A stretch of 64,000 bases of DNA, taken from the NCBI GenBank assembly GCA_963770895.1, contig CAVYRF010000002.1:1792001-1856000 (forward strand). The letters run 5' to 3'. The position numbers were made by a program, and so were the translations under genes. This DNA is from an uncultured Acidobacteriota bacterium (GTDB lineage: Bacteria; Acidobacteriota; Thermoanaerobaculia; Multivoradales; UBA5704). Positions within the stretch are counted from its first letter, which is position 1. Each line of letters begins with the position of its first letter. The notes beneath the pieces were generated by a model that worked only from the letters and a program-made list of their open reading frames with translations, was not told the origin of the DNA and made no database searches. Below, in pieces: positions 1 to 64,000 of this stretch.

Positions 1-10628
<10,628 letters not shown>

Positions 10629-10632
<4 letters not shown>

Positions 10633-13600
10633 GCGCGGCGAGCGCGACGAGCACGAAGAGCGCAATGAGCCGCTTCGCCGACGTCTACCCGCTGTCGCCG
10701 ATGCAGGAGGGGATGCTGTTCCACACCCTGCTGGCGCCGGATTCGGGCGTCTACGTCACCCAGGTGGTCCTGGGCTTCGCGGCGGACGACATGGACCTGG
10801 ACCTGCTGGCGCAGAGCTGGCAGCGGGTCGCGGCGCGCCACGCCGCGCTGCGCACGTTCTTCGCCTGGGAAGGGCTCGAAACGCCGATCCAGGTGGTGGA
10901 GCGGCAGGTCGACATGCCGATCGAAAGGCTGGACTGGCGCCGGGTGCGGGCCGCCGATGCTTCCCGGAGGCTGGCTGCCTGGCAGCGCGCCGAGCGCGGC
11001 ACGAGCTTCGACCTGGCGCGGGCGCCGCTGTCGCGCCTGGGCCTGATCCAGCTTCCCGCCAGGCGCAGCGCGGTGGTGTGGACCTTCCACCACATCATCC
11101 TGGACGGCTGGTCGGTGCCGCTGGTGCTGCGCGACGTGGAGGCGATCTATCGTTGGCTGGCGGCGGGGGGGGCCGGCGGCGCCGGTGGCGGGGTCGGAGA
11201 CGGCGCGGCGGTTGCCGCCGGGCCGCCCGGCCTGCCTCCGGCGCGTCCCTTCCGCGACTACATCGTCTGGCTGCAGCGCCAGGACCTGGCGCTCGCCGAA
11301 AGCTACTGGCGCGGTGTGCTGCGCGGCTTTCGCGCGCCGACGCCGCTGCCCGGCGAGGACGGCGGCGAGCGCGGTGCGGCCGGAGCTGCGGGCGCCGTTG
11401 CGGCTGCCGCCGGCGGCGCCGGCGACGGCATGCGTCGCGCCGTGGTGCCGGCGGCGGCAACCGCCGCGCTGGTGGCCTGGGGGCGCCGCGCCGGCCTCAC
11501 CGTGAACACCCTGGCGCAGGGAATCTGGGCGCTGCTGCTCAGCCGCCACGCCGCCCAGCGCGACGTCGCCTTCGGTGCCGCGGTGCTCGGCCGGCCGGCG
11601 GATCTCGACGGCGCGGACGCGATCGTCGGGCTCTTCGTCAACACCCTGGTGGTGCGGATCGACGCGGCGCCGGACGCCCTGCTGGTCCCCTGGCTGCAGG
11701 AGATCCAGGCGGCCTGGGCGCGCTCGCGCCGCTTCGAGCACAGCCCGCTGCTGCGGGTGCAGGAGTGGAGCGAGGTGCCGCGCGGCACGCCGCTGTTCGA
11801 AACCGTGCTCAACTTCACCGGCGCGGCGCAGAAGCCGGCGGCGAGCGACGGTCGCCAGGTGGACACCGCGGCGCAGACCAACGTCGCGATCACCCTGGAC
11901 GTGGCGGTGGGCGACCAGGTCGAGCTGCAGCTGCGCTGGGACCCGGCGCGCTGCGGCGCCGCCGCGATGGAGCGCCTGCTGGCGGCCGCGGCGACGCTTT
12001 TCGCGCGGCTGCCGGGCGCCGCGGGCCGCCGCCTGGCGGACGTCTCGCCGCTCGGCGCCGCCCAGCGCCACCAGGCGGTCTGCGAGTGGAACGACACGGG
12101 CGTAGCGCGGGCCGCCGATCCCGCGTTGCTGCACTCCCGGTTCGAGGCGCTGGCAGCGGCCGCGCCGCACCAGGAGGCGCTGATCGACCAGGCCGGCGCC
12201 CTCACCTACGGCGAGCTCGACGCCCTGGCCACGGCGCTCGCCCGCCGCCTGCGCCGCGCCGGGGTGGGGGTCGAGGCGCGGGTCGGCGTGCTGCTCGAGC
12301 GTTCGCGGGAGATGGTGGTGGCTCTCTTTGCGGTGCTCAAGGCCGGCGCGGCCTACCTGCCGCTCGACCCCGACCACCCGGCGGAGCGGCTGGCGTTCCA
12401 GGCCGCCGACGGCGGCGTCGCGGCGGTCGTCACCACCCCCGCGCTGGGCGGCCGGCTTGCCGCGCCCGCCGGGGGGGACGCGGCCCCGCCACGCATCCTG
12501 GTCGACCTGCGTGAGCTGGCTGCCGACCCGGCCGCCGCGCCGCTGCCGTGCGGCGCCGGCCCGGACAATCTGGCCTACGTGATCTACACCTCGGGTTCGA
12601 CGGGGCGGCCGAAGGGGGCGATGATCACCCACCGCGCCATCGTCAACCGCCTGGAGTGGATGCAGCAAGCGTTCGGCCTCGGCGGCGATGATAGAGTGCT
12701 GCAAAAGACGCCTTTCAGCTTCGACGTTTCGGTCTGGGAATTCTTCTGGCCGCTGGCGACGGGCGCCCGGCTGGTGCTGGCGCCGCCCGGTGCGCACCGC
12801 GATCCGTCGCTGCTGCTGGAGCTGATCGCCGGCCAGCGCATCACCGTCGCCCACTTCGTCCCCTCCATGCTGCACTTCTTCCTGGACACGCCGGAGGTCG
12901 CCGCCGCCGCCGCCGGCCTGCGCCGCGTGATCTGCAGCGGCGAAGCGCTTGGCGGGCCGCTGCAATCGCGCTTTCACGCCAGCCTGCCGGGGGAGCTGTA
13001 CAACCTGTACGGGCCGACCGAGGCGGCGGTCGACGTCACCTGGTGGCGCTGCGACCGCGGCAGCCGCGCGTCGCTGGCTGTGCCACCGGCCGTATCGGTG
13101 GTGCCGATCGGCCGGCCGATCGCCAACACCGCCATCCACCTGCTGGACGCCGCCGGCCAGCCGGCCGCGATCGGCGCGCCGGGGGAGCTGCACATCGGCG
13201 GCGCCGGTCTGGCGCGCGGCTACCTGGGCCGCCCCGACCTGACGGCCGACCGCTTCGTCCCCGACCCCTTCGGCGGCGCTCCCGGCCAGCGCCTCTATCG
13301 CACCGGCGACCTGGCGCGCCGGCGCGCCGACGGCAGCGTCGAATACCTGGGCCGCATCGACCTCCAGGTCAAGGTGCGCGGCATCCGCGTCGAGCTGGGC
13401 GAGATCGAAGACGTGCTGAGCGGCCATCCCGCCGTGCGCCAGGCCGCGGTGGCGGCATGGGACGACGGCGCCGCCGGCAAGCGCCTGGTCGCCTACGTCG
13501 TGCCGGCGGCGCCCGCGGTGACCGCGGCACCCGCACTGCCCGCGCCGCCCGCGCCGCCCTCAACTGTGGCGTGGGAGGAGCTGCTGGCCTGGGCGCGCCG

Positions 13601-14915
13601 CAAGCTGCCCGAAGCCATGGTGCCCGCCGCCGTGGTGCCGCTCGCCGCGCTGCCGGTCACCGCGAGCGGCAAGCTGGACCGGCGCGCCCTGCCGCCGCCC
13701 GACCCCGAAACGGTGATGGGCGGGGCCGGCGGGGGCGGCGAGCGCGCCGCGCCGCGCGACCCGCTGGAAGAGGAGCTGGTCGGCATGTGGCAGGACATCC
13801 TGCGCGTGCGGCCGATCGGCATCGGCGACGACTTCTTCACCCTGGGCGGCCACTCGCTTCTCGCCGTGCGCCTGATGGGGGCGCTGCGCAAGCGCTTCGG
13901 CGTCGAGCTGCCGCTCGCCCGCCTGGTCGAGGCGCGCACCGTCGAGCGCCTGGCCGCCCTGCTGCGCGCGCCGGCGCCAGTCGATCGCCGGGCGCCGCTG
14001 GTCGCCCTGCAGCCGGCGGGCGCCGGGGTGCCCTTTTTCTGCGTGCACCCGATCGGCGGCCACGTGCTGTGCTACGCCGACCTGGCGCGGCACCTGGGCG
14101 GCGACGCCCCCTTCTACGGCTTGCAGGCGCCAGGTCTCGAAGAGGTGGGGGCGGTCGCGCCGTCGATCGAGGAGATGGCGGCCTCCTACCTGGCGGCGGT
14201 GCTGCCGCTGGCGCGCGAGCGCGGCGGCGCCTGCTGCCTGGGCGGCTGGTCGATGGGCGGCATCGTCGCCTTCGAGATGGCGCGCCAGCTGCGCGCCGCC
14301 GGTCACCACCCGGTGCCGGTGGCGATCCTCGACTCCTGGTCGCCCGACATCCACCGCATCGTGCCCGACGATGCCTACCTGCTGGCCGAGATCGTCAGGG
14401 ACGTGGCGCTCCAGCGCGGCATCCCGCAGGCGCTCACCTACGAGCACCTGCTGGAGCTCGCCCCCGAAGAGCGCCTGGCCCGCGTGCTGGAGGTGGGCCG
14501 CGCCGGCGGCCTGGTCGCGGCCGACCTGGACGCCGCCTGGCTGCGGCGCACCCTGGAAGGCTACCGGGCGCGCCGCACCGCCCTGATGCGCTACCGGCCG
14601 GCGCGGCACAGCGGCGGCCTGACGCTGTTCCGCGCCGTCGAGCAGGACGCCCAATTCGTGCGCCAGGTCGAAGCCGAGCTGGGCTTCGACGTCGACGACG
14701 AAACGCTGGGGTGGGGCGCCTATTCGGACGCGCCGGTGGCGGTCGAATGGGCCGCCGGCAATCACTCCACCATGTGCCAGGAGCCGCACGTCGCGGCGCT
14801 GGCCGGCTCTCTGCGCGCCTGGATCGAGCGCGCGATCCCGCCGCGGGACGGCGCCGCGGTACCGGGCTTTGCCACTTCCCTGCGCTCCCACACCCTTGAG
14901 GAGGATCCTGCATGA
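10629..14915 (+). CDS. Terminal NRPS module C-A(Ser)-T-TE
   Basis: ATGA overlap with upstream stop. YPLSPMQEG and HHIILDGWS (C domain following an E domain); A code DVWHISLVDK (Ser type); T GGHSL; TE GWSMGG. Confidence 0.95.
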
Positions 14916-16621
14916 CCTTGTTCAAGTTTCTGCTCCGCACCTCGCGCGGCCTCGCCTCGCTGGCGATCCTGGCGGGGCTGGTCGCGGGCGTTTGCAATTC
15001 CGCCCTGATCGCCTGCATCAATCGCACGGTGTCGCGGCCGGGCGCCACCACCGCGACCTGGATCTGGGTCTTCGTCGGCATCTGCCTGCTGCTGCCGCTC
15101 ACCCGCTTCGCTTCCTCGGCGCTGCTGGTCAAGCTGTCGCAGAAGGGAATTCACGACCTGCGCATGCACCTGGGCCAGAACATCCTGGCGGCGCCGCTGC
15201 GCAAGTTGGAGGAGATGGGGCCGGCGCGCCTGCTGAGCGTGCTGACCGACGACGTGCGCACCATCTCGGTCGCGCTCATCGCCATCCCCGGCACCTGTAT
15301 CCAGATCGCCATCGTGCTCGGCTGCCTGGGGTACCTGTGCTGGCTCTCACGGCCGGCGTTCGTCGGCCTGCTGGTGTTGATGGTGCTGGCGCTGGCCAGC
15401 ATCCAGCTGCCGGCGATGCGCGCCCGGCGGCTGCACAGCCTGGCGCGCGAGGTCCAGGACGTGCTGTTCCGCCACCTGCGCGCCATCACCGACGGCAACA
15501 AGGAGCTGAAGATCCACCGCGGCCGCCGGCAGGCCTTCGTCAGCGACTCGCTCGGCGCGGCCTCCGCCCGTTCCCAGCGCTACAGCGTGATCGGCAACAT
15601 GTTGGACGCGGCGACCGGCAGCTGGAGCCAGCTGGTGTTCTTCGGCGCGGTCGGCGCCCTGCTCTTCGTGCTGCCGCGGCTGGTGCCGATGTCGACCGAG
15701 GTGCGGATGGGCTACATCCTGACGATGATGTACATGATGGTGCCGCTCGACGTGATCTTCGGCGCCCTGCTGCCCACGGTGGTGCGGGCCGACATCGCGC
15801 TCAAGAAGATCGAATCGCTCGGCCTCTCGCTCGAGCAGATGGTGAGCGAAAAGCCGGCGCCCGCCGCGCCGCCCCCTTCGTGGCACAGCCTGGAGCTGGC
15901 CGGCGTCACCCATTCGTTCCTGTCGGAACGGGAGCGGGAGTCGTTCGTCGTCGGCCCGATCGACCTGACCCTGCGCCCCGGCGAAGTGGTCTTCATCATC
16001 GGCGGCAACGGCAGCGGCAAGACCACCCTGGCGAAGCTGCTCACCGCGCTCTATGCCCCCGAATCCGGCACGGTGCGCCTGGACGGCGTGGCGATCACCG
16101 ACGACAACCGCGACGCCTATCGCCAGCACTTCTCGGCGGTGTTCTCCGACTTCTTCCTGTTCGACAGCATCCTGGGCCTGGAGGCGCCGGAGCTGGACGC
16201 GCGGGCCCGCGAATACCTGGTCAAGCTGCAGCTCGACGGCAAGGTCGAGATCCGCAGCGGGGCGCTGTCGACGATCGACCTGTCGCAGGGCCAGCGCAAG
16301 CGGCTGGCGCTGCTCACCGCCTACCTGGAAGATCGCGACATCTACCTGTTCGACGAGTGGGCGGCGGACCAGGACCCGCTGTTCAAGCGCACCTTCTACT
16401 TCCAGCTCATCCCCGAGCTCAAGGCGCGCGGCAAGACGGTGCTGGTGATCAGCCACGACGACCAGTACTACCACCTGGGCGACCGCGTCATCAAACTGGT
16501 CAACGGCCAGATCGAGTACGACACCACGCCCGAAAAGCTCGGCCCGCCGCGGCCGCTGTCCGCCGCGACGCCGGGTGAGCCGCTGCTGCAGCACGCGGCG
16601 CAGGCGGCCGCGGCCCCATGA
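14912..16621 (+). CDS. Cyclic peptide export ABC transporter (SyrD/PvdE/YojI family)
   Basis: N-terminal TM helices; Walker A GGNGSGKT; LSQGQRKRLAL and FDEWAADQDP, typical of this family. Confidence 0.93.
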   Translation: MTLFKFLLRTSRGLASLAILAGLVAGVCNSALIACINRTVSRPGATTATWIWVFVGICLLLPLTRFASSALLVKLSQKGIHDLRMHLGQNILAAPLRKLEEMGPARLLSVLTDDVRTISVALIAIPGTCIQIAIVLGCLGYLCWLSRPAFVGLLVLMVLALASIQLPAMRARRLHSLAREVQDVLFRHLRAITDGNKELKIHRGRRQAFVSDSLGAASARSQRYSVIGNMLDAATGSWSQLVFFGAVGALLFVLPRLVPMSTEVRMGYILTMMYMMVPLDVIFGALLPTVVRADIALKKIESLGLSLEQMVSEKPAPAAPPPSWHSLELAGVTHSFLSERERESFVVGPIDLTLRPGEVVFIIGGNGSGKTTLAKLLTALYAPESGTVRLDGVAITDDNRDAYRQHFSAVFSDFFLFDSILGLEAPELDARAREYLVKLQLDGKVEIRSGALSTIDLSQGQRKRLALLTAYLEDRDIYLFDEWAADQDPLFKRTFYFQLIPELKARGKTVLVISHDDQYYHLGDRVIKLVNGQIEYDTTPEKLGPPRPLSAATPGEPLLQHAAQAAAAP

Positions 16622-19600
16622 CCGAAGCGGCGGGAACGGTGGGAACGGCGACCGATCTCTGCGATCTGCTGCGCCGGCAGGCGGCGCGGCAGCCCGAGGG
16701 GACGGCCTGTATCTTCCTCGCCGACGGCGACGCCGACAGTGAGCAGGAGCGGCTCACCTACGGCGAGCTCGACGCCGCGGCGCGCCGCATCGCCGCGCAG
16801 CTGCGGCGGGCCGCGCCGCAAGGGGGGCGGGCGCTGCTGCTCTACCCCTCGGGGCTCGAGTACGTGCGCGCCTTCTTCGGCTGCGTCTATGCCGGGATGG
16901 CCGGCGTCTGCGCCTATCCGCCGCCGCTGTCCGGCGGCCGGCGCCTCTTGCCGCGGCTGCGCGCCATCGTCGCCGACGCGCAGCCGGCGGTCGCCTTGAC
17001 CAACGCCGGGATGCTGGCGCACGCGCAGACGTTCGTGCGCGACGAGGGCGTGCTGGCGGAGCTGCCCTGGCTGGCTCCCGACGGCGGTCCGGCGGCGGCG
17101 GACGACGACGACGGCGGGTGGTCGCCGCCGGCGCTCGCCGCGGACGACCTGGCGTTTCTCATGTATACCTCCGGCTCGACCGGCACGCCGCGCGGCGTGA
17201 TGGTCAGTCACGGCAACGTCCTCCACAACCTGGCGGCCTTTCCGGGGTTCGCGGCGCGGCCGCTCACCGCCAGCGTGTCGTGGCTGCCGCTGTTCCACGA
17301 CCTGGGGCTGGTGTTCGGCCTGCTGCACCCGCTCTACCAGGGCGCGCCGGCGATCCTGCTGCCGCCCGACGCCTTCGTGCGCCGGCCGCTGCGGTGGCTC
17401 TCGGCGATCTCGCGCTTCCGGGCGAGCGCCACGTTCGGCCCCAACTTCGCCTACGACCTGTGCGCGCGGCGGATCGCGCCCGCCGAGCGCGCCGGGCTCG
17501 ACCTGTCGTGCCTCAACCTGGTGCTCAACGGCTCCGAGCCGGTGCGCCATGAAACCCTGGAGCGGTTCGCCGCCGCCTTCGGCTCGTGCGGCTTCCGCGG
17601 CGCGGCGTTCTATCCCGCCTTCGGGCTGTCCGAGGGCACCTCCGACGTGTCCGGCAACGCCAGCTTCGCGCCGCCGCTGGTCTGCACCCTGCGCGGCGAC
17701 CAGCTCGACCGCCACCAGGTCGTCGCAGCGGCGCCGGGCGAACCGGGCGCCCGCCAGGTGGTGGGCTGCGGCACGGTGCTGCCGGGCCAGCGCGTGGCGA
17801 TCGTCGATCCCGCGACGCTCGCACCTTGCGCCGCCGACCAGGTGGGCGAGATCTGGCTGGGCGGCCCGAGCGTCGCCCAGGGCTACTGGGCGCGGCCGGC
17901 GGAGACGGCCGAGACCTTCGGCGCGCGGCTCGCCGGGTCGGGCGACGGCCCCTTCCTGCGCACCGGCGATCTCGGCTTCCTGCGCGGCGGCGAGCTGTTC
18001 GTCACCGGACGGCTCAAGGACCTGGTGATCGTCCACGGCGTCAACCACTATCCCCAGGACATCGAGTCGAGCGTCGAGCGCAGCCACGCGGCGCTGCGCC
18101 CCGGCTGCGGCATCGCCTTCGGCTGCGAGGCCGACGGCGGCGAGGGGCTGGTGGTGGTGCAGGAGGTGGAGGCGGCGCCGGCGGCGACGCTCGACGAGGC
18201 GTTGGGCAACATCCGCCAGCAGCTGGTCGAAGAGCACCAGGTCGCACCCTGGGCGATCGTGCTGATCGCCGCCGGGACGCTGCCCAAGACGTCCAGCGGC
18301 AAGCTGCAACGGCGCGCCTGCCGCGAGGCGTTCCTGGCCGGCGAGCTGGCGCCGCTGGCCGAATGGCGGGCGGCGCCGGGGGCGATGCCGGAGGGGGTGT
18401 CGGAGGAGACGCCGGACGGGGCGGCCGGCGATCCGCTGGAGGCGTGGCTGGCCGCCGCGGTCGCCCGCCTGGCGGGGATCGCGCCGCAAGCCGTCGACCG
18501 GACGCAGCCGTTCGCCCGCTACGGCCTCACCTCGGTCGCCATCACCGAGCTGGTGGCGGAGCTGGAAGCCCTGCTGGGCAGGCGGCTGCCGCTGACGCTG
18601 CTGTTCGAGCACCCGACGGTGGCGTCGCTGGCCGGCCGCCTGCGCGGCGGTCTGGGCGCGGCGGCGCTGCCGGAGCCGGCGTCGTCGGCGAGCGCGGCAA
18701 ACGCGGTGGGCGCGGTGGGCGCGGACGGCGCGGCGCCGGGCGGGCGCGAGCCGATCGCCATCGTCGGCATGAGCTGCCGCCTGCCGGGGGCGCCCGACCT
18801 GCGCGCCTATTGGGAGCTGCTGCGCGACGGCGTGGACGCCGTGGGGCCGATCCCGCTGGAGCGCTGGGACGTGGACGGCCTGTACGACCCCAATCCCGCC
18901 GCGGCCGGCAAGATGAACACGCGGCAGGGCGGTTTTCTGTCCGGCCTCGACCGGTTCGATCCGCTGTTCTTCTCCATCTCCCCCGCCGAAGCGGCGCACC
19001 TCGATCCGCGGCAGCGCCTGGTGCTGGAGCTGGCCTGGGAATCGCTGGCGCACGCCGGCATCCCGGCCGCCAGCCTGCGCGGCAGCAGCACCGGCGTCTT
19101 CATCGGCACCATGACCGACGATTTCTTCCACCTGCTGCTCGACGATCCGGCGCGCGGCGACGCCTATTCCGGCACCGGCGGCGCCAACAGCCTGGTGGCC
19201 AACCGCGTCTCCTACTGCCTCGACCTGCGGGGGCCGAGCATGGCCGTCGACACCGCCTGCTCGGGGTCGCTGGTGGCGATCCACCTGGCCTGCCAGAGCC
19301 TGTGGAGCGGCGAAAGCAGCGCGGCGCTGGCCGGCGGCGTGATGGTGAACCTGCGGCCCGACGGCTTCCTGTTCTTTTCGCGCGCCGGCGCGCTGGCCCC
19401 GGACGGCCGCTGCAAGCCGTTCGACGCGCGTGCCGACGGCATCGGCCGGGCGGAGGGGGCCGGCATGCTGGTGCTCAAGCCGCTCTCCCGCGCCCGCGCC
19501 GACGGCGACCGGGTGCTGGCGGTGATCCGCGGCAGCGCGATCAACCAGGACGGCATGAGCAACGGCCTGACGGCGCCCCAGCCGCGGGCGCAGGAAGCGC

Positions 19601-22600
19601 TGCTGCGGCAGGCCTGCCGCCGGGCCGGCGTGGCGCCGGGCGACGTGCAATACGTCGAGGCGCACGGCACCGGCACGCCGCTCGGCGACGCCGTCGAGAT
19701 GACGGCCCTGGCGGCGGCGCTGGGCCAGGGCCGGTCGGCGGAGCGGCCGCTGATGGTGGGGTCGGTGAAGAGCAACTTCGGCCACGCCGAGGCGGCGGCG
19801 GGAGTGGCGAGCGTGATCAAGGTGGTGCTGGCGATGCGGCATCGCCTGCTGCCGCCCAGCCTGCACTTCCAGGCACCGTCGCCGCAGCTGGAGCTGGACC
19901 GCCTGCCGGTGCGGGTGCAGCACGTGCTCAGCCGCTGGCCCGCCGAGGAGCGGCCGCTGGTCGCCGGCGTCAGCGCCTTCGGCATCGGCGGCGCCAACGC
20001 CCACGTGGTGCTCGGGGAAGCTCCCCAGGAGGCCGCGGCGGCGTCCGGCGCGGCGGCGGCGCCCGCGGTGCGGCAGGCCGGGGCGGGCGGCGGCATCGCT
20101 CACCTGCTGCCGCTGTCGGCGCGCGATGCGCGGGCGCTGGCCCAACTGGCCGGGCGGACCGGGCAGTGGCTCGGCGGCGCCGGCGCCGCCGAGCCGCTTG
20201 ACGACCTCTGCTACACGGCGGCGGTGCGGCGCGATCATCACCCTCACCGCTGGGCGGCGTCCGGCCGCACCCACGCCGAGATGGCGGCGGCGCTGGCCGC
20301 TTTCGCCGCCACCGCTCAGGGTGGCCATGGCGGCCCTGGCGGCAATGGCGGCCAGGACGGTGCGGAACCCATGGCCGCGGCGCCGGTGATGAGCCGTCCG
20401 CGGCTGATCATGGTGTTTTCGGGGCAAGGTTCGCAGTGGGTGCGCATGGGCCAGGGCCTGGCCGAGCGCGAGCCGGTCTTCCGCGAAGCGCTGGCGCGGG
20501 TCGCCCGCCTGTTCCCCGCCCGCGACGGCCGCTCGCTGCTCGATCAGCTTGCGGCCGGCGCCGCGGACTCGCGATTGGACGCGCCGGAAGTGCTGCAGCC
20601 GGCGACCTTTGCCGTGCAGGTCGCCCTGTTCGAGCTGTGGCGCTCCTGGGGTCTCACCCCCGACGCGGTCGCCGGCCACAGCCTCGGCGAGGTGGCTGCC
20701 GCCTACGCGTGCGGCGCCCTGTGCATCGAAGATGCGGCGCGCGTGGTCGAGCACCGCTCGCGCCTCATGCAGTGGGCGATGGGGCCTGGCACCACGGCCC
20801 AGGTCCAGCTGCCGGAAGAGCGCGCCGCGGAGGTGCTGGCGGGGCACGCGGACGTGGAGCTCGCCGGCGCCAGCGGCCCGTCGTCCTTCGTCGTCTCGGG
20901 CGGCACGACGGCGGTCGCCCAGCTGCTGGCCGAGCTCGGCGGGCGGGGGGTGCGCTGCCGCGTGCTGCGGGTCGGACCGATCGCGCTCCACAGCCGCTTC
21001 ATGGACCCGTTGCAGGAGCCGCTCGCCGCGGCGCTGGGCAGCCTGCGGCCGGGACCGGCGCGCATCCCCTTCTTTTCGGCCGTCACCGGCGGCGCGCTGG
21101 CGGGGGAGCGGCTCGATGCCGGGTATTGGGTGCGCAACCTGCGCCAGCCGTTCCGCTTCCGGGCGGCGATGCGGGCGATGCTGGAGGCGCCGGAGGCGCC
21201 GGAGGACGGCGGCGGCGCGCCCGTCATCCTGCTCGAAGTCTCCCCCCACCCGCTGCTGGCGGCGCCGATGCAGGACAACCTGCGCCAGCTCGGCCGCCAG
21301 GGCCTGGTGCTGTCGTCGCTGCGCCGCGACGAGGACGAGCGCGGCGAGCTGCTCGCCGCGCTGGGCCGCGCCTACGCCGCCGGCCGCGACGTCGCCTGGC
21401 CGCGGCTCTATCCCGCGGGGCGGGTGCTGGACCTGCCCGGCTATCCGTGGCAACGCGAGCGGCACTGGTACCAGCAGCGGCGGACGGCATCGCCTGCCGG
21501 GAGCGACGGGCGCGACGCGGGTGGCGTCCGCGGCGCGGCGGTGGCGCCGGGGCCGGACGCGGATCAGGCGGCGGCGCTCTTCGACGTGGAATGGGTGCCG
21601 ATTGCCGCGGCGCCGGTGACCACGCCACCGGCGGCAGCGGCGGCTGGCCATCGCGGTGCCTGGGTGCTGGTCTGCGGCGGCCTGTCGGGCGACGCGCTGG
21701 CGGGGGCACTTGCGGCGGCGGGGGCCGCGGTGTGGCGGGTGGCGGCGGGGGAGCGGTACGCGGCGCCGGCGGCGGGCGGCCGGCAGTTCACCATCGACAT
21801 GGCCGCGCCGGCCGACTGGCGCCGCCTGCTCGCCGACCTGCCGGCGCCAGCCGGCCAGGGCGCCGGGGAAGGCCGCACCCGGCTGGTGCTGCTGTTCGGT
21901 GACGACATTCGGGCAGCAGCGGTGGGAGAGGCAGGAGCGGTGGGAACGGTTGGCGTGGCGGGAGCGGCGGGAGAGCGGGGGCCGATTGGCGCGCCGGCCG
22001 CGGTGCCTGAGACGGCGGATGCCGGCGCCGCCAGGGCGGCCACCGCCGCCCTGCTGTACGCCGTGCAAGCCGCGGCGCAGCTGGCGGCGCCGCCGCAGCT
22101 CTGGGTGGTGACGCGCGGCGCCCAGCCGCCCGGAGCGGTCGCCGCTCCGGACCAGGCGCTGCTGTGGGGCCTGGCGCGGGCGTTCGGCCAGCAGGAGCAC
22201 CCCGAGCTGTGGGGCGGCGTCGTCGACCTGGACCCGGCGGCGGAACCGGGCTCGCTCGACGAGGCGCGGCGGCTGCGCGGCCACGTCCTGGCGCCGGGCG
22301 GCGAGGATCAGGTATCGCTGCGCCAGGGGGAGCGCTACGCGCCGCGGCTGCGCCGCCGGCCCGCCGCCGGCACCGGCGGCGGCGCCAACCCACCGGCGGC
22401 GGGGCCGGCGCGTCCGCGCGCCGACGCGACGTACCTGGTCACCGGCGGGTTCGGCGCGCTCGGCCTGCGGGTGGCGCGCTGGCTGGTCGCGCGGGGTGCG
22501 CGCCGCCTGCTGCTGCTCGGCCGCCACGGCCTGCCGCCGCGGCGCACCTGGAGCGACGTCCCCGCCGCCGACCCTTACCGGCAGCGCATCGATGCCGTGC

Positions 22601-23562
22601 GGGCGCTGGAGTCGGCCGGCGCCAGCGTCCACCTGGCGGCGGCCGACGTCGCCGACGCGGCGGCGGTGGCGGGCCTGGTGGACACCTTCGAGCGCGAGGC
22701 CTGGCCGCCGGTGCGCGGCGTCGTCCACGCCGCCGGCGTGGTCGACGACCGGCTGCTGCTGCGCATGGACGGCGCCAGCCTGGATGCCGTGCTGCGCCCC
22801 AAGGTGCAAGGGGCGCTCGCCCTGCACGCGGCCTTCGCCGGCCGCCAGCTCGACTTCTTCGTGCTCTTCTCGTCGCTGTCGGCGCTGCTGCCGCCGCCGG
22901 GCCAGGGTGCCTACGCCGCCGCCAATGCCTTCCTGGACGCCCTGGCGCACCACCGGCGAGCGCTCGGCCTGCCCGGTCTCAGCATCGATTGGGGACCCTG
23001 GGCAGAGACCGGCATGGCGGCCGGCCGGCCGCTGCCGCACGCGGCCGGCGACGGCGGCGGGATCGCGCTGCTCGACCCCGCCGCCGCGCTGGCGGCGCTG
23101 GAGGTGGCGCTCGCGGGTGGCGCGGCGCAGGCCGTGGCGGCGGGAGACGTGGCGTGGCAGCGGCTGCAAGCGGGATTTTTCCCGCGCGGCGCGGCGCCGG
23201 CGCTGCTGGCCGACCTGCTGCCGGCGCCGGACGATCTGCCGCCCACCGCGCCCAAGGTTGCGCCGGCGGCGCTGGACTGCGTCGATGACGCGGCCTTCGA
23301 GCAACGGCTGCGGGAGCTGACCGCCGGCGTGCTGCAGCTGCCGATCGAGCGGCTCAATCCGCTCTCACCGTTGCGCGATCTCGGTTTCGACTCGATCATG
23401 GCGGTCGAGTTGCGCGCCAGCGTCGAACAGAGCCTCGGCAGCAGCCTGCCGATGCGCATCTTCCTGGACGCGCCGAGCGTGCGGCAGCTGGCCGGCCGTC
23501 TGGCGGAGCACCTGGCAATCGGTTCCACGGTCGGCGGGAACGGCCCGCGGATGGAGTCATGA
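16618..23562 (+). CDS. Loading PKS: FAAL-ACP-KS-AT-KR-ACP
   Basis: FAAL YTSGSTGTPRG, WLPLFHDLGL and LPKTSSGKLQR; ACP YGLTSV; KS DTACS, HGTGT, NFGH; AT GHSLG; KR TGGFGALG, HAAGVVDD, YAAAN; terminal ACP LGFDSI. Confidence 0.93.
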   Translation: MTEAAGTVGTATDLCDLLRRQAARQPEGTACIFLADGDADSEQERLTYGELDAAARRIAAQLRRAAPQGGRALLLYPSGLEYVRAFFGCVYAGMAGVCAYPPPLSGGRRLLPRLRAIVADAQPAVALTNAGMLAHAQTFVRDEGVLAELPWLAPDGGPAAADDDDGGWSPPALAADDLAFLMYTSGSTGTPRGVMVSHGNVLHNLAAFPGFAARPLTASVSWLPLFHDLGLVFGLLHPLYQGAPAILLPPDAFVRRPLRWLSAISRFRASATFGPNFAYDLCARRIAPAERAGLDLSCLNLVLNGSEPVRHETLERFAAAFGSCGFRGAAFYPAFGLSEGTSDVSGNASFAPPLVCTLRGDQLDRHQVVAAAPGEPGARQVVGCGTVLPGQRVAIVDPATLAPCAADQVGEIWLGGPSVAQGYWARPAETAETFGARLAGSGDGPFLRTGDLGFLRGGELFVTGRLKDLVIVHGVNHYPQDIESSVERSHAALRPGCGIAFGCEADGGEGLVVVQEVEAAPAATLDEALGNIRQQLVEEHQVAPWAIVLIAAGTLPKTSSGKLQRRACREAFLAGELAPLAEWRAAPGAMPEGVSEETPDGAAGDPLEAWLAAAVARLAGIAPQAVDRTQPFARYGLTSVAITELVAELEALLGRRLPLTLLFEHPTVASLAGRLRGGLGAAALPEPASSASAANAVGAVGADGAAPGGREPIAIVGMSCRLPGAPDLRAYWELLRDGVDAVGPIPLERWDVDGLYDPNPAAAGKMNTRQGGFLSGLDRFDPLFFSISPAEAAHLDPRQRLVLELAWESLAHAGIPAASLRGSSTGVFIGTMTDDFFHLLLDDPARGDAYSGTGGANSLVANRVSYCLDLRGPSMAVDTACSGSLVAIHLACQSLWSGESSAALAGGVMVNLRPDGFLFFSRAGALAPDGRCKPFDARADGIGRAEGAGMLVLKPLSRARADGDRVLAVIRGSAINQDGMSNGLTAPQPRAQEALLRQACRRAGVAPGDVQYVEAHGTGTPLGDAVEMTALAAALGQGRSAERPLMVGSVKSNFGHAEAAAGVASVIKVVLAMRHRLLPPSLHFQAPSPQLELDRLPVRVQHVLSRWPAEERPLVAGVSAFGIGGANAHVVLGEAPQEAAAASGAAAAPAVRQAGAGGGIAHLLPLSARDARALAQLAGRTGQWLGGAGAAEPLDDLCYTAAVRRDHHPHRWAASGRTHAEMAAALAAFAATAQGGHGGPGGNGGQDGAEPMAAAPVMSRPRLIMVFSGQGSQWVRMGQGLAEREPVFREALARVARLFPARDGRSLLDQLAAGAADSRLDAPEVLQPATFAVQVALFELWRSWGLTPDAVAGHSLGEVAAAYACGALCIEDAARVVEHRSRLMQWAMGPGTTAQVQLPEERAAEVLAGHADVELAGASGPSSFVVSGGTTAVAQLLAELGGRGVRCRVLRVGPIALHSRFMDPLQEPLAAALGSLRPGPARIPFFSAVTGGALAGERLDAGYWVRNLRQPFRFRAAMRAMLEAPEAPEDGGGAPVILLEVSPHPLLAAPMQDNLRQLGRQGLVLSSLRRDEDERGELLAALGRAYAAGRDVAWPRLYPAGRVLDLPGYPWQRERHWYQQRRTASPAGSDGRDAGGVRGAAVAPGPDADQAAALFDVEWVPIAAAPVTTPPAAAAAGHRGAWVLVCGGLSGDALAGALAAAGAAVWRVAAGERYAAPAAGGRQFTIDMAAPADWRRLLADLPAPAGQGAGEGRTRLVLLFGDDIRAAAVGEAGAVGTVGVAGAAGERGPIGAPAAVPETADAGAARAATAALLYAVQAAAQLAAPPQLWVVTRGAQPPGAVAAPDQALLWGLARAFGQQEHPELWGGVVDLDPAAEPGSLDEARRLRGHVLAPGGEDQVSLRQGERYAPRLRRRPAAGTGGGANPPAAGPARPRADATYLVTGGFGALGLRVARWLVARGARRLLLLGRHGLPPRRTWSDVPAADPYRQRIDAVRALESAGASVHLAAADVADAAAVAGLVDTFEREAWPPVRGVVHAAGVVDDRLLLRMDGASLDAVLRPKVQGALALHAAFAGRQLDFFVLFSSLSALLPPPGQGAYAAANAFLDALAHHRRALGLPGLSIDWGPWAETGMAAGRPLPHAAGDGGGIALLDPAAALAALEVALAGGAAQAVAAGDVAWQRLQAGFFPRGAAPALLADLLPAPDDLPPTAPKVAPAALDCVDDAAFEQRLRELTAGVLQLPIERLNPLSPLRDLGFDSIMAVELRASVEQSLGSSLPMRIFLDAPSVRQLAGRLAEHLAIGSTVGGNGPRMES

Positions 23563-23607
23563 TCACTGCGGCGTGACGCAATTGCGCGCCGCTCGGGAGA
23601 GACAGTC

Positions 23608-26037
23608 ATGGATGGCATTTTGCGCGACCTGCGAATCAGTTTTCGCACGCTTCTCCACAAGCCCAGCTTCCTCATCGCCGCGGTCCTGGTCCTGGCGTCG
23701 GGGATCGGCGCGACGGTGGCGATCTTCAGCTTCATCCACGCCTTCGTGCTCCACCCCCTGGACCTGGCCGGGGCCGACCGCATGGTGCAGCTGTGGGAAG
23801 CCTCCAAGGAGGAGGGCTGGGCCAAACGCGAGGTCGCGCCCGGCAACTTCCTCGACTGGAAATCGCAGAATCACGTCTTCGACCACCTGGCGTCGTACCA
23901 GCCCACCAGCTTCAACCTGGCGAGCCGCGGCGAGCCGGAGCGCCTGGCCGGGGCCAACGTCTCGGCCGATTTCTTTCGCGTCCTGGGCCTGACGCCCGCC
24001 AGCGGCCGCGACTTCCTGCCCAACGAGGACGCCGCCGGCGCGCCGCGGGTGGCGGTGATCAGCGACAACCTGTGGCGCCGCCACTTCGGCGCCGATCCGG
24101 CGATGCTCGGCAAGAGCTTCATGGTCAACGGCCAGAGCTGCGTGGTGGTGGGCGTGCTGCCGCCCTCCTTCCACCTGCCGCACCTGGGCCATGCCGACAT
24201 CTGGGTGCCGTTCGCCTTCGATGCCGGCAATGCCAACGATCGCGTCGGGCGCGGCCTGTACGTGCTGGGGCACCTGCGGCCGGGAGTCACCGCGCAGGGC
24301 GCCCAGGCGGACATGTCGTCGCTCGCGGCGCGCCTGGCGCAGCAGCATCCGCGGCCGGACGGGCCGATCGGCGTGCTGGTGATCCCGCTGGAGGTGGAGG
24401 TGGCGCAGTCCTACCGCCCGTCGCTGCTCATCCTGCTGATCGCCGCCGGGTGCCTGCTGCTGCTCGCCTGCGCCAACGTCGCCAACCTCCAGCTGGCGCG
24501 CACCTCGACGCGGGTGCATGAAATCTCGGTGCGCGTCGCGCTCGGCGTGACGCGCCCGCAGCTGATCCGCCAGCTGTTCCTGGAAAGCGTGCTGGTGGCG
24601 CTGCTCGGCGGCGTGCTGGCGCTCGTCGTGGCGCGCGCCTCGATCGCGCTCATGACCTACAAGCTGCCGCCGGACGTGCTGGTGTACGTGCCGCACTACG
24701 GCCGCGTGCCGATCGACGGCAGCGTGCTGCTGTTCAGCCTCGCCGCCGCGCTGGCGACGGCGGTCCTCTTCGGCCTGGTGCCCGCGGTGCGGGCGTCGCG
24801 GCCGCAGGTCGGCGCGCTGCTCAAGGGCGCCGGCCGCGCCTCGGCCGGCCGCCACGCCCGGCGCGGGCGGTCGCTGCTGATGGTGAGCGAGGTCGCCCTG
24901 GCGCTCACCCTGCTGGTGACCTCCGCCCTCATGCTCAAGAGCTTCGGCCGCCTGCAACGGGTCGATCCAGGCTTTCAGGCCGATCGCGTGCTGACCACCG
25001 AGCTCGAGCTGCCGCAGGCGACCTACGGTACGCCGGCGCTCGAAGCCCAGTTCTACCAGCGCGCGCTGGAGCGCGTCGAGCACCTGCCGGGCGTCGACAG
25101 CGCGGCGGTGGTCAACCACGTGCCGATGGGCGGCAGCAACTACAGCGGCACGGTCACCGTCGAAGGCTCTCCGGAAAAGGGCGACTGGCAGTTCAGCATG
25201 GTGCGCAGCTGCTCGCCCGACTACTTCCGGGTGCTGCGCATCCCGGTCGATCAGGGGCGCGCCTTCACCCCCCAGGACACCGCCGCCTCGCGCCGCGTGG
25301 TGATCGTCAACGAAGCGGTGGCCAGGCACTTCTGGCCCAACGGCAGCGCCCTTGGCAAGCGCCTCAAGCGCGGCCGGCTCGACAGCGACAATCCGTGGAT
25401 GGAAGTCGTCGGCGTCGTCGGCAACGTCAAGCAGTGGGCGCTCAACGACAACAGCACGGCGCAGATCTACCAGCCGATGCCGCAGTGGACGCCGCGGTCG
25501 GCGGCGATCGTGGTCCGCACCGTCTCCGACCGCCCCGCGGCGGTGGCGCAGAGCGTGCGCCGCGAAGTGCTGGCGGTCGATCCGCAGGAGCCCCTGGGAG
25601 AGTTCAAGACGATGCGGCAGCTGGTGAGCAATTCCCTGCTGCTGCAGGCGATGAGCGTCATCCTCATCGGCTTTTTCGGCACCATCGCCCTGGTCGTCGG
25701 CGCGATCGGCATCTTCAGCGTTGTCTACTACCTGACACTGCAGCGCACTCATGAGTTCGGCGTCCGCATGGCGCTGGGCGCTTCGCGCGGCAACGTGATT
25801 CAACTGGTCCTGTCGGGCGGTCTGCGGCTGGTCGCGATCGGCCTCGCGATCGGCGCGATCGCTGCCTTCGGCGCCGCCAGCGCGATGGGCGGCCTGCTGT
25901 ACGGGGTCAGCGCCGGCGACCTGTCGACCTACGCCGGGGCGGCGCTCTTCCTGGCCGTCGTGGCGGCGCTCGCGATCTATCTGCCGGCGCGCCAGGCAGG
26001 CAAGGTGTCGCCGGCGCTGTCCACGCGCTACGAATAA
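23608..26037 (+). CDS. ADOP-type duplicated MacB/FtsX-like ABC permease
   Basis: 809 aa with two MacB-like repeats; LLLACANVANLQLAR, EISVRVALG and HEFGVRMALGA motifs; no adjacent ATPase gene. Confidence 0.9.
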   Translation: MDGILRDLRISFRTLLHKPSFLIAAVLVLASGIGATVAIFSFIHAFVLHPLDLAGADRMVQLWEASKEEGWAKREVAPGNFLDWKSQNHVFDHLASYQPTSFNLASRGEPERLAGANVSADFFRVLGLTPASGRDFLPNEDAAGAPRVAVISDNLWRRHFGADPAMLGKSFMVNGQSCVVVGVLPPSFHLPHLGHADIWVPFAFDAGNANDRVGRGLYVLGHLRPGVTAQGAQADMSSLAARLAQQHPRPDGPIGVLVIPLEVEVAQSYRPSLLILLIAAGCLLLLACANVANLQLARTSTRVHEISVRVALGVTRPQLIRQLFLESVLVALLGGVLALVVARASIALMTYKLPPDVLVYVPHYGRVPIDGSVLLFSLAAALATAVLFGLVPAVRASRPQVGALLKGAGRASAGRHARRGRSLLMVSEVALALTLLVTSALMLKSFGRLQRVDPGFQADRVLTTELELPQATYGTPALEAQFYQRALERVEHLPGVDSAAVVNHVPMGGSNYSGTVTVEGSPEKGDWQFSMVRSCSPDYFRVLRIPVDQGRAFTPQDTAASRRVVIVNEAVARHFWPNGSALGKRLKRGRLDSDNPWMEVVGVVGNVKQWALNDNSTAQIYQPMPQWTPRSAAIVVRTVSDRPAAVAQSVRREVLAVDPQEPLGEFKTMRQLVSNSLLLQAMSVILIGFFGTIALVVGAIGIFSVVYYLTLQRTHEFGVRMALGASRGNVIQLVLSGGLRLVAIGLAIGAIAAFGAASAMGGLLYGVSAGDLSTYAGAALFLAVVAALAIYLPARQAGKVSPALSTRYE

Positions 26038-26079
26038 CCGGCAGTGGAGCGTGCGAACGAAAGGTGAAAGGTGGTTCCG

Positions 26080-27126
26080 ATGGCTGACAACGAAGGCAAC
26101 GCCCCCGCGGCACCGCGGTTTCCGGGCACCATAAAGCGGCGGGCGGCGGCGATCACGCTCGACGACCTGGTCGAGATACGCCCGCTGTACGCGAACGGGG
26201 CGCTGCCGCTGTTCGTCGAGCCGCGCGTGCCGGGGCTGGAGCTGGCGGCGTGGACGCTCGCCAACCGGACGCTGGTCGAAGAGCACCTGCTGCGCCACGG
26301 CGGCATCCTGTTCCGCGGTTTCGCGGTCGATTCGCCGGCGCAGCTGGAGGCGTTCCTGCAAGCGCTGGCGGGCGGGGCGCTCGAATATCGCGAGCGCTCG
26401 TCGCCGCGCAGCCAGGTCGAAGGCAAGATCTACACCTCGACCGACTACCCACCAACCCATTCCATCTTCCTGCACAACGAAAACTCCTATCAAAACGTGT
26501 GGCCGCTCAAGATCGCCTTTTTCTGCCAGATCCCCGCGGCGCAGGGGGGCGCCACGCCCATCGCCGACTGCCGCCGCGTGTTTGCGCGCATGGACCCGGC
26601 GGTGCGCGACCGCTTCGTCGACAAGGGCTGGATGTACGTGCGGAACTTCGGCGACGGCCTGGGTCTGGATTGGAAAACCGTCTTTCAGACTCAGGATCGC
26701 AGCGTGGTCGAAGAGTATTGCAACAAGAGCGGCATCACCGTCGAATGGCGCCCGGACGGGCGCCTGCGCACGCGTTCGGTGCGGCCGGCGGTCACGCCGC
26801 ATCCCCGCACCGGCGAGCTGCTGTGGTTCAATCACGCCACCTTCTTCCACGTTTCGACGCTGGAACCCGACGTGCGGCAGGTGCTGCTCGACCAATATGA
26901 TCAGGACGAGCTGCCGACCAACACCTATTACGGCGACGGCAGTCCGATCGAACCCGCGACGCTCGACCACCTGCGCTCGCTCTACCACCAGGAAACCTTG
27001 CAATTCCCCTGGCGGCGGGGCGACGTGCTGCTGCTCGACAACATGATGACGGCGCATGGAAGGGCGCCTTTCGCCGGCGAGCGCAAGGTCCTGGTCGGCA
27101 TGGCGGAGCCGGTGACGCGTAAGTGA
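26080..27126 (+). CDS. TauD/SyrP-like Fe(II)/2-oxoglutarate dioxygenase
   Basis: HNENSY, GGATPIAD, WFNHATFFH and DNMMTAHGR. Start may instead be the GTG at 26071. Confidence 0.9.
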   Translation: MADNEGNAPAAPRFPGTIKRRAAAITLDDLVEIRPLYANGALPLFVEPRVPGLELAAWTLANRTLVEEHLLRHGGILFRGFAVDSPAQLEAFLQALAGGALEYRERSSPRSQVEGKIYTSTDYPPTHSIFLHNENSYQNVWPLKIAFFCQIPAAQGGATPIADCRRVFARMDPAVRDRFVDKGWMYVRNFGDGLGLDWKTVFQTQDRSVVEEYCNKSGITVEWRPDGRLRTRSVRPAVTPHPRTGELLWFNHATFFHVSTLEPDVRQVLLDQYDQDELPTNTYYGDGSPIEPATLDHLRSLYHQETLQFPWRRGDVLLLDNMMTAHGRAPFAGERKVLVGMAEPVTRK

Positions 27127-27160
27127 TCGACCGCGGCGGCGAAACCAGGTAAGGCAGCCC

Positions 27161-28285
27161 ATGGACTTCGGCATTCTTTTCTTTTCCAGTCCGGCGCCTG
27201 CCGACGGGCCCGGCAAGTACCGGCTGCTGCTCGACGCGGCGCGCTTCGCCGATCGGCGCGGCTTCTCCGCGGTATGGACGCCCGAACGCCACTTCCACGA
27301 TTTCGGCGGTCTCTACCCCAGTCCCGCGGTGGTCAGCGCGGCGCTGGCGGTGACCACCGAGCGCGTCCAGATCCGCGCCGGCAGCCTGATCTCGCCGCTG
27401 CACCACGAGGTGCGCATCGCCGAAGAGTGGTCGATCGTCGACAACCTCTCGGGCGGCCGGGCGGCCATCTCCTTCGGCTCGGGCTGGAACGTCGACGACT
27501 TCATCTTCCACCCCGACCGCTACCCGCGCCGCCAGGCGGTGATGTACGAGCAGATCGAAGCGGTCCGCCGGCTGTGGCGCGGCGACACCCTGGTGCGGGA
27601 CAACACCTTCGGCAAGCCGGTCCAGATCACCCTGCGCCCCCGCCCGGTGCGGCGCGAGCTGCCGATCTGGATCACCTCCTCGGGCAACGCGGAAACCTTT
27701 GCCAGCGCCGGCACTCTGGGCGCCAACGTGCTCACCCACCTGATCGGCCAGGACGTGGCGACGCTGGCGGCAAAGATCGAGCGCTACCGCGCCGCGCACG
27801 CCGCGGCGGCGGACCGCCACGGCGCCGGCGGGCCGGGCACCGTCTCGCTCATGCTGCACACCTTTTTAGGCGCCGACCTGGCCGCCGTGCGGGCGCGGGT
27901 CCGCGGGCCGTTTCGCGAGTACCTGCGCTCCGCGGTGAGCCTCGAACAGCTCGCCGCGGCGGGCGGCGGCGCCGTCAGCGGCGGCCACAAGATCGAGCAG
28001 CACAGCATTCCGCCCGCGGTCATGGAGGAGCTGCTCGACATGACCTACGAGCGCTATGCCGATCACAACGCGCTTCTGGGCACCGTCGCCAGCTGCAAAC
28101 CGCTGATCGCGCGGCTGGCGGACATCGGCGTCGACGAGATCGCCTGCCTGATCGATTTCATCGACGACCCGGATGCGGTGCTGGCAGGCCTGGAGCACCT
28201 GGACGCCCTGCGCGCCGCCTGTGCGGCGCCCGCCGCGCCGGCCGCCGCCGATCCGCTGGCGGCCTTTCTGGAAACCCTCGCATGA
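27161..28285 (+). CDS. Luciferase-like FMN-dependent monooxygenase (MupA-like, natural-product type)
   Basis: WTPERHFHDFGGLYPSP and RIAEEWSIVDNLSGGR; paralog of the embedded domain in the first gene. Confidence 0.9.
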   Translation: MDFGILFFSSPAPADGPGKYRLLLDAARFADRRGFSAVWTPERHFHDFGGLYPSPAVVSAALAVTTERVQIRAGSLISPLHHEVRIAEEWSIVDNLSGGRAAISFGSGWNVDDFIFHPDRYPRRQAVMYEQIEAVRRLWRGDTLVRDNTFGKPVQITLRPRPVRRELPIWITSSGNAETFASAGTLGANVLTHLIGQDVATLAAKIERYRAAHAAAADRHGAGGPGTVSLMLHTFLGADLAAVRARVRGPFREYLRSAVSLEQLAAAGGGAVSGGHKIEQHSIPPAVMEELLDMTYERYADHNALLGTVASCKPLIARLADIGVDEIACLIDFIDDPDAVLAGLEHLDALRAACAAPAAPAAADPLAAFLETLA

Positions 28286-28316
28286 GGCGGCGGGGAGCCG
28301 CCGAGCGGCCAACCTG

Positions 28317-30245
28317 ATGTGCGGCATCGCCGGCACCTACGATCCGCGCGGCCGGCGCGCCGATGCGGCGGCGGTCGAGCGGATGGCCGGCGCGCTGGCG
28401 CACCGCGGCCCCGATTCCGCCGGCGCGTTTCAAGCCGACGGAGTGATGCTCGGTTTCCGCCGCTTGAGCATCATCGACCTGGCGGGCGGCGACCAGCCGC
28501 TGTTCAGCGAAGACGGCAACCTGGTCCTGGTCTGCAACGGTGAGATCTACGACTACCGCGAGCTGACGGCCGAGCTCACCGCCAAGGGCCACGTCTTTCG
28601 CACCCACAGCGACGTCGAAGTGCTGCTCCACCTGTACGAAGAGCACGGCGCCGACCTGCTTCACCGCATCAACGGCCAGTTCGCCTTCGCGCTCTACGAC
28701 CGGCGCGCGCGCAGCCTGCTTTTGGCGCGCGACCCCTGCGGCATCAATCCGCTCTTCTATACCGTCGTCGACGGCCAGCTGATCTTCGCCTCCGAGATCA
28801 AGGCGATCCTGGAGCACCCGCTGGCGCCGCGCCAGGTCGATCTCACCGGCCTGGACCAGGTCCTCACCTTTCCGGGCCTGGTGGCGCCCCGCACCTTCTT
28901 CAAAGGCATCCGCTGCCTGCCGGCGGGCCACCTGCTGCGCGCCGGCGCGGACGGGGTGGAAGAGCGCGAATATTGGGATCTCACCTATCCCGAGGCAGCG
29001 GACCATGAGCCCGCCGTTTCCGCGGCGCACGAACGAGACTACGTCGACGGCCTGCGCGAGCGGCTGCGCCAGGCCGTGCGCTACCGCCTGCAGGCCGACG
29101 TGCCGGTGGGCCTGTACCTGAGCGGCGGCCTCGACTCTTCGCTCATCGGCGCCCTGATCCATGAGATCTCCGCCACGCCGCGGCACTCCTTTTCGATCGC
29201 CTTCCCCGACCAGGAGATCTCCGAGGCCCGCCACCAACGCCTTATGGCCCAGGCGCTGGGCACGACGCACCACGAGATCTGGTTCGATTGGAGCGAGATC
29301 GCCAACCGCCTGACGCGCATGGTCCACCACTGCGAATGCCCGGTCAAGGAAGCCTTCGACACCTGCGCCCTGGCCCTCTCCGCGGCCGCGCGCCAGGCCG
29401 GCGTGCCGGTGGTGCTCGCCGGCCAGGGCGCCGACGAGCTCTTTGCCGGCTACATGGGCTATCGCTTCGACCAGGCCGGCCTGCGCGCCGCCCGCGCCCA
29501 GACCCTCGAAGGCGCGCTCGAAGACGAGATCCGCGAACGCCTCTGGGGTGAAGCCGGCCTGTTCTATGAAACGGATTTCCTGCCCCTGCGAGACCTCAAG
29601 GCCGCCCTGTACGCCGCCGATCTGGGCGCCAACCTGGCCGATTTCGACTGCACCAACCAACCCCTGCTCGACGGCAGCAAGCTGCGCGGGCGCCACTACG
29701 TCCACCAGCGCTCCTACCTGGACTTCAAGCTGCGCCTGGCCGAGCACCTGCTATCCGAGCACGGCGACCGCATGGTGCTCGCCAACTCGGTCGAGGGCCG
29801 CTATCCCTTCCTGGACCGTGAAGTCGTGCGCTTCGCCACCACCATCCCCCCCACCCTCAAGCTCAACGGCATGCAGGAAAAATACATCGTCAAGCAGGCC
29901 GCCCAAGGCCTGGTGCCGCGCGAAATCATCCAGCGCGAAAAGTTCGGCTTCCGCGCCCCAGGCACCCCCTACCTGCTGCAGCAGCGCATCGAATGGATCG
30001 AAGACCTCCTGTCCGCCGACCGCATCCGCGCCCAGGGCCTCTTCAACCCCGCCACCGTGGAAAACCTCAAGCACCGCTACCGCCAGCCCAGCTTCACCCT
30101 CAACCCACACCTCGAAACCGATCTCCTGATGATCGTCCTCACCTGCGGCCTCCTGGTCGACCAATTCAACCTCTCCACCCCCGCCCCCGCCCCCCGACCC
30201 GCCCTGACCGCCGCCGCCGCCGCGTTCGCCGCCGACGACCTCTAG
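28317..30245 (+). CDS. asnB: Asparagine synthase (glutamine-hydrolysing) family amidotransferase
   Basis: Starts MCGIAG; RGPD, RRLSIID, NGEIY, LSGGLDSS, GQGADELFAGY and VEGRYPFLD. May be a cluster tailoring enzyme rather than housekeeping AsnB. Confidence 0.9.
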   Translation: MCGIAGTYDPRGRRADAAAVERMAGALAHRGPDSAGAFQADGVMLGFRRLSIIDLAGGDQPLFSEDGNLVLVCNGEIYDYRELTAELTAKGHVFRTHSDVEVLLHLYEEHGADLLHRINGQFAFALYDRRARSLLLARDPCGINPLFYTVVDGQLIFASEIKAILEHPLAPRQVDLTGLDQVLTFPGLVAPRTFFKGIRCLPAGHLLRAGADGVEEREYWDLTYPEAADHEPAVSAAHERDYVDGLRERLRQAVRYRLQADVPVGLYLSGGLDSSLIGALIHEISATPRHSFSIAFPDQEISEARHQRLMAQALGTTHHEIWFDWSEIANRLTRMVHHCECPVKEAFDTCALALSAAARQAGVPVVLAGQGADELFAGYMGYRFDQAGLRAARAQTLEGALEDEIRERLWGEAGLFYETDFLPLRDLKAALYAADLGANLADFDCTNQPLLDGSKLRGRHYVHQRSYLDFKLRLAEHLLSEHGDRMVLANSVEGRYPFLDREVVRFATTIPPTLKLNGMQEKYIVKQAAQGLVPREIIQREKFGFRAPGTPYLLQQRIEWIEDLLSADRIRAQGLFNPATVENLKHRYRQPSFTLNPHLETDLLMIVLTCGLLVDQFNLSTPAPAPRPALTAAAAAFAADDL

Positions 30246-32248
30246 ACGACCTCTGGCCGCGCAGGTTGACCAGCAACTGCGGGACGGCACCGAAGAGCCG
30301 CGGCAAAGGTGGCGACGCTTGCGCGCATGGTGGCCACCATTTGGCGATCGAACGCAGCAGCCATGTCGCCGGCTTGCTGCGTCAGCAACCAGGACCTGTG
30401 CGAGCGGGACCTCTTCGCGCACACCAGGCGGACTACCGGCAGCAACACGCCCTCCAGAAGCGGCAGTGCGATACCGGCAGCTTCGCCCAGGCGCGCGAGG
30501 TACGCCCGCGAGGGAACCAGGCTGCCTGTCTCGTAGCGGCTGATCGTAGTACGGTCGATCGACACAGCAGCGCTCATCGCCTCCTGGCTGAATCCGGGGA
30601 TTGCGCGCAACACCCGCACCAGGACGCTCGTTTCGTCGCGCGAGACCGTATCGGTCCGTTCCAAACGGGGGACGTGCGCCATGCGCGCGCTACCGTCCGG
30701 CGTCAGGGGCTGGAAGACCCAGTTCCCCGCCCGCAAAAGCTCCAGGTCTTCGTGCAGCTGCCATAGCTTCTCAGCCGACTGGCATAGCTCGTCAAGGCTG
30801 GCCGTCAGGGCTCGCGAGCCCCATCTCGATTTGACGGTTGCGAAGATTGTTTGCACCAAGGCACCGATCTTCGCGCTCCACTCCCTGCCGTCGAAGTAGA
30901 GAACCGCCAGATCGATCGACACCAGCACCGACTCGTAGTGACTGGTGAAATGCTGGATTTCCGTATGCACCCATTCCAAATCGGCGATCGCTTGTCGGCG
31001 ATCGCCCTGACCTGCGGCCACGCGTGCCTTGAGCCACAATTGCCGGAGGATGTCCAACGTAGACTCACCGGCAAGCGCACCACCCACGCTCTGAAGGCAC
31101 TCGTCGGCCTCTCGACAGCGCCCGATCTGGCACAGACACGCAACCTGGTGATACTGCACCAGCCACTGCATTTCTGGCAGCAACTCGACCAGGGGCGCCG
31201 CCGCGTCCAGCGCGGCGAGCGCATCGTCGACCCGGCCGGCGAGCCGTAAAGCCGTCGCCTTCTTGACCAGCAGCCGGCCAGAATCCTCCGCGGGAGCAAG
31301 GGCAATGGCCCGGTCGAGCAGGCACACGGCGGCAGGCCAGGCTTTTTGCGCCAGGCGGAGCGATGATTCCAGGTCGAGGAGCCGCCATTCTGGCAGCGTG
31401 AATTCCGCGGCTTGATGACCTTCGCCCCACTGCCGCGTCGCAGCAGCCAATTCCGCGTCAGCCGCGGTGAGATCCCCTTTTGACCGATACGCATTTGCAA
31501 GGAATCCGCGCGCGTAGCCCTGCAGGCGCCGCAACCCGCCAGCGTCACCCCGCGCCAGCTGGGCTGCCCGCACGGACAGCTCAGCGAGCTGCATGGATTC
31601 CGTGACGCTGTGAGCGCCGGCGGCAACGCTCGCGTCGCACAGGCGCAGGCACATCGCCCAGGTTTGCAGGTGCAGACCGGTTTCCAATCGTTGGCGCCGC
31701 TCCCGATGGGTGAGCGTCGCCAGCACTCGCCAGTGTGCATCTGCATCCTGATGCGCCACTTCGGCGCGCCGCATCAGGATCGTAGCGGCGGCGTGCTCCT
31801 GCACAAGCTCCGCCAACGCAGGCAACATTTTTAATGTGAACGTATTGACCTGCTGCCGCTCGTCGTGGGTCAGCCCATCTGGCGGTACGGAGTCCGCCGG
31901 GGCGGCTACGGTAGACAACAGCGCGCAAGTCGCGACCGCGCACTCGCCAAGTCCCTCCCCGGCGCCCATGACCGCGGCGAAGTCATCGAAGCGAGCCCGC
32001 GTCAAGCGTATCTTGCCATTTTCGTATTGCGAGAGCTGGCTGGTGGCGAAGCCGCTGGCCTTGGAAAGCTCGATTTGCGACCATCCCATGACGATCCGCA
32101 AGGTCGAAAGAGCAAGGCCCAACGTTGGACGATTGCGGCGTGTCAGCCCCTGCACCACTGCGCGCGGGGCAGCATCGGGCCGGTTGCGGTGACGCCCCAG
32201 GACAGTGCTCAAGGCGGGGGATAGCATTTTCGATCTACTCGCCCTCAT
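30242..32248 (-). CDS. XRE-HTH / TPR / XRE-HTH regulator
   Basis: N-terminal HTH (WSQIELSKASGFATSQLSQYENG), central TPR-like helices (LQGYARGFLANAYR), C-terminal HTH (FSQEAMSAAVSIDRTTISRYETG). Start may be 32227. Confidence 0.8.
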   Translation of the reverse strand: MRASRSKMLSPALSTVLGRHRNRPDAAPRAVVQGLTRRNRPTLGLALSTLRIVMGWSQIELSKASGFATSQLSQYENGKIRLTRARFDDFAAVMGAGEGLGECAVATCALLSTVAAPADSVPPDGLTHDERQQVNTFTLKMLPALAELVQEHAAATILMRRAEVAHQDADAHWRVLATLTHRERRQRLETGLHLQTWAMCLRLCDASVAAGAHSVTESMQLAELSVRAAQLARGDAGGLRRLQGYARGFLANAYRSKGDLTAADAELAAATRQWGEGHQAAEFTLPEWRLLDLESSLRLAQKAWPAAVCLLDRAIALAPAEDSGRLLVKKATALRLAGRVDDALAALDAAAPLVELLPEMQWLVQYHQVACLCQIGRCREADECLQSVGGALAGESTLDILRQLWLKARVAAGQGDRRQAIADLEWVHTEIQHFTSHYESVLVSIDLAVLYFDGREWSAKIGALVQTIFATVKSRWGSRALTASLDELCQSAEKLWQLHEDLELLRAGNWVFQPLTPDGSARMAHVPRLERTDTVSRDETSVLVRVLRAIPGFSQEAMSAAVSIDRTTISRYETGSLVPSRAYLARLGEAAGIALPLLEGVLLPVVRLVCAKRSRSHRSWLLTQQAGDMAAAFDRQMVATMRASVATFAAALRCRPAVAGQPARPEVV

Positions 32249-32496
32249 AGCATCGGCTTTCCAGCATGGCGGTATTCACCTCGACGGCTGCCTGCGCAAA
32301 CGAGCATGTGCCGCCGCCTGGGCTGGGCGCGAGCGGGTCGGCTAGCCGGCAGCATGCAAAGGACTCCAGAAATCGCTTAAGATGGGTATTCCTTGACGGA
32401 TGGTCGCAACACGGACAACCAACGGCCCTGGTGTCCCGCACCGGAAGCGGTGAGCACGTGTTTGTTGAGGATGCACTTCGATGACGTGGAGGTCGC

Positions 32497-34332
32497 ATGG
32501 TGGGAGGAGACAGGCCACCCTGGGCTAAGGCGCTGAAGGTCTTACGGCTGATCCGACGCTGGAACCGGGCACAGCTGGGGCGGGCCGCGGGCCTTTCGGC
32601 GAGCGCGATCACGCGCTATGAGAAAGGGAACCGCCGGCCGGAAGAGGTGCGCAGCCTGGTATCTGTCATGGGCTACCCGCCCCTGCTTTGGGAGCGTACC
32701 CTGGCGTTCGTAGCCTCTACGGAAGGCGAGCATCCGAACCAGACGGCGCCGGGTGAAACAGCGCCCTCGCCCCGCATCGACGCGCTGGTGGGTGACGCCG
32801 GCCGCTGGGTGAACGAGGTGGTGCGCGAGGCCCTGACCGGGGCGTTCGACGCCCTTGGTGGGACGGGCGCGCGGCCACGGCTCAGGACGCCGCCGATCGG
32901 CGAGGCGCTGGCGATCCTCCGCGCGATCCGCGGCTGGGAGCGCAAGGACCTGGCGGATGCCGTTGCCAGGCCGGAGGAAACCGTCGCCAACTACGAGTAC
33001 GGCAAGACGAAGCCCAAACTGCTGGTCCTCCAGGAGCTGCTTTCAGCGATGGGCTTCTCGTTGGCCGTCTTCGAGTGTGCGCTGGACTTCGTACGCACAG
33101 CGCAGGAGTCGCGCAGAACCCTTGCCGGCGGTGGGCGGGTACTGTCCTGGCAGGTGGAAGAGGTCGCCGCCCAGAAAGCCCGCCGCATCGAGGAGTTCAC
33201 CCGCACCGAGCTCAGCGCCCTGACGGTGGCGGCGCAGGTTCTGGCCTCGCGCGAAGCGGCACCGGTGGCGTGGAAGGCGTTCTCGGCCTGCCCCGAAGTC
33301 AGCCGGCTGGAGCTGGTGCGCCAGGTGGCCGAGTTTCAGACGGCTGGGTTCTGTGAGTTGCTGTGCGAAGAAAGTCTCGCCGCGGCGAGCGACAGCGCGA
33401 GCCGGGCGCGGCAGCTGGCCCAGCTGGCCGAGGCCACGGCCGAGCTGGCCGAGGGGGGACAGGCCTTCCGCTCACGCCTGCGCGGCTATGCCGGCGCCCA
33501 CCTCGCCAATGCCGAGCGGGTGGCTGGCCGCGATCTGCCGGCTGCCGAGGAGACGCTGGAGCGCGCCTTGGCGGCCTGGGACGCCGGTGACGGCGCCGAT
33601 TCCGGCCTGCTCAACGCGGCGCGGGTGTGCGGCCTCACCGCCTCGCTGCGGCGGGCACAACGGCGCTTGCCCGAGGCTCTGGCGGCGCTCGATGAAGGGC
33701 TCAAGATCGACCGCTGGGGAGAAACCCCCACCCTGCTGCTCGCCAAGGCGCGCGCCCTCGTCGAGTTGGGCGAGTACGGGGCTTCGATCGAGCAGTTGCG
33801 GGCCGCGGCGCCGTGGGTCCACGGCGAGCGCGAGCCGCGCAAGCTCTTTGTGATCGAGAATCTGCTGGTGTCCAACCTGTGCCGCCTGGGGCAGTTCGCC
33901 GCCGCCGAGCGGCGGTTGCCCGGACTGCGGCAGCTGGCGCTGCCCAACCGGCTCGACCTGCTGCGGGCAGCCTGGCAAACCGGCATCGTCGCGGCCGGTC
34001 TGGGGCGGGCTGACGAGGCGCTTGCCATCCTGGAGCAGGTGCGCACCGATTTCATCGCTACAGAGAACTTCTACGTTGCAGCGCTGGTCACTCTGGAGCT
34101 GGCGGAGGTACACGCCGGCCTGGGCCACACGGCCGAGGTCAAGGAGTTGGCTCGCAAGTCGGCGCCGGTGTTCGAGAACCAGCAGGTGCATTGCGAGGCG
34201 CAGCGGGCGCTGGCGCTGTTCCGCCAAGCGGCCGAGGAGGAGAAGGTCACCGGCGGGCTGCTTCGCCAGCTCATCGTCTACCTCCATCGTGCCCGGCACA
34301 ATCCGCAGCTGTGCTTCGCCACCGCCGCATGA
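32497..34332 (+). CDS. Tandem XRE-HTH x2 plus TPR regulator
   Basis: HTH1 WNRAQLGRAAGLSASAITRYEKG; HTH2 WERKDLADAVARPEETVANYEYG; C-terminal TPR-like region; GGAGG RBS upstream. Confidence 0.85.
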   Translation: MVGGDRPPWAKALKVLRLIRRWNRAQLGRAAGLSASAITRYEKGNRRPEEVRSLVSVMGYPPLLWERTLAFVASTEGEHPNQTAPGETAPSPRIDALVGDAGRWVNEVVREALTGAFDALGGTGARPRLRTPPIGEALAILRAIRGWERKDLADAVARPEETVANYEYGKTKPKLLVLQELLSAMGFSLAVFECALDFVRTAQESRRTLAGGGRVLSWQVEEVAAQKARRIEEFTRTELSALTVAAQVLASREAAPVAWKAFSACPEVSRLELVRQVAEFQTAGFCELLCEESLAAASDSASRARQLAQLAEATAELAEGGQAFRSRLRGYAGAHLANAERVAGRDLPAAEETLERALAAWDAGDGADSGLLNAARVCGLTASLRRAQRRLPEALAALDEGLKIDRWGETPTLLLAKARALVELGEYGASIEQLRAAAPWVHGEREPRKLFVIENLLVSNLCRLGQFAAAERRLPGLRQLALPNRLDLLRAAWQTGIVAAGLGRADEALAILEQVRTDFIATENFYVAALVTLELAEVHAGLGHTAEVKELARKSAPVFENQQVHCEAQRALALFRQAAEEEKVTGGLLRQLIVYLHRARHNPQLCFATAA

Positions 34333-34393
34333 CGAGGAGGGACCGAACAGAAAGAGTCCGATCCCTCGCTGCCTCGGCACCCGCGCTGCCGAG

Positions 34394-34417
34394 AGCCGCC
34401 CTGTCGCGTGGGCGGCT
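34394..34417. terminator. GC hairpin between convergent regulator and peptide genes
   Basis: AGCCGCCC-tgtcgcgt-GGGCGGCT, a perfect 8-bp stem with no U-tract. Related sequence recurs at about 34978-35001 and 37432-37460. Confidence 0.5.
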
Positions 34418-34434
34418 GCCGCTCGTGGGCGGAT

Positions 34435-34707
34435 TCAACCGCCGTAGGGATCGGCTGCTGATCCGTCGTCGGTTTGCGCGTTGGAAGAGGTGCTGGCCGG
34501 TCGCCGGATCGTCACCTTGGCAGGCGGTGCCGCGGTCGGCTCCAGCGGCGCCAGTTCGCCGGAGAGCCATCCCCAGAGCCGGATCAACGGCTCCCAGACC
34601 GCGGCGGGCGGCTTGCCCTGCGCCTGGAGCGGTGCGGCGAAGGATGCGGTGGAGGCCACCGTCAGGGCAAGGAGCAGGGCGAGGGCGATGCTGCGAGGAA
34701 CACGCAT
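34435..34707 (-). CDS. Small secreted peptide precursor 1 (90 aa, ends TDDGSAADPYGG)
   Basis: AAGGAG RBS before the ATG; signal peptide MRVPRSIALALLLALTVASTASFA; paralog of 35032-35304 with the frame conserved. Confidence 0.82.
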   Translation of the reverse strand: MRVPRSIALALLLALTVASTASFAAPLQAQGKPPAAVWEPLIRLWGWLSGELAPLEPTAAPPAKVTIRRPASTSSNAQTDDGSAADPYGG

Positions 34708-34875
34708 GCGGGACTCCTTCTGCAAAGGCGACGGCGACGCCAGCCGGAATGGCCGGCGCGGCGCCCCCCGAAAGCTAGGGTGCCCGTGCTGTCAAGGATG
34801 CGGCTGAAAGCACCCGTTTCTGTGGATCTTTTTGACGCCGCTCTGCCGGCAGTCCTTGGAGGAGCATCTTATGCT

Positions 34876-34980
34876 ATGCCAGCGAAGCGGGGGCGCAGCG
34901 ACGGGCTCGGCCTGGCACCGAGCTTTCTGCGCCAGCTCAAGGGCTGGAGCCAGGGGCAGGTGGCGACGGCGGCCGGCGCC
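34876..34980 (+). pseudogene. 5' stub of an XRE-TPR regulator
   Basis: MPAKRGRSDGLGLAPSFLRQLKGWSQGQVATAAG matches the first ~35 aa of 35467-37338, after which homology stops. Confidence 0.8.
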
Positions 34981-35031
34981 CTGTCGCGTGGAAGGCTCAG
35001 CCGGCGGGGCAGCTGGCGCTCGCAAGCGGAT

Positions 35032-35304
35032 TCAGCCGCCATAGGGGTCAGGTGCTGATCCCTCGTCGGTTTGCGGGTTGGAAGAGGTGCTGGCCGGCCG
35101 CTGGATCGCTCCCTTGGCAGGTTGTGCCGCGGTCGCATGCAGCGGCGCCAATTCGCCGGAGAGCCATCCCCAGAGCCTGGTCAACGGCTCCCAGACCGCG
35201 GCTGGCCGCTTGCTCTGTGCCTGGAGCGATGCGGCGAAGGATGCAGTGGCAGTCACCGTCAGGGCAAGGAGCAGGGCGAGGGCGATGCTGCGAGGGATAC
35301 GCAT
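35032..35304 (-). CDS. Small secreted peptide precursor 2 (90 aa, ends TDEGSAPDPYGG)
   Basis: GGAAGGAG RBS; signal peptide MRIPRSIALALLLALTVTATASFA; divergent from the regulator at 35467. Confidence 0.82.
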   Translation of the reverse strand: MRIPRSIALALLLALTVTATASFAASLQAQSKRPAAVWEPLTRLWGWLSGELAPLHATAAQPAKGAIQRPASTSSNPQTDEGSAPDPYGG

Positions 35305-35466
35305 GCGGGGCTCCTTCCGCGGAGGCGACGGCGATGCCGGCCGGAATAGCCGGCACGGCGCCCCCGAAAGCCAGGGTGCCCGTGCTGTCAAGGATGCGGC
35401 TGAAAGCACCCGTCGCTATGGATCTTTTTGACGCCGCTCTGCCGGCAGTCCTTGGAGGAGCATCTT

Positions 35467-37338
35467 ATGCCAGCGAAGTTGGGACGCGGTGACGAGCTGG
35501 GCCTGGCGCTGAGCTTCCTGCGCCAGCTCAAGGGCTGGCGGCAGGGCCAGGTGGCGGCGGCGGCCGGCGTCAGCCCGAGCGGCCTCTCTGCCCTCGAACA
35601 GGGCAAACGGCGACAACCTACGTTGAGGACCCTCGGTCCGGTCGCGGCTGCCCTCGGAGTAGACCTGGCGCTCGTGGACGAGATGGTGGCTCTGATCAGG
35701 GAACTGCGCCGCGGTGAGACGCCGAAGGCGGCGCGGGGCGGCGCAAGCTGCGATGCGGTCTTGGGCGCCGAAGCTGCCTTTCGCCAGAGGGTGAGGGAAG
35801 CGGTGATCGCAACGACTTCCCACGCGCTGGATGGTTCCGGATGCGCTCACCAGCCGAGCCGGCCACGGCTGACGGAGGTCGGCAGCGCCGAGGAGCTGGG
35901 CCTGTCGCTCACTCTTTTGCGCCAGGTGCGGGGGTGGAGGCAAAAAGACCTGGTTGCCGCCTCCGGCATCTCATTGGAGGTGATCCAGGCGATCGAGCAA
36001 GGCCGGCGGCGCCGGCTGGCGTCGGAGCTGCCGGCCATCCTGGCCGCGCTCGGCATGGATATGAGCGCCCTGGCGAAGGTAGCGGCCCTGGTGCGCCAGG
36101 TGCGCCGCCATCAGGGGACGGCGCAGCTGCCCTCGACGCTGCCATGGGCCCCACCGCCTCACGGCTGGGCTCCCGCCCTGCGCCCGGATCTCGCCGGATT
36201 GCTGCACGCCGGGGTCCAGGCCGCTAGCGCGGTGCCGCCGGATCAGGGCGAGAGGCGCCGGCGTGTGGTCGCGCTCTTGCCAGTCCTTGCCGAGTGTCCG
36301 CCGGAAGCGCAGCGGGCCCTGGCCCGCTTGGTGGCAGATCTGCGCACGCCGGAAGCGTGTCAGCTGCTGTGCGAGGAGAGTCTTGCCGCGGCGGGCGACA
36401 GCGCGAGCCGGGCGCGGCAGCTGGCCGAGCTGGCCGGGATCACAGCTGAGCTGGCCGAAGGTGGCGACGCCTTCCGCTCACGCCTGCGCGGCTATGCCGG
36501 TGTCCACCTGGCCAACGCCGAGCGGGTGGCTGGCCGCGACCTGCCGGCTGCAGGGGAGACGCTGGAGCGCGCCCTGGCAGCCTGGGACGCCGGTGCCGGC
36601 GCCGACTCCGGGCTGCTCAACGCGGCGCGGGTGTGCGGCCTCACCGCCTCGCTGCGGCGGGCGCAGCGGCGCTTGCCGGAGGCTTTGGCGGCGCTCGACG
36701 AAGCGCTGAAGATCGACCGCTGGGGCGAAACTCCCACCCTGCTGCTCGGAAAGGCCCGCGCCCTCGTCGAGCTGGGCGACTACGAAGCTTCGATCGAGCA
36801 GTTGCGGGCGGCGGCGGCGAGCGTGGAAGGCGAGCGCGAGCCGCGCAAGCCTTACCTGATCGAGAACCTGCTGGTGTCCAACCTGTGCCGCCTGGGGCAG
36901 TTCGGCGCCGCCGAGCGGCGGTTGCCCGCGTTGCGGCAGCTGGCGCTGCCCAACCGGCTCGATCTGCTGCGGGTGGCCTGGCAAACCGGCACCGTTGCGG
37001 CCGGTCTGGGGCGCACCGACCAGGCGCTTGCCGTCCTGCTGCAGGTGCGCGCCGACTTCATCGCCACGGACAACTTCTACGTTGCAGCGCTGGTGACTCT
37101 GGAGCTGGCGGAAGTACACGCCGGCCTGGGCCACACAGCCGAGGTCAAGGCGTTGGCCCGCGAGTCGGCGCCGGTGTTCGAGAACCAGCAGGTGCATCGC
37201 GAGGCGCAGCGGGCGCTGGCGCTGTTCCGCCAGGCAGCCGAGGAGGAGAGGGCCAGCGGCGAGCTGCTCCGCCAGCTCATCGTCTACCTCCACCGTGCAC
37301 GGCACGATCCGCAGCTGAGCTTCGCCGCGAGGGCATGA
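35467..37338 (+). CDS. Tandem XRE-HTH x2 plus TPR regulator
   Basis: GGAGGAG RBS; HTH1 WRQGQVAAAAGVSPSGLSALEQG; HTH2 WRQKDLVAASGISLEVIQAIEQG; TPR half nearly identical to that of 32497-34332. Confidence 0.87.
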   Translation: MPAKLGRGDELGLALSFLRQLKGWRQGQVAAAAGVSPSGLSALEQGKRRQPTLRTLGPVAAALGVDLALVDEMVALIRELRRGETPKAARGGASCDAVLGAEAAFRQRVREAVIATTSHALDGSGCAHQPSRPRLTEVGSAEELGLSLTLLRQVRGWRQKDLVAASGISLEVIQAIEQGRRRRLASELPAILAALGMDMSALAKVAALVRQVRRHQGTAQLPSTLPWAPPPHGWAPALRPDLAGLLHAGVQAASAVPPDQGERRRRVVALLPVLAECPPEAQRALARLVADLRTPEACQLLCEESLAAAGDSASRARQLAELAGITAELAEGGDAFRSRLRGYAGVHLANAERVAGRDLPAAGETLERALAAWDAGAGADSGLLNAARVCGLTASLRRAQRRLPEALAALDEALKIDRWGETPTLLLGKARALVELGDYEASIEQLRAAAASVEGEREPRKPYLIENLLVSNLCRLGQFGAAERRLPALRQLALPNRLDLLRVAWQTGTVAAGLGRTDQALAVLLQVRADFIATDNFYVAALVTLELAEVHAGLGHTAEVKALARESAPVFENQQVHREAQRALALFRQAAEEERASGELLRQLIVYLHRARHDPQLSFAARA

Positions 37339-37392
37339 GGGTCATGCAAGCACCTGGCGGCCAAGCGCGGTCCATGCCCGTCACCGGTGCCG

Positions 37393-37534
37393 CCTGAATA
37401 GCGTATGCAGGCGGAGTGCATTTTTGATCTCGAGCCGCCCTGTCGCGTCGAAGGCTCAGCGGTCCGCGCCCGTCCGTGGTGCCACTTTTTGTCCCCCTGA
37501 ATATCGTATGCAGGCCAGGTATATTTTGATCTCG
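37393..37534. promoter_or_regulatory. Two ~40-bp direct repeats, each with an imperfect palindrome (candidate operators)
   Basis: CCTGAATAgcgTATGCAGG...TTTTGATCTCG at 37393-37432 and CCTGAATAtcgTATGCAGG...TTTTGATCTCG at 37496-37534. Confidence 0.55.
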
Positions 37535-37625
37535 CCGCTCGGTCGCCCGCTGGCCATTTTGGCGGTCCCGGCGACGGAGCTGACCGCGGGCGGACTGCGC
37601 CCGCTCCGCCCTGGTAGGATTGGGC

Positions 37626-38195
37626 ATGCAGCCGCGAAGCCTGATCTCGCCGGAAGGGTACAACCCCCGCGCCGTCGCCGTCCGCGCCCTGGCCGCCCAG
37701 CTGGACCCTCTCCTCAGATCGCTCGCGGCGCGGATCAAGGACGCGACCACGCCCGATCTGGAGTGGCAGCCGCGGCCCGGCACCAACACCATCGGCATGC
37801 TCCTGGCCCACATGGCCGTGACCGAAACCTTCTGGATGCAGGCCGGCGCCCAAGGCATCGACTCCCACCAGGAAGTCGACACGATCGTCCACGCGACGCT
37901 CGGCATCCACATCGACGACGACGGCCTCCCGCTGGCGCCGCACGCATCCCATCCGCCAACCCTCGCCGGCAAGACCGCGGCCGACTACCTTGACCTGCTG
38001 CACCGAGCGCGCCGGGCAACCCACGCCACCCTGCGCGCCTGGGACGATGCAGACCTGGAGCGCATCGTGACCGTCGATGGCAACCAGCTCACCCGCGGCT
38101 GGATCCTCTTTCACATCGTCGAACACTTCGCCCAGCACACCGGCCAGATCGCCCTCCTCGCGAGCCTGCGCCAGCGCACCCTCGCCGCCGGCTGA
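37626..38195 (+). CDS. DinB/DUF664-like protein
   Basis: NTIGMLLAHMA near the N-terminus and ILFHIVEHFAQHTGQI near the C-terminus (DinB His pattern). Confidence 0.85.
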   Translation: MQPRSLISPEGYNPRAVAVRALAAQLDPLLRSLAARIKDATTPDLEWQPRPGTNTIGMLLAHMAVTETFWMQAGAQGIDSHQEVDTIVHATLGIHIDDDGLPLAPHASHPPTLAGKTAADYLDLLHRARRATHATLRAWDDADLERIVTVDGNQLTRGWILFHIVEHFAQHTGQIALLASLRQRTLAAG

Positions 38196-38292
38196 TCGAG
38201 CGCCCGGCTGGGAGCTGGCGACCTCGTACTTGCTGGAGGTGTAGGCGACCGGATCGATCGCCTTGAGCGCATGGAGCTGAGCTGGTAGTCGC

Positions 38293-39129
38293 CTACGACA
38301 GATCCGTTCTAGTGAGATCCAGCAGGGCATTCCTGACAGCCCGGCGAAAGCGCCTATGTGCCTTTCCACTCCGGCCGTGCAGGACGAGGATCTTGCGATT
38401 TGCAAGGGTGTGCCGCAGAGCAGATTTCTGATCGAGATCGGACGCGCAGGAAGGGAACGGACCTTCGAACCATTCGCGGAGAGACGCTTCGTCCGCGATG
38501 AGGAGGAGTCGGGCGGGGAGGAGTTCTGGGAGAGTCTGCAATTCCCAGAGCAGGCCTTTGCCGCCAGGGCGCGATATGTCGATCACGGCGGCGTGGCAGT
38601 GCGGTGCAATGGATAAAATGAGAGGTTGCCAATCATCGTCACTCTGCACCTTGAGGCGCACGACCTGCTGCACGCTGAGCCACGCCTTGGTAGCGGGGCT
38701 CTTCGAAGTCACGGCAAGAACGCTCCGAGAGGCGAGGAATCGTCGCCAGGTGTCGGTGAAGAACAGGGCGCAGCCTCCGACCACGGTCGAGGCGATTTCT
38801 GCCCGCAGCCAGCGAGGGTGCCACAAGAATTCAACGCTCAAGAAAATGAGCGTTGACAAGGTAGTCAGGCCCAAGAACGGGGCTACAAGTTCGATGATCG
38901 AGATGGGGGTCGAGGCGGCGTCGGCCAGTGCGACGACCTGAAACGTCGTACCCAAGGCGTTGACGACGACGTCCTGGAATCTGGCGCCAGATGTGGCATC
39001 GTCGTTCGGGCGCAGGAAGAGGATCGTGCGGGTCTGGCTTGGTTTCGGCCAGCGGTGGTTCTCATTCAAGGGCCAGTCCAGCAACAGCTCGGGACCCGCA
39101 GGTGGTGTCGCAATCGACGTGAGCCGCAA
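38293..39129 (-). CDS. Hypothetical membrane protein, possibly 5'-truncated
   Basis: 278-aa ORF with lower GC than its neighbours, two hydrophobic segments, ILFLRP and GLLWEL motifs; weak TTG start. Confidence 0.5.
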   Translation of the reverse strand: MRLTSIATPPAGPELLLDWPLNENHRWPKPSQTRTILFLRPNDDATSGARFQDVVVNALGTTFQVVALADAASTPISIIELVAPFLGLTTLSTLIFLSVEFLWHPRWLRAEIASTVVGGCALFFTDTWRRFLASRSVLAVTSKSPATKAWLSVQQVVRLKVQSDDDWQPLILSIAPHCHAAVIDISRPGGKGLLWELQTLPELLPARLLLIADEASLREWFEGPFPSCASDLDQKSALRHTLANRKILVLHGRSGKAHRRFRRAVRNALLDLTRTDLS

Positions 39130-39220
39130 TGTGTGGAATGCCCTGAATGCCGCGATGGTTCTCAGGCCGGTGACGTGGCCGGCGTTGATTCCAGGCTGCG
39201 CCCCACCACGGTCTGGTGGC

Positions 39221-41293
39221 TCAATGCTCGGCGGCGCGGAGCAGCCGATCGAGGGTGGCGGATTCCACCGGCTTTACCAGGTGGACGTCGAAGCCGGCTT
39301 CCTGGGAGCGCTGCTTGTCTTCGTCGTGACCCCAGCCGCTGGCGGCGATGAGCAGGATGTGGCTGCCCCAGTCTTCGGCGCGGATGCGGCGCGCCAGGTC
39401 GTGGCCGTTGAGCTTGGGCATGGCGACGTCGAGCACCATCACGTCGGGGCGAAAGTCGCGCGCGATGGCCAGGGCCTGCTCGCCGTCGTGAGCGGTGCGC
39501 GTCTGGTGTCCCAGCAGGCTGAGCACCAGCGACAGGCTCTCCGCTGCGTCGACGTTGTCGTCCGCCACCAGGATGCGGCGGCCGGGGCTTGGCGGCGCGG
39601 TGGGGGCGAGCGCCGGCGCCGGGGAGGTGGCCGGCCGCGCCGCTGCCGTGGGCGCCAGCGGCAGGTGGACGCGAAATTCGCTGCCGGCGCCGGGTCCGTC
39701 GCTGTGCGCCTCGATGGTGCCGCCGTGCATCTCCACCAGCCGCCGCACGATGGTCAGGCCGATGCCCAGGCCGCCGCCGACCTGGGCGTGCGAGCGGTCG
39801 ACCTGCGCGAACATGTCGAAGATGCCGCTGAGCTTGGCGGCGGGGATGCCGATGCCGTTGTCGCGCACGGTGACCACCGCCGTTGCGCCGTCCTGGCGCG
39901 CCAGGGTGAGCTCGATGCGGCCGCCGTGCGGCGTGAACTTGGCGGCGTTGTTGAGCAGGTTGGCGAACACCTGCACGATGCGCGTCGGATCGGCTTCCAG
40001 CACCAGCTCTTCGCCGGGGAGCGTGACCGCCAGGGTGTGGCCGCACTGTTCGATCAGCGGCCGGCTGGTTTCGAGCGCGTCGCGCAAGGCGCCGGCGAGC
40101 GGCAGCCGGGTGCGCCGCAGGTCGACGATGCCGCGGTTCACCCGCGACAGGTCCAGCAGGTCGTCGATCAGCCGCACCATCTGAGCCAGCTGCCGCTCCA
40201 TCGTTTCCCGCGCCATCACCGCGACGTTGCCGTCGCCGGGAGCCATCTTGAGCAGTTCCAGGGCGTTGCGGATGGGAGCCAGGGGGTTGCGCAGCTCGTG
40301 CGCCAGGGTGGCCAGAAACTCGTCCTTGAGGCGGCTCGCGTCGCTCAGCTGCGCCGCGATCTGGCGAAAGCGGGCTTCGCTGGCCTGGAGGGCGACGTCG
40401 CCGCGCATGCGCTCGGTGACGTCGGCGCCTTCGACGAAGATGCCCGCCACCCTGCCGTCGCTGTCCTTGATCGGCTGGTAGACGAAGTCCACGTACCGCT
40501 CGCTGACCGCGCCGCCCGGCGTCGTCTGGACGGCGTACTTGGCGCCCCTGGCCACGTAGGCCGTGCCGCTGGTGAAAACCTCGTCGAGCAGGGTCAGGTA
40601 GCCCTGCTCCACCGCGTCCGGCAGGGCTTCGGCGACCGTCCGGCCCAGAACGGGCCGATGCCCGATCAGCTGCAGGTAGCTGGGATTGGCCAGCTCGATC
40701 CTGTGTTCGGCGCCGCGCAGCATCGCCATGAAGGTCGGCGCCTGTTCGAACAGCTGGGACAGCTGGTCGCGTTCCAGGGCCAGCCGGCGAGCCATGAGGA
40801 TCTGCTCGGTCGTCTCGGTGCAGACGACCAGGATGCCGCCGATGCCGCCGGGTGCGGTCAGCTCGTCGATCGGGCTGTAGCTGTACGTCCAGTAGACGTC
40901 TTCGCGCCGCCCATGGCGGGTGATCGGCACCAGGTGATTGACCTGCCAGGTGGCGCCGCCGCCGCTGGCGACCTGCTCGATCTGCGGGCCGATGATGTCC
41001 CAGATCTCGGCCCAGACTTCGCGCGCCGGCCGGCCCAGCGAGCCGGGGTGGCGCTCCGGTCCGATCGATTCCCGGTAGGCGTCGTTGTACAGGCAGGCCA
41101 GGTCAGGCCCCCACCAGATGTACATCGGGTGCCCGGTATTGAGCATGAGGCGCACCACCGTGCGCAGCGATTGCGGCCAGCCGGCGGGCGGGCCGAGCGA
41201 CGACGCGGTCCAGTCGTGCGCGCGCATCAACGCCCCCATCTCGCCGCCGCCGCTCAGAAAGCTGGGCTCGGTCGTCTCGGGTCCCACACTCAT
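39221..41293 (-). CDS. PAS-domain hybrid sensor histidine kinase/response regulator
   Basis: HDWTASSLGPPAGWPQSL N-terminus, PAS folds, H-box LAHELRNPL, NLLNNAAKFT, DNGIGI, GGLGIGL and a C-terminal receiver (LVADDN, LDVAMP, HLVKPV). Confidence 0.93.
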   Translation of the reverse strand: MSVGPETTEPSFLSGGGEMGALMRAHDWTASSLGPPAGWPQSLRTVVRLMLNTGHPMYIWWGPDLACLYNDAYRESIGPERHPGSLGRPAREVWAEIWDIIGPQIEQVASGGGATWQVNHLVPITRHGRREDVYWTYSYSPIDELTAPGGIGGILVVCTETTEQILMARRLALERDQLSQLFEQAPTFMAMLRGAEHRIELANPSYLQLIGHRPVLGRTVAEALPDAVEQGYLTLLDEVFTSGTAYVARGAKYAVQTTPGGAVSERYVDFVYQPIKDSDGRVAGIFVEGADVTERMRGDVALQASEARFRQIAAQLSDASRLKDEFLATLAHELRNPLAPIRNALELLKMAPGDGNVAVMARETMERQLAQMVRLIDDLLDLSRVNRGIVDLRRTRLPLAGALRDALETSRPLIEQCGHTLAVTLPGEELVLEADPTRIVQVFANLLNNAAKFTPHGGRIELTLARQDGATAVVTVRDNGIGIPAAKLSGIFDMFAQVDRSHAQVGGGLGIGLTIVRRLVEMHGGTIEAHSDGPGAGSEFRVHLPLAPTAAARPATSPAPALAPTAPPSPGRRILVADDNVDAAESLSLVLSLLGHQTRTAHDGEQALAIARDFRPDVMVLDVAMPKLNGHDLARRIRAEDWGSHILLIAASGWGHDEDKQRSQEAGFDVHLVKPVESATLDRLLRAAEH

Positions 41294-41403
41294 TCCTAAA
41301 TCCCTTTGTGATAGCAATTTACCTTACCACAACGAGACGGTGCGGGGCCGTGGCCGGGGTGCGCCGGCGACGCTTCGCGGAGTGCGCTATCGTCCCGAGC
41401 GAC

Positions 41404-43371
41404 ATGCCGACCACGTCGCGGGCCGCGCGGTCCGGGTCTCACGCCGGGTGGGGCGCTGCCGTGGTCCTGGCGCTCGGGATCGCCGCGTTCTACCTGGCGC
41501 TGACGCCGTGGACGACCGTCTGGGACCGCGACGAGGCGCGCTTTGCGCAGGCGGCCGGCGAAATGGAGTCCAGCGGACAGTGGCTGGTGCCGACGTTCAA
41601 CGGCAGCCTGCGCGCCGACAAGCCGATCCTGGCCTACTGGTTGATGGGCAGCTCGATGCGGTGGTTCGGCCGCGGCGCGGTGGCGGCGCGGCTATGGTCG
41701 CCGATCGCGCTGGCGGCCGCGGCGCTGGCCACGTTTGCGATCGGGCGCCGTCTGTTCGGGCGGGCCGGCGGTCTGTGGGCGATGGCGATCCTGGCGACGG
41801 CGCCGCTCAGCCTGGCCGAAGGCACCGCCGCGACCGCCGACGCCCTGCTGCTGGCGGCGGTCACCGCGGCCCTTGCCGCCTTCGCCGCCTGGCTGGTGCC
41901 GATGGCGCCGCCGGTCCAGCCGCCGGCCGCGGTCCAGCTGCCGGCCGCTGCCCGGTCGCCGGCCGCTTTCCGGTTGCCGGCCGGCGGCGCCAGCCTCTGG
42001 CAGCTGCTGGCGCTCGCCGGGGCGGTCACCGCGGCGCTGCTGGCCAAGGGACCGGTGGGCTTGGCCGTGCCGCTCCTTGCGATCGGCGGCACGCTGGCGA
42101 TCCTGGCGCGCGCCTGCCGGTGGCCCGCGGCGCCAGGCTCGGCGGAGAGCGCTGACGGCGGCGTCGGTGGCATCGGTGGCTTCAGCGCTGTCGGCGATTT
42201 TGACGGCATGGGCGGCGTCGGCGGTGTGCCGGCGCCCTGCGTCCTGCGCCGCTATGCCGTGGGCGCCGCGCTGGCCGCGCTGGTCGCCGTGGGCGGGTTC
42301 TGTGTCTGGGCGATTCCCGCCAACGCGGCGACCGGCGGGGCGCTGGCGCGCATCGGCCTGGGCACCCATGTGGTGGCGCGGTCGCTGGCCGCGACCGGAG
42401 GGCACGGCCGCAACGCCCTGCTCGCGATGGTCTACTACGTGCCGGTGCTGTGGGTGGGTTTCTTTCCCTGGACTCCATTGCTGCCGGCGGCCGGCTGCCT
42501 GCTTGCCGGCGGCCGCCTGGGCGGGGTGCGCGGTGGCGCGCTGCTCGGCGCCGGCGTGGTGCCGCTCCTGGTCCTCTTCACCCTGGTCGCGACCAAGCTC
42601 CCCCACTACGTGCTGCCGGCCTGGCCGCCGCTCTCCCTGGCGGTGGCGGGAGTCCTGGCCGCGGAACCCCGCCGCGCCTGGACGGCGCGCGAGCGCGCCT
42701 GGTTGCGGCGCGGCGTCTGGCTTGCCGCGCCCCCACTGGCGCTGGTCCTGGCCGCGCTGCTGGCGGGGGCGGCGCTCCCCTGGCTGGCGCGGACCCGGCC
42801 GCTGCCGCCGGCGCTCGCCGCCCTGGCCGCCGCGCCCGACGTCGCAGGGGTTTGCGCCGGCCTGGCCGCGGTGGTCGGTCTGACCTCGGCAGCCGCCCTG
42901 CGCTCCCAGTGGCGGGGCCGCGTGCGACGGGCCGCCGGCTTTTGCGTGGCGGGGTCGGCGCTCGCCGCGGCGGTGGCAGGCGCGCTGCTGGCCCCGGCAG
43001 CTGAGAGTCTCAAGCCGGTGCCGCGCCTGGCCCGCGCCATCCGCGCCGCGACGCCGCCAGGCACGCCGGTCGCCGCCTGGGGCTTCCAGGAGCCGAGCCT
43101 GGTGTTCGAGCTGGGCCGCTGGCCGATCGAGGAGCTGGCGGGCGACGATCCCGCGGCGGCGGTCCGCCGGTGGATGCGCCGCGCCGGCGCCGGCGTGCTG
43201 GTCCTGCCCCGCCAGGCGCTCGACCGGGTGCGCGCCGCCGCCCACGGCGCCCTGCCGGTTCGCGTGCTCGCCGCCTCCTCCGGCCTTGACGTGACGCACG
43301 GTCGCTGGCTCGACCTGGTGGCCGTCGAGCGCCTGGCGCCGCCGTCCGCGGCGCCGGCAGGGCCGCCTTGA
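41404..43371 (+). CDS. ArnT-like glycosyltransferase family 39
   Basis: WDRDEARFAQAAGEM, DKPILAYW, LAKGPVG and TKLPHYVLP; many TM helices. Confidence 0.85.
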   Translation: MPTTSRAARSGSHAGWGAAVVLALGIAAFYLALTPWTTVWDRDEARFAQAAGEMESSGQWLVPTFNGSLRADKPILAYWLMGSSMRWFGRGAVAARLWSPIALAAAALATFAIGRRLFGRAGGLWAMAILATAPLSLAEGTAATADALLLAAVTAALAAFAAWLVPMAPPVQPPAAVQLPAAARSPAAFRLPAGGASLWQLLALAGAVTAALLAKGPVGLAVPLLAIGGTLAILARACRWPAAPGSAESADGGVGGIGGFSAVGDFDGMGGVGGVPAPCVLRRYAVGAALAALVAVGGFCVWAIPANAATGGALARIGLGTHVVARSLAATGGHGRNALLAMVYYVPVLWVGFFPWTPLLPAAGCLLAGGRLGGVRGGALLGAGVVPLLVLFTLVATKLPHYVLPAWPPLSLAVAGVLAAEPRRAWTARERAWLRRGVWLAAPPLALVLAALLAGAALPWLARTRPLPPALAALAAAPDVAGVCAGLAAVVGLTSAAALRSQWRGRVRRAAGFCVAGSALAAAVAGALLAPAAESLKPVPRLARAIRAATPPGTPVAAWGFQEPSLVFELGRWPIEELAGDDPAAAVRRWMRRAGAGVLVLPRQALDRVRAAAHGALPVRVLAASSGLDVTHGRWLDLVAVERLAPPSAAPAGPP

Positions 43372-44903
43372 GCACCGCGCTGGCGGCGCCGCCGCCGGAG
43401 CCGGCGTCGTCGGCGCTGGCGGCACCGGCGGCCGGGTCCGACCGCGCGTTCTGCCGGCGCGCCTGGGTGCTCATCGGCATCCTCACCGCGGTGCGCCTGT
43501 GCCTGTGCGGCGCCTTTGAGCTGCAGGGTGACGAAGCGTACTTCTGGCGCTGGTCGCGCCACCTGGACTGGTGCTACTACAGCAAGGGACCGGGAATCGC
43601 CGTCCTCATCCGGCTCGGCACCAGCCTGTTCGGCGCCAGCGAGCTCGGCGTCCGGGTTGTGGCCGTGCTGGCCTCGGCGGGTGCAAGCCTGGCGCTGTTC
43701 CAGCTCGGGCGGGCGCTCGGCTCGCCGCGCATCGGCTTTCTGACGGTGGTCGTGGCCAACACCACGCCGCTGTGGAGCGCCGGCAGCCTGCTGGCCACCG
43801 CGGACATGCCGTCGATTTTCGCCTGGACCGCGGCGGCGCTGGTGTTCTGGCGCATCCGCGGCAGCTCCAGGCCGCTGCCGTGGGCCGGCCTGGGGCTGCT
43901 GCTCGGCCTGGGCACCCTGATCCGCTTCGTCGTCGCCGTCGAGCCGCTCGCCTTCGCCCTCTATCTGGCAGGCGATCGCACTTTGCGCCGGCGGCTGCGC
44001 GAGCCAGGCTTTGCGTTGATGATGGCGGCGCTGTGCGCCACCCTGGTGCCGATGGCCGTCTGGCAGCAGCGGCACGGCGGGATCACCTGGGCGCATCTGT
44101 GGGCGCGCGGCGGCTTCGACCGCCCCTGGGGCTTCCATCCGCTGGCTTTCGCCGAGTTTGCCGCCCTGCAGTTTGCGGTGGTGCTGCCGTATGGCGTCGC
44201 GGCGCTGGCGGCCTGGGGACGGCGGGCAAGGCAGGCGCTCGGCGACGACGCCTACCGCTACCTCTGCGCGCTCTCCCTGCCGCTGCTCGGCTTTTACGCC
44301 CTGCTCGCCGTGAACCGCCCAGGGCAGCCAAACTGGACGGGACCGGCCTACGTCGCGGTCGCACTGGTCGTCGTGGCGGCCTTTGCGTCACCCTCCGGCG
44401 GCTCGCCGGCGATCCGGCGCCTGGCCTGGGCGACGCTGATCCTGGCGATGCTGCTCACCGCCGGCCTGCACCTGGCGCTGTTGAGCGTTGCCCTGCCAGG
44501 CGACCACAACCCGCTGGCCCGGTTGCGCGGCAGCCGCGATCTCGCCGGCCAGGTCGCGGCAGCCGCGCGGCGCACCGGCGCGGCTTTTGTGATCGGCGAT
44601 CACTACCAGGTGGCGAGCTTGCTGTCGTTCTATCTGCCCGGTCATCCGGAGGTGTACACGCCCTGTGCCGAGCGGCCCGCCAACCAGATCGACCTGTGGG
44701 GAGGCTACGGGGAAACGCTGCTGGGACGGGATGCGCTCTACGTCAGCGCCGCAAGCGCCGTGCCGCCGGCCCTGGCGCGGCAGTTTGCGGCCGTCGAGCC
44801 GCTGCCGCCGTTCTATACCCGCTGGCGAGGCCAGCCGGTCAGCCGCTTCTACGTCTTCGCCTGCCGCCGCCTGGTGCGCAGCTGCGCCGGCGCCCGGCCC
44901 TGA
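43368..44903 (+). CDS. Second glycosyltransferase family 39 (ArnT/PMT-like)
   Basis: DEAYFWRWSRHLDWCYYSKGPG and NWTGPAY; multi-TM; TTGA overlap with the upstream gene. Confidence 0.82.
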   Translation: MSTALAAPPPEPASSALAAPAAGSDRAFCRRAWVLIGILTAVRLCLCGAFELQGDEAYFWRWSRHLDWCYYSKGPGIAVLIRLGTSLFGASELGVRVVAVLASAGASLALFQLGRALGSPRIGFLTVVVANTTPLWSAGSLLATADMPSIFAWTAAALVFWRIRGSSRPLPWAGLGLLLGLGTLIRFVVAVEPLAFALYLAGDRTLRRRLREPGFALMMAALCATLVPMAVWQQRHGGITWAHLWARGGFDRPWGFHPLAFAEFAALQFAVVLPYGVAALAAWGRRARQALGDDAYRYLCALSLPLLGFYALLAVNRPGQPNWTGPAYVAVALVVVAAFASPSGGSPAIRRLAWATLILAMLLTAGLHLALLSVALPGDHNPLARLRGSRDLAGQVAAAARRTGAAFVIGDHYQVASLLSFYLPGHPEVYTPCAERPANQIDLWGGYGETLLGRDALYVSAASAVPPALARQFAAVEPLPPFYTRWRGQPVSRFYVFACRRLVRSCAGARP

Positions 44904-44980
44904 GCGACGGCACCTTGCGCCCGCGCGGCCCCGCCGCCGGGCAACCTGGTCATTGCGCCGCCGGTCGTGGGCGGCCGGTT

Positions 44981-45820
44981 TCAGACGCCTTGCAGAGACG
45001 ACGAGCGGCGCAGCAGGCGCAGCGCCGCCAGCAGCAGCCCGCCCGCGAGCAGCGCCACCCCGAAGGCGCCGAGCGCCGGAACCTGGGCGATGGGAGCCTG
45101 CGCCGGCGCGATGACTGGGCTCTGGAAAAGGTCCGGGTCGGGAACTCCGTTGCCGTCCAGATCGAAGGCGATGCGCCCGCCCGCGGTGAGCGGCACGAAC
45201 ACCTGCGGGTCGCCGCTGCCGTCGCACGCCGACTTGGCGCCCAGCATCTCGGCCTGGCTCCAGGGGATGCTGATGAAATTCGGGATCCCCTCACCATTGG
45301 GGAAGTAGATGAAGGTGACGTTCATATTCAAGCTGCCGCCCGACAGCTCGAGCGTGTCGTAGACCCCGTTGTTGTGTGACGAAACCAGGGTGGCGGTGCC
45401 GCTCTGGTTGAGCGCAGCGCCGATGTAGTCCTGAAACAGGAAGCTGGTCGGCTCGCCCTGGGTATTGAAGCCGGTGATCGTCACCACCTGGGACCGTACG
45501 GGAGTGCCGCCGGTGCTGCGCGTGACCTGCGTGAAGACGCCGTTGCCGTTTTTGGCGCCCAGCGAAAAGGTGTTCTTCTGATTGCTGCAGTTCCACGGCG
45601 ATCCGATGGTCACCGTGTCGTTGACGCGCGTCAGCGAGATCGGGGAATCGGAAGGGCTGGGATACCCCAGACCGGCGCTGTCCACCAGCGGCGGATGGTC
45701 GGGGCCGACGAAGGGGCCGGGATTGATCTGTATCACCGCCGCCGCCGTGACAGGCAAGACCAACAGGCTCAGTCCGCCGAGCAGCAGGACCAGCCGGATA
45801 CGCGAAGACATGGTTCTCAT
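44981..45820 (-). CDS. Secreted protein with an IPTL-CTERM-like sorting signal
   Basis: Signal peptide; T/G/S/N-rich beta-type body; C-terminal QVPALG, TM helix and LRLLRR. Confidence 0.75.
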   Translation of the reverse strand: MRTMSSRIRLVLLLGGLSLLVLPVTAAAVIQINPGPFVGPDHPPLVDSAGLGYPSPSDSPISLTRVNDTVTIGSPWNCSNQKNTFSLGAKNGNGVFTQVTRSTGGTPVRSQVVTITGFNTQGEPTSFLFQDYIGAALNQSGTATLVSSHNNGVYDTLELSGGSLNMNVTFIYFPNGEGIPNFISIPWSQAEMLGAKSACDGSGDPQVFVPLTAGGRIAFDLDGNGVPDPDLFQSPVIAPAQAPIAQVPALGAFGVALLAGGLLLAALRLLRRSSSLQGV

Positions 45821-45994
45821 CGAAGAGCTCCTCCTCGCCGTCAGGTCCGGACCGCGATCGCAGCCGGCTTGCCTGGGCTCTGCCTGCGGTCTCCGCGGTG
45901 GCTCACGGCCGCCCGCGGGTTGAAGCAGGAGTGCCTAAACTGTTTTGATTGTGACGTTTCCCAGAATAGATGCTATCCGCCGCCGGGCGCGGCG

Positions 45995-47839
45995 TCAAGC
46001 GCCGGCCGCCAGCTGGTCGGAAAACAGGGCCCGAAACGGCGGGCATGCGGCGAGCAGCTCGGGCAGGGTGCCGTCGCCGGCGATCCGTCCGCCGTGCAGC
46101 ATGACGATCCGCGGCCAGCGCGCCACCGACGACAGACGGTGGGCCAGCACCAGCACCGTGCGCCGCGCCAGCCAGGGCGCCAGGGCGGCCAGGATCTCCG
46201 CCTCGGCGTCGCTGTCCAGGGCGCTGGTCGCCTCGTCCAGAATCAGCACCGCCGGCTCGCGGACGATGGCGCGGGCCAAGGCGATGCGCTGGCGCTCGCC
46301 GCCCGAGAGCCCCCGCCCGCCCTCCGCGATGGGAGTGGCGAGGCCGTCCGCAAAGCGGCTCACGCGGTCCAGCTGGACCAGCCGGGCCGCCGCCAGCAGC
46401 GCCGCGTCCGCGACCCCCTCGCTGCCGTAGCGGAGGTTTTCGCCCAGGCTGCCGCTCCACACCGCCGGGTCCTGCTCGACGACGCAGACGGCGCGCCGCA
46501 GCTCGTCCAGACGCAGCTCGCGCAGGTCCGTCCCGTCGAGCCGGATGCAGCCGGCCTGCGGATCGCCGAAGCGTGCCACGAGGCCGGCGAGCGTGCTCTT
46601 GCCGCCGCCGCTCTCGGCCACCAGGGCCGCCGCCGCTCCAGGTTCCAGGACCAGGTCCAGCCCCTCGAGCAGCGGGCGCTGCCGGTCGTGGCGGAAATGG
46701 ACGTGCTCGATGCGCACCTGGCCGCGGCACGGGCGCGGCAGGATCTCCGTCCCCTCCCGCTCCGCCTGTGGCAGATCGACGATCTGGTACACCCGCGCCG
46801 CCGCCGCCAGCGCCGGCTGCGCCAATCCCTGCAGCTCGGCGATCCGCCGCAGCGGCTCGGCGACCTGGGCCGCGTACAGGCAGAAGGCGAGGAGCGCTCC
46901 CGGCGTCGCCCGCCCCGACTGCACCTGCAGGCTGCCATAGGCGATGCTCGCCAGCAGCAGGCCGCCGGTCACCAACCAAACCGCCGCGATCAGCAGCCCC
47001 GAGCTGGTTTCGACCGCCACGGCGGTGCGCCGGCAGCGTTCGCTCGCGGCGCCGAAGCGGCGGCGCTCCGCGTTCTCGTTGCGATAGCCCTTGATGGTGG
47101 TCCAGCCGTGCAGCTGCTCGGACAGGACCGCGGTCAGCAGCGCCGCTTCGCGCCGCGCCCGCTCGCCCCGGCGGCGCAGCGTGCGGCCCATGCGATCCAC
47201 CAGCCACGCCACCGGCGGGACCGCCGCCGCGGCCAGCAGCGCCAGCCGCCAGTCCAGCCTCAGCATCAGCACCAGCGCGCCCACCGCGACCAGGCTTTCG
47301 CCCAACAGCCGCTTGACGACGTTGACCACGAAGCCGGCGAGCTGCGCGGCATCCTGCAGCACGCGCGACAGCAGCTCGCCGCTGTGAAACGCGCGCACCG
47401 TCCCGGTCTCCACGGCCAGCAGCCGGGCCACCGCTCGCTCGCGCAAACGGGCGAGCAGGCGCTGATCGGCGGCGCTGAGCAGGGCGCGGCTGACCGCCAG
47501 GGCGCCGACCATCAGCGCCAGCTCCAGGCCGCCCAGCAGCAGCAGGCGCCGGGCCTGGGGCGGCGCCGCGCGCAGCAGCGGCCCTTCCACCCACTGCTTG
47601 ACCAGCCAGGTCAGCGCCAGCTGTGCCCCGCCGGCCACCGCGGTCGCCGCCAGACCGGTGATCAGGAGCCCGGGCGACCGCGCCGCGTCGCGCAGCAGGC
47701 GGCCGAAGACTGGCGGCGCCGGCGGCTTGGGCGCGGCGACCGCCGGCGCCGCCTGCACCGCCGCCGCCACGTCACCAGAGACGGGCGGCGTATCCACGGC
47801 GACCGGGGGCAAGGCGTGTACCATGGTTTCTTGTGACAT
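45995..47839 (-). CDS. ABC exporter, MsbA-like (TMD plus NBD)
   Basis: AESGGGKST, LSGGERQRIALARA, ILDEATSALD and AHRLS; lipid A gene context. Confidence 0.85.
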   Translation of the reverse strand: MSQETMVHALPPVAVDTPPVSGDVAAAVQAAPAVAAPKPPAPPVFGRLLRDAARSPGLLITGLAATAVAGGAQLALTWLVKQWVEGPLLRAAPPQARRLLLLGGLELALMVGALAVSRALLSAADQRLLARLRERAVARLLAVETGTVRAFHSGELLSRVLQDAAQLAGFVVNVVKRLLGESLVAVGALVLMLRLDWRLALLAAAAVPPVAWLVDRMGRTLRRRGERARREAALLTAVLSEQLHGWTTIKGYRNENAERRRFGAASERCRRTAVAVETSSGLLIAAVWLVTGGLLLASIAYGSLQVQSGRATPGALLAFCLYAAQVAEPLRRIAELQGLAQPALAAAARVYQIVDLPQAEREGTEILPRPCRGQVRIEHVHFRHDRQRPLLEGLDLVLEPGAAAALVAESGGGKSTLAGLVARFGDPQAGCIRLDGTDLRELRLDELRRAVCVVEQDPAVWSGSLGENLRYGSEGVADAALLAAARLVQLDRVSRFADGLATPIAEGGRGLSGGERQRIALARAIVREPAVLILDEATSALDSDAEAEILAALAPWLARRTVLVLAHRLSSVARWPRIVMLHGGRIAGDGTLPELLAACPPFRALFSDQLAAGA

Positions 47840-47852
47840 CCGTGAGAGCTCG

Positions 47853-49415
47853 ATGATAGCGGAGCCGGCCGAGCCGGGTCGCGTGGCCGCCTCGCCCGGC
47901 TGGTGGGTCGCGGCGGCGCTGGGGCTCTACGGCGCGCTGATGGGCGTCGCGGTGGGTGCCGTGCTCGACCCGCTGGAGAGGCTGGCGCGGTGGCGGCGGC
48001 GCGCGCGGCCGGACGACCTGGCCGAGCGCCAGGGCCGCGCCAGCGCTCCCGCGGCGACGGGGGGCGGGCGGCGCATCCTGCTGCACGCGGTTTCGGTGGG
48101 CGAGATGCGCGCCGCGGCGGCGCTGGCGCACGCCCTTGAGAGCGTGCAGCCCGGCGTCGAGCTGATCGTCACCGCCGGCAATCGCGACGGCCGCGCCGCG
48201 GCGGAGCGGTTGCTGAGCGGCTGCCCCGCGGCGCGGGCCGTGCAGCTCCTCCCCTGGGACCGGCCGGCGGCGATGCGCGCATGGCTGGCGCGGCTGCGCC
48301 CGGACGCCGCCGCGGTGGTGGAAGCCGAGATCTGGCCGGGCCTCTTCGGTGCCTGCCGTCAGCTGGGCATCCCGCTCGCGGTGGTGAGCGGGCGCCTGAC
48401 CGGCGCCAACGTGCGCGGCTACCGGCTGGCGCGCCCCATCTTTGCGCGCGTCCTTGCCGGCGCGGCGTGGATCGGCGTGCAGGAGCCCCTGGACCGTCAG
48501 CGCTTCCTGGCGATCGGCGCGCCGCCGGGCGCCGTGTACGTGCTCGGCGACCTCAAGGCCGGCGCGCCCGCGGCGCCCGCGAGCCTGGCCGCGCCAGCCG
48601 CCTTCGGCGGACCTTGGATTGCCGGCTCGATCGCGGCGCCCCGGCCGCTGCTGGTCGCCGGCAGCACGCACGCTCCCGAGGAACGCTGGCTCATTGCGGC
48701 CCTGGAGCGGCTCGTCCGGCCGGAGCAGCGGCCCCGCCAGGCGGCGGCGATCTCGCTGCCGCGTTGTGCCGACGAGCCGCGGGCGTTGCAGGACCAGCTG
48801 CGGCTTGATCTGGCGCCGCGCTGCGCCGACGAGCCGCAGGCGTTGCGGGCGCTACGGGACCGGCCTCGGCTTGTCCTGGCGCCGCGCTCGATCGGCCGTG
48901 CCGCGGCGGTGGCGCGCCTGGCGCGCCGCCGCGGCTTGCGCTGCCAGATGTGGAGCGAGCAGCCCGGCGGCGACGATTGGGACGTGCTGGTGCTCGATCG
49001 GCTTGGCCCCTTGGCGGCCCTCTATCCCGGAGCCGCGCTGGCGTTCGTCGGCGGCACGCTGGCCCGCCGCGGCGGCCACACGCCACTGGAGGCCGCGGCG
49101 TGCGGCGTGCCGCTGCTGGCGGGGCCGCACCGCCAGCACATTGCGGCCGTCGCCGCGCGGCTCGAACGGGCCGGCGGCTTGCAGACCGTCGGAAACGCCC
49201 GCCAGCTGGCGGCCGCATGGCAGTCGCTGCTGGCCGACCTGCCCCGCCGGCGCCGCATGCGCAGCGCGCTGCTGACCGCGACCCGCGACGGCTGCGACGT
49301 CGCGGCGCGCTATGCCCGCGCGCTGCTGGCCGGCGGTCCGGGGATCGCGGATACCGCGGCCGCGGCGCCACCGGCCGGCGCCGCGAACGCCGCGGCCAGC
49401 TCGCGCCGTCCGTAG
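47853..49415 (+). CDS. waaA: Kdo transferase (WaaA/KdtA)
   Basis: LHAVSVGE, LPWD, EAEIWP, GDLK, AGSTHAPEE and FVGGTL..RGGHTPLEAA. Confidence 0.85.
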   Translation: MIAEPAEPGRVAASPGWWVAAALGLYGALMGVAVGAVLDPLERLARWRRRARPDDLAERQGRASAPAATGGGRRILLHAVSVGEMRAAAALAHALESVQPGVELIVTAGNRDGRAAAERLLSGCPAARAVQLLPWDRPAAMRAWLARLRPDAAAVVEAEIWPGLFGACRQLGIPLAVVSGRLTGANVRGYRLARPIFARVLAGAAWIGVQEPLDRQRFLAIGAPPGAVYVLGDLKAGAPAAPASLAAPAAFGGPWIAGSIAAPRPLLVAGSTHAPEERWLIAALERLVRPEQRPRQAAAISLPRCADEPRALQDQLRLDLAPRCADEPQALRALRDRPRLVLAPRSIGRAAAVARLARRRGLRCQMWSEQPGGDDWDVLVLDRLGPLAALYPGAALAFVGGTLARRGGHTPLEAAACGVPLLAGPHRQHIAAVAARLERAGGLQTVGNARQLAAAWQSLLADLPRRRRMRSALLTATRDGCDVAARYARALLAGGPGIADTAAAAPPAGAANAAASSRRP

Positions 49416-49832
49416 CGCTCGACCGTGCCGTCCGGCCGATGCTTCCAGCGCCAGTGGACCCAGCGCCATTGCAGGGGATCGTCGCGCACCCACCCCTCGT
49501 AGACCGCGACCAGCTGCCGCGTCAGTTCCACGATGGCTTCAGGGGCGCGGCCCGCGGTTTCGACCTGGTGCAGGCGGATCAGGAATGGCACCGGCCCCGG
49601 CCGGCGCACCGCGGCGCCGACGACCAGCGGCGCGCCGCTGGCCAAGGCCAGCAAGGCCGCCGGCACCGCGAAGCGGCGGGCGGTGCTCCGGTCCAGGGCC
49701 GCGCCGTAGGCACGGCGCAGGTTGATCATGCCGGTGCGCCGCGCGTGCCCCCAACCGACGCAGACCAGGCGGCCGTAGAAATCGCCCAGCGCGCCCGCCG
49801 CGCGCCACGACAGCAGCCATAGCGGCAGCGCC
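48592..49832. repeat. Copy A of the waaA(3')-lpxL segment
   Basis: Near-identical to 52002-53628 except for a 441-bp deletion and small indels. Confidence 0.88.
49310..49832 (-). pseudogene. LpxL-like acyltransferase remnant, 5'-truncated with an internal deletion
   Basis: Reads STARRFAV|PAALLALASG; lacks the equivalent of 53018-53458, which holds the GHLGSWE catalytic motif. Confidence 0.85.
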
Positions 49833-49859
49833 CTTTGCGCCGCGACCGCGGCGCGGGCG

Positions 49860-50135
49860 GTGGCGGCGACGAAACTAGGAGTCGGCGGAGAGGTTCACTG
49901 GCAACCGCAAGCTCGGCGAGATCTGAAGCGACTCGACCGACTCGTGCGACGCCGTGTGGTTGAAGCAGTAGAGCAATTCGCGCAAACTGGAGAGGGCGAC
50001 GTAGTGCGTCTCGTTGGTGTCGATCCTCCCGAGTACCGCCTGAGGATAGGCGACTGGCGCCTTCGTTTCGCTCGCGACGACGAGCACCGCTTGCAGGTGC
50101 TTCGCGTGCTGCATCGCGGGAAGGCGTACCGCTAG
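49860..50135 (+). CDS. RelE/ParE family toxin
   Basis: 91 aa; ARRDLKRLD, GDVVRL, EYRLRIGDWR and LRVLHRGKAYR. Confidence 0.85.
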   Translation: MAATKLGVGGEVHWQPQARRDLKRLDRLVRRRVVEAVEQFAQTGEGDVVRLVGVDPPEYRLRIGDWRLRFARDDEHRLQVLRVLHRGKAYR

Positions 50136-50141
50136 GTGAGA

Positions 50142-50396
50142 TCAGGTGTCTAGCTCGAACTCTCGCTTGAGTGCCTCCGTGGAGATGCCCTCGCCGCGCG
50201 CGAGTTCTTGGCGCGCCTCGGTCAGGCCGCCATCGTCGTCATCTGTGTCGGGCTCGTCGTCGACTGGCGCCAGGAGCAGGGCACGAGCGATGGGGTCAGC
50301 AGTCATGGTCAGGCCAACGAGCAACCGGCCGACAGTTGCTAGATCCTCTTCTGGAAGCGAATCGACGAGGCGATGAAGGGTAGCGCGCTGAGACAT
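50142..50396 (-). CDS. Putative antitoxin
   Basis: 84 aa, acidic; LHRLVDSLPEEDL, APVDDEP and EARQELARGEGISTEALKREF, a pattern typical of RelE-associated antitoxins. Confidence 0.7.
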   Translation of the reverse strand: MSQRATLHRLVDSLPEEDLATVGRLLVGLTMTADPIARALLLAPVDDEPDTDDDDGGLTEARQELARGEGISTEALKREFELDT

Positions 50397-50515
50397 GGGC
50401 GGTTCTTCCGCGGCAGCCATCCTCCCTGATCAAGGGAGGTTGCCTTACTCCTGAGAGAGGCGAGGGGGGCCAGGGTCCCTCTATTCGACCTGAATGATAC
50501 TACCGAAGTGCGGCG

Positions 50516-50537
50516 GAAATTTCGCATGCGAAATTTC
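50516..50537. promoter_or_regulatory. Perfect 22-bp palindrome GAAATTTCGCATGCGAAATTTC
   Basis: Self-complementary and AT-rich; lies between the divergent antitoxin and recombinase genes. Confidence 0.6.
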
Positions 50538-50821
50538 TTGGGTCGAGCCCCCCGAGTGGTGGCATCGACCACTGCCAACCAACCGATGGACGAATTAGCG
50601 AGCCCGCAGCGTCCCGATCGCTTACCGGGACGGCCTTTAGGGGGGCGTGGCCGGCTGTCATCGCGTGGGGCCGGCGAGGGCGCCCTGGTAGCGGGAGTCG
50701 ACCTCTGCGAGATCCATGGGCTTCGCTCTTCCGCCGGAGTCCCGCGCCTCCTCTCCGGGGCCGGCATTTGCGCGGCCTGGGTAGCAACGAGCGGCCCGTC
50801 TAGGGCCGCCGGCGGGCCTGG

Positions 50822-51879
50822 TTGGCCGTCGGCCATGTCAGTAGAGCCACTGGCGCGGCGGAGATAGCAGCTTCGGGACCGGTTGGCGCCGCGGCGGTCG
50901 TGCTCTCGTCGGCGACGGCCGAGAAGGTCCGCGTAATTCTCGTCGAGGGGACGGCCGCGGCGACCGCCCGCGCACACGCCGGCGACATCGCCTATTTTTG
51001 CGCGCTGCCTGCGCACTACCCGGTGCCGCTGGCCGCGGTGGTGCAGTTCGTCACCGACCACCTGGAGGGCCTCCCCTCCGCGACCGAGCAAGCCTTGCTC
51101 GACCGAGCGGCGCGCCACCTGCCGGGCGGCAAGGCCAGGCCGGGACCGCACACCCTCTCCACGGTCACCCGCCGGCTCGCATCGCTCTCGAAGGCCCATC
51201 AGCTCGCCGGCGTCGCCAACCCCTGCCAGCGTCCCGAGCTACGCGAGCTGCTGGCGCGCGCCCGCCGGCGGCAGGTCCGCCGCGAGATCCTGCCGCGGCG
51301 CAAGCGTGCCGCCACCCGCGACGTGCTCGACGCCATGCTCGCCACCTGCGATGAACGCCTCGCCGGCGTCCGCGATCGGGCGCTGTTGCTCTTCGCCTTC
51401 GGTTCCGGCGGCCGCCGTCGCTCCGAGGTCGCCGCGGCGCGCGTCGAGGACCTGGTGCCGGTCGAGGGTGGGTATCTCTTCCGCCTGCGACGCAGCAAGA
51501 CCGACCAGGCCGGCGCCGGCGTCGAGCTACCCGTCGTCGGCCGCGCCGGCCGCGCGCGCGCCCTTTGGATCGCCAGCGCAGGTCTGACCGCCGGCCCGCT
51601 CTTTCGCCCGCTCTCATGGCATCGCCGCGGCGATGCCGGTATTTCGGACCGCAGCGTCGCCGGCATCGTCAAAGCTCACGCTGCCCTCGCCGGCTACGAT
51701 CCGCGGGAGTTTGGCGGCCACAGCCTGCGCGCAGGCTTCGTCACCACCGCTGGCCGCCAGGGCGTGAGCTTGGGCGACACAATGGCCCTTTCCGGCCACC
51801 GCAGCACCGCTGTAGCTCTTCGGTATCACCAGGCCGGCGCGCCGCGCTGCACAACCCCGCCGCTCGTCTTGCGGACTGA
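50822..51879 (+). mobile_element. Tyrosine recombinase (Cre/TnpS-like), frameshifted near the 3' end
   Basis: RDRALLLFAFGSGGRRRSEV, RRSKTDQ, GHSLRAGF, GHRS and RY. The likely native tail AALHNPAARLAD* is in another frame ending at 51879. Start uncertain. Confidence 0.85.
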
Positions 51880-52001
51880 TTTGGCGGCCGGCGCCGCGCT
51901 ACACAACCCTCCCGCGGCGGCGGCCTTCAGAGAGCGGCGGGACGCGGCAGGACGGCGGTGCGCTCCACCTGGCCCAGCACCCGCCGCGCCTGATCGAGGG
52001 T

Positions 52002-52770
52002 CGCCAGCCGCCTCCGGCGGGTCTTGGATTGCCAGCTCGATCGCGGCGCCCCGGCCGCTGCTGGTCGCCGGCAGCACCCACGCTCCCGAGGAACGCTGGC
52101 TCATTACGGCCATGGCGCGGCTCGTCCGGCCGGAGCAGCGGCCCCGCCAGACGACGGCGATCTCGCTGCCGCGCTGTGCCGACGAGCCGCGGGCGCGGTA
52201 CCAGCCGCGGTTTGATCTCGCGCCGCGGTACCAGCCGCGGCTTGTCCTGGCGCCGCGCTCGATCGGCCGGGCGGCGGCGGTGGCGCGCCTGACGCGCCGC
52301 CACGGATTGCGCTGCCAGATGTGGAGCGAGCAGCCCGGCGGCGACGATTGGGACGTGTTGGTGCTCGATCAGCTTGGCCCCCTGGCGGCCCTCTATCCCG
52401 GCGCCGCGCTGGCGTTCGTCGGCGGCACGCTGGCCCGGCGCGGCGGCCATTCGCCACTGGAGGCCGCGGCATGCGGCGTGCCGCTCCTGGTGGGGTTGCG
52501 GCCGTCGCCGCACGGCTCGACCTGGCCGGCGGCCTACAGACCGTGGGCAACGCCCGCCAGCTGGCGGCCGCATGGCAGTCGCTGCTGGCCGACCTGCCCC
52601 GCCGGCGCCGCATGCGCAGCGCGCTGCTGACCGCGACCCGCGACGGCCGCGACATCGCGGCGCGCTATGCCCGCGCGCTGCTGGCCGGCGGACCGGGGAT
52701 CGCGGATGCCGCGGCCGCGGCGCCGCCGGCGGGCGGCGCGAAGGCCGCGGCCAGCTCGCGCCGGCCGTAG
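52002..52770 (+). pseudogene. waaA 3' fragment, 5'-truncated and frameshifted
   Basis: PLLVAGSTHAPEE and GGHSPLEAA match 47853-49415; deletions near 52495-52525 shift the frame. Confidence 0.85.
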
Positions 52771-53628
52771 CGCTCGACCGTGCCGTCCGGCCGATGCTTC
52801 CAGCGCCAGTGGACCCAGCGCCACTGCAGCGGATCGTCGCGCACCCACCCCTCGTAGATCGCGACCAGCTGCCGCGTCAGCTCCACGATCGCTTCGGGGC
52901 CGCGGCCCGCAGTTTCGACCTGGTGCAGGCGGATCAGGAACGGCACCGGCCCCGGCCGGCGCACCGCGGCGCCGACGACCAGCGGCGCGCCGCTCGCCAG
53001 GGCCAGCAGGGCCGCCGTCTTGTGGGTCGAAGCCGGGCGGCCGAAGAAGTCGACGTACACCCCGCGCGGACCGCCGTTTTCGTCCAGCAGCAGCAGCACG
53101 CTATGGCCGGCGCGCAGGCGTTGCAGGGCCGGGGCGGCGCCGCCGCGCTTCTCGATCCACTGCTCGGGGCGGCCGCCGCGCACGCGGCGCGCCAGCGCTT
53201 CCAGGTAGGGGTTGTCGATGCTGCGGGCCAGCGCCGCGCCGCGGCCGCCGGTTGCCAGGTCGAGGAGCAGACCCAGGACTTCCCACGAGCCTAAGTGGCC
53301 GGTGACGAAGACCTTCGGCCGCGGGTCGGCCAGCAGCCGCTCGGCCAGGGCGGGGTCCTCGGCGCGGTACAACCGGCGCCACCTGCCGCCGCCGCGCCGG
53401 TGCCGGCGCGCAAACTGGATGGCCTCGGCCAGGCTGCGCCCCAACGAGCCGTAGGCGCGCACCGCGAAGCGGCGGGCGGTGCTCCGGTCGATGGCCGCGC
53501 CGTAGGCACGGCGCAGGTTGATCATGCCGGTGCGCCGCGCGTGCCCCCAGCCGACGCAGATCAGGCGGCCGTAGAAATCGCCCAGCGCGCCCGCCGCGCG
53601 CCACGACAGCAGCCAAAGCGGCAGCGCC
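52002..53628. repeat. Copy B of the waaA(3')-lpxL segment
   Basis: Direct repeat of 48592-49832. Confidence 0.88.
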
Positions 53629-53816
53629 AGCAGCAGCACCAGCGCCGTGGCCGCCAGGTCGCGCGCCGCCAGCAGCCCGCGCAGCAAGGCTGGCGCCGGC
53701 GGCCGCGATCGGGGAAGACCGTCGCCCACCGGCGGCGCCGATCGGGGAGCACCGCCGCCGGGCGGCGGCATTGACTCGGGAGTAACACCGCCGGGCGGCG
53801 GCGGGGCGGCGCTCAC
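52665..53816 (-). CDS. Lipid A late acyltransferase (LpxL/HtrB family)
   Basis: GTGA-coupled start; TGHLGSWE, LLLDEN, VDFFGRPA and PLQWRWVHWRWK. Confidence 0.87.
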   Translation of the reverse strand: MSAAPPPPGGVTPESMPPPGGGAPRSAPPVGDGLPRSRPPAPALLRGLLAARDLAATALVLLLALPLWLLSWRAAGALGDFYGRLICVGWGHARRTGMINLRRAYGAAIDRSTARRFAVRAYGSLGRSLAEAIQFARRHRRGGGRWRRLYRAEDPALAERLLADPRPKVFVTGHLGSWEVLGLLLDLATGGRGAALARSIDNPYLEALARRVRGGRPEQWIEKRGGAAPALQRLRAGHSVLLLLDENGGPRGVYVDFFGRPASTHKTAALLALASGAPLVVGAAVRRPGPVPFLIRLHQVETAGRGPEAIVELTRQLVAIYEGWVRDDPLQWRWVHWRWKHRPDGTVERYGRRELAAAFAPPAGGAAAAASAIPGPPASSARA

Positions 53817-54730
53817 GGTGCCCCCGGCACGGCAGGCACATCCGGCGCATCCGGCGCATCCGGTACATCCGGCACATCCGGCAAGGCTGCGCTCTGGCGC
53901 CGGCCGGCCAGATAACCGGCCATCGCCGCCGCCGTGGCGCCCACCGCGCCGACGGTCCAGGCGAAGGTGCGCCATGGCTCGCGCAGGTAGGGATGGAGGA
54001 AGAAGCCGCCCACCAGGGTGGCGGCGACCACCAGCAGCGCCGCCAGCGTCCAGTCGACGGCGCGCGCCGCCAGCGGTCGGCTGCGCGACACCACCGCCTG
54101 CGCGGCCAGCAGGATCAGCACCAGCCCCAGCAGCACCGGAGGGTCGAAGCGCAGCCAGCGGACCAGCACGGACTGCGCCGAGAAGAGCCGGGCCGGGCCG
54201 TCTTCCAACCAGCCGGTGACCGGCTCGACGGCCAGCACCGCGAGCGCGCCGGCCGCCGCCAGCAGGGCGGCCCTGGTCGCGCCCCCGCGCTCGCGCACCG
54301 CGGCGCCGGCCCACAGCACGGCGGCGGCGGCCAGGGTGGCCGCCAGGAACAGGCGCGGCACCCCCATGGGAGCGTCGAAGCGCAGCGCCGCCAGTGCCGG
54401 CAGCGCCGCCATCGCCGACCGCGCCGCGAGCATGCGCGGCACCGCCAGCGCCGTCACCCAGGCCGTCGCCAACACCAGCACCTGCGCCAGGATCACCAGG
54501 CGCAGTCCGGACACCGCCAGCACCGCCCGCCAGGGGGCGAGCGGCGAGGGACCGCCGCGGGCGCGCAGCGCCCAGGACACCGCGGCGGCCTGCAGGCCCG
54601 GCACGACGATCAGCTCCACGAACGCCGCAAAGCGCAGGTCGAGCCCGGACGACAGCGCCAGGGAGACGACGGTGCGGGTCACCGCGAAGGCCGCCACCAG
54701 GACCAGCCACAAGGCCAGGAAGCGCTTCAC
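53813..54730 (-). CDS. Hypothetical multi-pass membrane protein
   Basis: GTGA-coupled on both sides; several hydrophobic helices; PD[VA] repeat tail. Confidence 0.7.
   Translation of the reverse strand: MKRFLALWLVLVAAFAVTRTVVSLALSSGLDLRFAAFVELIVVPGLQAAAVSWALRARGGPSPLAPWRAVLAVSGLRLVILAQVLVLATAWVTALAVPRMLAARSAMAALPALAALRFDAPMGVPRLFLAATLAAAAVLWAGAAVRERGGATRAALLAAAGALAVLAVEPVTGWLEDGPARLFSAQSVLVRWLRFDPPVLLGLVLILLAAQAVVSRSRPLAARAVDWTLAALLVVAATLVGGFFLHPYLREPWRTFAWTVGAVGATAAAMAGYLAGRRQSAALPDVPDVPDAPDAPDVPAVPGAP
53835..53879. repeat. Five-unit 9-bp tandem repeat GG[CT][AG]CATCC
   Basis: Encodes the PDV/PDA repeats at the C-terminus of the membrane protein. Confidence 0.85.
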
Positions 54731-55407
54731 CGCCGGACCTCCGCGGCTCCGGCCAGGGCGCCGGCCAGAGCGCCGGCCAGCCGCCGCTCCACCTCCGCGG
54801 CCAGGGCGTCCAGCTCGCCGAAGCCGGCGGTGGGCGGCACCGCCAGCGGCGGCGCCAGGGCGATCCGCACCTCGGCGAAGGGCAGGGGCAGGTAGATCCC
54901 CGACCAGGTGCCGGGGAAGCGCAGCCGGTGGCGTGCCGCCGCCGCCACCGGGCGGATCGGCCGGCCGCTTTCGCGGCTGCACACCAGCGCGCCCGGCCGC
55001 ACGCTGCCGCTGGGGCCGAGCGGTCCGTCGACGACCACCGCCAGCGGCCCGGGCGTGATGCGAAGCTGAGCCAGCAGCTGGCGCAACGCCGCCCAGCCGC
55101 CCCGCCGGCTCGAGCCGCGCACCACCTCGCAGCCGAGAGCGCCCAGCGCCGCGGCGGCCCAGTCGCCGTCGCGCCCCAGCGCCACCAGGGCGGTGAAGCC
55201 GCGCGCCGCGGCCAGGCCGGCCAGCGCCAGCGCATCGCGTTCACAGAGCGCGAAGATCTCGCCGGCAAACGCAAACGACCGCGGGTCGAAGCTGGCGCCG
55301 CTGTCGCTCAGGCCGCGCAGGCGCAGCGTCCGGTAGTAGGCGCGGTAGAGACGCGCCAGCGCCGGCACCAGCGGCACGACCAGGCGCCAGCCGCCGCCTT
55401 TTCTCAT
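54727..55407 (-). CDS. DUF374 lysophospholipid acyltransferase-like protein
   Basis: ATGA-coupled; RDGD, VVRGSSRRGG, VDGPLGP and LPLPF. Confidence 0.82.
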   Translation of the reverse strand: MRKGGGWRLVVPLVPALARLYRAYYRTLRLRGLSDSGASFDPRSFAFAGEIFALCERDALALAGLAAARGFTALVALGRDGDWAAAALGALGCEVVRGSSRRGGWAALRQLLAQLRITPGPLAVVVDGPLGPSGSVRPGALVCSRESGRPIRPVAAAARHRLRFPGTWSGIYLPLPFAEVRIALAPPLAVPPTAGFGELDALAAEVERRLAGALAGALAGAAEVRR

Positions 55408-56729
55408 GGCTCCGCGCGCCGCAGCAGCAGGGATGCGCACTGGCCGCCGAACGCAAACGAATTGGACAGCGCGTACTCCAGGTCGGCCGGCGCCGGCCGC
55501 GCCTGGTTCGGCACGGTGTCCAGGCCGCATTCGGGGTCGGGGCGCTCCTGGTTGATGGTCGGATGGAGCGTGCCGCGGCGGAGGGTCAGGGCGGTCACGG
55601 CGGCCTCCACGGCGCCCGCGGCGACCGTCAGGTGGCCGATCATCGACTTGGTGGAGGACACCCCCACCGCCGCCAGCCGCGCGCCCAGCACGTGCCGCAA
55701 CGCCAGGCTCTCGATGCGGTCGTTGGCGGGCGTGGAGGTGCCGTGGGCGTTGACGTAGCCGATCGCTTCCGGCCCGACGCCGGCGTCGGCCAGGGCGCGG
55801 CGCATGGCGAGCTCGGCGCCCCGCCCGCCGGGGTGAGGGTCGGTGACGCGGTAGGCGTCGCAGGCCGAGCCGAAGCCCGCCACCTCGGCCAGGATCGCGG
55901 CGCCGCGCCGGCGGGCGTGCGCCAGCTCCTCCAGGACCAGGACCGCGGCGCCCTCGCCGAGCACGAAGCCGTCGCGGCAGGCGTCGAACGGCCGGCTGGC
56001 GCCGGCGGGGTCCTCGTTGCGGCGCGACAGCGCCCGCAGCAGGCAGAAGCTGGCCAGGCCCATGGGGTAGATCTCCGAGTCGGCCGCGCCGGCGAACACC
56101 AGGTCGGCGGCGCCGCTGCGTATCCAGCGAGCCGCATCGCCGATCGCCTGGGTGCCGGCGGCGCAGGCCGTCATCACCGCCTGCACCGGCCCGCCGGCGC
56201 ACTGCTGGCGCGCCACCAGGGCGGCGAGCGCGCCCGGCGAGCGGCGCTCGGCGGCGCGCGGCTCCATGGTTGCGGCGAGCCGGTCGGCAAAGGCCCGCGG
56301 CGCGAAGGCGCCCTGCGCGCCGGCGGCGGCGCAGGCGGCGAACAGCTCGCGGTGGCCGTAGGTGCCCAGCCCGGACGCGAACACCACCCCCACCCGGTCG
56401 GCCGGGACCTCCGCCGCCCGCGCGTCGCGGCCGGCCTGGGCCGCCGCCATCAGGCCGAAGCGGGCGATGCGCTCCAGGTCGTGCCAGAGCCGCGCGGCGA
56501 CGGTGCCGGCGGGAGGCTCGACCTCGCCGTCCGGCACCACGGCGGCGATGCGCGACGGAAAGGCCGCGGCGTCGAAGCGGCGGATCGCGGTGACCGCCGA
56601 GCGGCCCGCGACAAGGCTCTGCCAGAACCGCTCGACGTCGCAGCCGTGCGGCGTGACGACGCCCAGGCCGGTGATGACGACGCGGCGCCGCGCCGCGCCC
56701 GGCCGCAAGGGCTCCGCGGCGGCGCTCAC
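55404..56729 (-). CDS. Beta-ketoacyl-ACP synthase (FabF-like, catalytic triad intact)
   Basis: RRVVITGLG, MTACAAG, NAHGTST, KSMIGHL and SNSFAFGG. Confidence 0.92.
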   Translation of the reverse strand: MSAAAEPLRPGAARRRVVITGLGVVTPHGCDVERFWQSLVAGRSAVTAIRRFDAAAFPSRIAAVVPDGEVEPPAGTVAARLWHDLERIARFGLMAAAQAGRDARAAEVPADRVGVVFASGLGTYGHRELFAACAAAGAQGAFAPRAFADRLAATMEPRAAERRSPGALAALVARQQCAGGPVQAVMTACAAGTQAIGDAARWIRSGAADLVFAGAADSEIYPMGLASFCLLRALSRRNEDPAGASRPFDACRDGFVLGEGAAVLVLEELAHARRRGAAILAEVAGFGSACDAYRVTDPHPGGRGAELAMRRALADAGVGPEAIGYVNAHGTSTPANDRIESLALRHVLGARLAAVGVSSTKSMIGHLTVAAGAVEAAVTALTLRRGTLHPTINQERPDPECGLDTVPNQARPAPADLEYALSNSFAFGGQCASLLLRRAEP

Positions 56730-57133
56730 GGCGTCTCCGGCAGCCTTGTTTCGAGGTAGGCGACGATCGTGCTCACGGTCACCAGGCGCGGCAGGTCCTG
56801 CTGGCGCACGCCGTCGGCAAAGCGATCCCAGCGGAACTCCGGCAGGCGCTCGCGCAGCGCGGCGACCCCGGCTTCCAGGCGCTCGGCGGTCACCTCGCCG
56901 GGACCGAAGCCGCCGCGCCAGATCTCTTCGTCCGGGATCTCGATGCCGAACTCGTCTTCGAGCCGGAAGGCGATGTCCATGAAGTCGATCGATTCGGCGC
57001 CCAGGTCGTCCACCAGCGACGAATACAGGTGGATCTCGCCGGTGGGCCGGTCCAGGGCCGCGGCCAGGATGGTCGCGACACGCGCCTCGATCTGGCGCGG
57101 CGCGGCTGCCGGCGTGGAGCCTTCGGCGGTCAT
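56726..57133 (-). CDS. Acyl carrier protein with a long insertion (135 aa)
   Basis: DLGAESIDFMDI, LEDEFGIEIPDEE, then about 45 extra residues before TVSTIVAYL. Confidence 0.85.
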   Translation of the reverse strand: MTAEGSTPAAAPRQIEARVATILAAALDRPTGEIHLYSSLVDDLGAESIDFMDIAFRLEDEFGIEIPDEEIWRGGFGPGEVTAERLEAGVAALRERLPEFRWDRFADGVRQQDLPRLVTVSTIVAYLETRLPETP

Positions 57134-58488
57134 GCGGGCTCTGCCCTGCCGGCCTGGAGTGCCGCGTCGCCGGCGCCTCCCCACCAGGGCGGCTCGCCGC
57201 AGCCGCCCGCGACGATCGCCAAACCGGCCGCCTGGCCCATCAGGCCGCGCCCGCTGCACAGCATGCGCGCGCCGGGTGCCGCGCCACGTCGGGCCGCGAT
57301 GTCGCCGGCGTCGTCGCGGTCGCCTCGGTACAGGGCCAGGGCGATCGCGATGGGGCCTTGCGCCGCCAGCGCGTGGCCCAGGCGCGCCGCGGGATCGAAC
57401 CAGCCGTCGAGCGCGCACCCGATCGACGCCAGGGCTCGCCGCTCCAAGCCGTGCCGCGCGGCAGACGCCGCGCCGCCGCTGATCAGCCAGGCCACCGAGC
57501 CGCTGTCCCAACCGGCCGCCGCCAGCGCCCGGCAAGCGGCGCGCGCCAGGGCGGACCGCGCTGGCGGCGGCGTGTCCGGCGCGGCGATCTCAGCCATCTC
57601 GGTGATCTCAGCCATCTCGGCCAGCGAGGAATATCCCAGAATCTCGCCGAGGACCGGGGCGCCGCGCCGCAGGGCGCGCTCGCGCTCTTCGAGCACCAGC
57701 ACGGCGGCGCCCTCGGCGAGCGGCGGCGCCGCGCCGGCGGGGCCGGCGAACAGACCGCGCTGGCGGTAGCTGGCCTGGTTGAGCGCGGTGGTGCCGACGT
57801 CGGCGCCGCCGGCGAGAACCACGTCGGCTTCGCCCTGCTGGATCCACAGGCAGCCTTCGCCGATGGCCTGGATGCCCGCCACCCAGTCGGTCATCACCGT
57901 CGAGTTGGGTCCCTGCAGCCCGAACTGGATCGCGACGTGGGCGCTGGTCATGTTGGGCAGTTGCACCACCAGCCAGAGCGGGTGCAGGCGCGTCAGGATG
58001 CGCTCGGCGAAAAACGGGATGTCGCCGGCCGATCGTTCCGCGGCATCGCCGGCAAGCGCGTCCGCGAGGTCCTGCGGGCAGGGATCGGAGCCGGAGGTTC
58101 CCAGCACGACGCCAAAGTCCGGCTGCTCGGCGCCGTCGCCCAACCCGGCGTCCGCCAGCGCCATCGCCGCCGCGGCGACCGCCAGCCGGGTGCGGCGGTC
58201 GCAAACCTTGATCGCCTTCGGCGTGCGGAAATAGCGGCGCACGTCGAGCTCCGGCACCGTCGTCGCCGGCGCCGCGCCGTCTCCCGCCGCGGCCATCCCT
58301 GCTGTCCCTGCCATCCCTGCGATCCCTGGAATCGCCGCCGGCGAGGATGCAACGCCGGCGGCGGTCTCGCCGCGCGCCAGGGCCCTGAGCGTCGACGCCA
58401 GGTCGACGCCGAGCGCCGTCACGGCGCCGACGCCGGTCACCACCACCCGGCGGCCCGCCGGCGCCGTGCCGCCCGCCACGTCACGCAT
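57130..58488 (-). CDS. Ketosynthase-like protein lacking catalytic residues (chain-length-factor-like)
   Basis: RRVVVTGVG and LPNMTSAHVAIQFGLQGPN; TAC replaced by TDW and no HGT motif. Confidence 0.82.
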   Translation of the reverse strand: MRDVAGGTAPAGRRVVVTGVGAVTALGVDLASTLRALARGETAAGVASSPAAIPGIAGMAGTAGMAAAGDGAAPATTVPELDVRRYFRTPKAIKVCDRRTRLAVAAAAMALADAGLGDGAEQPDFGVVLGTSGSDPCPQDLADALAGDAAERSAGDIPFFAERILTRLHPLWLVVQLPNMTSAHVAIQFGLQGPNSTVMTDWVAGIQAIGEGCLWIQQGEADVVLAGGADVGTTALNQASYRQRGLFAGPAGAAPPLAEGAAVLVLEERERALRRGAPVLGEILGYSSLAEMAEITEMAEIAAPDTPPPARSALARAACRALAAAGWDSGSVAWLISGGAASAARHGLERRALASIGCALDGWFDPAARLGHALAAQGPIAIALALYRGDRDDAGDIAARRGAAPGARMLCSGRGLMGQAAGLAIVAGGCGEPPWWGGAGDAALQAGRAEPA

Positions 58489-59581
58489 CGCCAGATGATC
58501 CGCTCCCATCCGGGCCGGCGGGGCCGGCGGCGGGCGCCGTGCCGCGCTCCAGGGCTCCCTCCAGGGCGGCGCAGCGCCGCTCCAGCGCCGCGATCCGCCG
58601 GCGCTGCTCCGGCAGCCGCCCGATCAGCGGGTAGGCGCGCCGCGCCTCGCTGGCGGCGATGGCCGGCGCCCCGAACCATTCGCCGCTGGCCAGGTCGCGG
58701 GTGACGCCGGCCTGCGCGCCGACCACCGTGTCGGGGGCCAGCTGGACGTGAGGAACCACGCCGGCCTGCCCCAGGAGCTTGGAGCGCGCGCCGATCTGGA
58801 CACTGCCCGAAATGCCGACCTGAGCCACCAGGCAGCTGTGCTCGCCGACGCTGCTGTTGTGGCCGACGTGCACCAGGTTGTCCAACTTGACGCCGGCCGC
58901 CAGCACGGTCGCGGCGAGCGTGCCGCGGTCGATGGTGCAGTTGGCGCCGATCTCCACGTCGTCGCCGATTTCGACGCCGCCGATCTGCGGCACCTTGAGC
59001 AGGCTGCCGTCGGCCTGCGGCTGGTAGCCGAAGCCGTCGCTGCCCACCACCGCGCCGGCGTGGATGCGCACCCGCCGCCCCACCCTGGTGCCGGGGTAGA
59101 GCGTGACGTGGGGAAAGATGACGCTGTCTTCGCCGATCACGACGTCCTCGCCGACAACCGCGTTGGCGTGGATCTCGACGCCGGCGGCCAACCGCGCGCC
59201 GGCACCGACGACGGCTCCGGCGGCGACGTGGACGCCGGGCGCCAGGGTCGCCGCCGGATCGACATGGGCCGCCGCCGCGACGCCGCTGCGGCGCCTCTCC
59301 GGGTGGAGCAGGTGGAGGAGGCTGACGAACGCCCGCTGCGGGTCGGCCAGCCGGATCACCGCCGCCGCTTGCACCGGCGTGTCGACATCGTCGGCCAACA
59401 CCAGCGCCGCGGCCGAGCTCGCCAGGTGGCGCAGCACGCGCGGATGGAAGACCACCGCGATGTCGTGCGCCGCGGCAGTCTCCGGCGGCTGCACGCGCAC
59501 GATGCGCAGGTCGGGGTCGCCTTCGAGGCGCCCCGCCAAGTGGTCGGCGATCTCGCGCAGCGACAGGCCCGGTTCGGTCAC
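58481..59581 (-). CDS. lpxD: UDP-3-O-acyl-glucosamine N-acyltransferase
   Basis: Hexapeptide repeats; GSDGFGY, KVPQIGGVEIGDDVEIGANCTIDRG and KLDNLVHVGHN. Confidence 0.93.
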   Translation of the reverse strand: MTEPGLSLREIADHLAGRLEGDPDLRIVRVQPPETAAAHDIAVVFHPRVLRHLASSAAALVLADDVDTPVQAAAVIRLADPQRAFVSLLHLLHPERRRSGVAAAAHVDPAATLAPGVHVAAGAVVGAGARLAAGVEIHANAVVGEDVVIGEDSVIFPHVTLYPGTRVGRRVRIHAGAVVGSDGFGYQPQADGSLLKVPQIGGVEIGDDVEIGANCTIDRGTLAATVLAAGVKLDNLVHVGHNSSVGEHSCLVAQVGISGSVQIGARSKLLGQAGVVPHVQLAPDTVVGAQAGVTRDLASGEWFGAPAIAASEARRAYPLIGRLPEQRRRIAALERRCAALEGALERGTAPAAGPAGPDGSGSSGDA

Positions 59582-60897
59582 GGCGCCCCCGCCTCGAAGC
59601 GGGCGCGCCCCACCGGCCACGCGGCGCCGGCGGCGGCGCGCTGGGAGGCGCGGTGCAGCACCCACTCGGCGACGCGGCCGGCGGAGCCTTCACCCGACAC
59701 CTGGGCCGCCGCCTCGGCAAGCGCCGCGCGCTGGGTTTCGCGCCGCTCGCGGCTGGCCAGCAGCGCGCCCGCGGCGCTCGCCACCCGCTCGCCGGTGACC
59801 GCCCCTTGCAGCAGCTCCGGCACCGCGGCGCGGCGCAGCAGCAGGTTGGGGATCCCCACTCTCTCGGTGGCCAGCAGCCGCAGCGCCTGGCTGAGCCGCA
59901 CCGTCGCCAGGGAGAGCATTCCGATGTTGCACACGATGACCATCGGCACCCTCAGCAAAGTCGCCTCCAGGCAGGCTGTGCCCGAGGCGATGACCAGCAG
60001 GTCGCTGGCCCGCATGGCCAGGTGGCTGTCGCTGGTGAGCGTGACGTGTTGCCGCAGTCCGTGCGCCGCGATGCGGCTGCCGATCTCTGCGGCAAGGTGA
60101 GGCTCGGCGACGGGGAGCACGAACGCGCGCCGCGGGTCGTCGCGCAGCAACCGCGCCGCGGCGTCGAGCAGCGCCGGCAGCAGCGCGCGCACCTCTTGCG
60201 TCCGGCTTCCCGGCAGCAGCCCGACGATCGCCGGGGCGCTGTCGCCGGCGCCTGCAGCTCCGCCCACCTCGCCGGCTCCGCCCTGGCCGGCAACGTCCCC
60301 GGCAGCACCGGCGCTGCCGGCGCTGCCGGCGCCAAGCCCCAGCGCGGCCCTGGCGGCGGCGCGGTCCGCGGCCTCCACCGGGCTCAATTCGTCACACAGG
60401 TAGTGGCCGACAAACGTCGTCTCCACGCCGCGCCCCGCGTAGACTTCCTGTTCTTCGCCGAAGCAGGTCAGCACGGAGTCGAAGCTGCGAGCCATCGGGC
60501 CGGCAAAGACCCGCCACAGCCACACCTGGGGCGGAAAGTACGAGATTGCCGGCACTCCCTGGCGCCGCAGCCAGCGGGCCAGCGCGACGTGGAACAGGTC
60601 GTAACCGATCAGCAGTGCCGCATGGGGGCGCTCGTCGCGCACCCGGCGTCGCAGCGCGCGCACCATCGCGGCGAGCGCCGGCAGGGTGCTGAACGGCTCG
60701 GAGACGCCCACCGAAGCCAGGCGGCTGGAATCGACGTCGATCGCCACCCCGGCCGCGCGCATCCGCTTGCCGCCGACGCCGGCCAGCCGGGTGTCCGGCG
60801 CGCGGCGCAGGATCTCGGCCGCCACGCGCGCCCCCGCCGCGTCGCCCGAGACCTCGCCGGCGCTCATCAGGATACGAGCCGCTGGGACCTGGGTCAC
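59578..60897 (-). CDS. lpxB: Lipid A disaccharide synthase
   Basis: AGEVSGD, PPQVW, FVGH, LLPGSRTQEV, SGTACLE and GIPNLL; GTG start with a GAGG RBS. Confidence 0.9.
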   Translation of the reverse strand: MTQVPAARILMSAGEVSGDAAGARVAAEILRRAPDTRLAGVGGKRMRAAGVAIDVDSSRLASVGVSEPFSTLPALAAMVRALRRRVRDERPHAALLIGYDLFHVALARWLRRQGVPAISYFPPQVWLWRVFAGPMARSFDSVLTCFGEEQEVYAGRGVETTFVGHYLCDELSPVEAADRAAARAALGLGAGSAGSAGAAGDVAGQGGAGEVGGAAGAGDSAPAIVGLLPGSRTQEVRALLPALLDAAARLLRDDPRRAFVLPVAEPHLAAEIGSRIAAHGLRQHVTLTSDSHLAMRASDLLVIASGTACLEATLLRVPMVIVCNIGMLSLATVRLSQALRLLATERVGIPNLLLRRAAVPELLQGAVTGERVASAAGALLASRERRETQRAALAEAAAQVSGEGSAGRVAEWVLHRASQRAAAGAAWPVGRARFEAGAP

Positions 60898-61046
60898 TGC
60901 CTCATGATACCCAACAACAGGATCCGGTGCGGCGCCCGCTGCGCACCGGGCTGCCGCAAGGCGCTGCGCCGGCGATCGCCGACGCACGGCTGAGCCCCCT
61001 CAGGCCCGTCGCCTGAGGCTATGATGCGAAAAAAAGGAGCCCATGG

Positions 61047-61847
61047 ATGAGTGGAACATTGCTGCTGGTGAGAGTGCAGGCGCGTGGAGGCAAGTTTCTG
61101 GCGGACGACATCGGCGGCGCCGAAGTGATCGTGCGCGACGATCACAGCGGTGACATGCTGGGCAGTGCGGTGGTCCAAGGAGACTCCGGCACGCTGAGCA
61201 GCACCTATCAGGCCGCGGCCTCGCGCAACACGATGATCGTCCCCGCGTCACCGGTCAACCCGCAACCGATCGTGCAGTGGCTGGTGGCGGATGCCGGCTC
61301 CTCGGGACACCTGTTCAATCTGTCGCTGCAGCGTCCCACCCTGCTGCGCATCAGCGTCCTGGGGCCGGTTGGCGGCCTGCAGTCGGCGCAGCGGGTGACG
61401 ACCCACCTGTGGGCGGTGCCGGGGGTGAACAACAATCTCCCTCCGGTGCCGGTCGGCATGGTGATCGAGCTGCCGGGGCTGCTGGTAAATGTGATGCAAC
61501 CCGCGGTGCACGAGCCGCTCCCGCCCAACCCGAACACCAGGAACGTCGATTTCAAAGTGAAGGTCATGATGATGTGCGGCTGCCAGATCGCGGAGCCCAC
61601 CGCGCCGCCCAACCCCTGGCCGTGGATCTTCAGCGACTTTGACGTCAAGGTCGTGTTCACGCCGCTGAGCGGCGGCGCCGGGCCGCTGCCGGACCTCATC
61701 TTGGGCTACGACGGCGGCACCACCAGCACCTTTAGTGGCAGCCGCAGCGTCACGGGGCGCGGCTTTTACCAGGCGGCGATCACCGCGGTCCAGAAGAGCA
61801 CCGGCAACACCGGCACGGCAACCGTCACCTTTTACGTCACCACCTGA
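61047..61847 (+). CDS. Hypothetical protein with an MMCGC motif
   Basis: AAGGAG upstream, coding-like codon usage, beta-rich; function unknown. Confidence 0.7.
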   Translation: MSGTLLLVRVQARGGKFLADDIGGAEVIVRDDHSGDMLGSAVVQGDSGTLSSTYQAAASRNTMIVPASPVNPQPIVQWLVADAGSSGHLFNLSLQRPTLLRISVLGPVGGLQSAQRVTTHLWAVPGVNNNLPPVPVGMVIELPGLLVNVMQPAVHEPLPPNPNTRNVDFKVKVMMMCGCQIAEPTAPPNPWPWIFSDFDVKVVFTPLSGGAGPLPDLILGYDGGTTSTFSGSRSVTGRGFYQAAITAVQKSTGNTGTATVTFYVTT

Positions 61848-61975
61848 CGTGGAGGCGATTGCGGGCCGTCGCCCGCACCGATCCCGCGGCAGCGGCAGTC
61901 CGGCAAGCCATCGCCCCGCCGGCGATTCTCCGCGGGCGCCGGCCCGCATGGCGCGCGGCGCCCACTCCCGGCGGC

Positions 61976-62632
61976 CTACGGGGCCGGCCGGTGCGCCTGC
62001 TTTTGGCAATAGGTCTTGAGCGTGGCGAGCACGTGGGGCCAGTTCTTGTCGCGGAAGAGCGCGAAGCATTTGTCCCACTTCTCGCTGTGCGGGAAGCCGA
62101 AGTGCTGCAGGCGCACCACCGTCTGGCCGGGCTGACCGATCACCGGATCGATCTGGATCTCGACCCAGGTCGGGAACGGTTGCGTATTGAGCTCCGCGCC
62201 CAGCGGCGGGAACGTCCATTCGAACGCCACCGAATGGTTCGGTTCGAGACGCAGGACCCTGCACCCCCAGGTGCCGTACGCCCTGCCGTCAGGATCGTTC
62301 TGAGGATCGAACATCACCTGGTAACGGCCGCCCAGCCGGGAATCGATCGTTGCCGCCGGCGCCATGAAATGCATCACGCCTTCCGCCGTGGTCCACAGCC
62401 GATACACCTCCGCCGGGGTCGCCTCGACGGTAACGTCGAGCGAGATGCTCTGATCGGTCTTGCTCTTGGCCGCCCAGATCGCCCGCTCCGCCGCCACGGC
62501 AGGATCTTCCGCGACGGCAGCAGTCTGGGCCGCCGCCGCCCTGGGCTCAACGGAGGCGCCGGCGTGGAGCGCAGCGAACGCAAGCAGCACCCAGCCGCAG
62601 ACCAGCACCGAACCAGACAGTCTCTGGGCCAT
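61976..62632 (-). CDS. SRPBCC/AHSA1-like domain protein with a signal peptide
   Basis: VEATPAEVYRLWTTAEG, DSRLGGRY and VRLQHFGF...W. Confidence 0.82.
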   Translation of the reverse strand: MAQRLSGSVLVCGWVLLAFAALHAGASVEPRAAAAQTAAVAEDPAVAAERAIWAAKSKTDQSISLDVTVEATPAEVYRLWTTAEGVMHFMAPAATIDSRLGGRYQVMFDPQNDPDGRAYGTWGCRVLRLEPNHSVAFEWTFPPLGAELNTQPFPTWVEIQIDPVIGQPGQTVVRLQHFGFPHSEKWDKCFALFRDKNWPHVLATLKTYCQKQAHRPAP

Positions 62633-62842
62633 CGTCCGTTCTCCGATCAGGCCGGCCGCGAGCACCGGTGCTGCCTACCGCTTCGCGCGCCGGGAAGCTT
62701 GTGGATGCGTGGCAGCATAGCACCGGGCCTACCGCTGTTGCCGCGGTTCCAGGCGTCGACACGTCGAAGATGTTAGCCTGGATTGTCGATGCCTCGGCCC
62801 GCGCAGCGGCCGGCAACGGCAATCACAAGGGAGGAGTGAGCG

Positions 62843-63253
62843 ATGCTATCCGATCCGTCTGAAGTACCGGTCTCGAAGAAGGCGCTCTGGGTGGGGCGCA
62901 TCATCAGCGGCGTCGTGGCGCTGTTCCTGTTGTCGGCCGTGGTCATGGACCTCGTCAAGCCGCCCTCTGCCGTGCAGGGCATGGTCAAGTACGGGTATCC
63001 CGAGAGCTCAATGGTTGGCATTGGCATCGCCCTGCTGATCGGCGTGGTGCTCTACGTCGTTCCCCGCATGTCGGTGCTGGGCGCGATCGTGCTGACCGGC
63101 TACCTCGGTGGCGCGGTCTCCACTCACGTTCGCGCCGGCGATCCGGCCGGCCGCATCGTCGTCCCGGTGGTCTTCGGGCTACTTATCTGGGGCGGTATCT
63201 ATCTGCGCGACAACCGCCTGCGCGCGCTCGTGCCATTGCGTCGTCCGCGGTAG
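62843..63253 (+). CDS. DoxX family membrane protein
   Basis: GGAGGAG RBS; LYVVPRMSVLGAIVLTGYLGGAVSTHVRAG and GIYLRDNRLR. Confidence 0.88.
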   Translation: MLSDPSEVPVSKKALWVGRIISGVVALFLLSAVVMDLVKPPSAVQGMVKYGYPESSMVGIGIALLIGVVLYVVPRMSVLGAIVLTGYLGGAVSTHVRAGDPAGRIVVPVVFGLLIWGGIYLRDNRLRALVPLRRPR

Positions 63254-63515
63254 GTCCCAAGTCGGCTCCCCTCCCCCGGCCCGATCGCGGACGCGCCGCA
63301 AGGCGTGCCGCGGTCGGGGCAACAGGACAGCGGCGCCGGAGACAGCCTCCGATGCCCGGCGTCTCGCCGAACCTGCGGATCTGCGCCAGCTGCGGGCTCA
63401 GCTCGGCGAAGGCACGAGCTGAGCGGCTGAACCAGTTCTGGACTCACCTTTGAGACTGACCTGTCATTGGGCATGTCCAGCCAAGATCTCTTTGTGCACC
63501 GCCGCCGGTGGCAGT

Positions 63516-64000
63516 CTACGAGAGACTCATGGAGAACCTGCGATGTAGGAAGGCGAGTTGGCTCCCGATGTCCTGCACCCAACCTAATTGGAATCGACCA
63601 CCATACCCGCTGCCGACACCCGCCACCAGATGGCCCAAGACCTTGCCGCTTCCGTGCAAGGTGACTGCGGCTCCAGAGTCTCCCTGCCTTGCAAGCCATC
63701 GGGGGTCACCACATACGGTCCAGCAGTTTTCCCACACTTCCCCATGCCGACCCTGTTGCAGTGTCATCGCGCCGTAAACGAAACCATAACGAGAACCGCT
63801 GGCCCCGCCCAGCATAGTGCATCGGGGGAATACGCTCGCATCGCAGTCGCTTGGTTGACTGACTCCATGGTTCGCCAGCGATGCTGAACGCGACAGGGAA
63901 GCACGCGACTCCACGACCGCAATGTCGTATCCCTCAGCCTTGGGATCGCTCGCAGAGTTTGCCGCTACAACCACCATGTCGGGATGGTGCTCCCTTCCCT
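63516..64000 (-). CDS. Hypothetical protein, 5'-partial, trypsin-like
   Basis: Frame is open to the window edge; YDIAVVE and QGDSGA resemble trypsin Asp and Ser motifs; lower GC. Confidence 0.45.
   Translation of the reverse strand, partial: GREHHPDMVVVAANSASDPKAEGYDIAVVESRASLSRSASLANHGVSQPSDCDASVFPRCTMLGGASGSRYGFVYGAMTLQQGRHGEVWENCWTVCGDPRWLARQGDSGAAVTLHGSGKVLGHLVAGVGSGYGGRFQLGWVQDIGSQLAFLHRRFSMSLS

What the first reader, a model, noticed from the sequence alone, without database searches (positions are those of the whole stretch)
30242..37460. Array of XRE-TPR regulators paired with small secreted DPYGG peptides: candidate RRNPP-like peptide signalling system in a diderm bacterium
Seen: three full XRE-HTH plus TPR genes and one stub are interleaved with two paralogous 90-aa genes carrying an RBS, a signal peptide and a conserved C-terminus. 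The repeating unit is regulator, hairpin, opposite-strand peptide, then a divergent intergenic region before the next regulator. Established: in Bacillota, RRNPP receptors (PlcR/PapR, NprR/NprX, Rgg/SHP, AimR/AimP) are HTH-TPR proteins encoded beside a small exported propeptide whose mature fragment is re-imported and binds the TPR. Inference: this is an analogous system in an LPS-containing, probably acidobacterial, host. It directly abuts the lipopeptide cluster and may regulate it. I know of no characterised example with double HTH domains and this peptide.
Basis: partly seen in the sequence, partly recalled or inferred. Interest (0 to 1): 0.9.

Follow-up and report, generated by a model that had tools for sequence, protein, structure and literature searches.

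The report
Secreted peptide with twin regulator modules
A soil acidobacterium carries many small gene modules, each pairing an exported repeat-peptide with two flanking DNA-binding TPR regulators, which look like a peptide signalling system of a kind so far described only in Gram-positive bacteria.

Summary
RegA (-), RegB (+), Pep1 (-), a 60-aa stub (+), Pep2 (-) and RegC (+) lie at the stated places. Pep1 and the stub come from a 597-bp tandem duplication, so the ancestral unit is RegB -> <- Pep <-> RegC.

The 90-aa peptides are real genes. They have a strong Shine-Dalgarno site, a Sec-type signal peptide, a Trp-rich helix motif and a C-terminal TD(D/E)GxxxDPYGG cassette, which is doubled in a sister genome.

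Every DPYGG-type peptide locus I could find (8 of 8) sits between RegB-type and RegC-type genes. This is one subfamily of a larger system. In the own genome, 23 of 37 XRE-TPR paralogs have such a peptide gene beside them, against 6 of 300 control genes. In three other genera, 8 of 8 tandem regulator pairs enclose an opposite-strand peptide with 1-4 GCx(I/L)DPxGxC-like cassettes.

The regulators' C-terminal domain has about nine TPRs. It is as close to Rap/NprR as to any solved structure, and it is kept nearly identical between RegB and RegC by concerted evolution.

Best reading (about 0.5): an RRNPP-like peptide/receptor circuit in a diderm acidobacterium. Binding, processing, re-import and targets are not shown. 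There is no sequence-level membership in RRNPP.

The parts
30242..32248 (-). RegA: XRE-HTH, TPR, then a second XRE-HTH near the C-terminus (668 aa). It is one of four gene-sized copies in the genome.
   Evidence: ORF. Pfam HTH_3 at 54-95 and HTH_31 at 543-593. The four copies are 83-85% identical in DNA, and the similarity ends at the gene ends. Residues 53-453 resemble C1:516985-518613, and residues 535-652 resemble the N-terminus of the next gene, C1:514921-516429.
32249..32496 (.). Divergent intergenic region between RegA and RegB
   Evidence: no inverted repeat found; no sigma-70-like site.
32497..34332 (+). RegB: two N-terminal XRE-HTH domains plus a TPR domain (611 aa), convergent with Pep1
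   Evidence: RegB clade, together with C2:500317.
33352..34320 (+). Block of RegB that is 90% identical in DNA to RegC 36358-37326 (TPR C-terminal domain, concerted evolution)
   Evidence: blastn. Protein identity by region.
34333..34434 (.). GC-rich hairpins between the convergent RegB and Pep1 stops
   Evidence: minus strand -57.4 kcal/mol, z -3.43.
34435..34707 (-). Pep1: 90-aa exported pro-peptide. It has a signal peptide, a WEPLIRLWGWLSG motif and a C-terminal TDDGSAADPYGG cassette.
34708..34875 (.). Duplicated copy of the divergent promoter region
   Evidence: Alignment. The conserved boxes occur only at the two window copies genome-wide.
34876..35058 (+). Stub: the first ~34 codons of a RegC-type gene, followed by read-through into the duplicated 3' flank. 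It is a remnant of the tandem duplication.
35032..35304 (-). Pep2: 90-aa exported pro-peptide, 82% identical to Pep1, with the C-terminal cassette TDEGSAPDPYGG
35305..35466 (.). Divergent promoter region shared by Pep2 and RegC. Its blocks are conserved in the sister genome and in the 39%-identical paralogous locus.
35467..37338 (+). RegC: two N-terminal XRE-HTH domains, a disordered linker and a domain of about nine TPRs (623 aa from the ATG at 35467)
   Evidence: AF2 model of residues 140-623, pLDDT 86. Fold searches.
36358..37326 (+). Block of RegC that is 90% identical in DNA to RegB 33352-34320. It covers RegC residues ~298-620, which is the part that aligns structurally to Rap/NprR.

Best explanation
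The locus is one member of a family of self-contained peptide/receptor modules.

Each module encodes a Sec-exported pro-peptide. It has a signal peptide, a Trp-rich amphipathic motif, and then one to four C-terminal cassettes of the form TD(D/E)G-x3-DP-x-G. In most modules two Cys bracket the cassette, so it could close into a disulfide loop in the periplasm. In the window's subfamily the cassette is linear and ends in DPYGG.

Two cytoplasmic XRE-HTH/TPR regulators flank the peptide gene. One is convergent with it. The other is divergent and shares a promoter region of about 160 bp with it.

Proposed mechanism:
- The pro-peptide is exported and cut.
- The cassette peptide accumulates outside the cell.
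- It returns to the cytoplasm, for example through an Opp-type permease.
- It binds the Rap/NprR-like TPR domain that RegB and RegC share.
- This switches two different DNA-binding heads. One probably feeds back on the Pep/RegC promoter. The other acts on further targets, possibly including the adjacent NRPS-PKS cluster, with or without RegA.

Shown here: gene anatomy, coding conservation, strict linkage and orientation across genomes, co-duplication of the triplets, the fold of the TPR domain, and concerted evolution of that domain.

Inferred only: export, cleavage, re-import, binding, and the regulatory targets.
For: (1) The genes are real. All 8 DNA copies have an AGGAG-type SD and intact frames despite indels. 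Pairwise dN/dS is 0.25-0.83, with invariant W38, P40, L41, W45, W47, L48, S49, D80, G82 and DPYGG.

(2) Cassette behaviour. Three sister-genome copies carry the C-terminal unit twice in tandem. Paralogs in the own genome carry 2-4 Cys-bracketed units. This is what a released peptide would show.

(3) Linkage. 8 of 8 DPYGG-type loci are flanked by RegB/RegC-type sequence. 23 of 37 XRE-TPR paralogs against 6 of 300 control ORFs have an SD + signal peptide + xPxG small ORF within 1.5 kb.

In three other genera I chose 8 tandem regulator pairs only by their 500-580 bp gap. 8 of 8 gaps hold such a peptide gene on the opposite strand.

The strict cassette DNA pattern gave 20, 14 and 2 matches in the three other family genomes sampled. 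It gave single matches in 2 of 117 genomes of other families, and the reversed-pattern control gave 0. 13 of 18 cassette loci lie beside a regulator listed.

(4) Co-duplication. The RegB and RegC clades, and the two regulator clades of the KPQNxC-type modules, have congruent topologies.

(5) The receptor. AF2 gives pLDDT 86, with 18 helices after the linker. In an all-against-48,161 search the best bacterial matches are RapI (Z 20.2, rmsd 4.6, 299 aligned), NprR-NprX (Z 19.7) and phage Rap with peptide (Z 19.5). These are tied within about 1 Z of eukaryotic LGN at 21.1.

(6) Within a module, the last ~340 residues of RegB and RegC are 85-88% identical in the window, 93-97% in the sister genome and 66-71% in the 500k locus. 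Their N-terminal halves are 18-30% identical. Orthologs between the two genomes are only 72-81% identical in the same C-terminal block. The block coincides with the Rap/NprR-aligned part. This fits two receptors held to one ligand.

(7) Co-fold of the RegC TPR domain with mature Pep2: weak support. The score was 0.36 (runs 0.31, 0.51, 0.36) and the best of 3 controls was 0.00. The mark was reached by 58 of 80 solved complexes and 2 of 110 mismatched pairs. At 0.60 or under it was reached by only 7 of those 80, and by both mismatches that passed. The runs agree in at least 37% of contacts, and the partner's pLDDT is at least 36.

(8) An import route is possible: there are two SBP_bac_5 (Opp/Dpp-type) genes.
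Against: - There is no expression data: no RNA run is listed.
- There is no evidence for cleavage or re-import.
- The co-fold is only a weak pass, and the interface was not reported.
- The pro-peptides (90-165 aa) are longer than typical RRNPP pro-peptides (a recalled comparison).
- The DPxG core is conserved between paralogous modules rather than diversified, so any specificity would have to lie in the x positions.
- A disulfide loop would be an unusual cargo for an Opp permease. In a diderm the peptide must also cross the outer membrane twice.
- The fold match does not discriminate: LGN and APC subunits score as high.
- No Pfam, NCBIfam or PDB sequence link to RRNPP was found.
- No operator or further target was found. 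The conserved promoter boxes occur only at the two window copies.
- 9 of 37 XRE-TPR paralogs, among them the four RegA copies, have no candidate peptide gene nearby even without the motif requirement.
Confidence: 0.5

Rival explanations
1. Output model. The small exported protein is the regulated product, not the ligand. It could be, for example, an antimicrobial, metal-binding, adhesive or envelope-acting DPxG-loop peptide. The two XRE-TPR proteins are its dedicated transcription factors and sense something else.
For: - The divergent promoter is shared with RegC and conserved across paralogs.
- The Trp-rich helix and Cys-bracketed loops would also suit a membrane-active or folded extracellular peptide.
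- The DPxG core is conserved rather than diversified between modules.
- There is no evidence of re-import.
Against: - The modules hold no immunity, export or maturation genes. The only constant partners of the peptide gene are the two regulators.
- This model does not explain why the TPR domains of RegB and RegC are homogenised within a module while their DNA-binding halves diverge.
- It does not explain why about 16 separate peptide/regulator sets are kept in one genome.
- The co-fold gave a weak pass against zero-scoring controls.
Confidence: 0.25
2. Precursor-sensing model. The TPR domain binds the un-exported precursor or its cleaved signal peptide inside the cell. The module would then report on secretion or envelope state rather than on cell density.
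For: - The signal peptide is unusually well conserved within the DPYGG subfamily: R2, A8, L11 and L13 are invariant, and M1, R5, I7, L9 and L12 are nearly invariant.
- Enterococcal pheromones sensed by PrgX derive from signal peptides (recalled, not checked here).
- No outer-membrane crossing or import is needed.
Against: - Across the wider family the strongest conservation is in the C-terminal G...DP.G motif and the Trp residues, not in the signal peptide.
- Cassette multiplication points to the C-terminal unit as the active part.
Confidence: 0.1
3. RiPP model. The peptides are precursors of a modified natural product, for example a graspetide. The Trp-rich motif would be a leader recognition helix and the Thr/Asp-rich cassettes would be the cores.
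For: - In the sister genome both peptide arrays are followed within 1.2-2.6 kb by an ATP-grasp gene. It matches the ribosomal-peptide maturase models, but below their cut-offs: TIGR04187 at 230 and 221 bits against a cut-off of 350.
- One of the two arrays also has an S41-type peptidase next to it.
- Multi-core precursors are typical of graspetides (recalled).
Against: - No ATP-grasp or S41 homolog was found at E <= 0.001 in the 64-kb window. None was found in nine other module loci of the own genome or in the three metagenome loci.
- The six ATP-grasp homologs of the own genome lie elsewhere.
- A Sec signal peptide does not fit cytoplasmic maturation.
- NCBIfam gave only a non-significant hit to a RiPP model, E 0.093.
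Confidence: 0.07
4. Not a functional system. The small ORFs are chance frames in GC-rich DNA, or decaying remnants carried along by duplications of the regulator genes.
For: - GC3 of the peptide ORFs (0.74-0.79) does not stand out, and antisense ORFs are also open.
- Part of the window's array is a duplication by-product.
- A collapsed copy exists at C2:365k.
Against: - The SD, the signal peptide and the motifs are conserved down to 28-39% identity, with frame-preserving indels.
- dN/dS is below 1 in all 28 pairs.
- 8 of 8 independent regulator-pair gaps in other genera hold the same kind of gene.
Confidence: 0.03

Closest known systems
RRNPP/RRNPPA quorum-sensing systems of Bacillota (Rap-Phr, NprR-NprX, PlcR-PapR, PrgX, Rgg-SHP, AimR-AimP)
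   Same: - A cytoplasmic receptor made of an XRE-type HTH followed by a TPR superhelix.
- The receptor gene lies next to a small gene for a Sec-exported pro-peptide whose conserved part is C-terminal.
- The TPR domain aligns to RapI, NprR and phage Rap at Z 19.5-22 over about 290-300 residues.
- The nine-TPR layout is that of NprR/Rap/AimR. PMC12700828 (passages read) describes HTH-9TPR and HTH-5TPR classes.
   Different: - No sequence-level relation was found.
- The host is a diderm acidobacterium. The papers read (PMC10075063, passages) treat RRNPP as a Firmicutes system.
- There are two receptors per peptide, flanking it in a fixed convergent/divergent geometry.
- RegB and RegC each have two HTH domains.
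- The pro-peptides are 90-165 aa, with a Trp-rich motif and 1-4 cassettes, mostly Cys-bracketed.
- Peptide binding and import were not shown.
LGN/Pins TPR domain (eukaryotic peptide-binding TPR superhelix)
   Same: It is the best structural match: Z 21.1-22.5, rmsd 4.5-4.7, 292-306 residues aligned. It binds extended peptides in the inner groove.
   Different: It is eukaryotic, has no HTH, and has no linked pro-peptide gene. The likeness probably reflects the shared TPR superhelix only.
Graspetide (microviridin-type) multi-core precursors with ATP-grasp maturases
   Same: - The C-terminal cassettes are repeated and rich in Thr, Asp and Glu.
- There is a conserved helix-like motif upstream.
- ATP-grasp genes lie near the arrays in one sister genome.
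   Different: - The precursor carries a Sec signal peptide.
- There is no ATP-grasp gene at any other locus examined.
- The constant neighbours are regulators, not enzymes.
Multi-copy pheromone precursors (yeast alpha-factor; some Phr pro-peptides); recalled, not checked here
   Same: Several copies of the mature unit sit in one exported precursor.
   Different: The organisms and receptors are unrelated. Here the copies are often Cys-bracketed DPxG loops.

Membership tests
RRNPP/RRNPPA | Cytoplasmic receptor with an N-terminal XRE-type HTH followed by a TPR-type domain | tested here: met
   Pfam HTH_3/HTH_31 plus TPR_12 and others. The AF2 model has 18 helices, about 9 TPRs, after the linker. 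No TM-like segment was found. It deviates in having two HTH domains and a length of 611-668 aa.
RRNPP/RRNPPA | Adjacent small gene for an exported pro-peptide | tested here: met
   Pep1 and Pep2 have an SD and a signal-peptide-like N-terminus by heuristic. The linkage holds in 8 of 8 DPYGG loci and in 8 of 8 regulator-pair gaps in other genera.
RRNPP/RRNPPA | Sequence homology to known RRNPP receptor families | tested here: not met
   Pfam and NCBIfam give only generic HTH and TPR models. phmmer against PDB sequences hits HTH proteins only for RegC; for RegA it gave only non-significant hits (E 0.37 or more), none to a TPR receptor.
RRNPP/RRNPPA | TPR fold specifically like Rap/NprR/PlcR/AimR | tested here: inconclusive
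   RapI Z 20.2, NprR Z 19.7-21.0, phage Rap Z 19.5-22.0, PlcR Z 16.5, AimR Z 14.1-15.4. LGN (21.1-22.5) and APC subunits (about 19) score alike.
RRNPP/RRNPPA | Mature peptide binds the TPR groove and switches the receptor | tested here: inconclusive
   Co-fold: weak support, score 0.36 against a best control of 0.00, partner pLDDT 36-38, no interface reported. No experiment was possible.
RRNPP/RRNPPA | Processing outside the cell and re-import by an oligopeptide permease | not testable with these tools
   Only the presence of two SBP_bac_5 genes in the genome could be shown.
RRNPP/RRNPPA | Occurrence in Bacillota and their mobile elements | tested here: not met
   LpxC and Omp85 are present. 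The record title of the sister-genome loci names Thermoanaerobaculia, Acidobacteriota.
Graspetide (ATP-grasp RiPP) precursor | ATP-grasp maturase encoded beside the precursor | tested here: not met
   It is present near both arrays of one sister genome. It is absent at E <= 0.001 from the window, nine other own-genome module loci and three metagenome loci.
Graspetide (ATP-grasp RiPP) precursor | Cytoplasmic leader peptide without an export signal | tested here: not met
   All copies start with a signal-peptide-like segment. This rests on a heuristic only.

The most novel reading that the evidence does not exclude
An entire family of Acidobacteriota (class Thermoanaerobaculia) runs a large network of orthogonal peptide 'languages', with about 16 modules in this genome.

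- Each language is a Sec-exported multi-cassette precursor that yields DPxG peptides: linear DPYGG forms or disulfide-closed loops.
- Each peptide is read by a pair of cytoplasmic double-HTH/nine-TPR receptors whose ligand domain is held identical by gene conversion.

This would be the first RRNPP-type cytoplasmic peptide sensing in a diderm phylum. It could have arisen independently, or it could be the long-sought outgroup of the RRNPPA family. Some modules may gate neighbouring NRPS/PKS clusters.
Probability: 0.4. Interest if true: 0.92.

Novelty: new variant of a known kind. Interest (0 to 1): 0.8.

Why it matters
Cytoplasmic peptide sensing by HTH-TPR receptors is treated in the papers I read as a Gram-positive trait. 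PMC10075063 (introduction passage) says so. PMC12700828 (passage) says an outgroup found through remote structural homologs would help to root the family.

This is a diderm soil phylum that is hard to culture and rich in silent biosynthetic clusters. Dozens of compact peptide/receptor modules there would open a new signalling vocabulary.

It would also give direct handles for switching on neighbouring NRPS/PKS clusters: synthetic cassette peptides and receptor domains. And it offers a natural experiment in how receptor pairs and ligands co-evolve.

It makes a concrete question testable with very simple reagents: do diderm bacteria use imported ribosomal peptides as quorum signals?

Tried and rejected
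Expression. The look-up of sequencing runs listed no RNA holder. Read laying was therefore not used. Nothing can be said about transcription.

Sequence-level RRNPP membership. Pfam, NCBIfam and PDB sequence searches gave only generic HTH and TPR hits.

Known family for the peptides. There was no significant match in Pfam or NCBIfam; one search listed only hits at E 0.058 or weaker, and one at E 0.093. The ESM Atlas returned only unnamed Acidobacteriota clusters at 0.90-0.91, which is weak.

Fused or longer forms. None were found (weak evidence by the tool's own note). One of the 21 profile hits (P0021, 883 aa) is an unrelated repeat protein. P0024 matches only the N-terminal part.

Wider range of the DPYGG type:
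- 5 proteins in the 5.8-billion collection, two of them the window's own.
- 21 at E <= 0.001 among 1.84 billion representatives.
- 2 of 301 genomes in a phylum sample, with only 16 candidates scored per genome.
- 13 of 61 relatives at E <= 0.01, of which only the own genome and one sister genome are convincing. Six of the 11 weak loci I inspected were signal-peptide-only or in-gene hits.

Promoters and operators:
- The consensus scan found 0 sigma-70-like sites.
- Only one short palindrome was found in the Pep2/RegC region.
- The conserved boxes occur nowhere else in the genome at <= 4 substitutions, so no regulon could be proposed.

Graspetide reading. Rejected as the main explanation.

Within-module concerted evolution in the Cys-type modules. 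No clear excess over between-module identity. The effect is shown only for the DPYGG clade.

Control of the NRPS-PKS cluster. Only adjacency is shown. RegA is convergent with the AsnB-like gene that ends the cluster. A second RegA copy is convergent with an NRPS C-PCP gene. Two other modules, one of them with a RegA copy, sit near a CHAT gene and near an RHS/C39 gene.

Supplementary files were not requested.

Full report
WHAT IS IN THE WINDOW

- RegA is 30242-32248 (-), 668 aa.
- RegB is 32497-34332 (+), 611 aa.
- Pep1 is 34435-34707 (-), 90 aa.
- A 60-aa stub is at 34876-35058 (+).
- Pep2 is 35032-35304 (-), 90 aa.
- RegC is an ORF from 35428 whose likely start is the ATG at 35467, behind GGAGGAG. 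It is 623 aa and ends at 37338.

Pfam finds two XRE-type HTH stretches in each regulator. In RegB and RegC both are N-terminal. In RegA one is N-terminal and one lies at 543-593. RegB and RegC also give TPR hits. The peptides match no Pfam or NCBIfam model.

THE 'ARRAY' IS ONE UNIT PLUS A TANDEM DUPLICATION

Direct repeats with a period of 591-597 bp, 87-96% identical, cover 34410-34978 and 35007-35569. The repeat carries three things: the 3' flank of the peptide gene, the peptide gene with its promoter region, and the first ~100 bp of RegC.

So the stub is the 5' end of a RegC-type gene that reads on into the duplicated flank. It is 76% identical to RegC over 37 aa. The ancestral order is RegB -> <- Pep <-> RegC.

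That order is exactly what a sister genome (G005) shows. It has RegB and RegC orthologs at 68% and 64% identity. A peptide gene lies between them, and a second one lies after RegC.

GC-rich hairpins separate the convergent RegB and Pep1 stops: z -3.43 on the minus strand, with 1 of 200 shuffles as good.

THE PEPTIDE GENES ARE REAL

I recovered eight DNA copies: four in the own genome and four in G005.
- All have an AGGAG-type Shine-Dalgarno site 6-8 nt before the ATG, and intact frames despite indels.
- dN/dS is 0.25-0.83 in all 28 pairs.
- The alignment of 11 proteins shows a signal-peptide-like N-terminus, an invariant Trp-rich motif (W-E/Q-P-L-x2-L/I-W-x-W-L-S) and an invariant C-terminus D-x-G-x3-DPYGG.
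- Three G005 copies carry the last ~16 residues twice in tandem.

The family is rare.
- The 5.8-billion collection holds 5 proteins, two of them the window's own.
- A profile search of 1.84 billion representatives gave 21 at E <= 0.001. One of these is a spurious repeat protein.

Those hits grade from DPYGG ends into forms in which two Cys bracket the same unit: T-D-E-G-C-x-(I/L)-D-P-x-G-x-C. The window's peptides are therefore a linear, Cys-less variant of a loop cassette.

LINKAGE TO THE REGULATORS

DPYGG-type genes were found at 8 loci:
- the window;
- C2:502.5k and C2:365k of the own genome;
- two contigs of G005;
- three metagenome contigs.

All 8 are flanked within about 200 bp by RegB/RegC-type coding sequence. 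At 365k only gene fragments remain.

The own genome holds 37 XRE-TPR paralogs. A genome-wide scan for small ORFs with SD, signal peptide and DP[NDYL]G found 19. Of these, 13 lie within 1 kb of (one inside an over-long ORF call of) one of the 37, and 3 more lie beside weaker TPR hits or regulator fragments. The remaining 3 look like false positives.

I then added a control. 23 of 37 regulators have such an ORF within 1.5 kb, against 6 of 300 ordinary ORFs of similar size. Without the motif requirement the figures are 28 of 37 against 73 of 300. One further module, at C1:516.5k, that the first scan missed was found by eye.

A TEST NOT BIASED BY THE PEPTIDE

A profile of the regulator found tandem pairs with gaps of 500-580 bp in three other genera of the family: G011, G013 and G018. 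I fetched eight such gaps.

8 of 8 hold a small ORF on the strand opposite to both regulators. Each has an SD, a signal peptide, an aromatic motif and cassettes of the GCx(I/L)DPxGxC kind, one to four per ORF.

The strict cassette pattern, searched as DNA in 121 genomes of the class, gave:
- 20, 14 and 2 matches in those three genomes;
- none in the own genome, whose Cys cassettes have other spacing;
- single matches in 2 of 117 genomes of other families;
- 0 for the reversed-pattern control.

The regulator family itself reaches further. It was found in 21 of 121 genomes: f1 3/3, f5 4/4, f2 1/1, f14 12/28 and f8 0/18.

THE REGULATORS

A tree of 35 paralogs puts window RegB with C2:500317 and window RegC with C2:502963. 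The two regulator clades of the KPQNxC-type modules are congruent with each other. So the Reg-Pep-Reg triplets duplicate as units.

The AF2 model of RegC residues 140-623 has pLDDT 86 and pTM 0.76. It shows an HTH, a disordered linker and 18 helices.

Fold searches gave these results.
- Foldseek puts LGN, Rap and PlcR among the top hits.
- In a Foldseek-independent search of 48,161 representative chains the list opens with LGN at Z 21.1. Then come Pins 20.4, RapI 20.2, NprR-NprX 19.7, Cut9 19.6, APPBP2 19.6 and phage Rap with peptide 19.5.
- In the second look at Foldseek's own matches, phage phi3T Rap with pheromone reaches Z 22.0 (rmsd 4.1, 298 aligned) and apo NprR reaches 21.0.

So the closest bacterial structures are RRNPP receptors, but the tie with eukaryotic TPR proteins means the fold alone proves nothing.

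CONCERTED EVOLUTION

Within a module, RegB and RegC are 18-30% identical in the N-terminal half. In the last ~340 residues they are 85-88% identical in the window, 93-97% in G005 and 66-71% at the 500k locus. Orthologs between the two genomes reach only 72-81% in that same block.

In DNA the block is 33352-34320 against 36358-37326, at 90% identity. It corresponds to model residues ~159-481, which is the very part that aligns to Rap (155-484) and NprR (149-484).

I read this as two receptors with different DNA-binding heads kept to one ligand-binding domain. That reading is an inference. The Cys-type modules show no clear excess of within-module identity.

MECHANISM AND ITS LIMITS

The host has LpxC and five Omp85-family genes. 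Its sister-genome loci are titled Thermoanaerobaculia, Acidobacteriota. A secreted peptide would therefore enter the periplasm, where Cys cassettes could oxidise, and would have to cross the outer membrane. Two Opp/Dpp-type binding proteins exist.

A co-fold of the RegC TPR domain with mature Pep2 gave weak support.
- The score was 0.36 (runs 0.31, 0.51, 0.36), and the best of three controls was 0.00.
- The mark was reached by 58 of 80 solved complexes and by 2 of 110 mismatches.
- At 0.60 or under it was reached by only 7 of those 80, and by both mismatches that passed.
- The runs agree in at least 37% of contacts.
- The partner's pLDDT is 36-38.
- No interface was reported.

No RNA run is available. 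No operator beyond the two promoter copies was found. Export, cleavage, re-import, binding and targets are all inferred.

RIVALS

- The output model: the peptide is the regulated product. It fits the shared promoter and the conserved DPxG core. It does not explain the homogenised ligand domain or the lack of any other conserved partner.
- The precursor- or signal-peptide-sensing variant cannot be excluded.
- The graspetide reading rests on ATP-grasp genes near the arrays of G005 only. No such gene lies in the window, in nine other own-genome module loci or in three metagenome loci, and the own genome's six homologs are elsewhere.
- Chance ORFs are excluded by the conservation data.

KNOWN OR NEW

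The library holds no paper with both 'RRNPP' and 'Acidobacteriota'. It holds none with Acidobacteria, biosynthetic gene clusters, XRE, TPR and regulator together. The three papers with Thermoanaerobaculia, quorum sensing and peptide are, by title and abstract, unrelated surveys. Other searches returned only Gram-positive work.

From PMC10075063 I read passages of the introduction. From PMC12700828 I read passages of the results and discussion. In PMC9765709 I saw only that my search terms do not occur.

The system works like RRNPP on paper, but it fails the sequence-homology and taxon criteria and adds twin receptors, double HTH domains and multi-cassette loop peptides. I file it as a new variant of a known kind.

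THE NEIGHBOURING CLUSTER

Window 1-30 kb holds, all on the + strand:
- NRPS genes (C-A-PCP-TE);
- an ABC transporter;
- a gene with an AMP-binding domain followed by KS-AT-KR-ACP;
- a MacB-type permease;
- a TauD-family dioxygenase;
- a luciferase-like monooxygenase;
- an asparagine synthase.

RegA is convergent with the last of these. A second RegA copy is convergent with an NRPS C-PCP gene. Other modules lie near a CHAT gene and near an RHS/C39 gene. Regulation of the cluster is possible but untested.

Noticed in passing
window 30242-32248; own genome C2:1905121-1907214, 4274525-4276666, 5559411-5561789; C1:514921-518613: RegA exists in four copies that are 83-85% identical in DNA, and the similarity stops at the gene ends.

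RegA looks like a collapsed module. Residues 53-453 resemble C1:516985-518613. Residues 535-652 resemble the first ~117 residues of the next gene, C1:514921-516429. In C1 that pair still encloses a peptide gene. RegA has no peptide gene of its own.
   Followed up: partly
own genome C2:364966-366015 (locus L016): This is a collapsed copy of the whole window array. It holds the last 248 bp of RegA, an intact peptide gene (79-83% identical to Pep1/Pep2) that keeps its SD but has lost the native promoter, and the last ~440 bp of RegC with its 3' flank.
   Followed up: partly
own genome C2:4273122-4274528, 3843843-3845210, 498698-499993, 491310-492515, 2879754-2881094 and three more: There are eight copies of an all-alpha protein of about 430-470 aa with no significant Pfam match (three of four scanned had none; one a sub-threshold TPR_12 hit). 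Most lie inside or beside XRE-TPR/peptide clusters. Four of the five copies I saw end in ...LTDRLLRxxGExEDPLG plus a few residues. That DPLG echoes the peptides' DPxG motif. There is no copy in the window.
   Followed up: partly
L013:6476-7606 (-), L014:3554-4672 (-), L014:1165-3792 (-): In the sister genome both peptide arrays are followed by an ATP-grasp gene. It matches the ribosomal-peptide maturase models below their cut-offs. One array also has an 875-aa peptidase with a weak CPAF-like match next to it.
   Followed up: partly
window 1-30245: A hybrid NRPS-PKS cluster lies here. It holds C-A-PCP-TE genes, a gene with an AMP-binding domain plus KS-AT-KR-ACP, ABC and MacB-type transporters, a TauD-family dioxygenase, a luciferase-like monooxygenase, and a full-length asparagine synthase with an amidotransferase domain.
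   Followed up: partly
window 37620-41317: Downstream of RegC lie a DinB/MST-family protein (37620-38195 +), a 278-aa ORF with no family match (38293-39129 -), and a hybrid PAS histidine kinase with a receiver domain (39221-41317 -).
   Followed up: no
own genome C1:559738-560070, C1:1345620-1346021, C2:2873717-2874142, C2:1041810-1042094, C2:3000095-3000385: In a deeper clade of the XRE/TPR family the small exported ORF lies upstream of a single regulator on the same strand, instead of between two regulators. The end motifs vary: IDPNG, EPNGEC, NPDGGPC, MDPNGGGG, MDPDGAL.
   Followed up: no
own genome C2:3847991-3851000 and C2:5563766-5565412: An RHS-repeat protein with a C39 peptidase domain lies next to the 3837k module. 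A CHAT-domain protein lies next to the 5554k module.
   Followed up: no

Follow-up and report, generated by a model that had tools for sequence, protein, structure and literature searches.

Within the window, by which we mean the whole 64,000-nucleotide stretch of DNA analysed, two small genes of 90 codons' worth of protein each lie one after the other on the minus strand. The first, pep1, occupies positions 34435–34707 (stop codon 34435–34437), and its 90 amino acid product can be divided into a signal peptide (residues 1–24; 34636–34707), a Trp helix segment (residues 36–54; 34546–34602), a linker (residues 55–78; 34474–34545) and a tail, TDDGSAADPYGG (residues 79–90; 34438–34473). Its paralogue, pep2 (35032–35304, 90 amino acids), follows the same plan, with the signal peptide at 35233–35304, the Trp segment at 35143–35199, the linker at 35071–35142 and the tail, TDEGSAPDPYGG, at 35035–35070, again all on the minus strand. 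In both cases the sequence AAGGAG precedes the start ATG, and the two products align by BLASTP without gaps, at 74 of 90 identical residues (82%).

Working from the N-terminus onwards, we see that both peptides begin M-R-x-P-R, continue into a hydrophobic core and reach T-A-S-F-A before an alanine, consistent with a Sec-type signal peptide (assigned by eye, from the n-, h- and c-regions and the -3/-1 rule). Beyond this, they have in common the Trp segment VWEPL[IT]RLWGWLSGELAP, which is amphipathic (Eisenberg mean hydrophobicity ~0.39, hydrophobic moment ~0.5), whilst the tails differ at two of their 12 residues, D81E and A85P, to give the consensus TD[DE]GSA[AP]DPYGG; taken slightly further upstream, the conserved C-terminal unit of the pair reads Q-T-D-[DE]-G-x-x-x-D-P-Y-G-G. 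With a pI of 4.05 over the last 13 residues, the tail is acidic; as a peptide of 12–13 residues it would have a mass of ~1.25–1.3 kDa. The mature peptides are not cationic, with pI values of 5.0 and 6.5. A structural model of the peptide alone shows the signal helix, a second helix at residues 38–51 and an otherwise disordered chain (pLDDT 44–56 outside the helix), as would fit a precursor rather than a folded protein. No matching peptide family was found in Pfam or NCBIfam. The sequence-only reading of this DNA had described a signal peptide ending ASFA, an amphipathic Trp segment, a linker and a tail, had noted that the last 12 residues differ at two positions only, and had remarked that frame and exact length are kept: all of these parts are present in both open reading frames, the two substitutions are those given above, and the coding DNA of pep1 and pep2 aligns without insertions or deletions. 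We conclude that pep1 and pep2 are real genes, recently duplicated, for predicted Sec-exported propeptides.

The pair is wedged between genes for paralogous, predicted cytoplasmic regulators, in the order reg3, reg1, pep, pep, reg2, with gaps between peptide and regulator genes of 103–123 nt. The product of reg1 (32497–34332, plus strand, convergent with pep1; 611 amino acids) consists of two XRE-type helix-turn-helix (HTH) domains followed by a C-terminal TPR region, and that of reg2 (35467–37338, plus strand, divergent from pep2; 623 amino acids) of two XRE HTH domains and a TPR superhelix; we place the start of reg2 at the ATG at 35467, the reading frame being open from a TTG at 35428. A third type, reg3 (30242–32248, minus strand; 668 amino acids), has an HTH, a TPR region and another HTH at its C-terminus; other cassettes in the genome likewise come with paralogues of this type, and reg3 falls into a tree clade with C2:1905118, 5559264 and 4274306. 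In Pfam, HTH_3 and HTH_31 match twice in both reg1 and reg2 (HTH_3 at 3.5e-11 in reg1), along with TPR_12, TPR_16 and others, and we found no family in Pfam or NCBIfam beyond these generic HTH and TPR entries. The two halves of reg1 and reg2 differ sharply in their degree of likeness: the TPR halves are ~90% identical (972 bp of the genes at 90%) and form sister branches in the tree (support 99/98), whereas the double-HTH halves are only ~25% identical.

An AlphaFold2 model of reg2 (pLDDT 83) contains two HTH bundles and ~18 helices over residues 260–611, there mostly at pLDDT >90, which would form a superhelix of ~9 TPR repeats, a fold type able to bind peptides in extended form. In comparisons with VIA-align, its best fold match is to LGN (Z 22.1, rmsd 4.2 over 310 residues), followed by RapJ–PhrC (4gyo; Z 21.4), the Rap of phage phi3T with its pheromone (Z 21.3) and NprR (Z 20.6 and 19.6). 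Rap, NprR and LGN all bind peptides in a groove; as Rap and NprR match no better than the eukaryotic LGN, the fold indicates a type of peptide-binding domain and nothing more specific. A profile built from 59 regulators, when compared with PDB sequences, gave matches to the HTH region only, among the matches listed (60 of 94). The modelled TPR superhelix of the regulator matches Rap, NprR and LGN in fold; a relation in sequence was not detected among the matches listed, although the homology may be remote.

The divergent intergenic region between pep2 and reg2 (35305–35466) holds two blocks, 35375–35412 and 35420–35450, identical to 34779–34816 and 34824–34854 upstream of pep1. They contain TTGACA-like and TTGACG hexamers on opposite strands and are partly conserved in L004 and L011; we take the region to be a putative shared promoter/operator. 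A scan for sigma-70 consensus promoters and terminators returned 0 sites, and a search of the genome for the blocks, at up to 8 and up to 6 mismatches, found them at these two places only, so that no regulon can be derived.

The tandem duplication

The likeness of the two peptide genes has its origin in a young tandem duplication of 598 bp. Each unit spans a peptide gene, a divergent promoter region and the beginning of a regulator gene: pep1 and ~34 regulator codons in unit 1 (34406–34978), pep2 and the start of reg2 in unit 2 (35004–35569). The two are 88% identical across 574 nt by self-BLASTN. The regulator fragment in unit 1 (34876–34978, plus strand) is a truncated, reg2-like 5′ remnant (MPAK...), which ends at the duplication junction and carries, relative to unit 2, a 5-nt insertion immediately before its ATG; its assignment is based in part on the L001 ORF 1525–2118, which matches reg2 residues 38–66.

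Non-coding DNA between peptide and regulator is kept at least as well as the coding DNA, in that the 38-nt and 31-nt blocks described above are identical. Because the duplication is young and its non-coding DNA equally kept, the likeness of pep1 and pep2 by itself says little about selection on the protein. Between the two genes, tail and Trp segment both have a pN/pS of 0.17 (in the tail from 4 synonymous and 2 non-synonymous changes), whilst the linker reaches 1.06, on counts too small for a test; overall, the ratio ranges from 1.06 to 2.46 in the linker and from 0 to 0.23 in the tail, again on small counts. A comparison of dN/dS by segment had been put forward as a check at the outset, and its direction agrees with selection on the tail, the numbers being insufficient to carry a test; likewise, the selection on the protein that the sequence-only reading drew from the pair is weakly founded there, whilst conservation among homologues (below) supports it.

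Contigs of four runs, when compared with the locus, cover it patchily. One contig of X2 joins 34822 to 35419 and omits 596 nt—as would a single-unit form or a collapse of the repeat in assembly, 52 letters fitting both sides—and we do not count its junction as evidence.

The peptide family and its genomic neighbours

Four paralogues of the peptide are found in the genome (E 2e-53 to 8e-11), and searches of larger collections returned 5 proteins among 5.8 billion sequences and 13 representatives among 1.84 billion. The tripartite layout recurs in all homologues found, as a family trait, and each of them terminates in DP[YNL]G(G). Across 18 homologues, the mean pairwise column identity is 0.60 in the tail, 0.61 in the Trp core (residues 38–49) and 0.24 in the linker; when the two close paralogues are dropped, the tail stands at 0.58 against 0.23 for the linker. 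A tail no better conserved than the linker would have spoken against its role as the active part, and the family shows the opposite; the proposed Trp helix fares equally well, being conserved, amphipathic and modelled as a helix. Neither the parity of Trp core and tail nor the position of the genes between HTH-TPR regulators had featured in the sequence-only reading. Given this parity between helix core and tail, the latter may be neither the sole nor the main active part.

Within the tail, G82, D86, P87 and G89 never vary across the 18 homologues, with positions 81, 83–85 and 88 varying inside this scaffold. The tail of the pair is a cysteine-free, single copy of a repeat unit, xDxGCxxDPxGxC, which is present one to four times in relatives, either as 2–4 loops with disulfide-type cysteine pairs or as linear GSxDPNG units; TDEGSAPDPYGG, for instance, can be matched residue for residue to TDEGCGIDPSGKC of L014. 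Members with a single unit carry the motif at their extreme C-terminus, whilst P0006 and three of the four copies in G005 carry two tails in tandem, indicating that the tail is a separable unit. Fused or longer forms of the peptide were looked for and none was found, which is weak evidence. A ubiquitin-like or sulfur-carrier-like role for the C-terminal Gly-Gly can be set aside, the final glycine being absent or replaced in 6 of 18 homologues and the protein being predicted to be exported.

So far, the family appears almost confined to Acidobacteriota labelled Thermoanaerobaculia: the L029 locus belongs to a Thermoanaerobaculia metagenome-assembled genome, regulator homologues are named Thermoanaerobaculia, and neighbours in the Atlas are mostly Acidobacteriota, these being clusters without names at scores of 0.90–0.91. 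A class-wide search with profile A3 gave matches in 3 of 201 genomes, a figure that says little about the range of the family, as the profile is tuned to the linear subtype and only 4 genomes in the sample belong to the family of the window. A search for related loci with alignment A2 yielded a single locus.

The association with regulators extends well beyond this locus. A regulator homologue lies within ~1.5 kb at 15 of 18 loci of relatives—all our locus counts being inflated by relatedness, as the loci come from one family of genomes. In the genome itself there are ~48 HTH-TPR regulator paralogues, and a genome-wide search for the motif, a check already proposed from the sequence, produced 36 small open reading frames with motif and signal peptide, 19 of them within 1.5 kb of such a regulator; with regulator neighbourhoods making up 2.2% of the genome's DNA, this corresponds to a binomial p of 2.5e-22 (subject to the same inflation). 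The 17 distant open reading frames look like off-frame junk. Six single-unit genes precede a regulator gene read in the same direction, at distances of 1–592 nt. The conserved part of the cassette, here and at the loci of relatives, includes neither a protease nor a transporter gene, and the two Opp/Dpp-type binding protein genes (SBP_bac_5) in the genome are not specific to it. We also considered a link to secondary-metabolite clusters and rejected it: the genome has 31 PKS/NRPS regions, and 4 of 19 cassettes fall within 20 kb of one, which by a rough estimate is about chance level.

A candidate propeptide–receptor cassette

We consider it about an even chance (roughly 0.5) that the locus is an RRNPP-like propeptide–receptor cassette in Acidobacteriota (Thermoanaerobaculia), a reading that draws on sequence, structural models and analogy. 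The propeptide would be exported and relieved of its signal peptide, after which proteolysis would free the C-terminal unit; the Trp helix may retain the precursor at the membrane or offer it to the protease. The freed unit would accumulate outside the cell or in the periplasm, be taken up again, and bind in the concave TPR groove of both flanking regulators, altering their DNA binding; the first target would be the divergent promoter between the peptide and regulator genes, here called strictly conserved, giving an autoregulatory loop. With the ligand halves of reg1 and reg2 homogenised and their HTH halves so different, one type of peptide would drive two DNA-binding outputs. In the unit itself, the invariant G...DP.G would act as a turn scaffold, any specificity residing in the three x positions and in the residue that follows DP.

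Several observations count against such a cassette. The organism is a diderm, and by the standards of porins or of classical Opp uptake a peptide of this size is large; the tail is the most conserved part here, whereas the pheromone is often the most variable part in known systems; the receptor has no sequence relation to RRNPPA proteins among the matches listed, and in fold it is no closer to Rap and NprR than to LGN; and the cassette comes without a conserved protease or transporter, with a Trp core as conserved as its tail.

Some of these points lend weight to a different explanation, in which the 66-residue mature protein remains uncleaved and does its work beyond the cytoplasm, anchored by the Trp helix to a membrane interface: its one or more DPxG units would have as partner something such as a cation, an envelope component or a surface receptor, and the HTH-TPR regulators would only control its expression, sensing another ligand. 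The Trp core, conserved to the same level as the tail (0.61 versus 0.60), is strongly amphipathic and interfacial in character; no protease, exporter or importer is conserved alongside; the multi-loop relatives, with their disulfide-type cysteine pairs, could be stable extracellular repeat proteins; and TPR domains bind many types of ligand, with LGN scoring as well as Rap. We nevertheless judge it less likely, as a disordered chain outside the helix (pLDDT 44–56) and a freely evolving linker would be unusual for a protein that works as a whole, the motif occupies the extreme C-terminus in single-unit members, and the near-obligate 1:1 pairing with the ~48 regulator paralogues, including pep–reg operons with a 1-nt gap, is typical of signal–receptor pairs and not of an effector with its regulator.

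Less probable again is a fuller form of the proposal made in the sequence-only reading, in which the tails DDGSAA and DEGSAP represent two signalling specificities (‘pherotypes’), each with its own receptor. Variation at positions 81, 83–85 and 88 inside an otherwise invariant scaffold is what specificity variants might look like, PlcR–PapR pherotypes offer a precedent in the passages cited (PMC2441798), and in the G005 tandem pair there is a hint of tail diversification, the second tail (16 codons) taking 5 of 9 non-synonymous changes (Fisher p = 0.0025). For the pair in the window the proposal is not supported: the changes are either conservative (D/E) or at a single variable site (A/P); the rate of change in the tail (2/12) equals that of the whole protein (16/90); the pep2 tail is identical to that of a decayed third copy, L003; the reg1 and reg2 TPR halves are near-identical (~90%) sister branches; and the young duplication carries only a dead 5′ regulator stub, so no second receptor came along with it. 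Finally, a ribosomally made, modified or antimicrobial (bacteriocin-like) peptide, with the tail or the Trp helix as its core, the regulators as pathway regulators and perhaps a connection to the adjacent PKS–NRPS cluster, is highly improbable, for whilst relatives have repeated, core-like units, the helix is Trp-rich and amphipathic and a large PKS–NRPS cluster with an Asn-synthase-like gene ends ~4 kb away, the peptide genes have no conserved neighbour for modification, immunity or dedicated transport, the precursors use a Sec signal peptide and the mature peptide is not cationic.

Returning to the propeptide–receptor cassette, the overall pattern looks like Gram-positive peptide signalling, by analogy, placed in a Gram-negative phylum; a Kdo transferase gene at 47598–49415 in the window points to a diderm. 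Genetically encoded peptide pheromones with HTH-TPR receptors in the cytoplasm belong to the textbook biology of Gram-positive bacteria, and our literature searches found no paper joining RRNPP with Acidobacteria. More tentatively, Acidobacteriota of the Thermoanaerobaculia type might operate a large, independently evolved pheromone system in a diderm cell, comprising in this genome at least 20 propeptide genes and ~48 receptor paralogues. A turn-forming G-x3-D-P-x-G pharmacophore, linear or disulfide-closed, would be cut from a Trp-helix propeptide, and paired HTH-TPR proteins in the cytoplasm, with ligand halves kept similar through gene conversion and differing DNA-binding halves, would sense it. 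Were the tail the signal, an abundant, poorly cultured soil phylum would own a peptide language—and the double passage of a 1.3-kDa peptide through two membranes would call for an explanation. Synthesis of so short a conserved unit (e.g. as QTDDGSAADPYGG or QTDEGSAPDPYGG) costs little, making the idea directly testable by binding or reporter assays, and the G-x3-DP-x-G motif provides a simple handle for finding such genes; gene callers often miss genes this small in high-GC DNA.

Comparison with known peptide-signalling systems

In the passages cited, RRNPPA receptors are described as having 5–9 TPR or TPR-like repeats, arranged as a right-handed superhelix with a concave peptide pocket (PMC9765709), and the pheromone as the C-terminal end of a Sec-exported propeptide encoded beside the receptor (PMC9765709, PMC11343458). 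We see a TPR superhelix within this range of 5–9 repeats (as modelled), an N-terminal HTH and a propeptide gene adjoining the receptor; the point of departure is the restriction of RRNPP/RRNPPA systems to Bacillota and their mobile elements, the host here being an acidobacterium. Peptide pheromones with cytoplasmic HTH-TPR receptors are indeed presented as a Bacillota trait in the parts of the literature cited (PMC10075063, PMC9765709), where tandemly duplicated Phr propeptides are also on record, in Bacillus phages (PMC11343458).

In NprR–NprX, of the Bacillus cereus group, the receptor is likewise cytoplasmic, with ~9 TPR repeats behind an N-terminal XRE-type HTH, and its gene adjoins one for a small Sec-exported propeptide; the fold match extends over ~300 residues (Z 20.6 for 5dbk; Z 19.6 for 4gpk, with NprX) at 14–15% identity. 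Unlike NprR, the regulators here carry two HTH domains in tandem and show no detectable sequence relation (among the 60 of 94 matches listed); the peptide genes are flanked by two receptors plus a third type, in a diderm acidobacterium and not in Bacillota; and, in contrast to NprX, the unit is one of 12–13 residues, with a G-x3-DP-x-G scaffold and a conserved Trp helix in the pro-region. Rap–Phr resembles our system in having the unit at the C-terminal end of a predicted exported propeptide, many paralogous cassettes and some multi-copy precursors, as well as in fold (Z 21.2–21.4 for 4gyo, 8rsv and 8rst), but Rap lacks an HTH and acts on response regulators, Phr pheromones are of 5–6 residues, and the repeats here are often closed by cysteine pairs.

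LGN/Pins, a eukaryotic TPR protein, likewise forms a superhelix, with extended peptides bound along the groove on its inner face, and is both unrelated and without an HTH. In PlcR–PapR, as in our cassette, an HTH-TPR regulator adjoins a small exported peptide, the C-terminal residues of PapR being the ligand according to the passage cited (PMC9765709), which, together with a passage in PMC2441798, describes the system as autoregulated and with pherotypes; PlcR, with its 5 TPRs, comes further down the Foldseek ranking (3u3w at 36, 2qfc at 40), and PapR has neither the Trp helix nor the DPxG scaffold that mark the peptides described here.

The pep1 and pep2 precursors and their tandem duplication

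The two propeptide genes, pep1 (34435–34707) and pep2 (35032–35304), are minus-strand ORFs of 90 codons each, preceded alike by an AAGGAG ribosome-binding site; their products align without gaps and are identical at 74 of 90 residues (82%). Reading from the N-terminus, we see M-R-x-P-R, a hydrophobic core and T-A-S-F-A before A—a signal peptide that we assigned by eye—then the Trp segment (residues 36–54; VWEPL[IT]RLWGWLSGELAP), a Pro/Ala/Thr/Ser-rich linker (55–78) and the tail (79–90; TDDGSAADPYGG in pep1 and TDEGSAPDPYGG in pep2), so that all the elements named in a sequence-only reading of this DNA are present in both. ‘Amphipathic’, the word used there for the Trp segment, is a fair term, given its Eisenberg values (mean hydrophobicity about 0.39, hydrophobic moment about 0.5). 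An AlphaFold model of the peptide (18 homologues) places helices at residues 3–24 and 38–51 (pLDDT about 76 for the latter), with the remaining residues lacking structure (pLDDT 44–56). The last 13 residues of either protein amount to 1.25–1.29 kDa, with a pI of 4.05.

Both genes lie within a tandem duplication (34406–34978 and 35004–35569; 88% identity across 574 nt), each unit of which comprises a peptide gene, its upstream intergenic region and the initial ~34 codons of a regulator; unit 1 retains only these first codons, as a stub (34876–34978). The non-coding part of the units is preserved no less well than their genes, with two intergenic blocks, 38 nt and 31 nt long, showing no difference between the units, and the likeness of pep1 and pep2 is therefore mostly a matter of recent common descent. 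Between the two, the tail has changed at the overall rate of the protein (2 of 12 tail residues; 16 of 90 in all). By segment, pN/pS for pep1 against pep2 (Nei–Gojobori) is 0.17 in the tail, 0.17 in the Trp segment and 1.06 in the linker, rising in the linker to 1.65–2.46 against a third copy; the direction agrees with the sequence-only reading, the figures being based on just 2–9 changes per segment. A contig from sequencing run X2 joins 34822 to 35419, skipping 596 nt; this single-peptide-unit form may exist naturally, or the assembly may have collapsed the 88%-identical repeat.

Two conserved islands and a repeated tail unit

The peptide family is rare (5 proteins in a collection of 5.8 billion sequences; 13 representatives among 1.84 billion), and the genome itself carries four copies: pep1, pep2, C2:365281 (79% identical) and C2:502514 (44% identical). 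The 79%-identical copy sits at a locus (L003; G000:C2:363784-367053) where the peptide 5′ leader runs straight into the last ~119 codons of a reg2-like gene, with a C-terminal reg3-like fragment downstream; this scrambled, probably decaying partial copy of the window’s cassette has the same tail as pep2.

All members share a signal peptide, W-x-P-L-x-R-L-W-G-W-L-S, a variable linker and the C-terminus [QRH]-[TP]-[DN]-[DE]-G-x-x-x-D-P-[YNL]-G-(G). Mean pairwise column identity across 18 sequences is 0.51 in the signal, 0.30 in the stretch after it, 0.48 in the Trp segment, 0.24 in the linker and 0.60 in the tail, where G82, D86, P87 and G89 are invariant; without two close paralogues the linker stands at 0.23 and the tail at 0.58. 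The tail is thus better kept than the linker, in line with the sequence-only reading, which equal conservation of the two would have refuted. Elsewhere in the mature part no 12-column block scores above the Trp core (residues 38–49; 0.61), which is level with the tail; the mature peptide has two conserved islands rather than one.

Some close relatives (the homologous protein P0006 and, in the related genome G005, three copies out of four) have two tandem tails. In more distant relatives from the same family of genomes, two to four units such as T-D-E-G-C-G-I-D-P-S-G-K-C come after a retained signal peptide and L-W-G-W-L-type helix. The window’s T-D-E-G-S-A-P-D-P-Y-G-G lines up with this unit position for position, Ser replacing the first Cys and the chain stopping ahead of the second, which suggests that the linear DPYGG subtype derives from the Cys-loop unit; linear multi-unit forms (G-S-x-D-P-N-G) also occur among relatives. 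In one tandem pair of G005 the first tail shows 0 non-synonymous and 3 synonymous changes, and 5 of the 9 non-synonymous changes fall in the second tail, which occupies 16 of the gene’s 115 codons (Fisher p = 0.0025), hinting at diversification of terminal units while the G...DP.G scaffold stays fixed.

Regulator cassettes across the genome

The cassette runs reg3 (30242–32248, minus strand), reg1 (32497–34332), pep1, pep2, reg2 (35467–37338), each regulator combining XRE-type HTH domains with a TPR domain. A homologue of these regulators lies no more than about 1.5 kb from the peptide match at 15 of the 18 loci retrieved from relatives; the others are L022 and L026, which both look spurious, and L024. 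Within the genome, 48 ORFs match the TPR-domain profile. We scanned the whole genome for small ORFs that begin with a signal-like sequence and carry [DN]PxG among their final nine residues or, alternatively, a Cys-bounded loop; of the 36 ORFs obtained, 19 are within 1.5 kb of a regulator—neighbourhoods making up 2.2% of the DNA (binomial p = 2.5e-22)—and the 17 elsewhere look like off-frame translations. With one further gene, at least 20 small secreted DPxG-unit genes stand beside regulators. Eight peptide genes, the window’s pair included, are flanked by two opposite-strand regulators, and six single-unit genes lie 1–592 nt upstream of a co-directional one.

The regulator family numbers 354 proteins at E <= 1e-5 among 8000 candidates scored, its members labelled, where named, Thermoanaerobaculia; the record of one related locus bears the title of a Thermoanaerobaculia MAG. 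A paralogous expansion of this size, with ~48 HTH-TPR regulator ORFs and at least 20 DPxG-unit genes, is unusual. The reg3-type (HTH-TPR-HTH) regulators form a separate clade, and several cassettes have one. The small ORF at L007 (G000:C2:2518487-2521708), which adjoins a regulator paralogue, encodes a signal peptide and a V-W-T-W-L helix but no DPxG unit and may be a divergent or decayed family member.

Elsewhere in the window, 1–30245 is taken up by a large hybrid PKS-NRPS cluster that includes a FAAL-ACP-KS-AT-KR-ACP gene (16618–23562), an AT-ACP-aminotransferase-monooxygenase-C-A gene, a C-A-T-TE gene, ABC and MacB-type exporters, TauD, a luciferase-like oxygenase and an AsnB-like gene. 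Regions with PKS/NRPS domains number about 31 in the genome; no more than 4 of 19 cassettes fall within 20 kb of any of these 31, so a functional tie to the neighbouring cluster is not supported. Directly after reg2 come two sizeable ORFs at 37284–41299, of 373 aa (minus) and 779 aa (plus), neither with a match in Pfam or NCBIfam, and then two PMT_2-type glycosyltransferase genes.

Receptor fold, candidate mechanism and relation to RRNPP systems

The reg2 model (pLDDT 83) has two HTH bundles and about 18 helices across residues 260–611. Foldseek returns general TPR superhelices, with Rap and PlcR within the first 50, and VIA-align scores LGN (Z 22.1), RapJ with PhrC (21.4), phage phi3T Rap with pheromone (21.3), NprR in its apo form (5dbk; 20.6) and NprR with NprX (4gpk; 19.6); with LGN, Rap and NprR tied, the predicted fold shows a peptide-binding TPR type, not RRNPP membership. 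A regulator sequence profile searched against the PDB gave nothing beyond HTH matches among the 60 of 94 matches listed.

The 3′ halves of reg1 (33352–34320) and reg2 (36358–37326) are 90% identical across 972 nt; the N-terminal halves of the two proteins share no more than about 25% identity. Their TPR domains form sister branches in the tree, a within-locus pairing that recurs in other cassettes of that clade. The two genes are mosaics, probably through gene conversion of their TPR-coding part, and we read this as holding one ligand-binding specificity on two differing DNA-binding heads. The sequence-only proposal of two specificity variants is not supported for this pair: the tails differ only by D/E and A/P, that of pep2 recurs in the decayed copy, the duplication brought no second receptor and the TPR halves of both receptors are nearly alike. 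We accordingly reject a two-pherotype reading of this pair.

Our preferred mechanism, at a probability of roughly 0.5, is an RRNPP-like loop, of which we infer the steps after export: Sec would export the precursor, the C-terminal unit would be set free and re-imported by the cell, the TPR groove of both flanking regulators would bind it, and both would then act on the conserved divergent promoter. The genome’s two Opp/Dpp-type binding proteins are not specific support for re-uptake. The loop is weakened by the diderm envelope, which a Kdo transferase gene in the window fits, by a cassette without a conserved protease or transporter and by a Trp helix conserved equally with the tail. The main rival, less likely in our view, is that the uncleaved 66-residue protein works at the envelope, with the regulators doing no more than controlling it. 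A modified-peptide or bacteriocin precursor is unlikely.

This analysis contributes the linear DPYGG subtype with its derivation, segment-wise conservation, an equal weight for the Trp helix, mosaic receptors and the rejection of two pherotypes for this pair. Our searches found no literature combining RRNPP with Acidobacteria, further searches yielding nothing relevant; such systems are a Bacillota trait according to the Introductions of PMC10075063 and PMC9765709.
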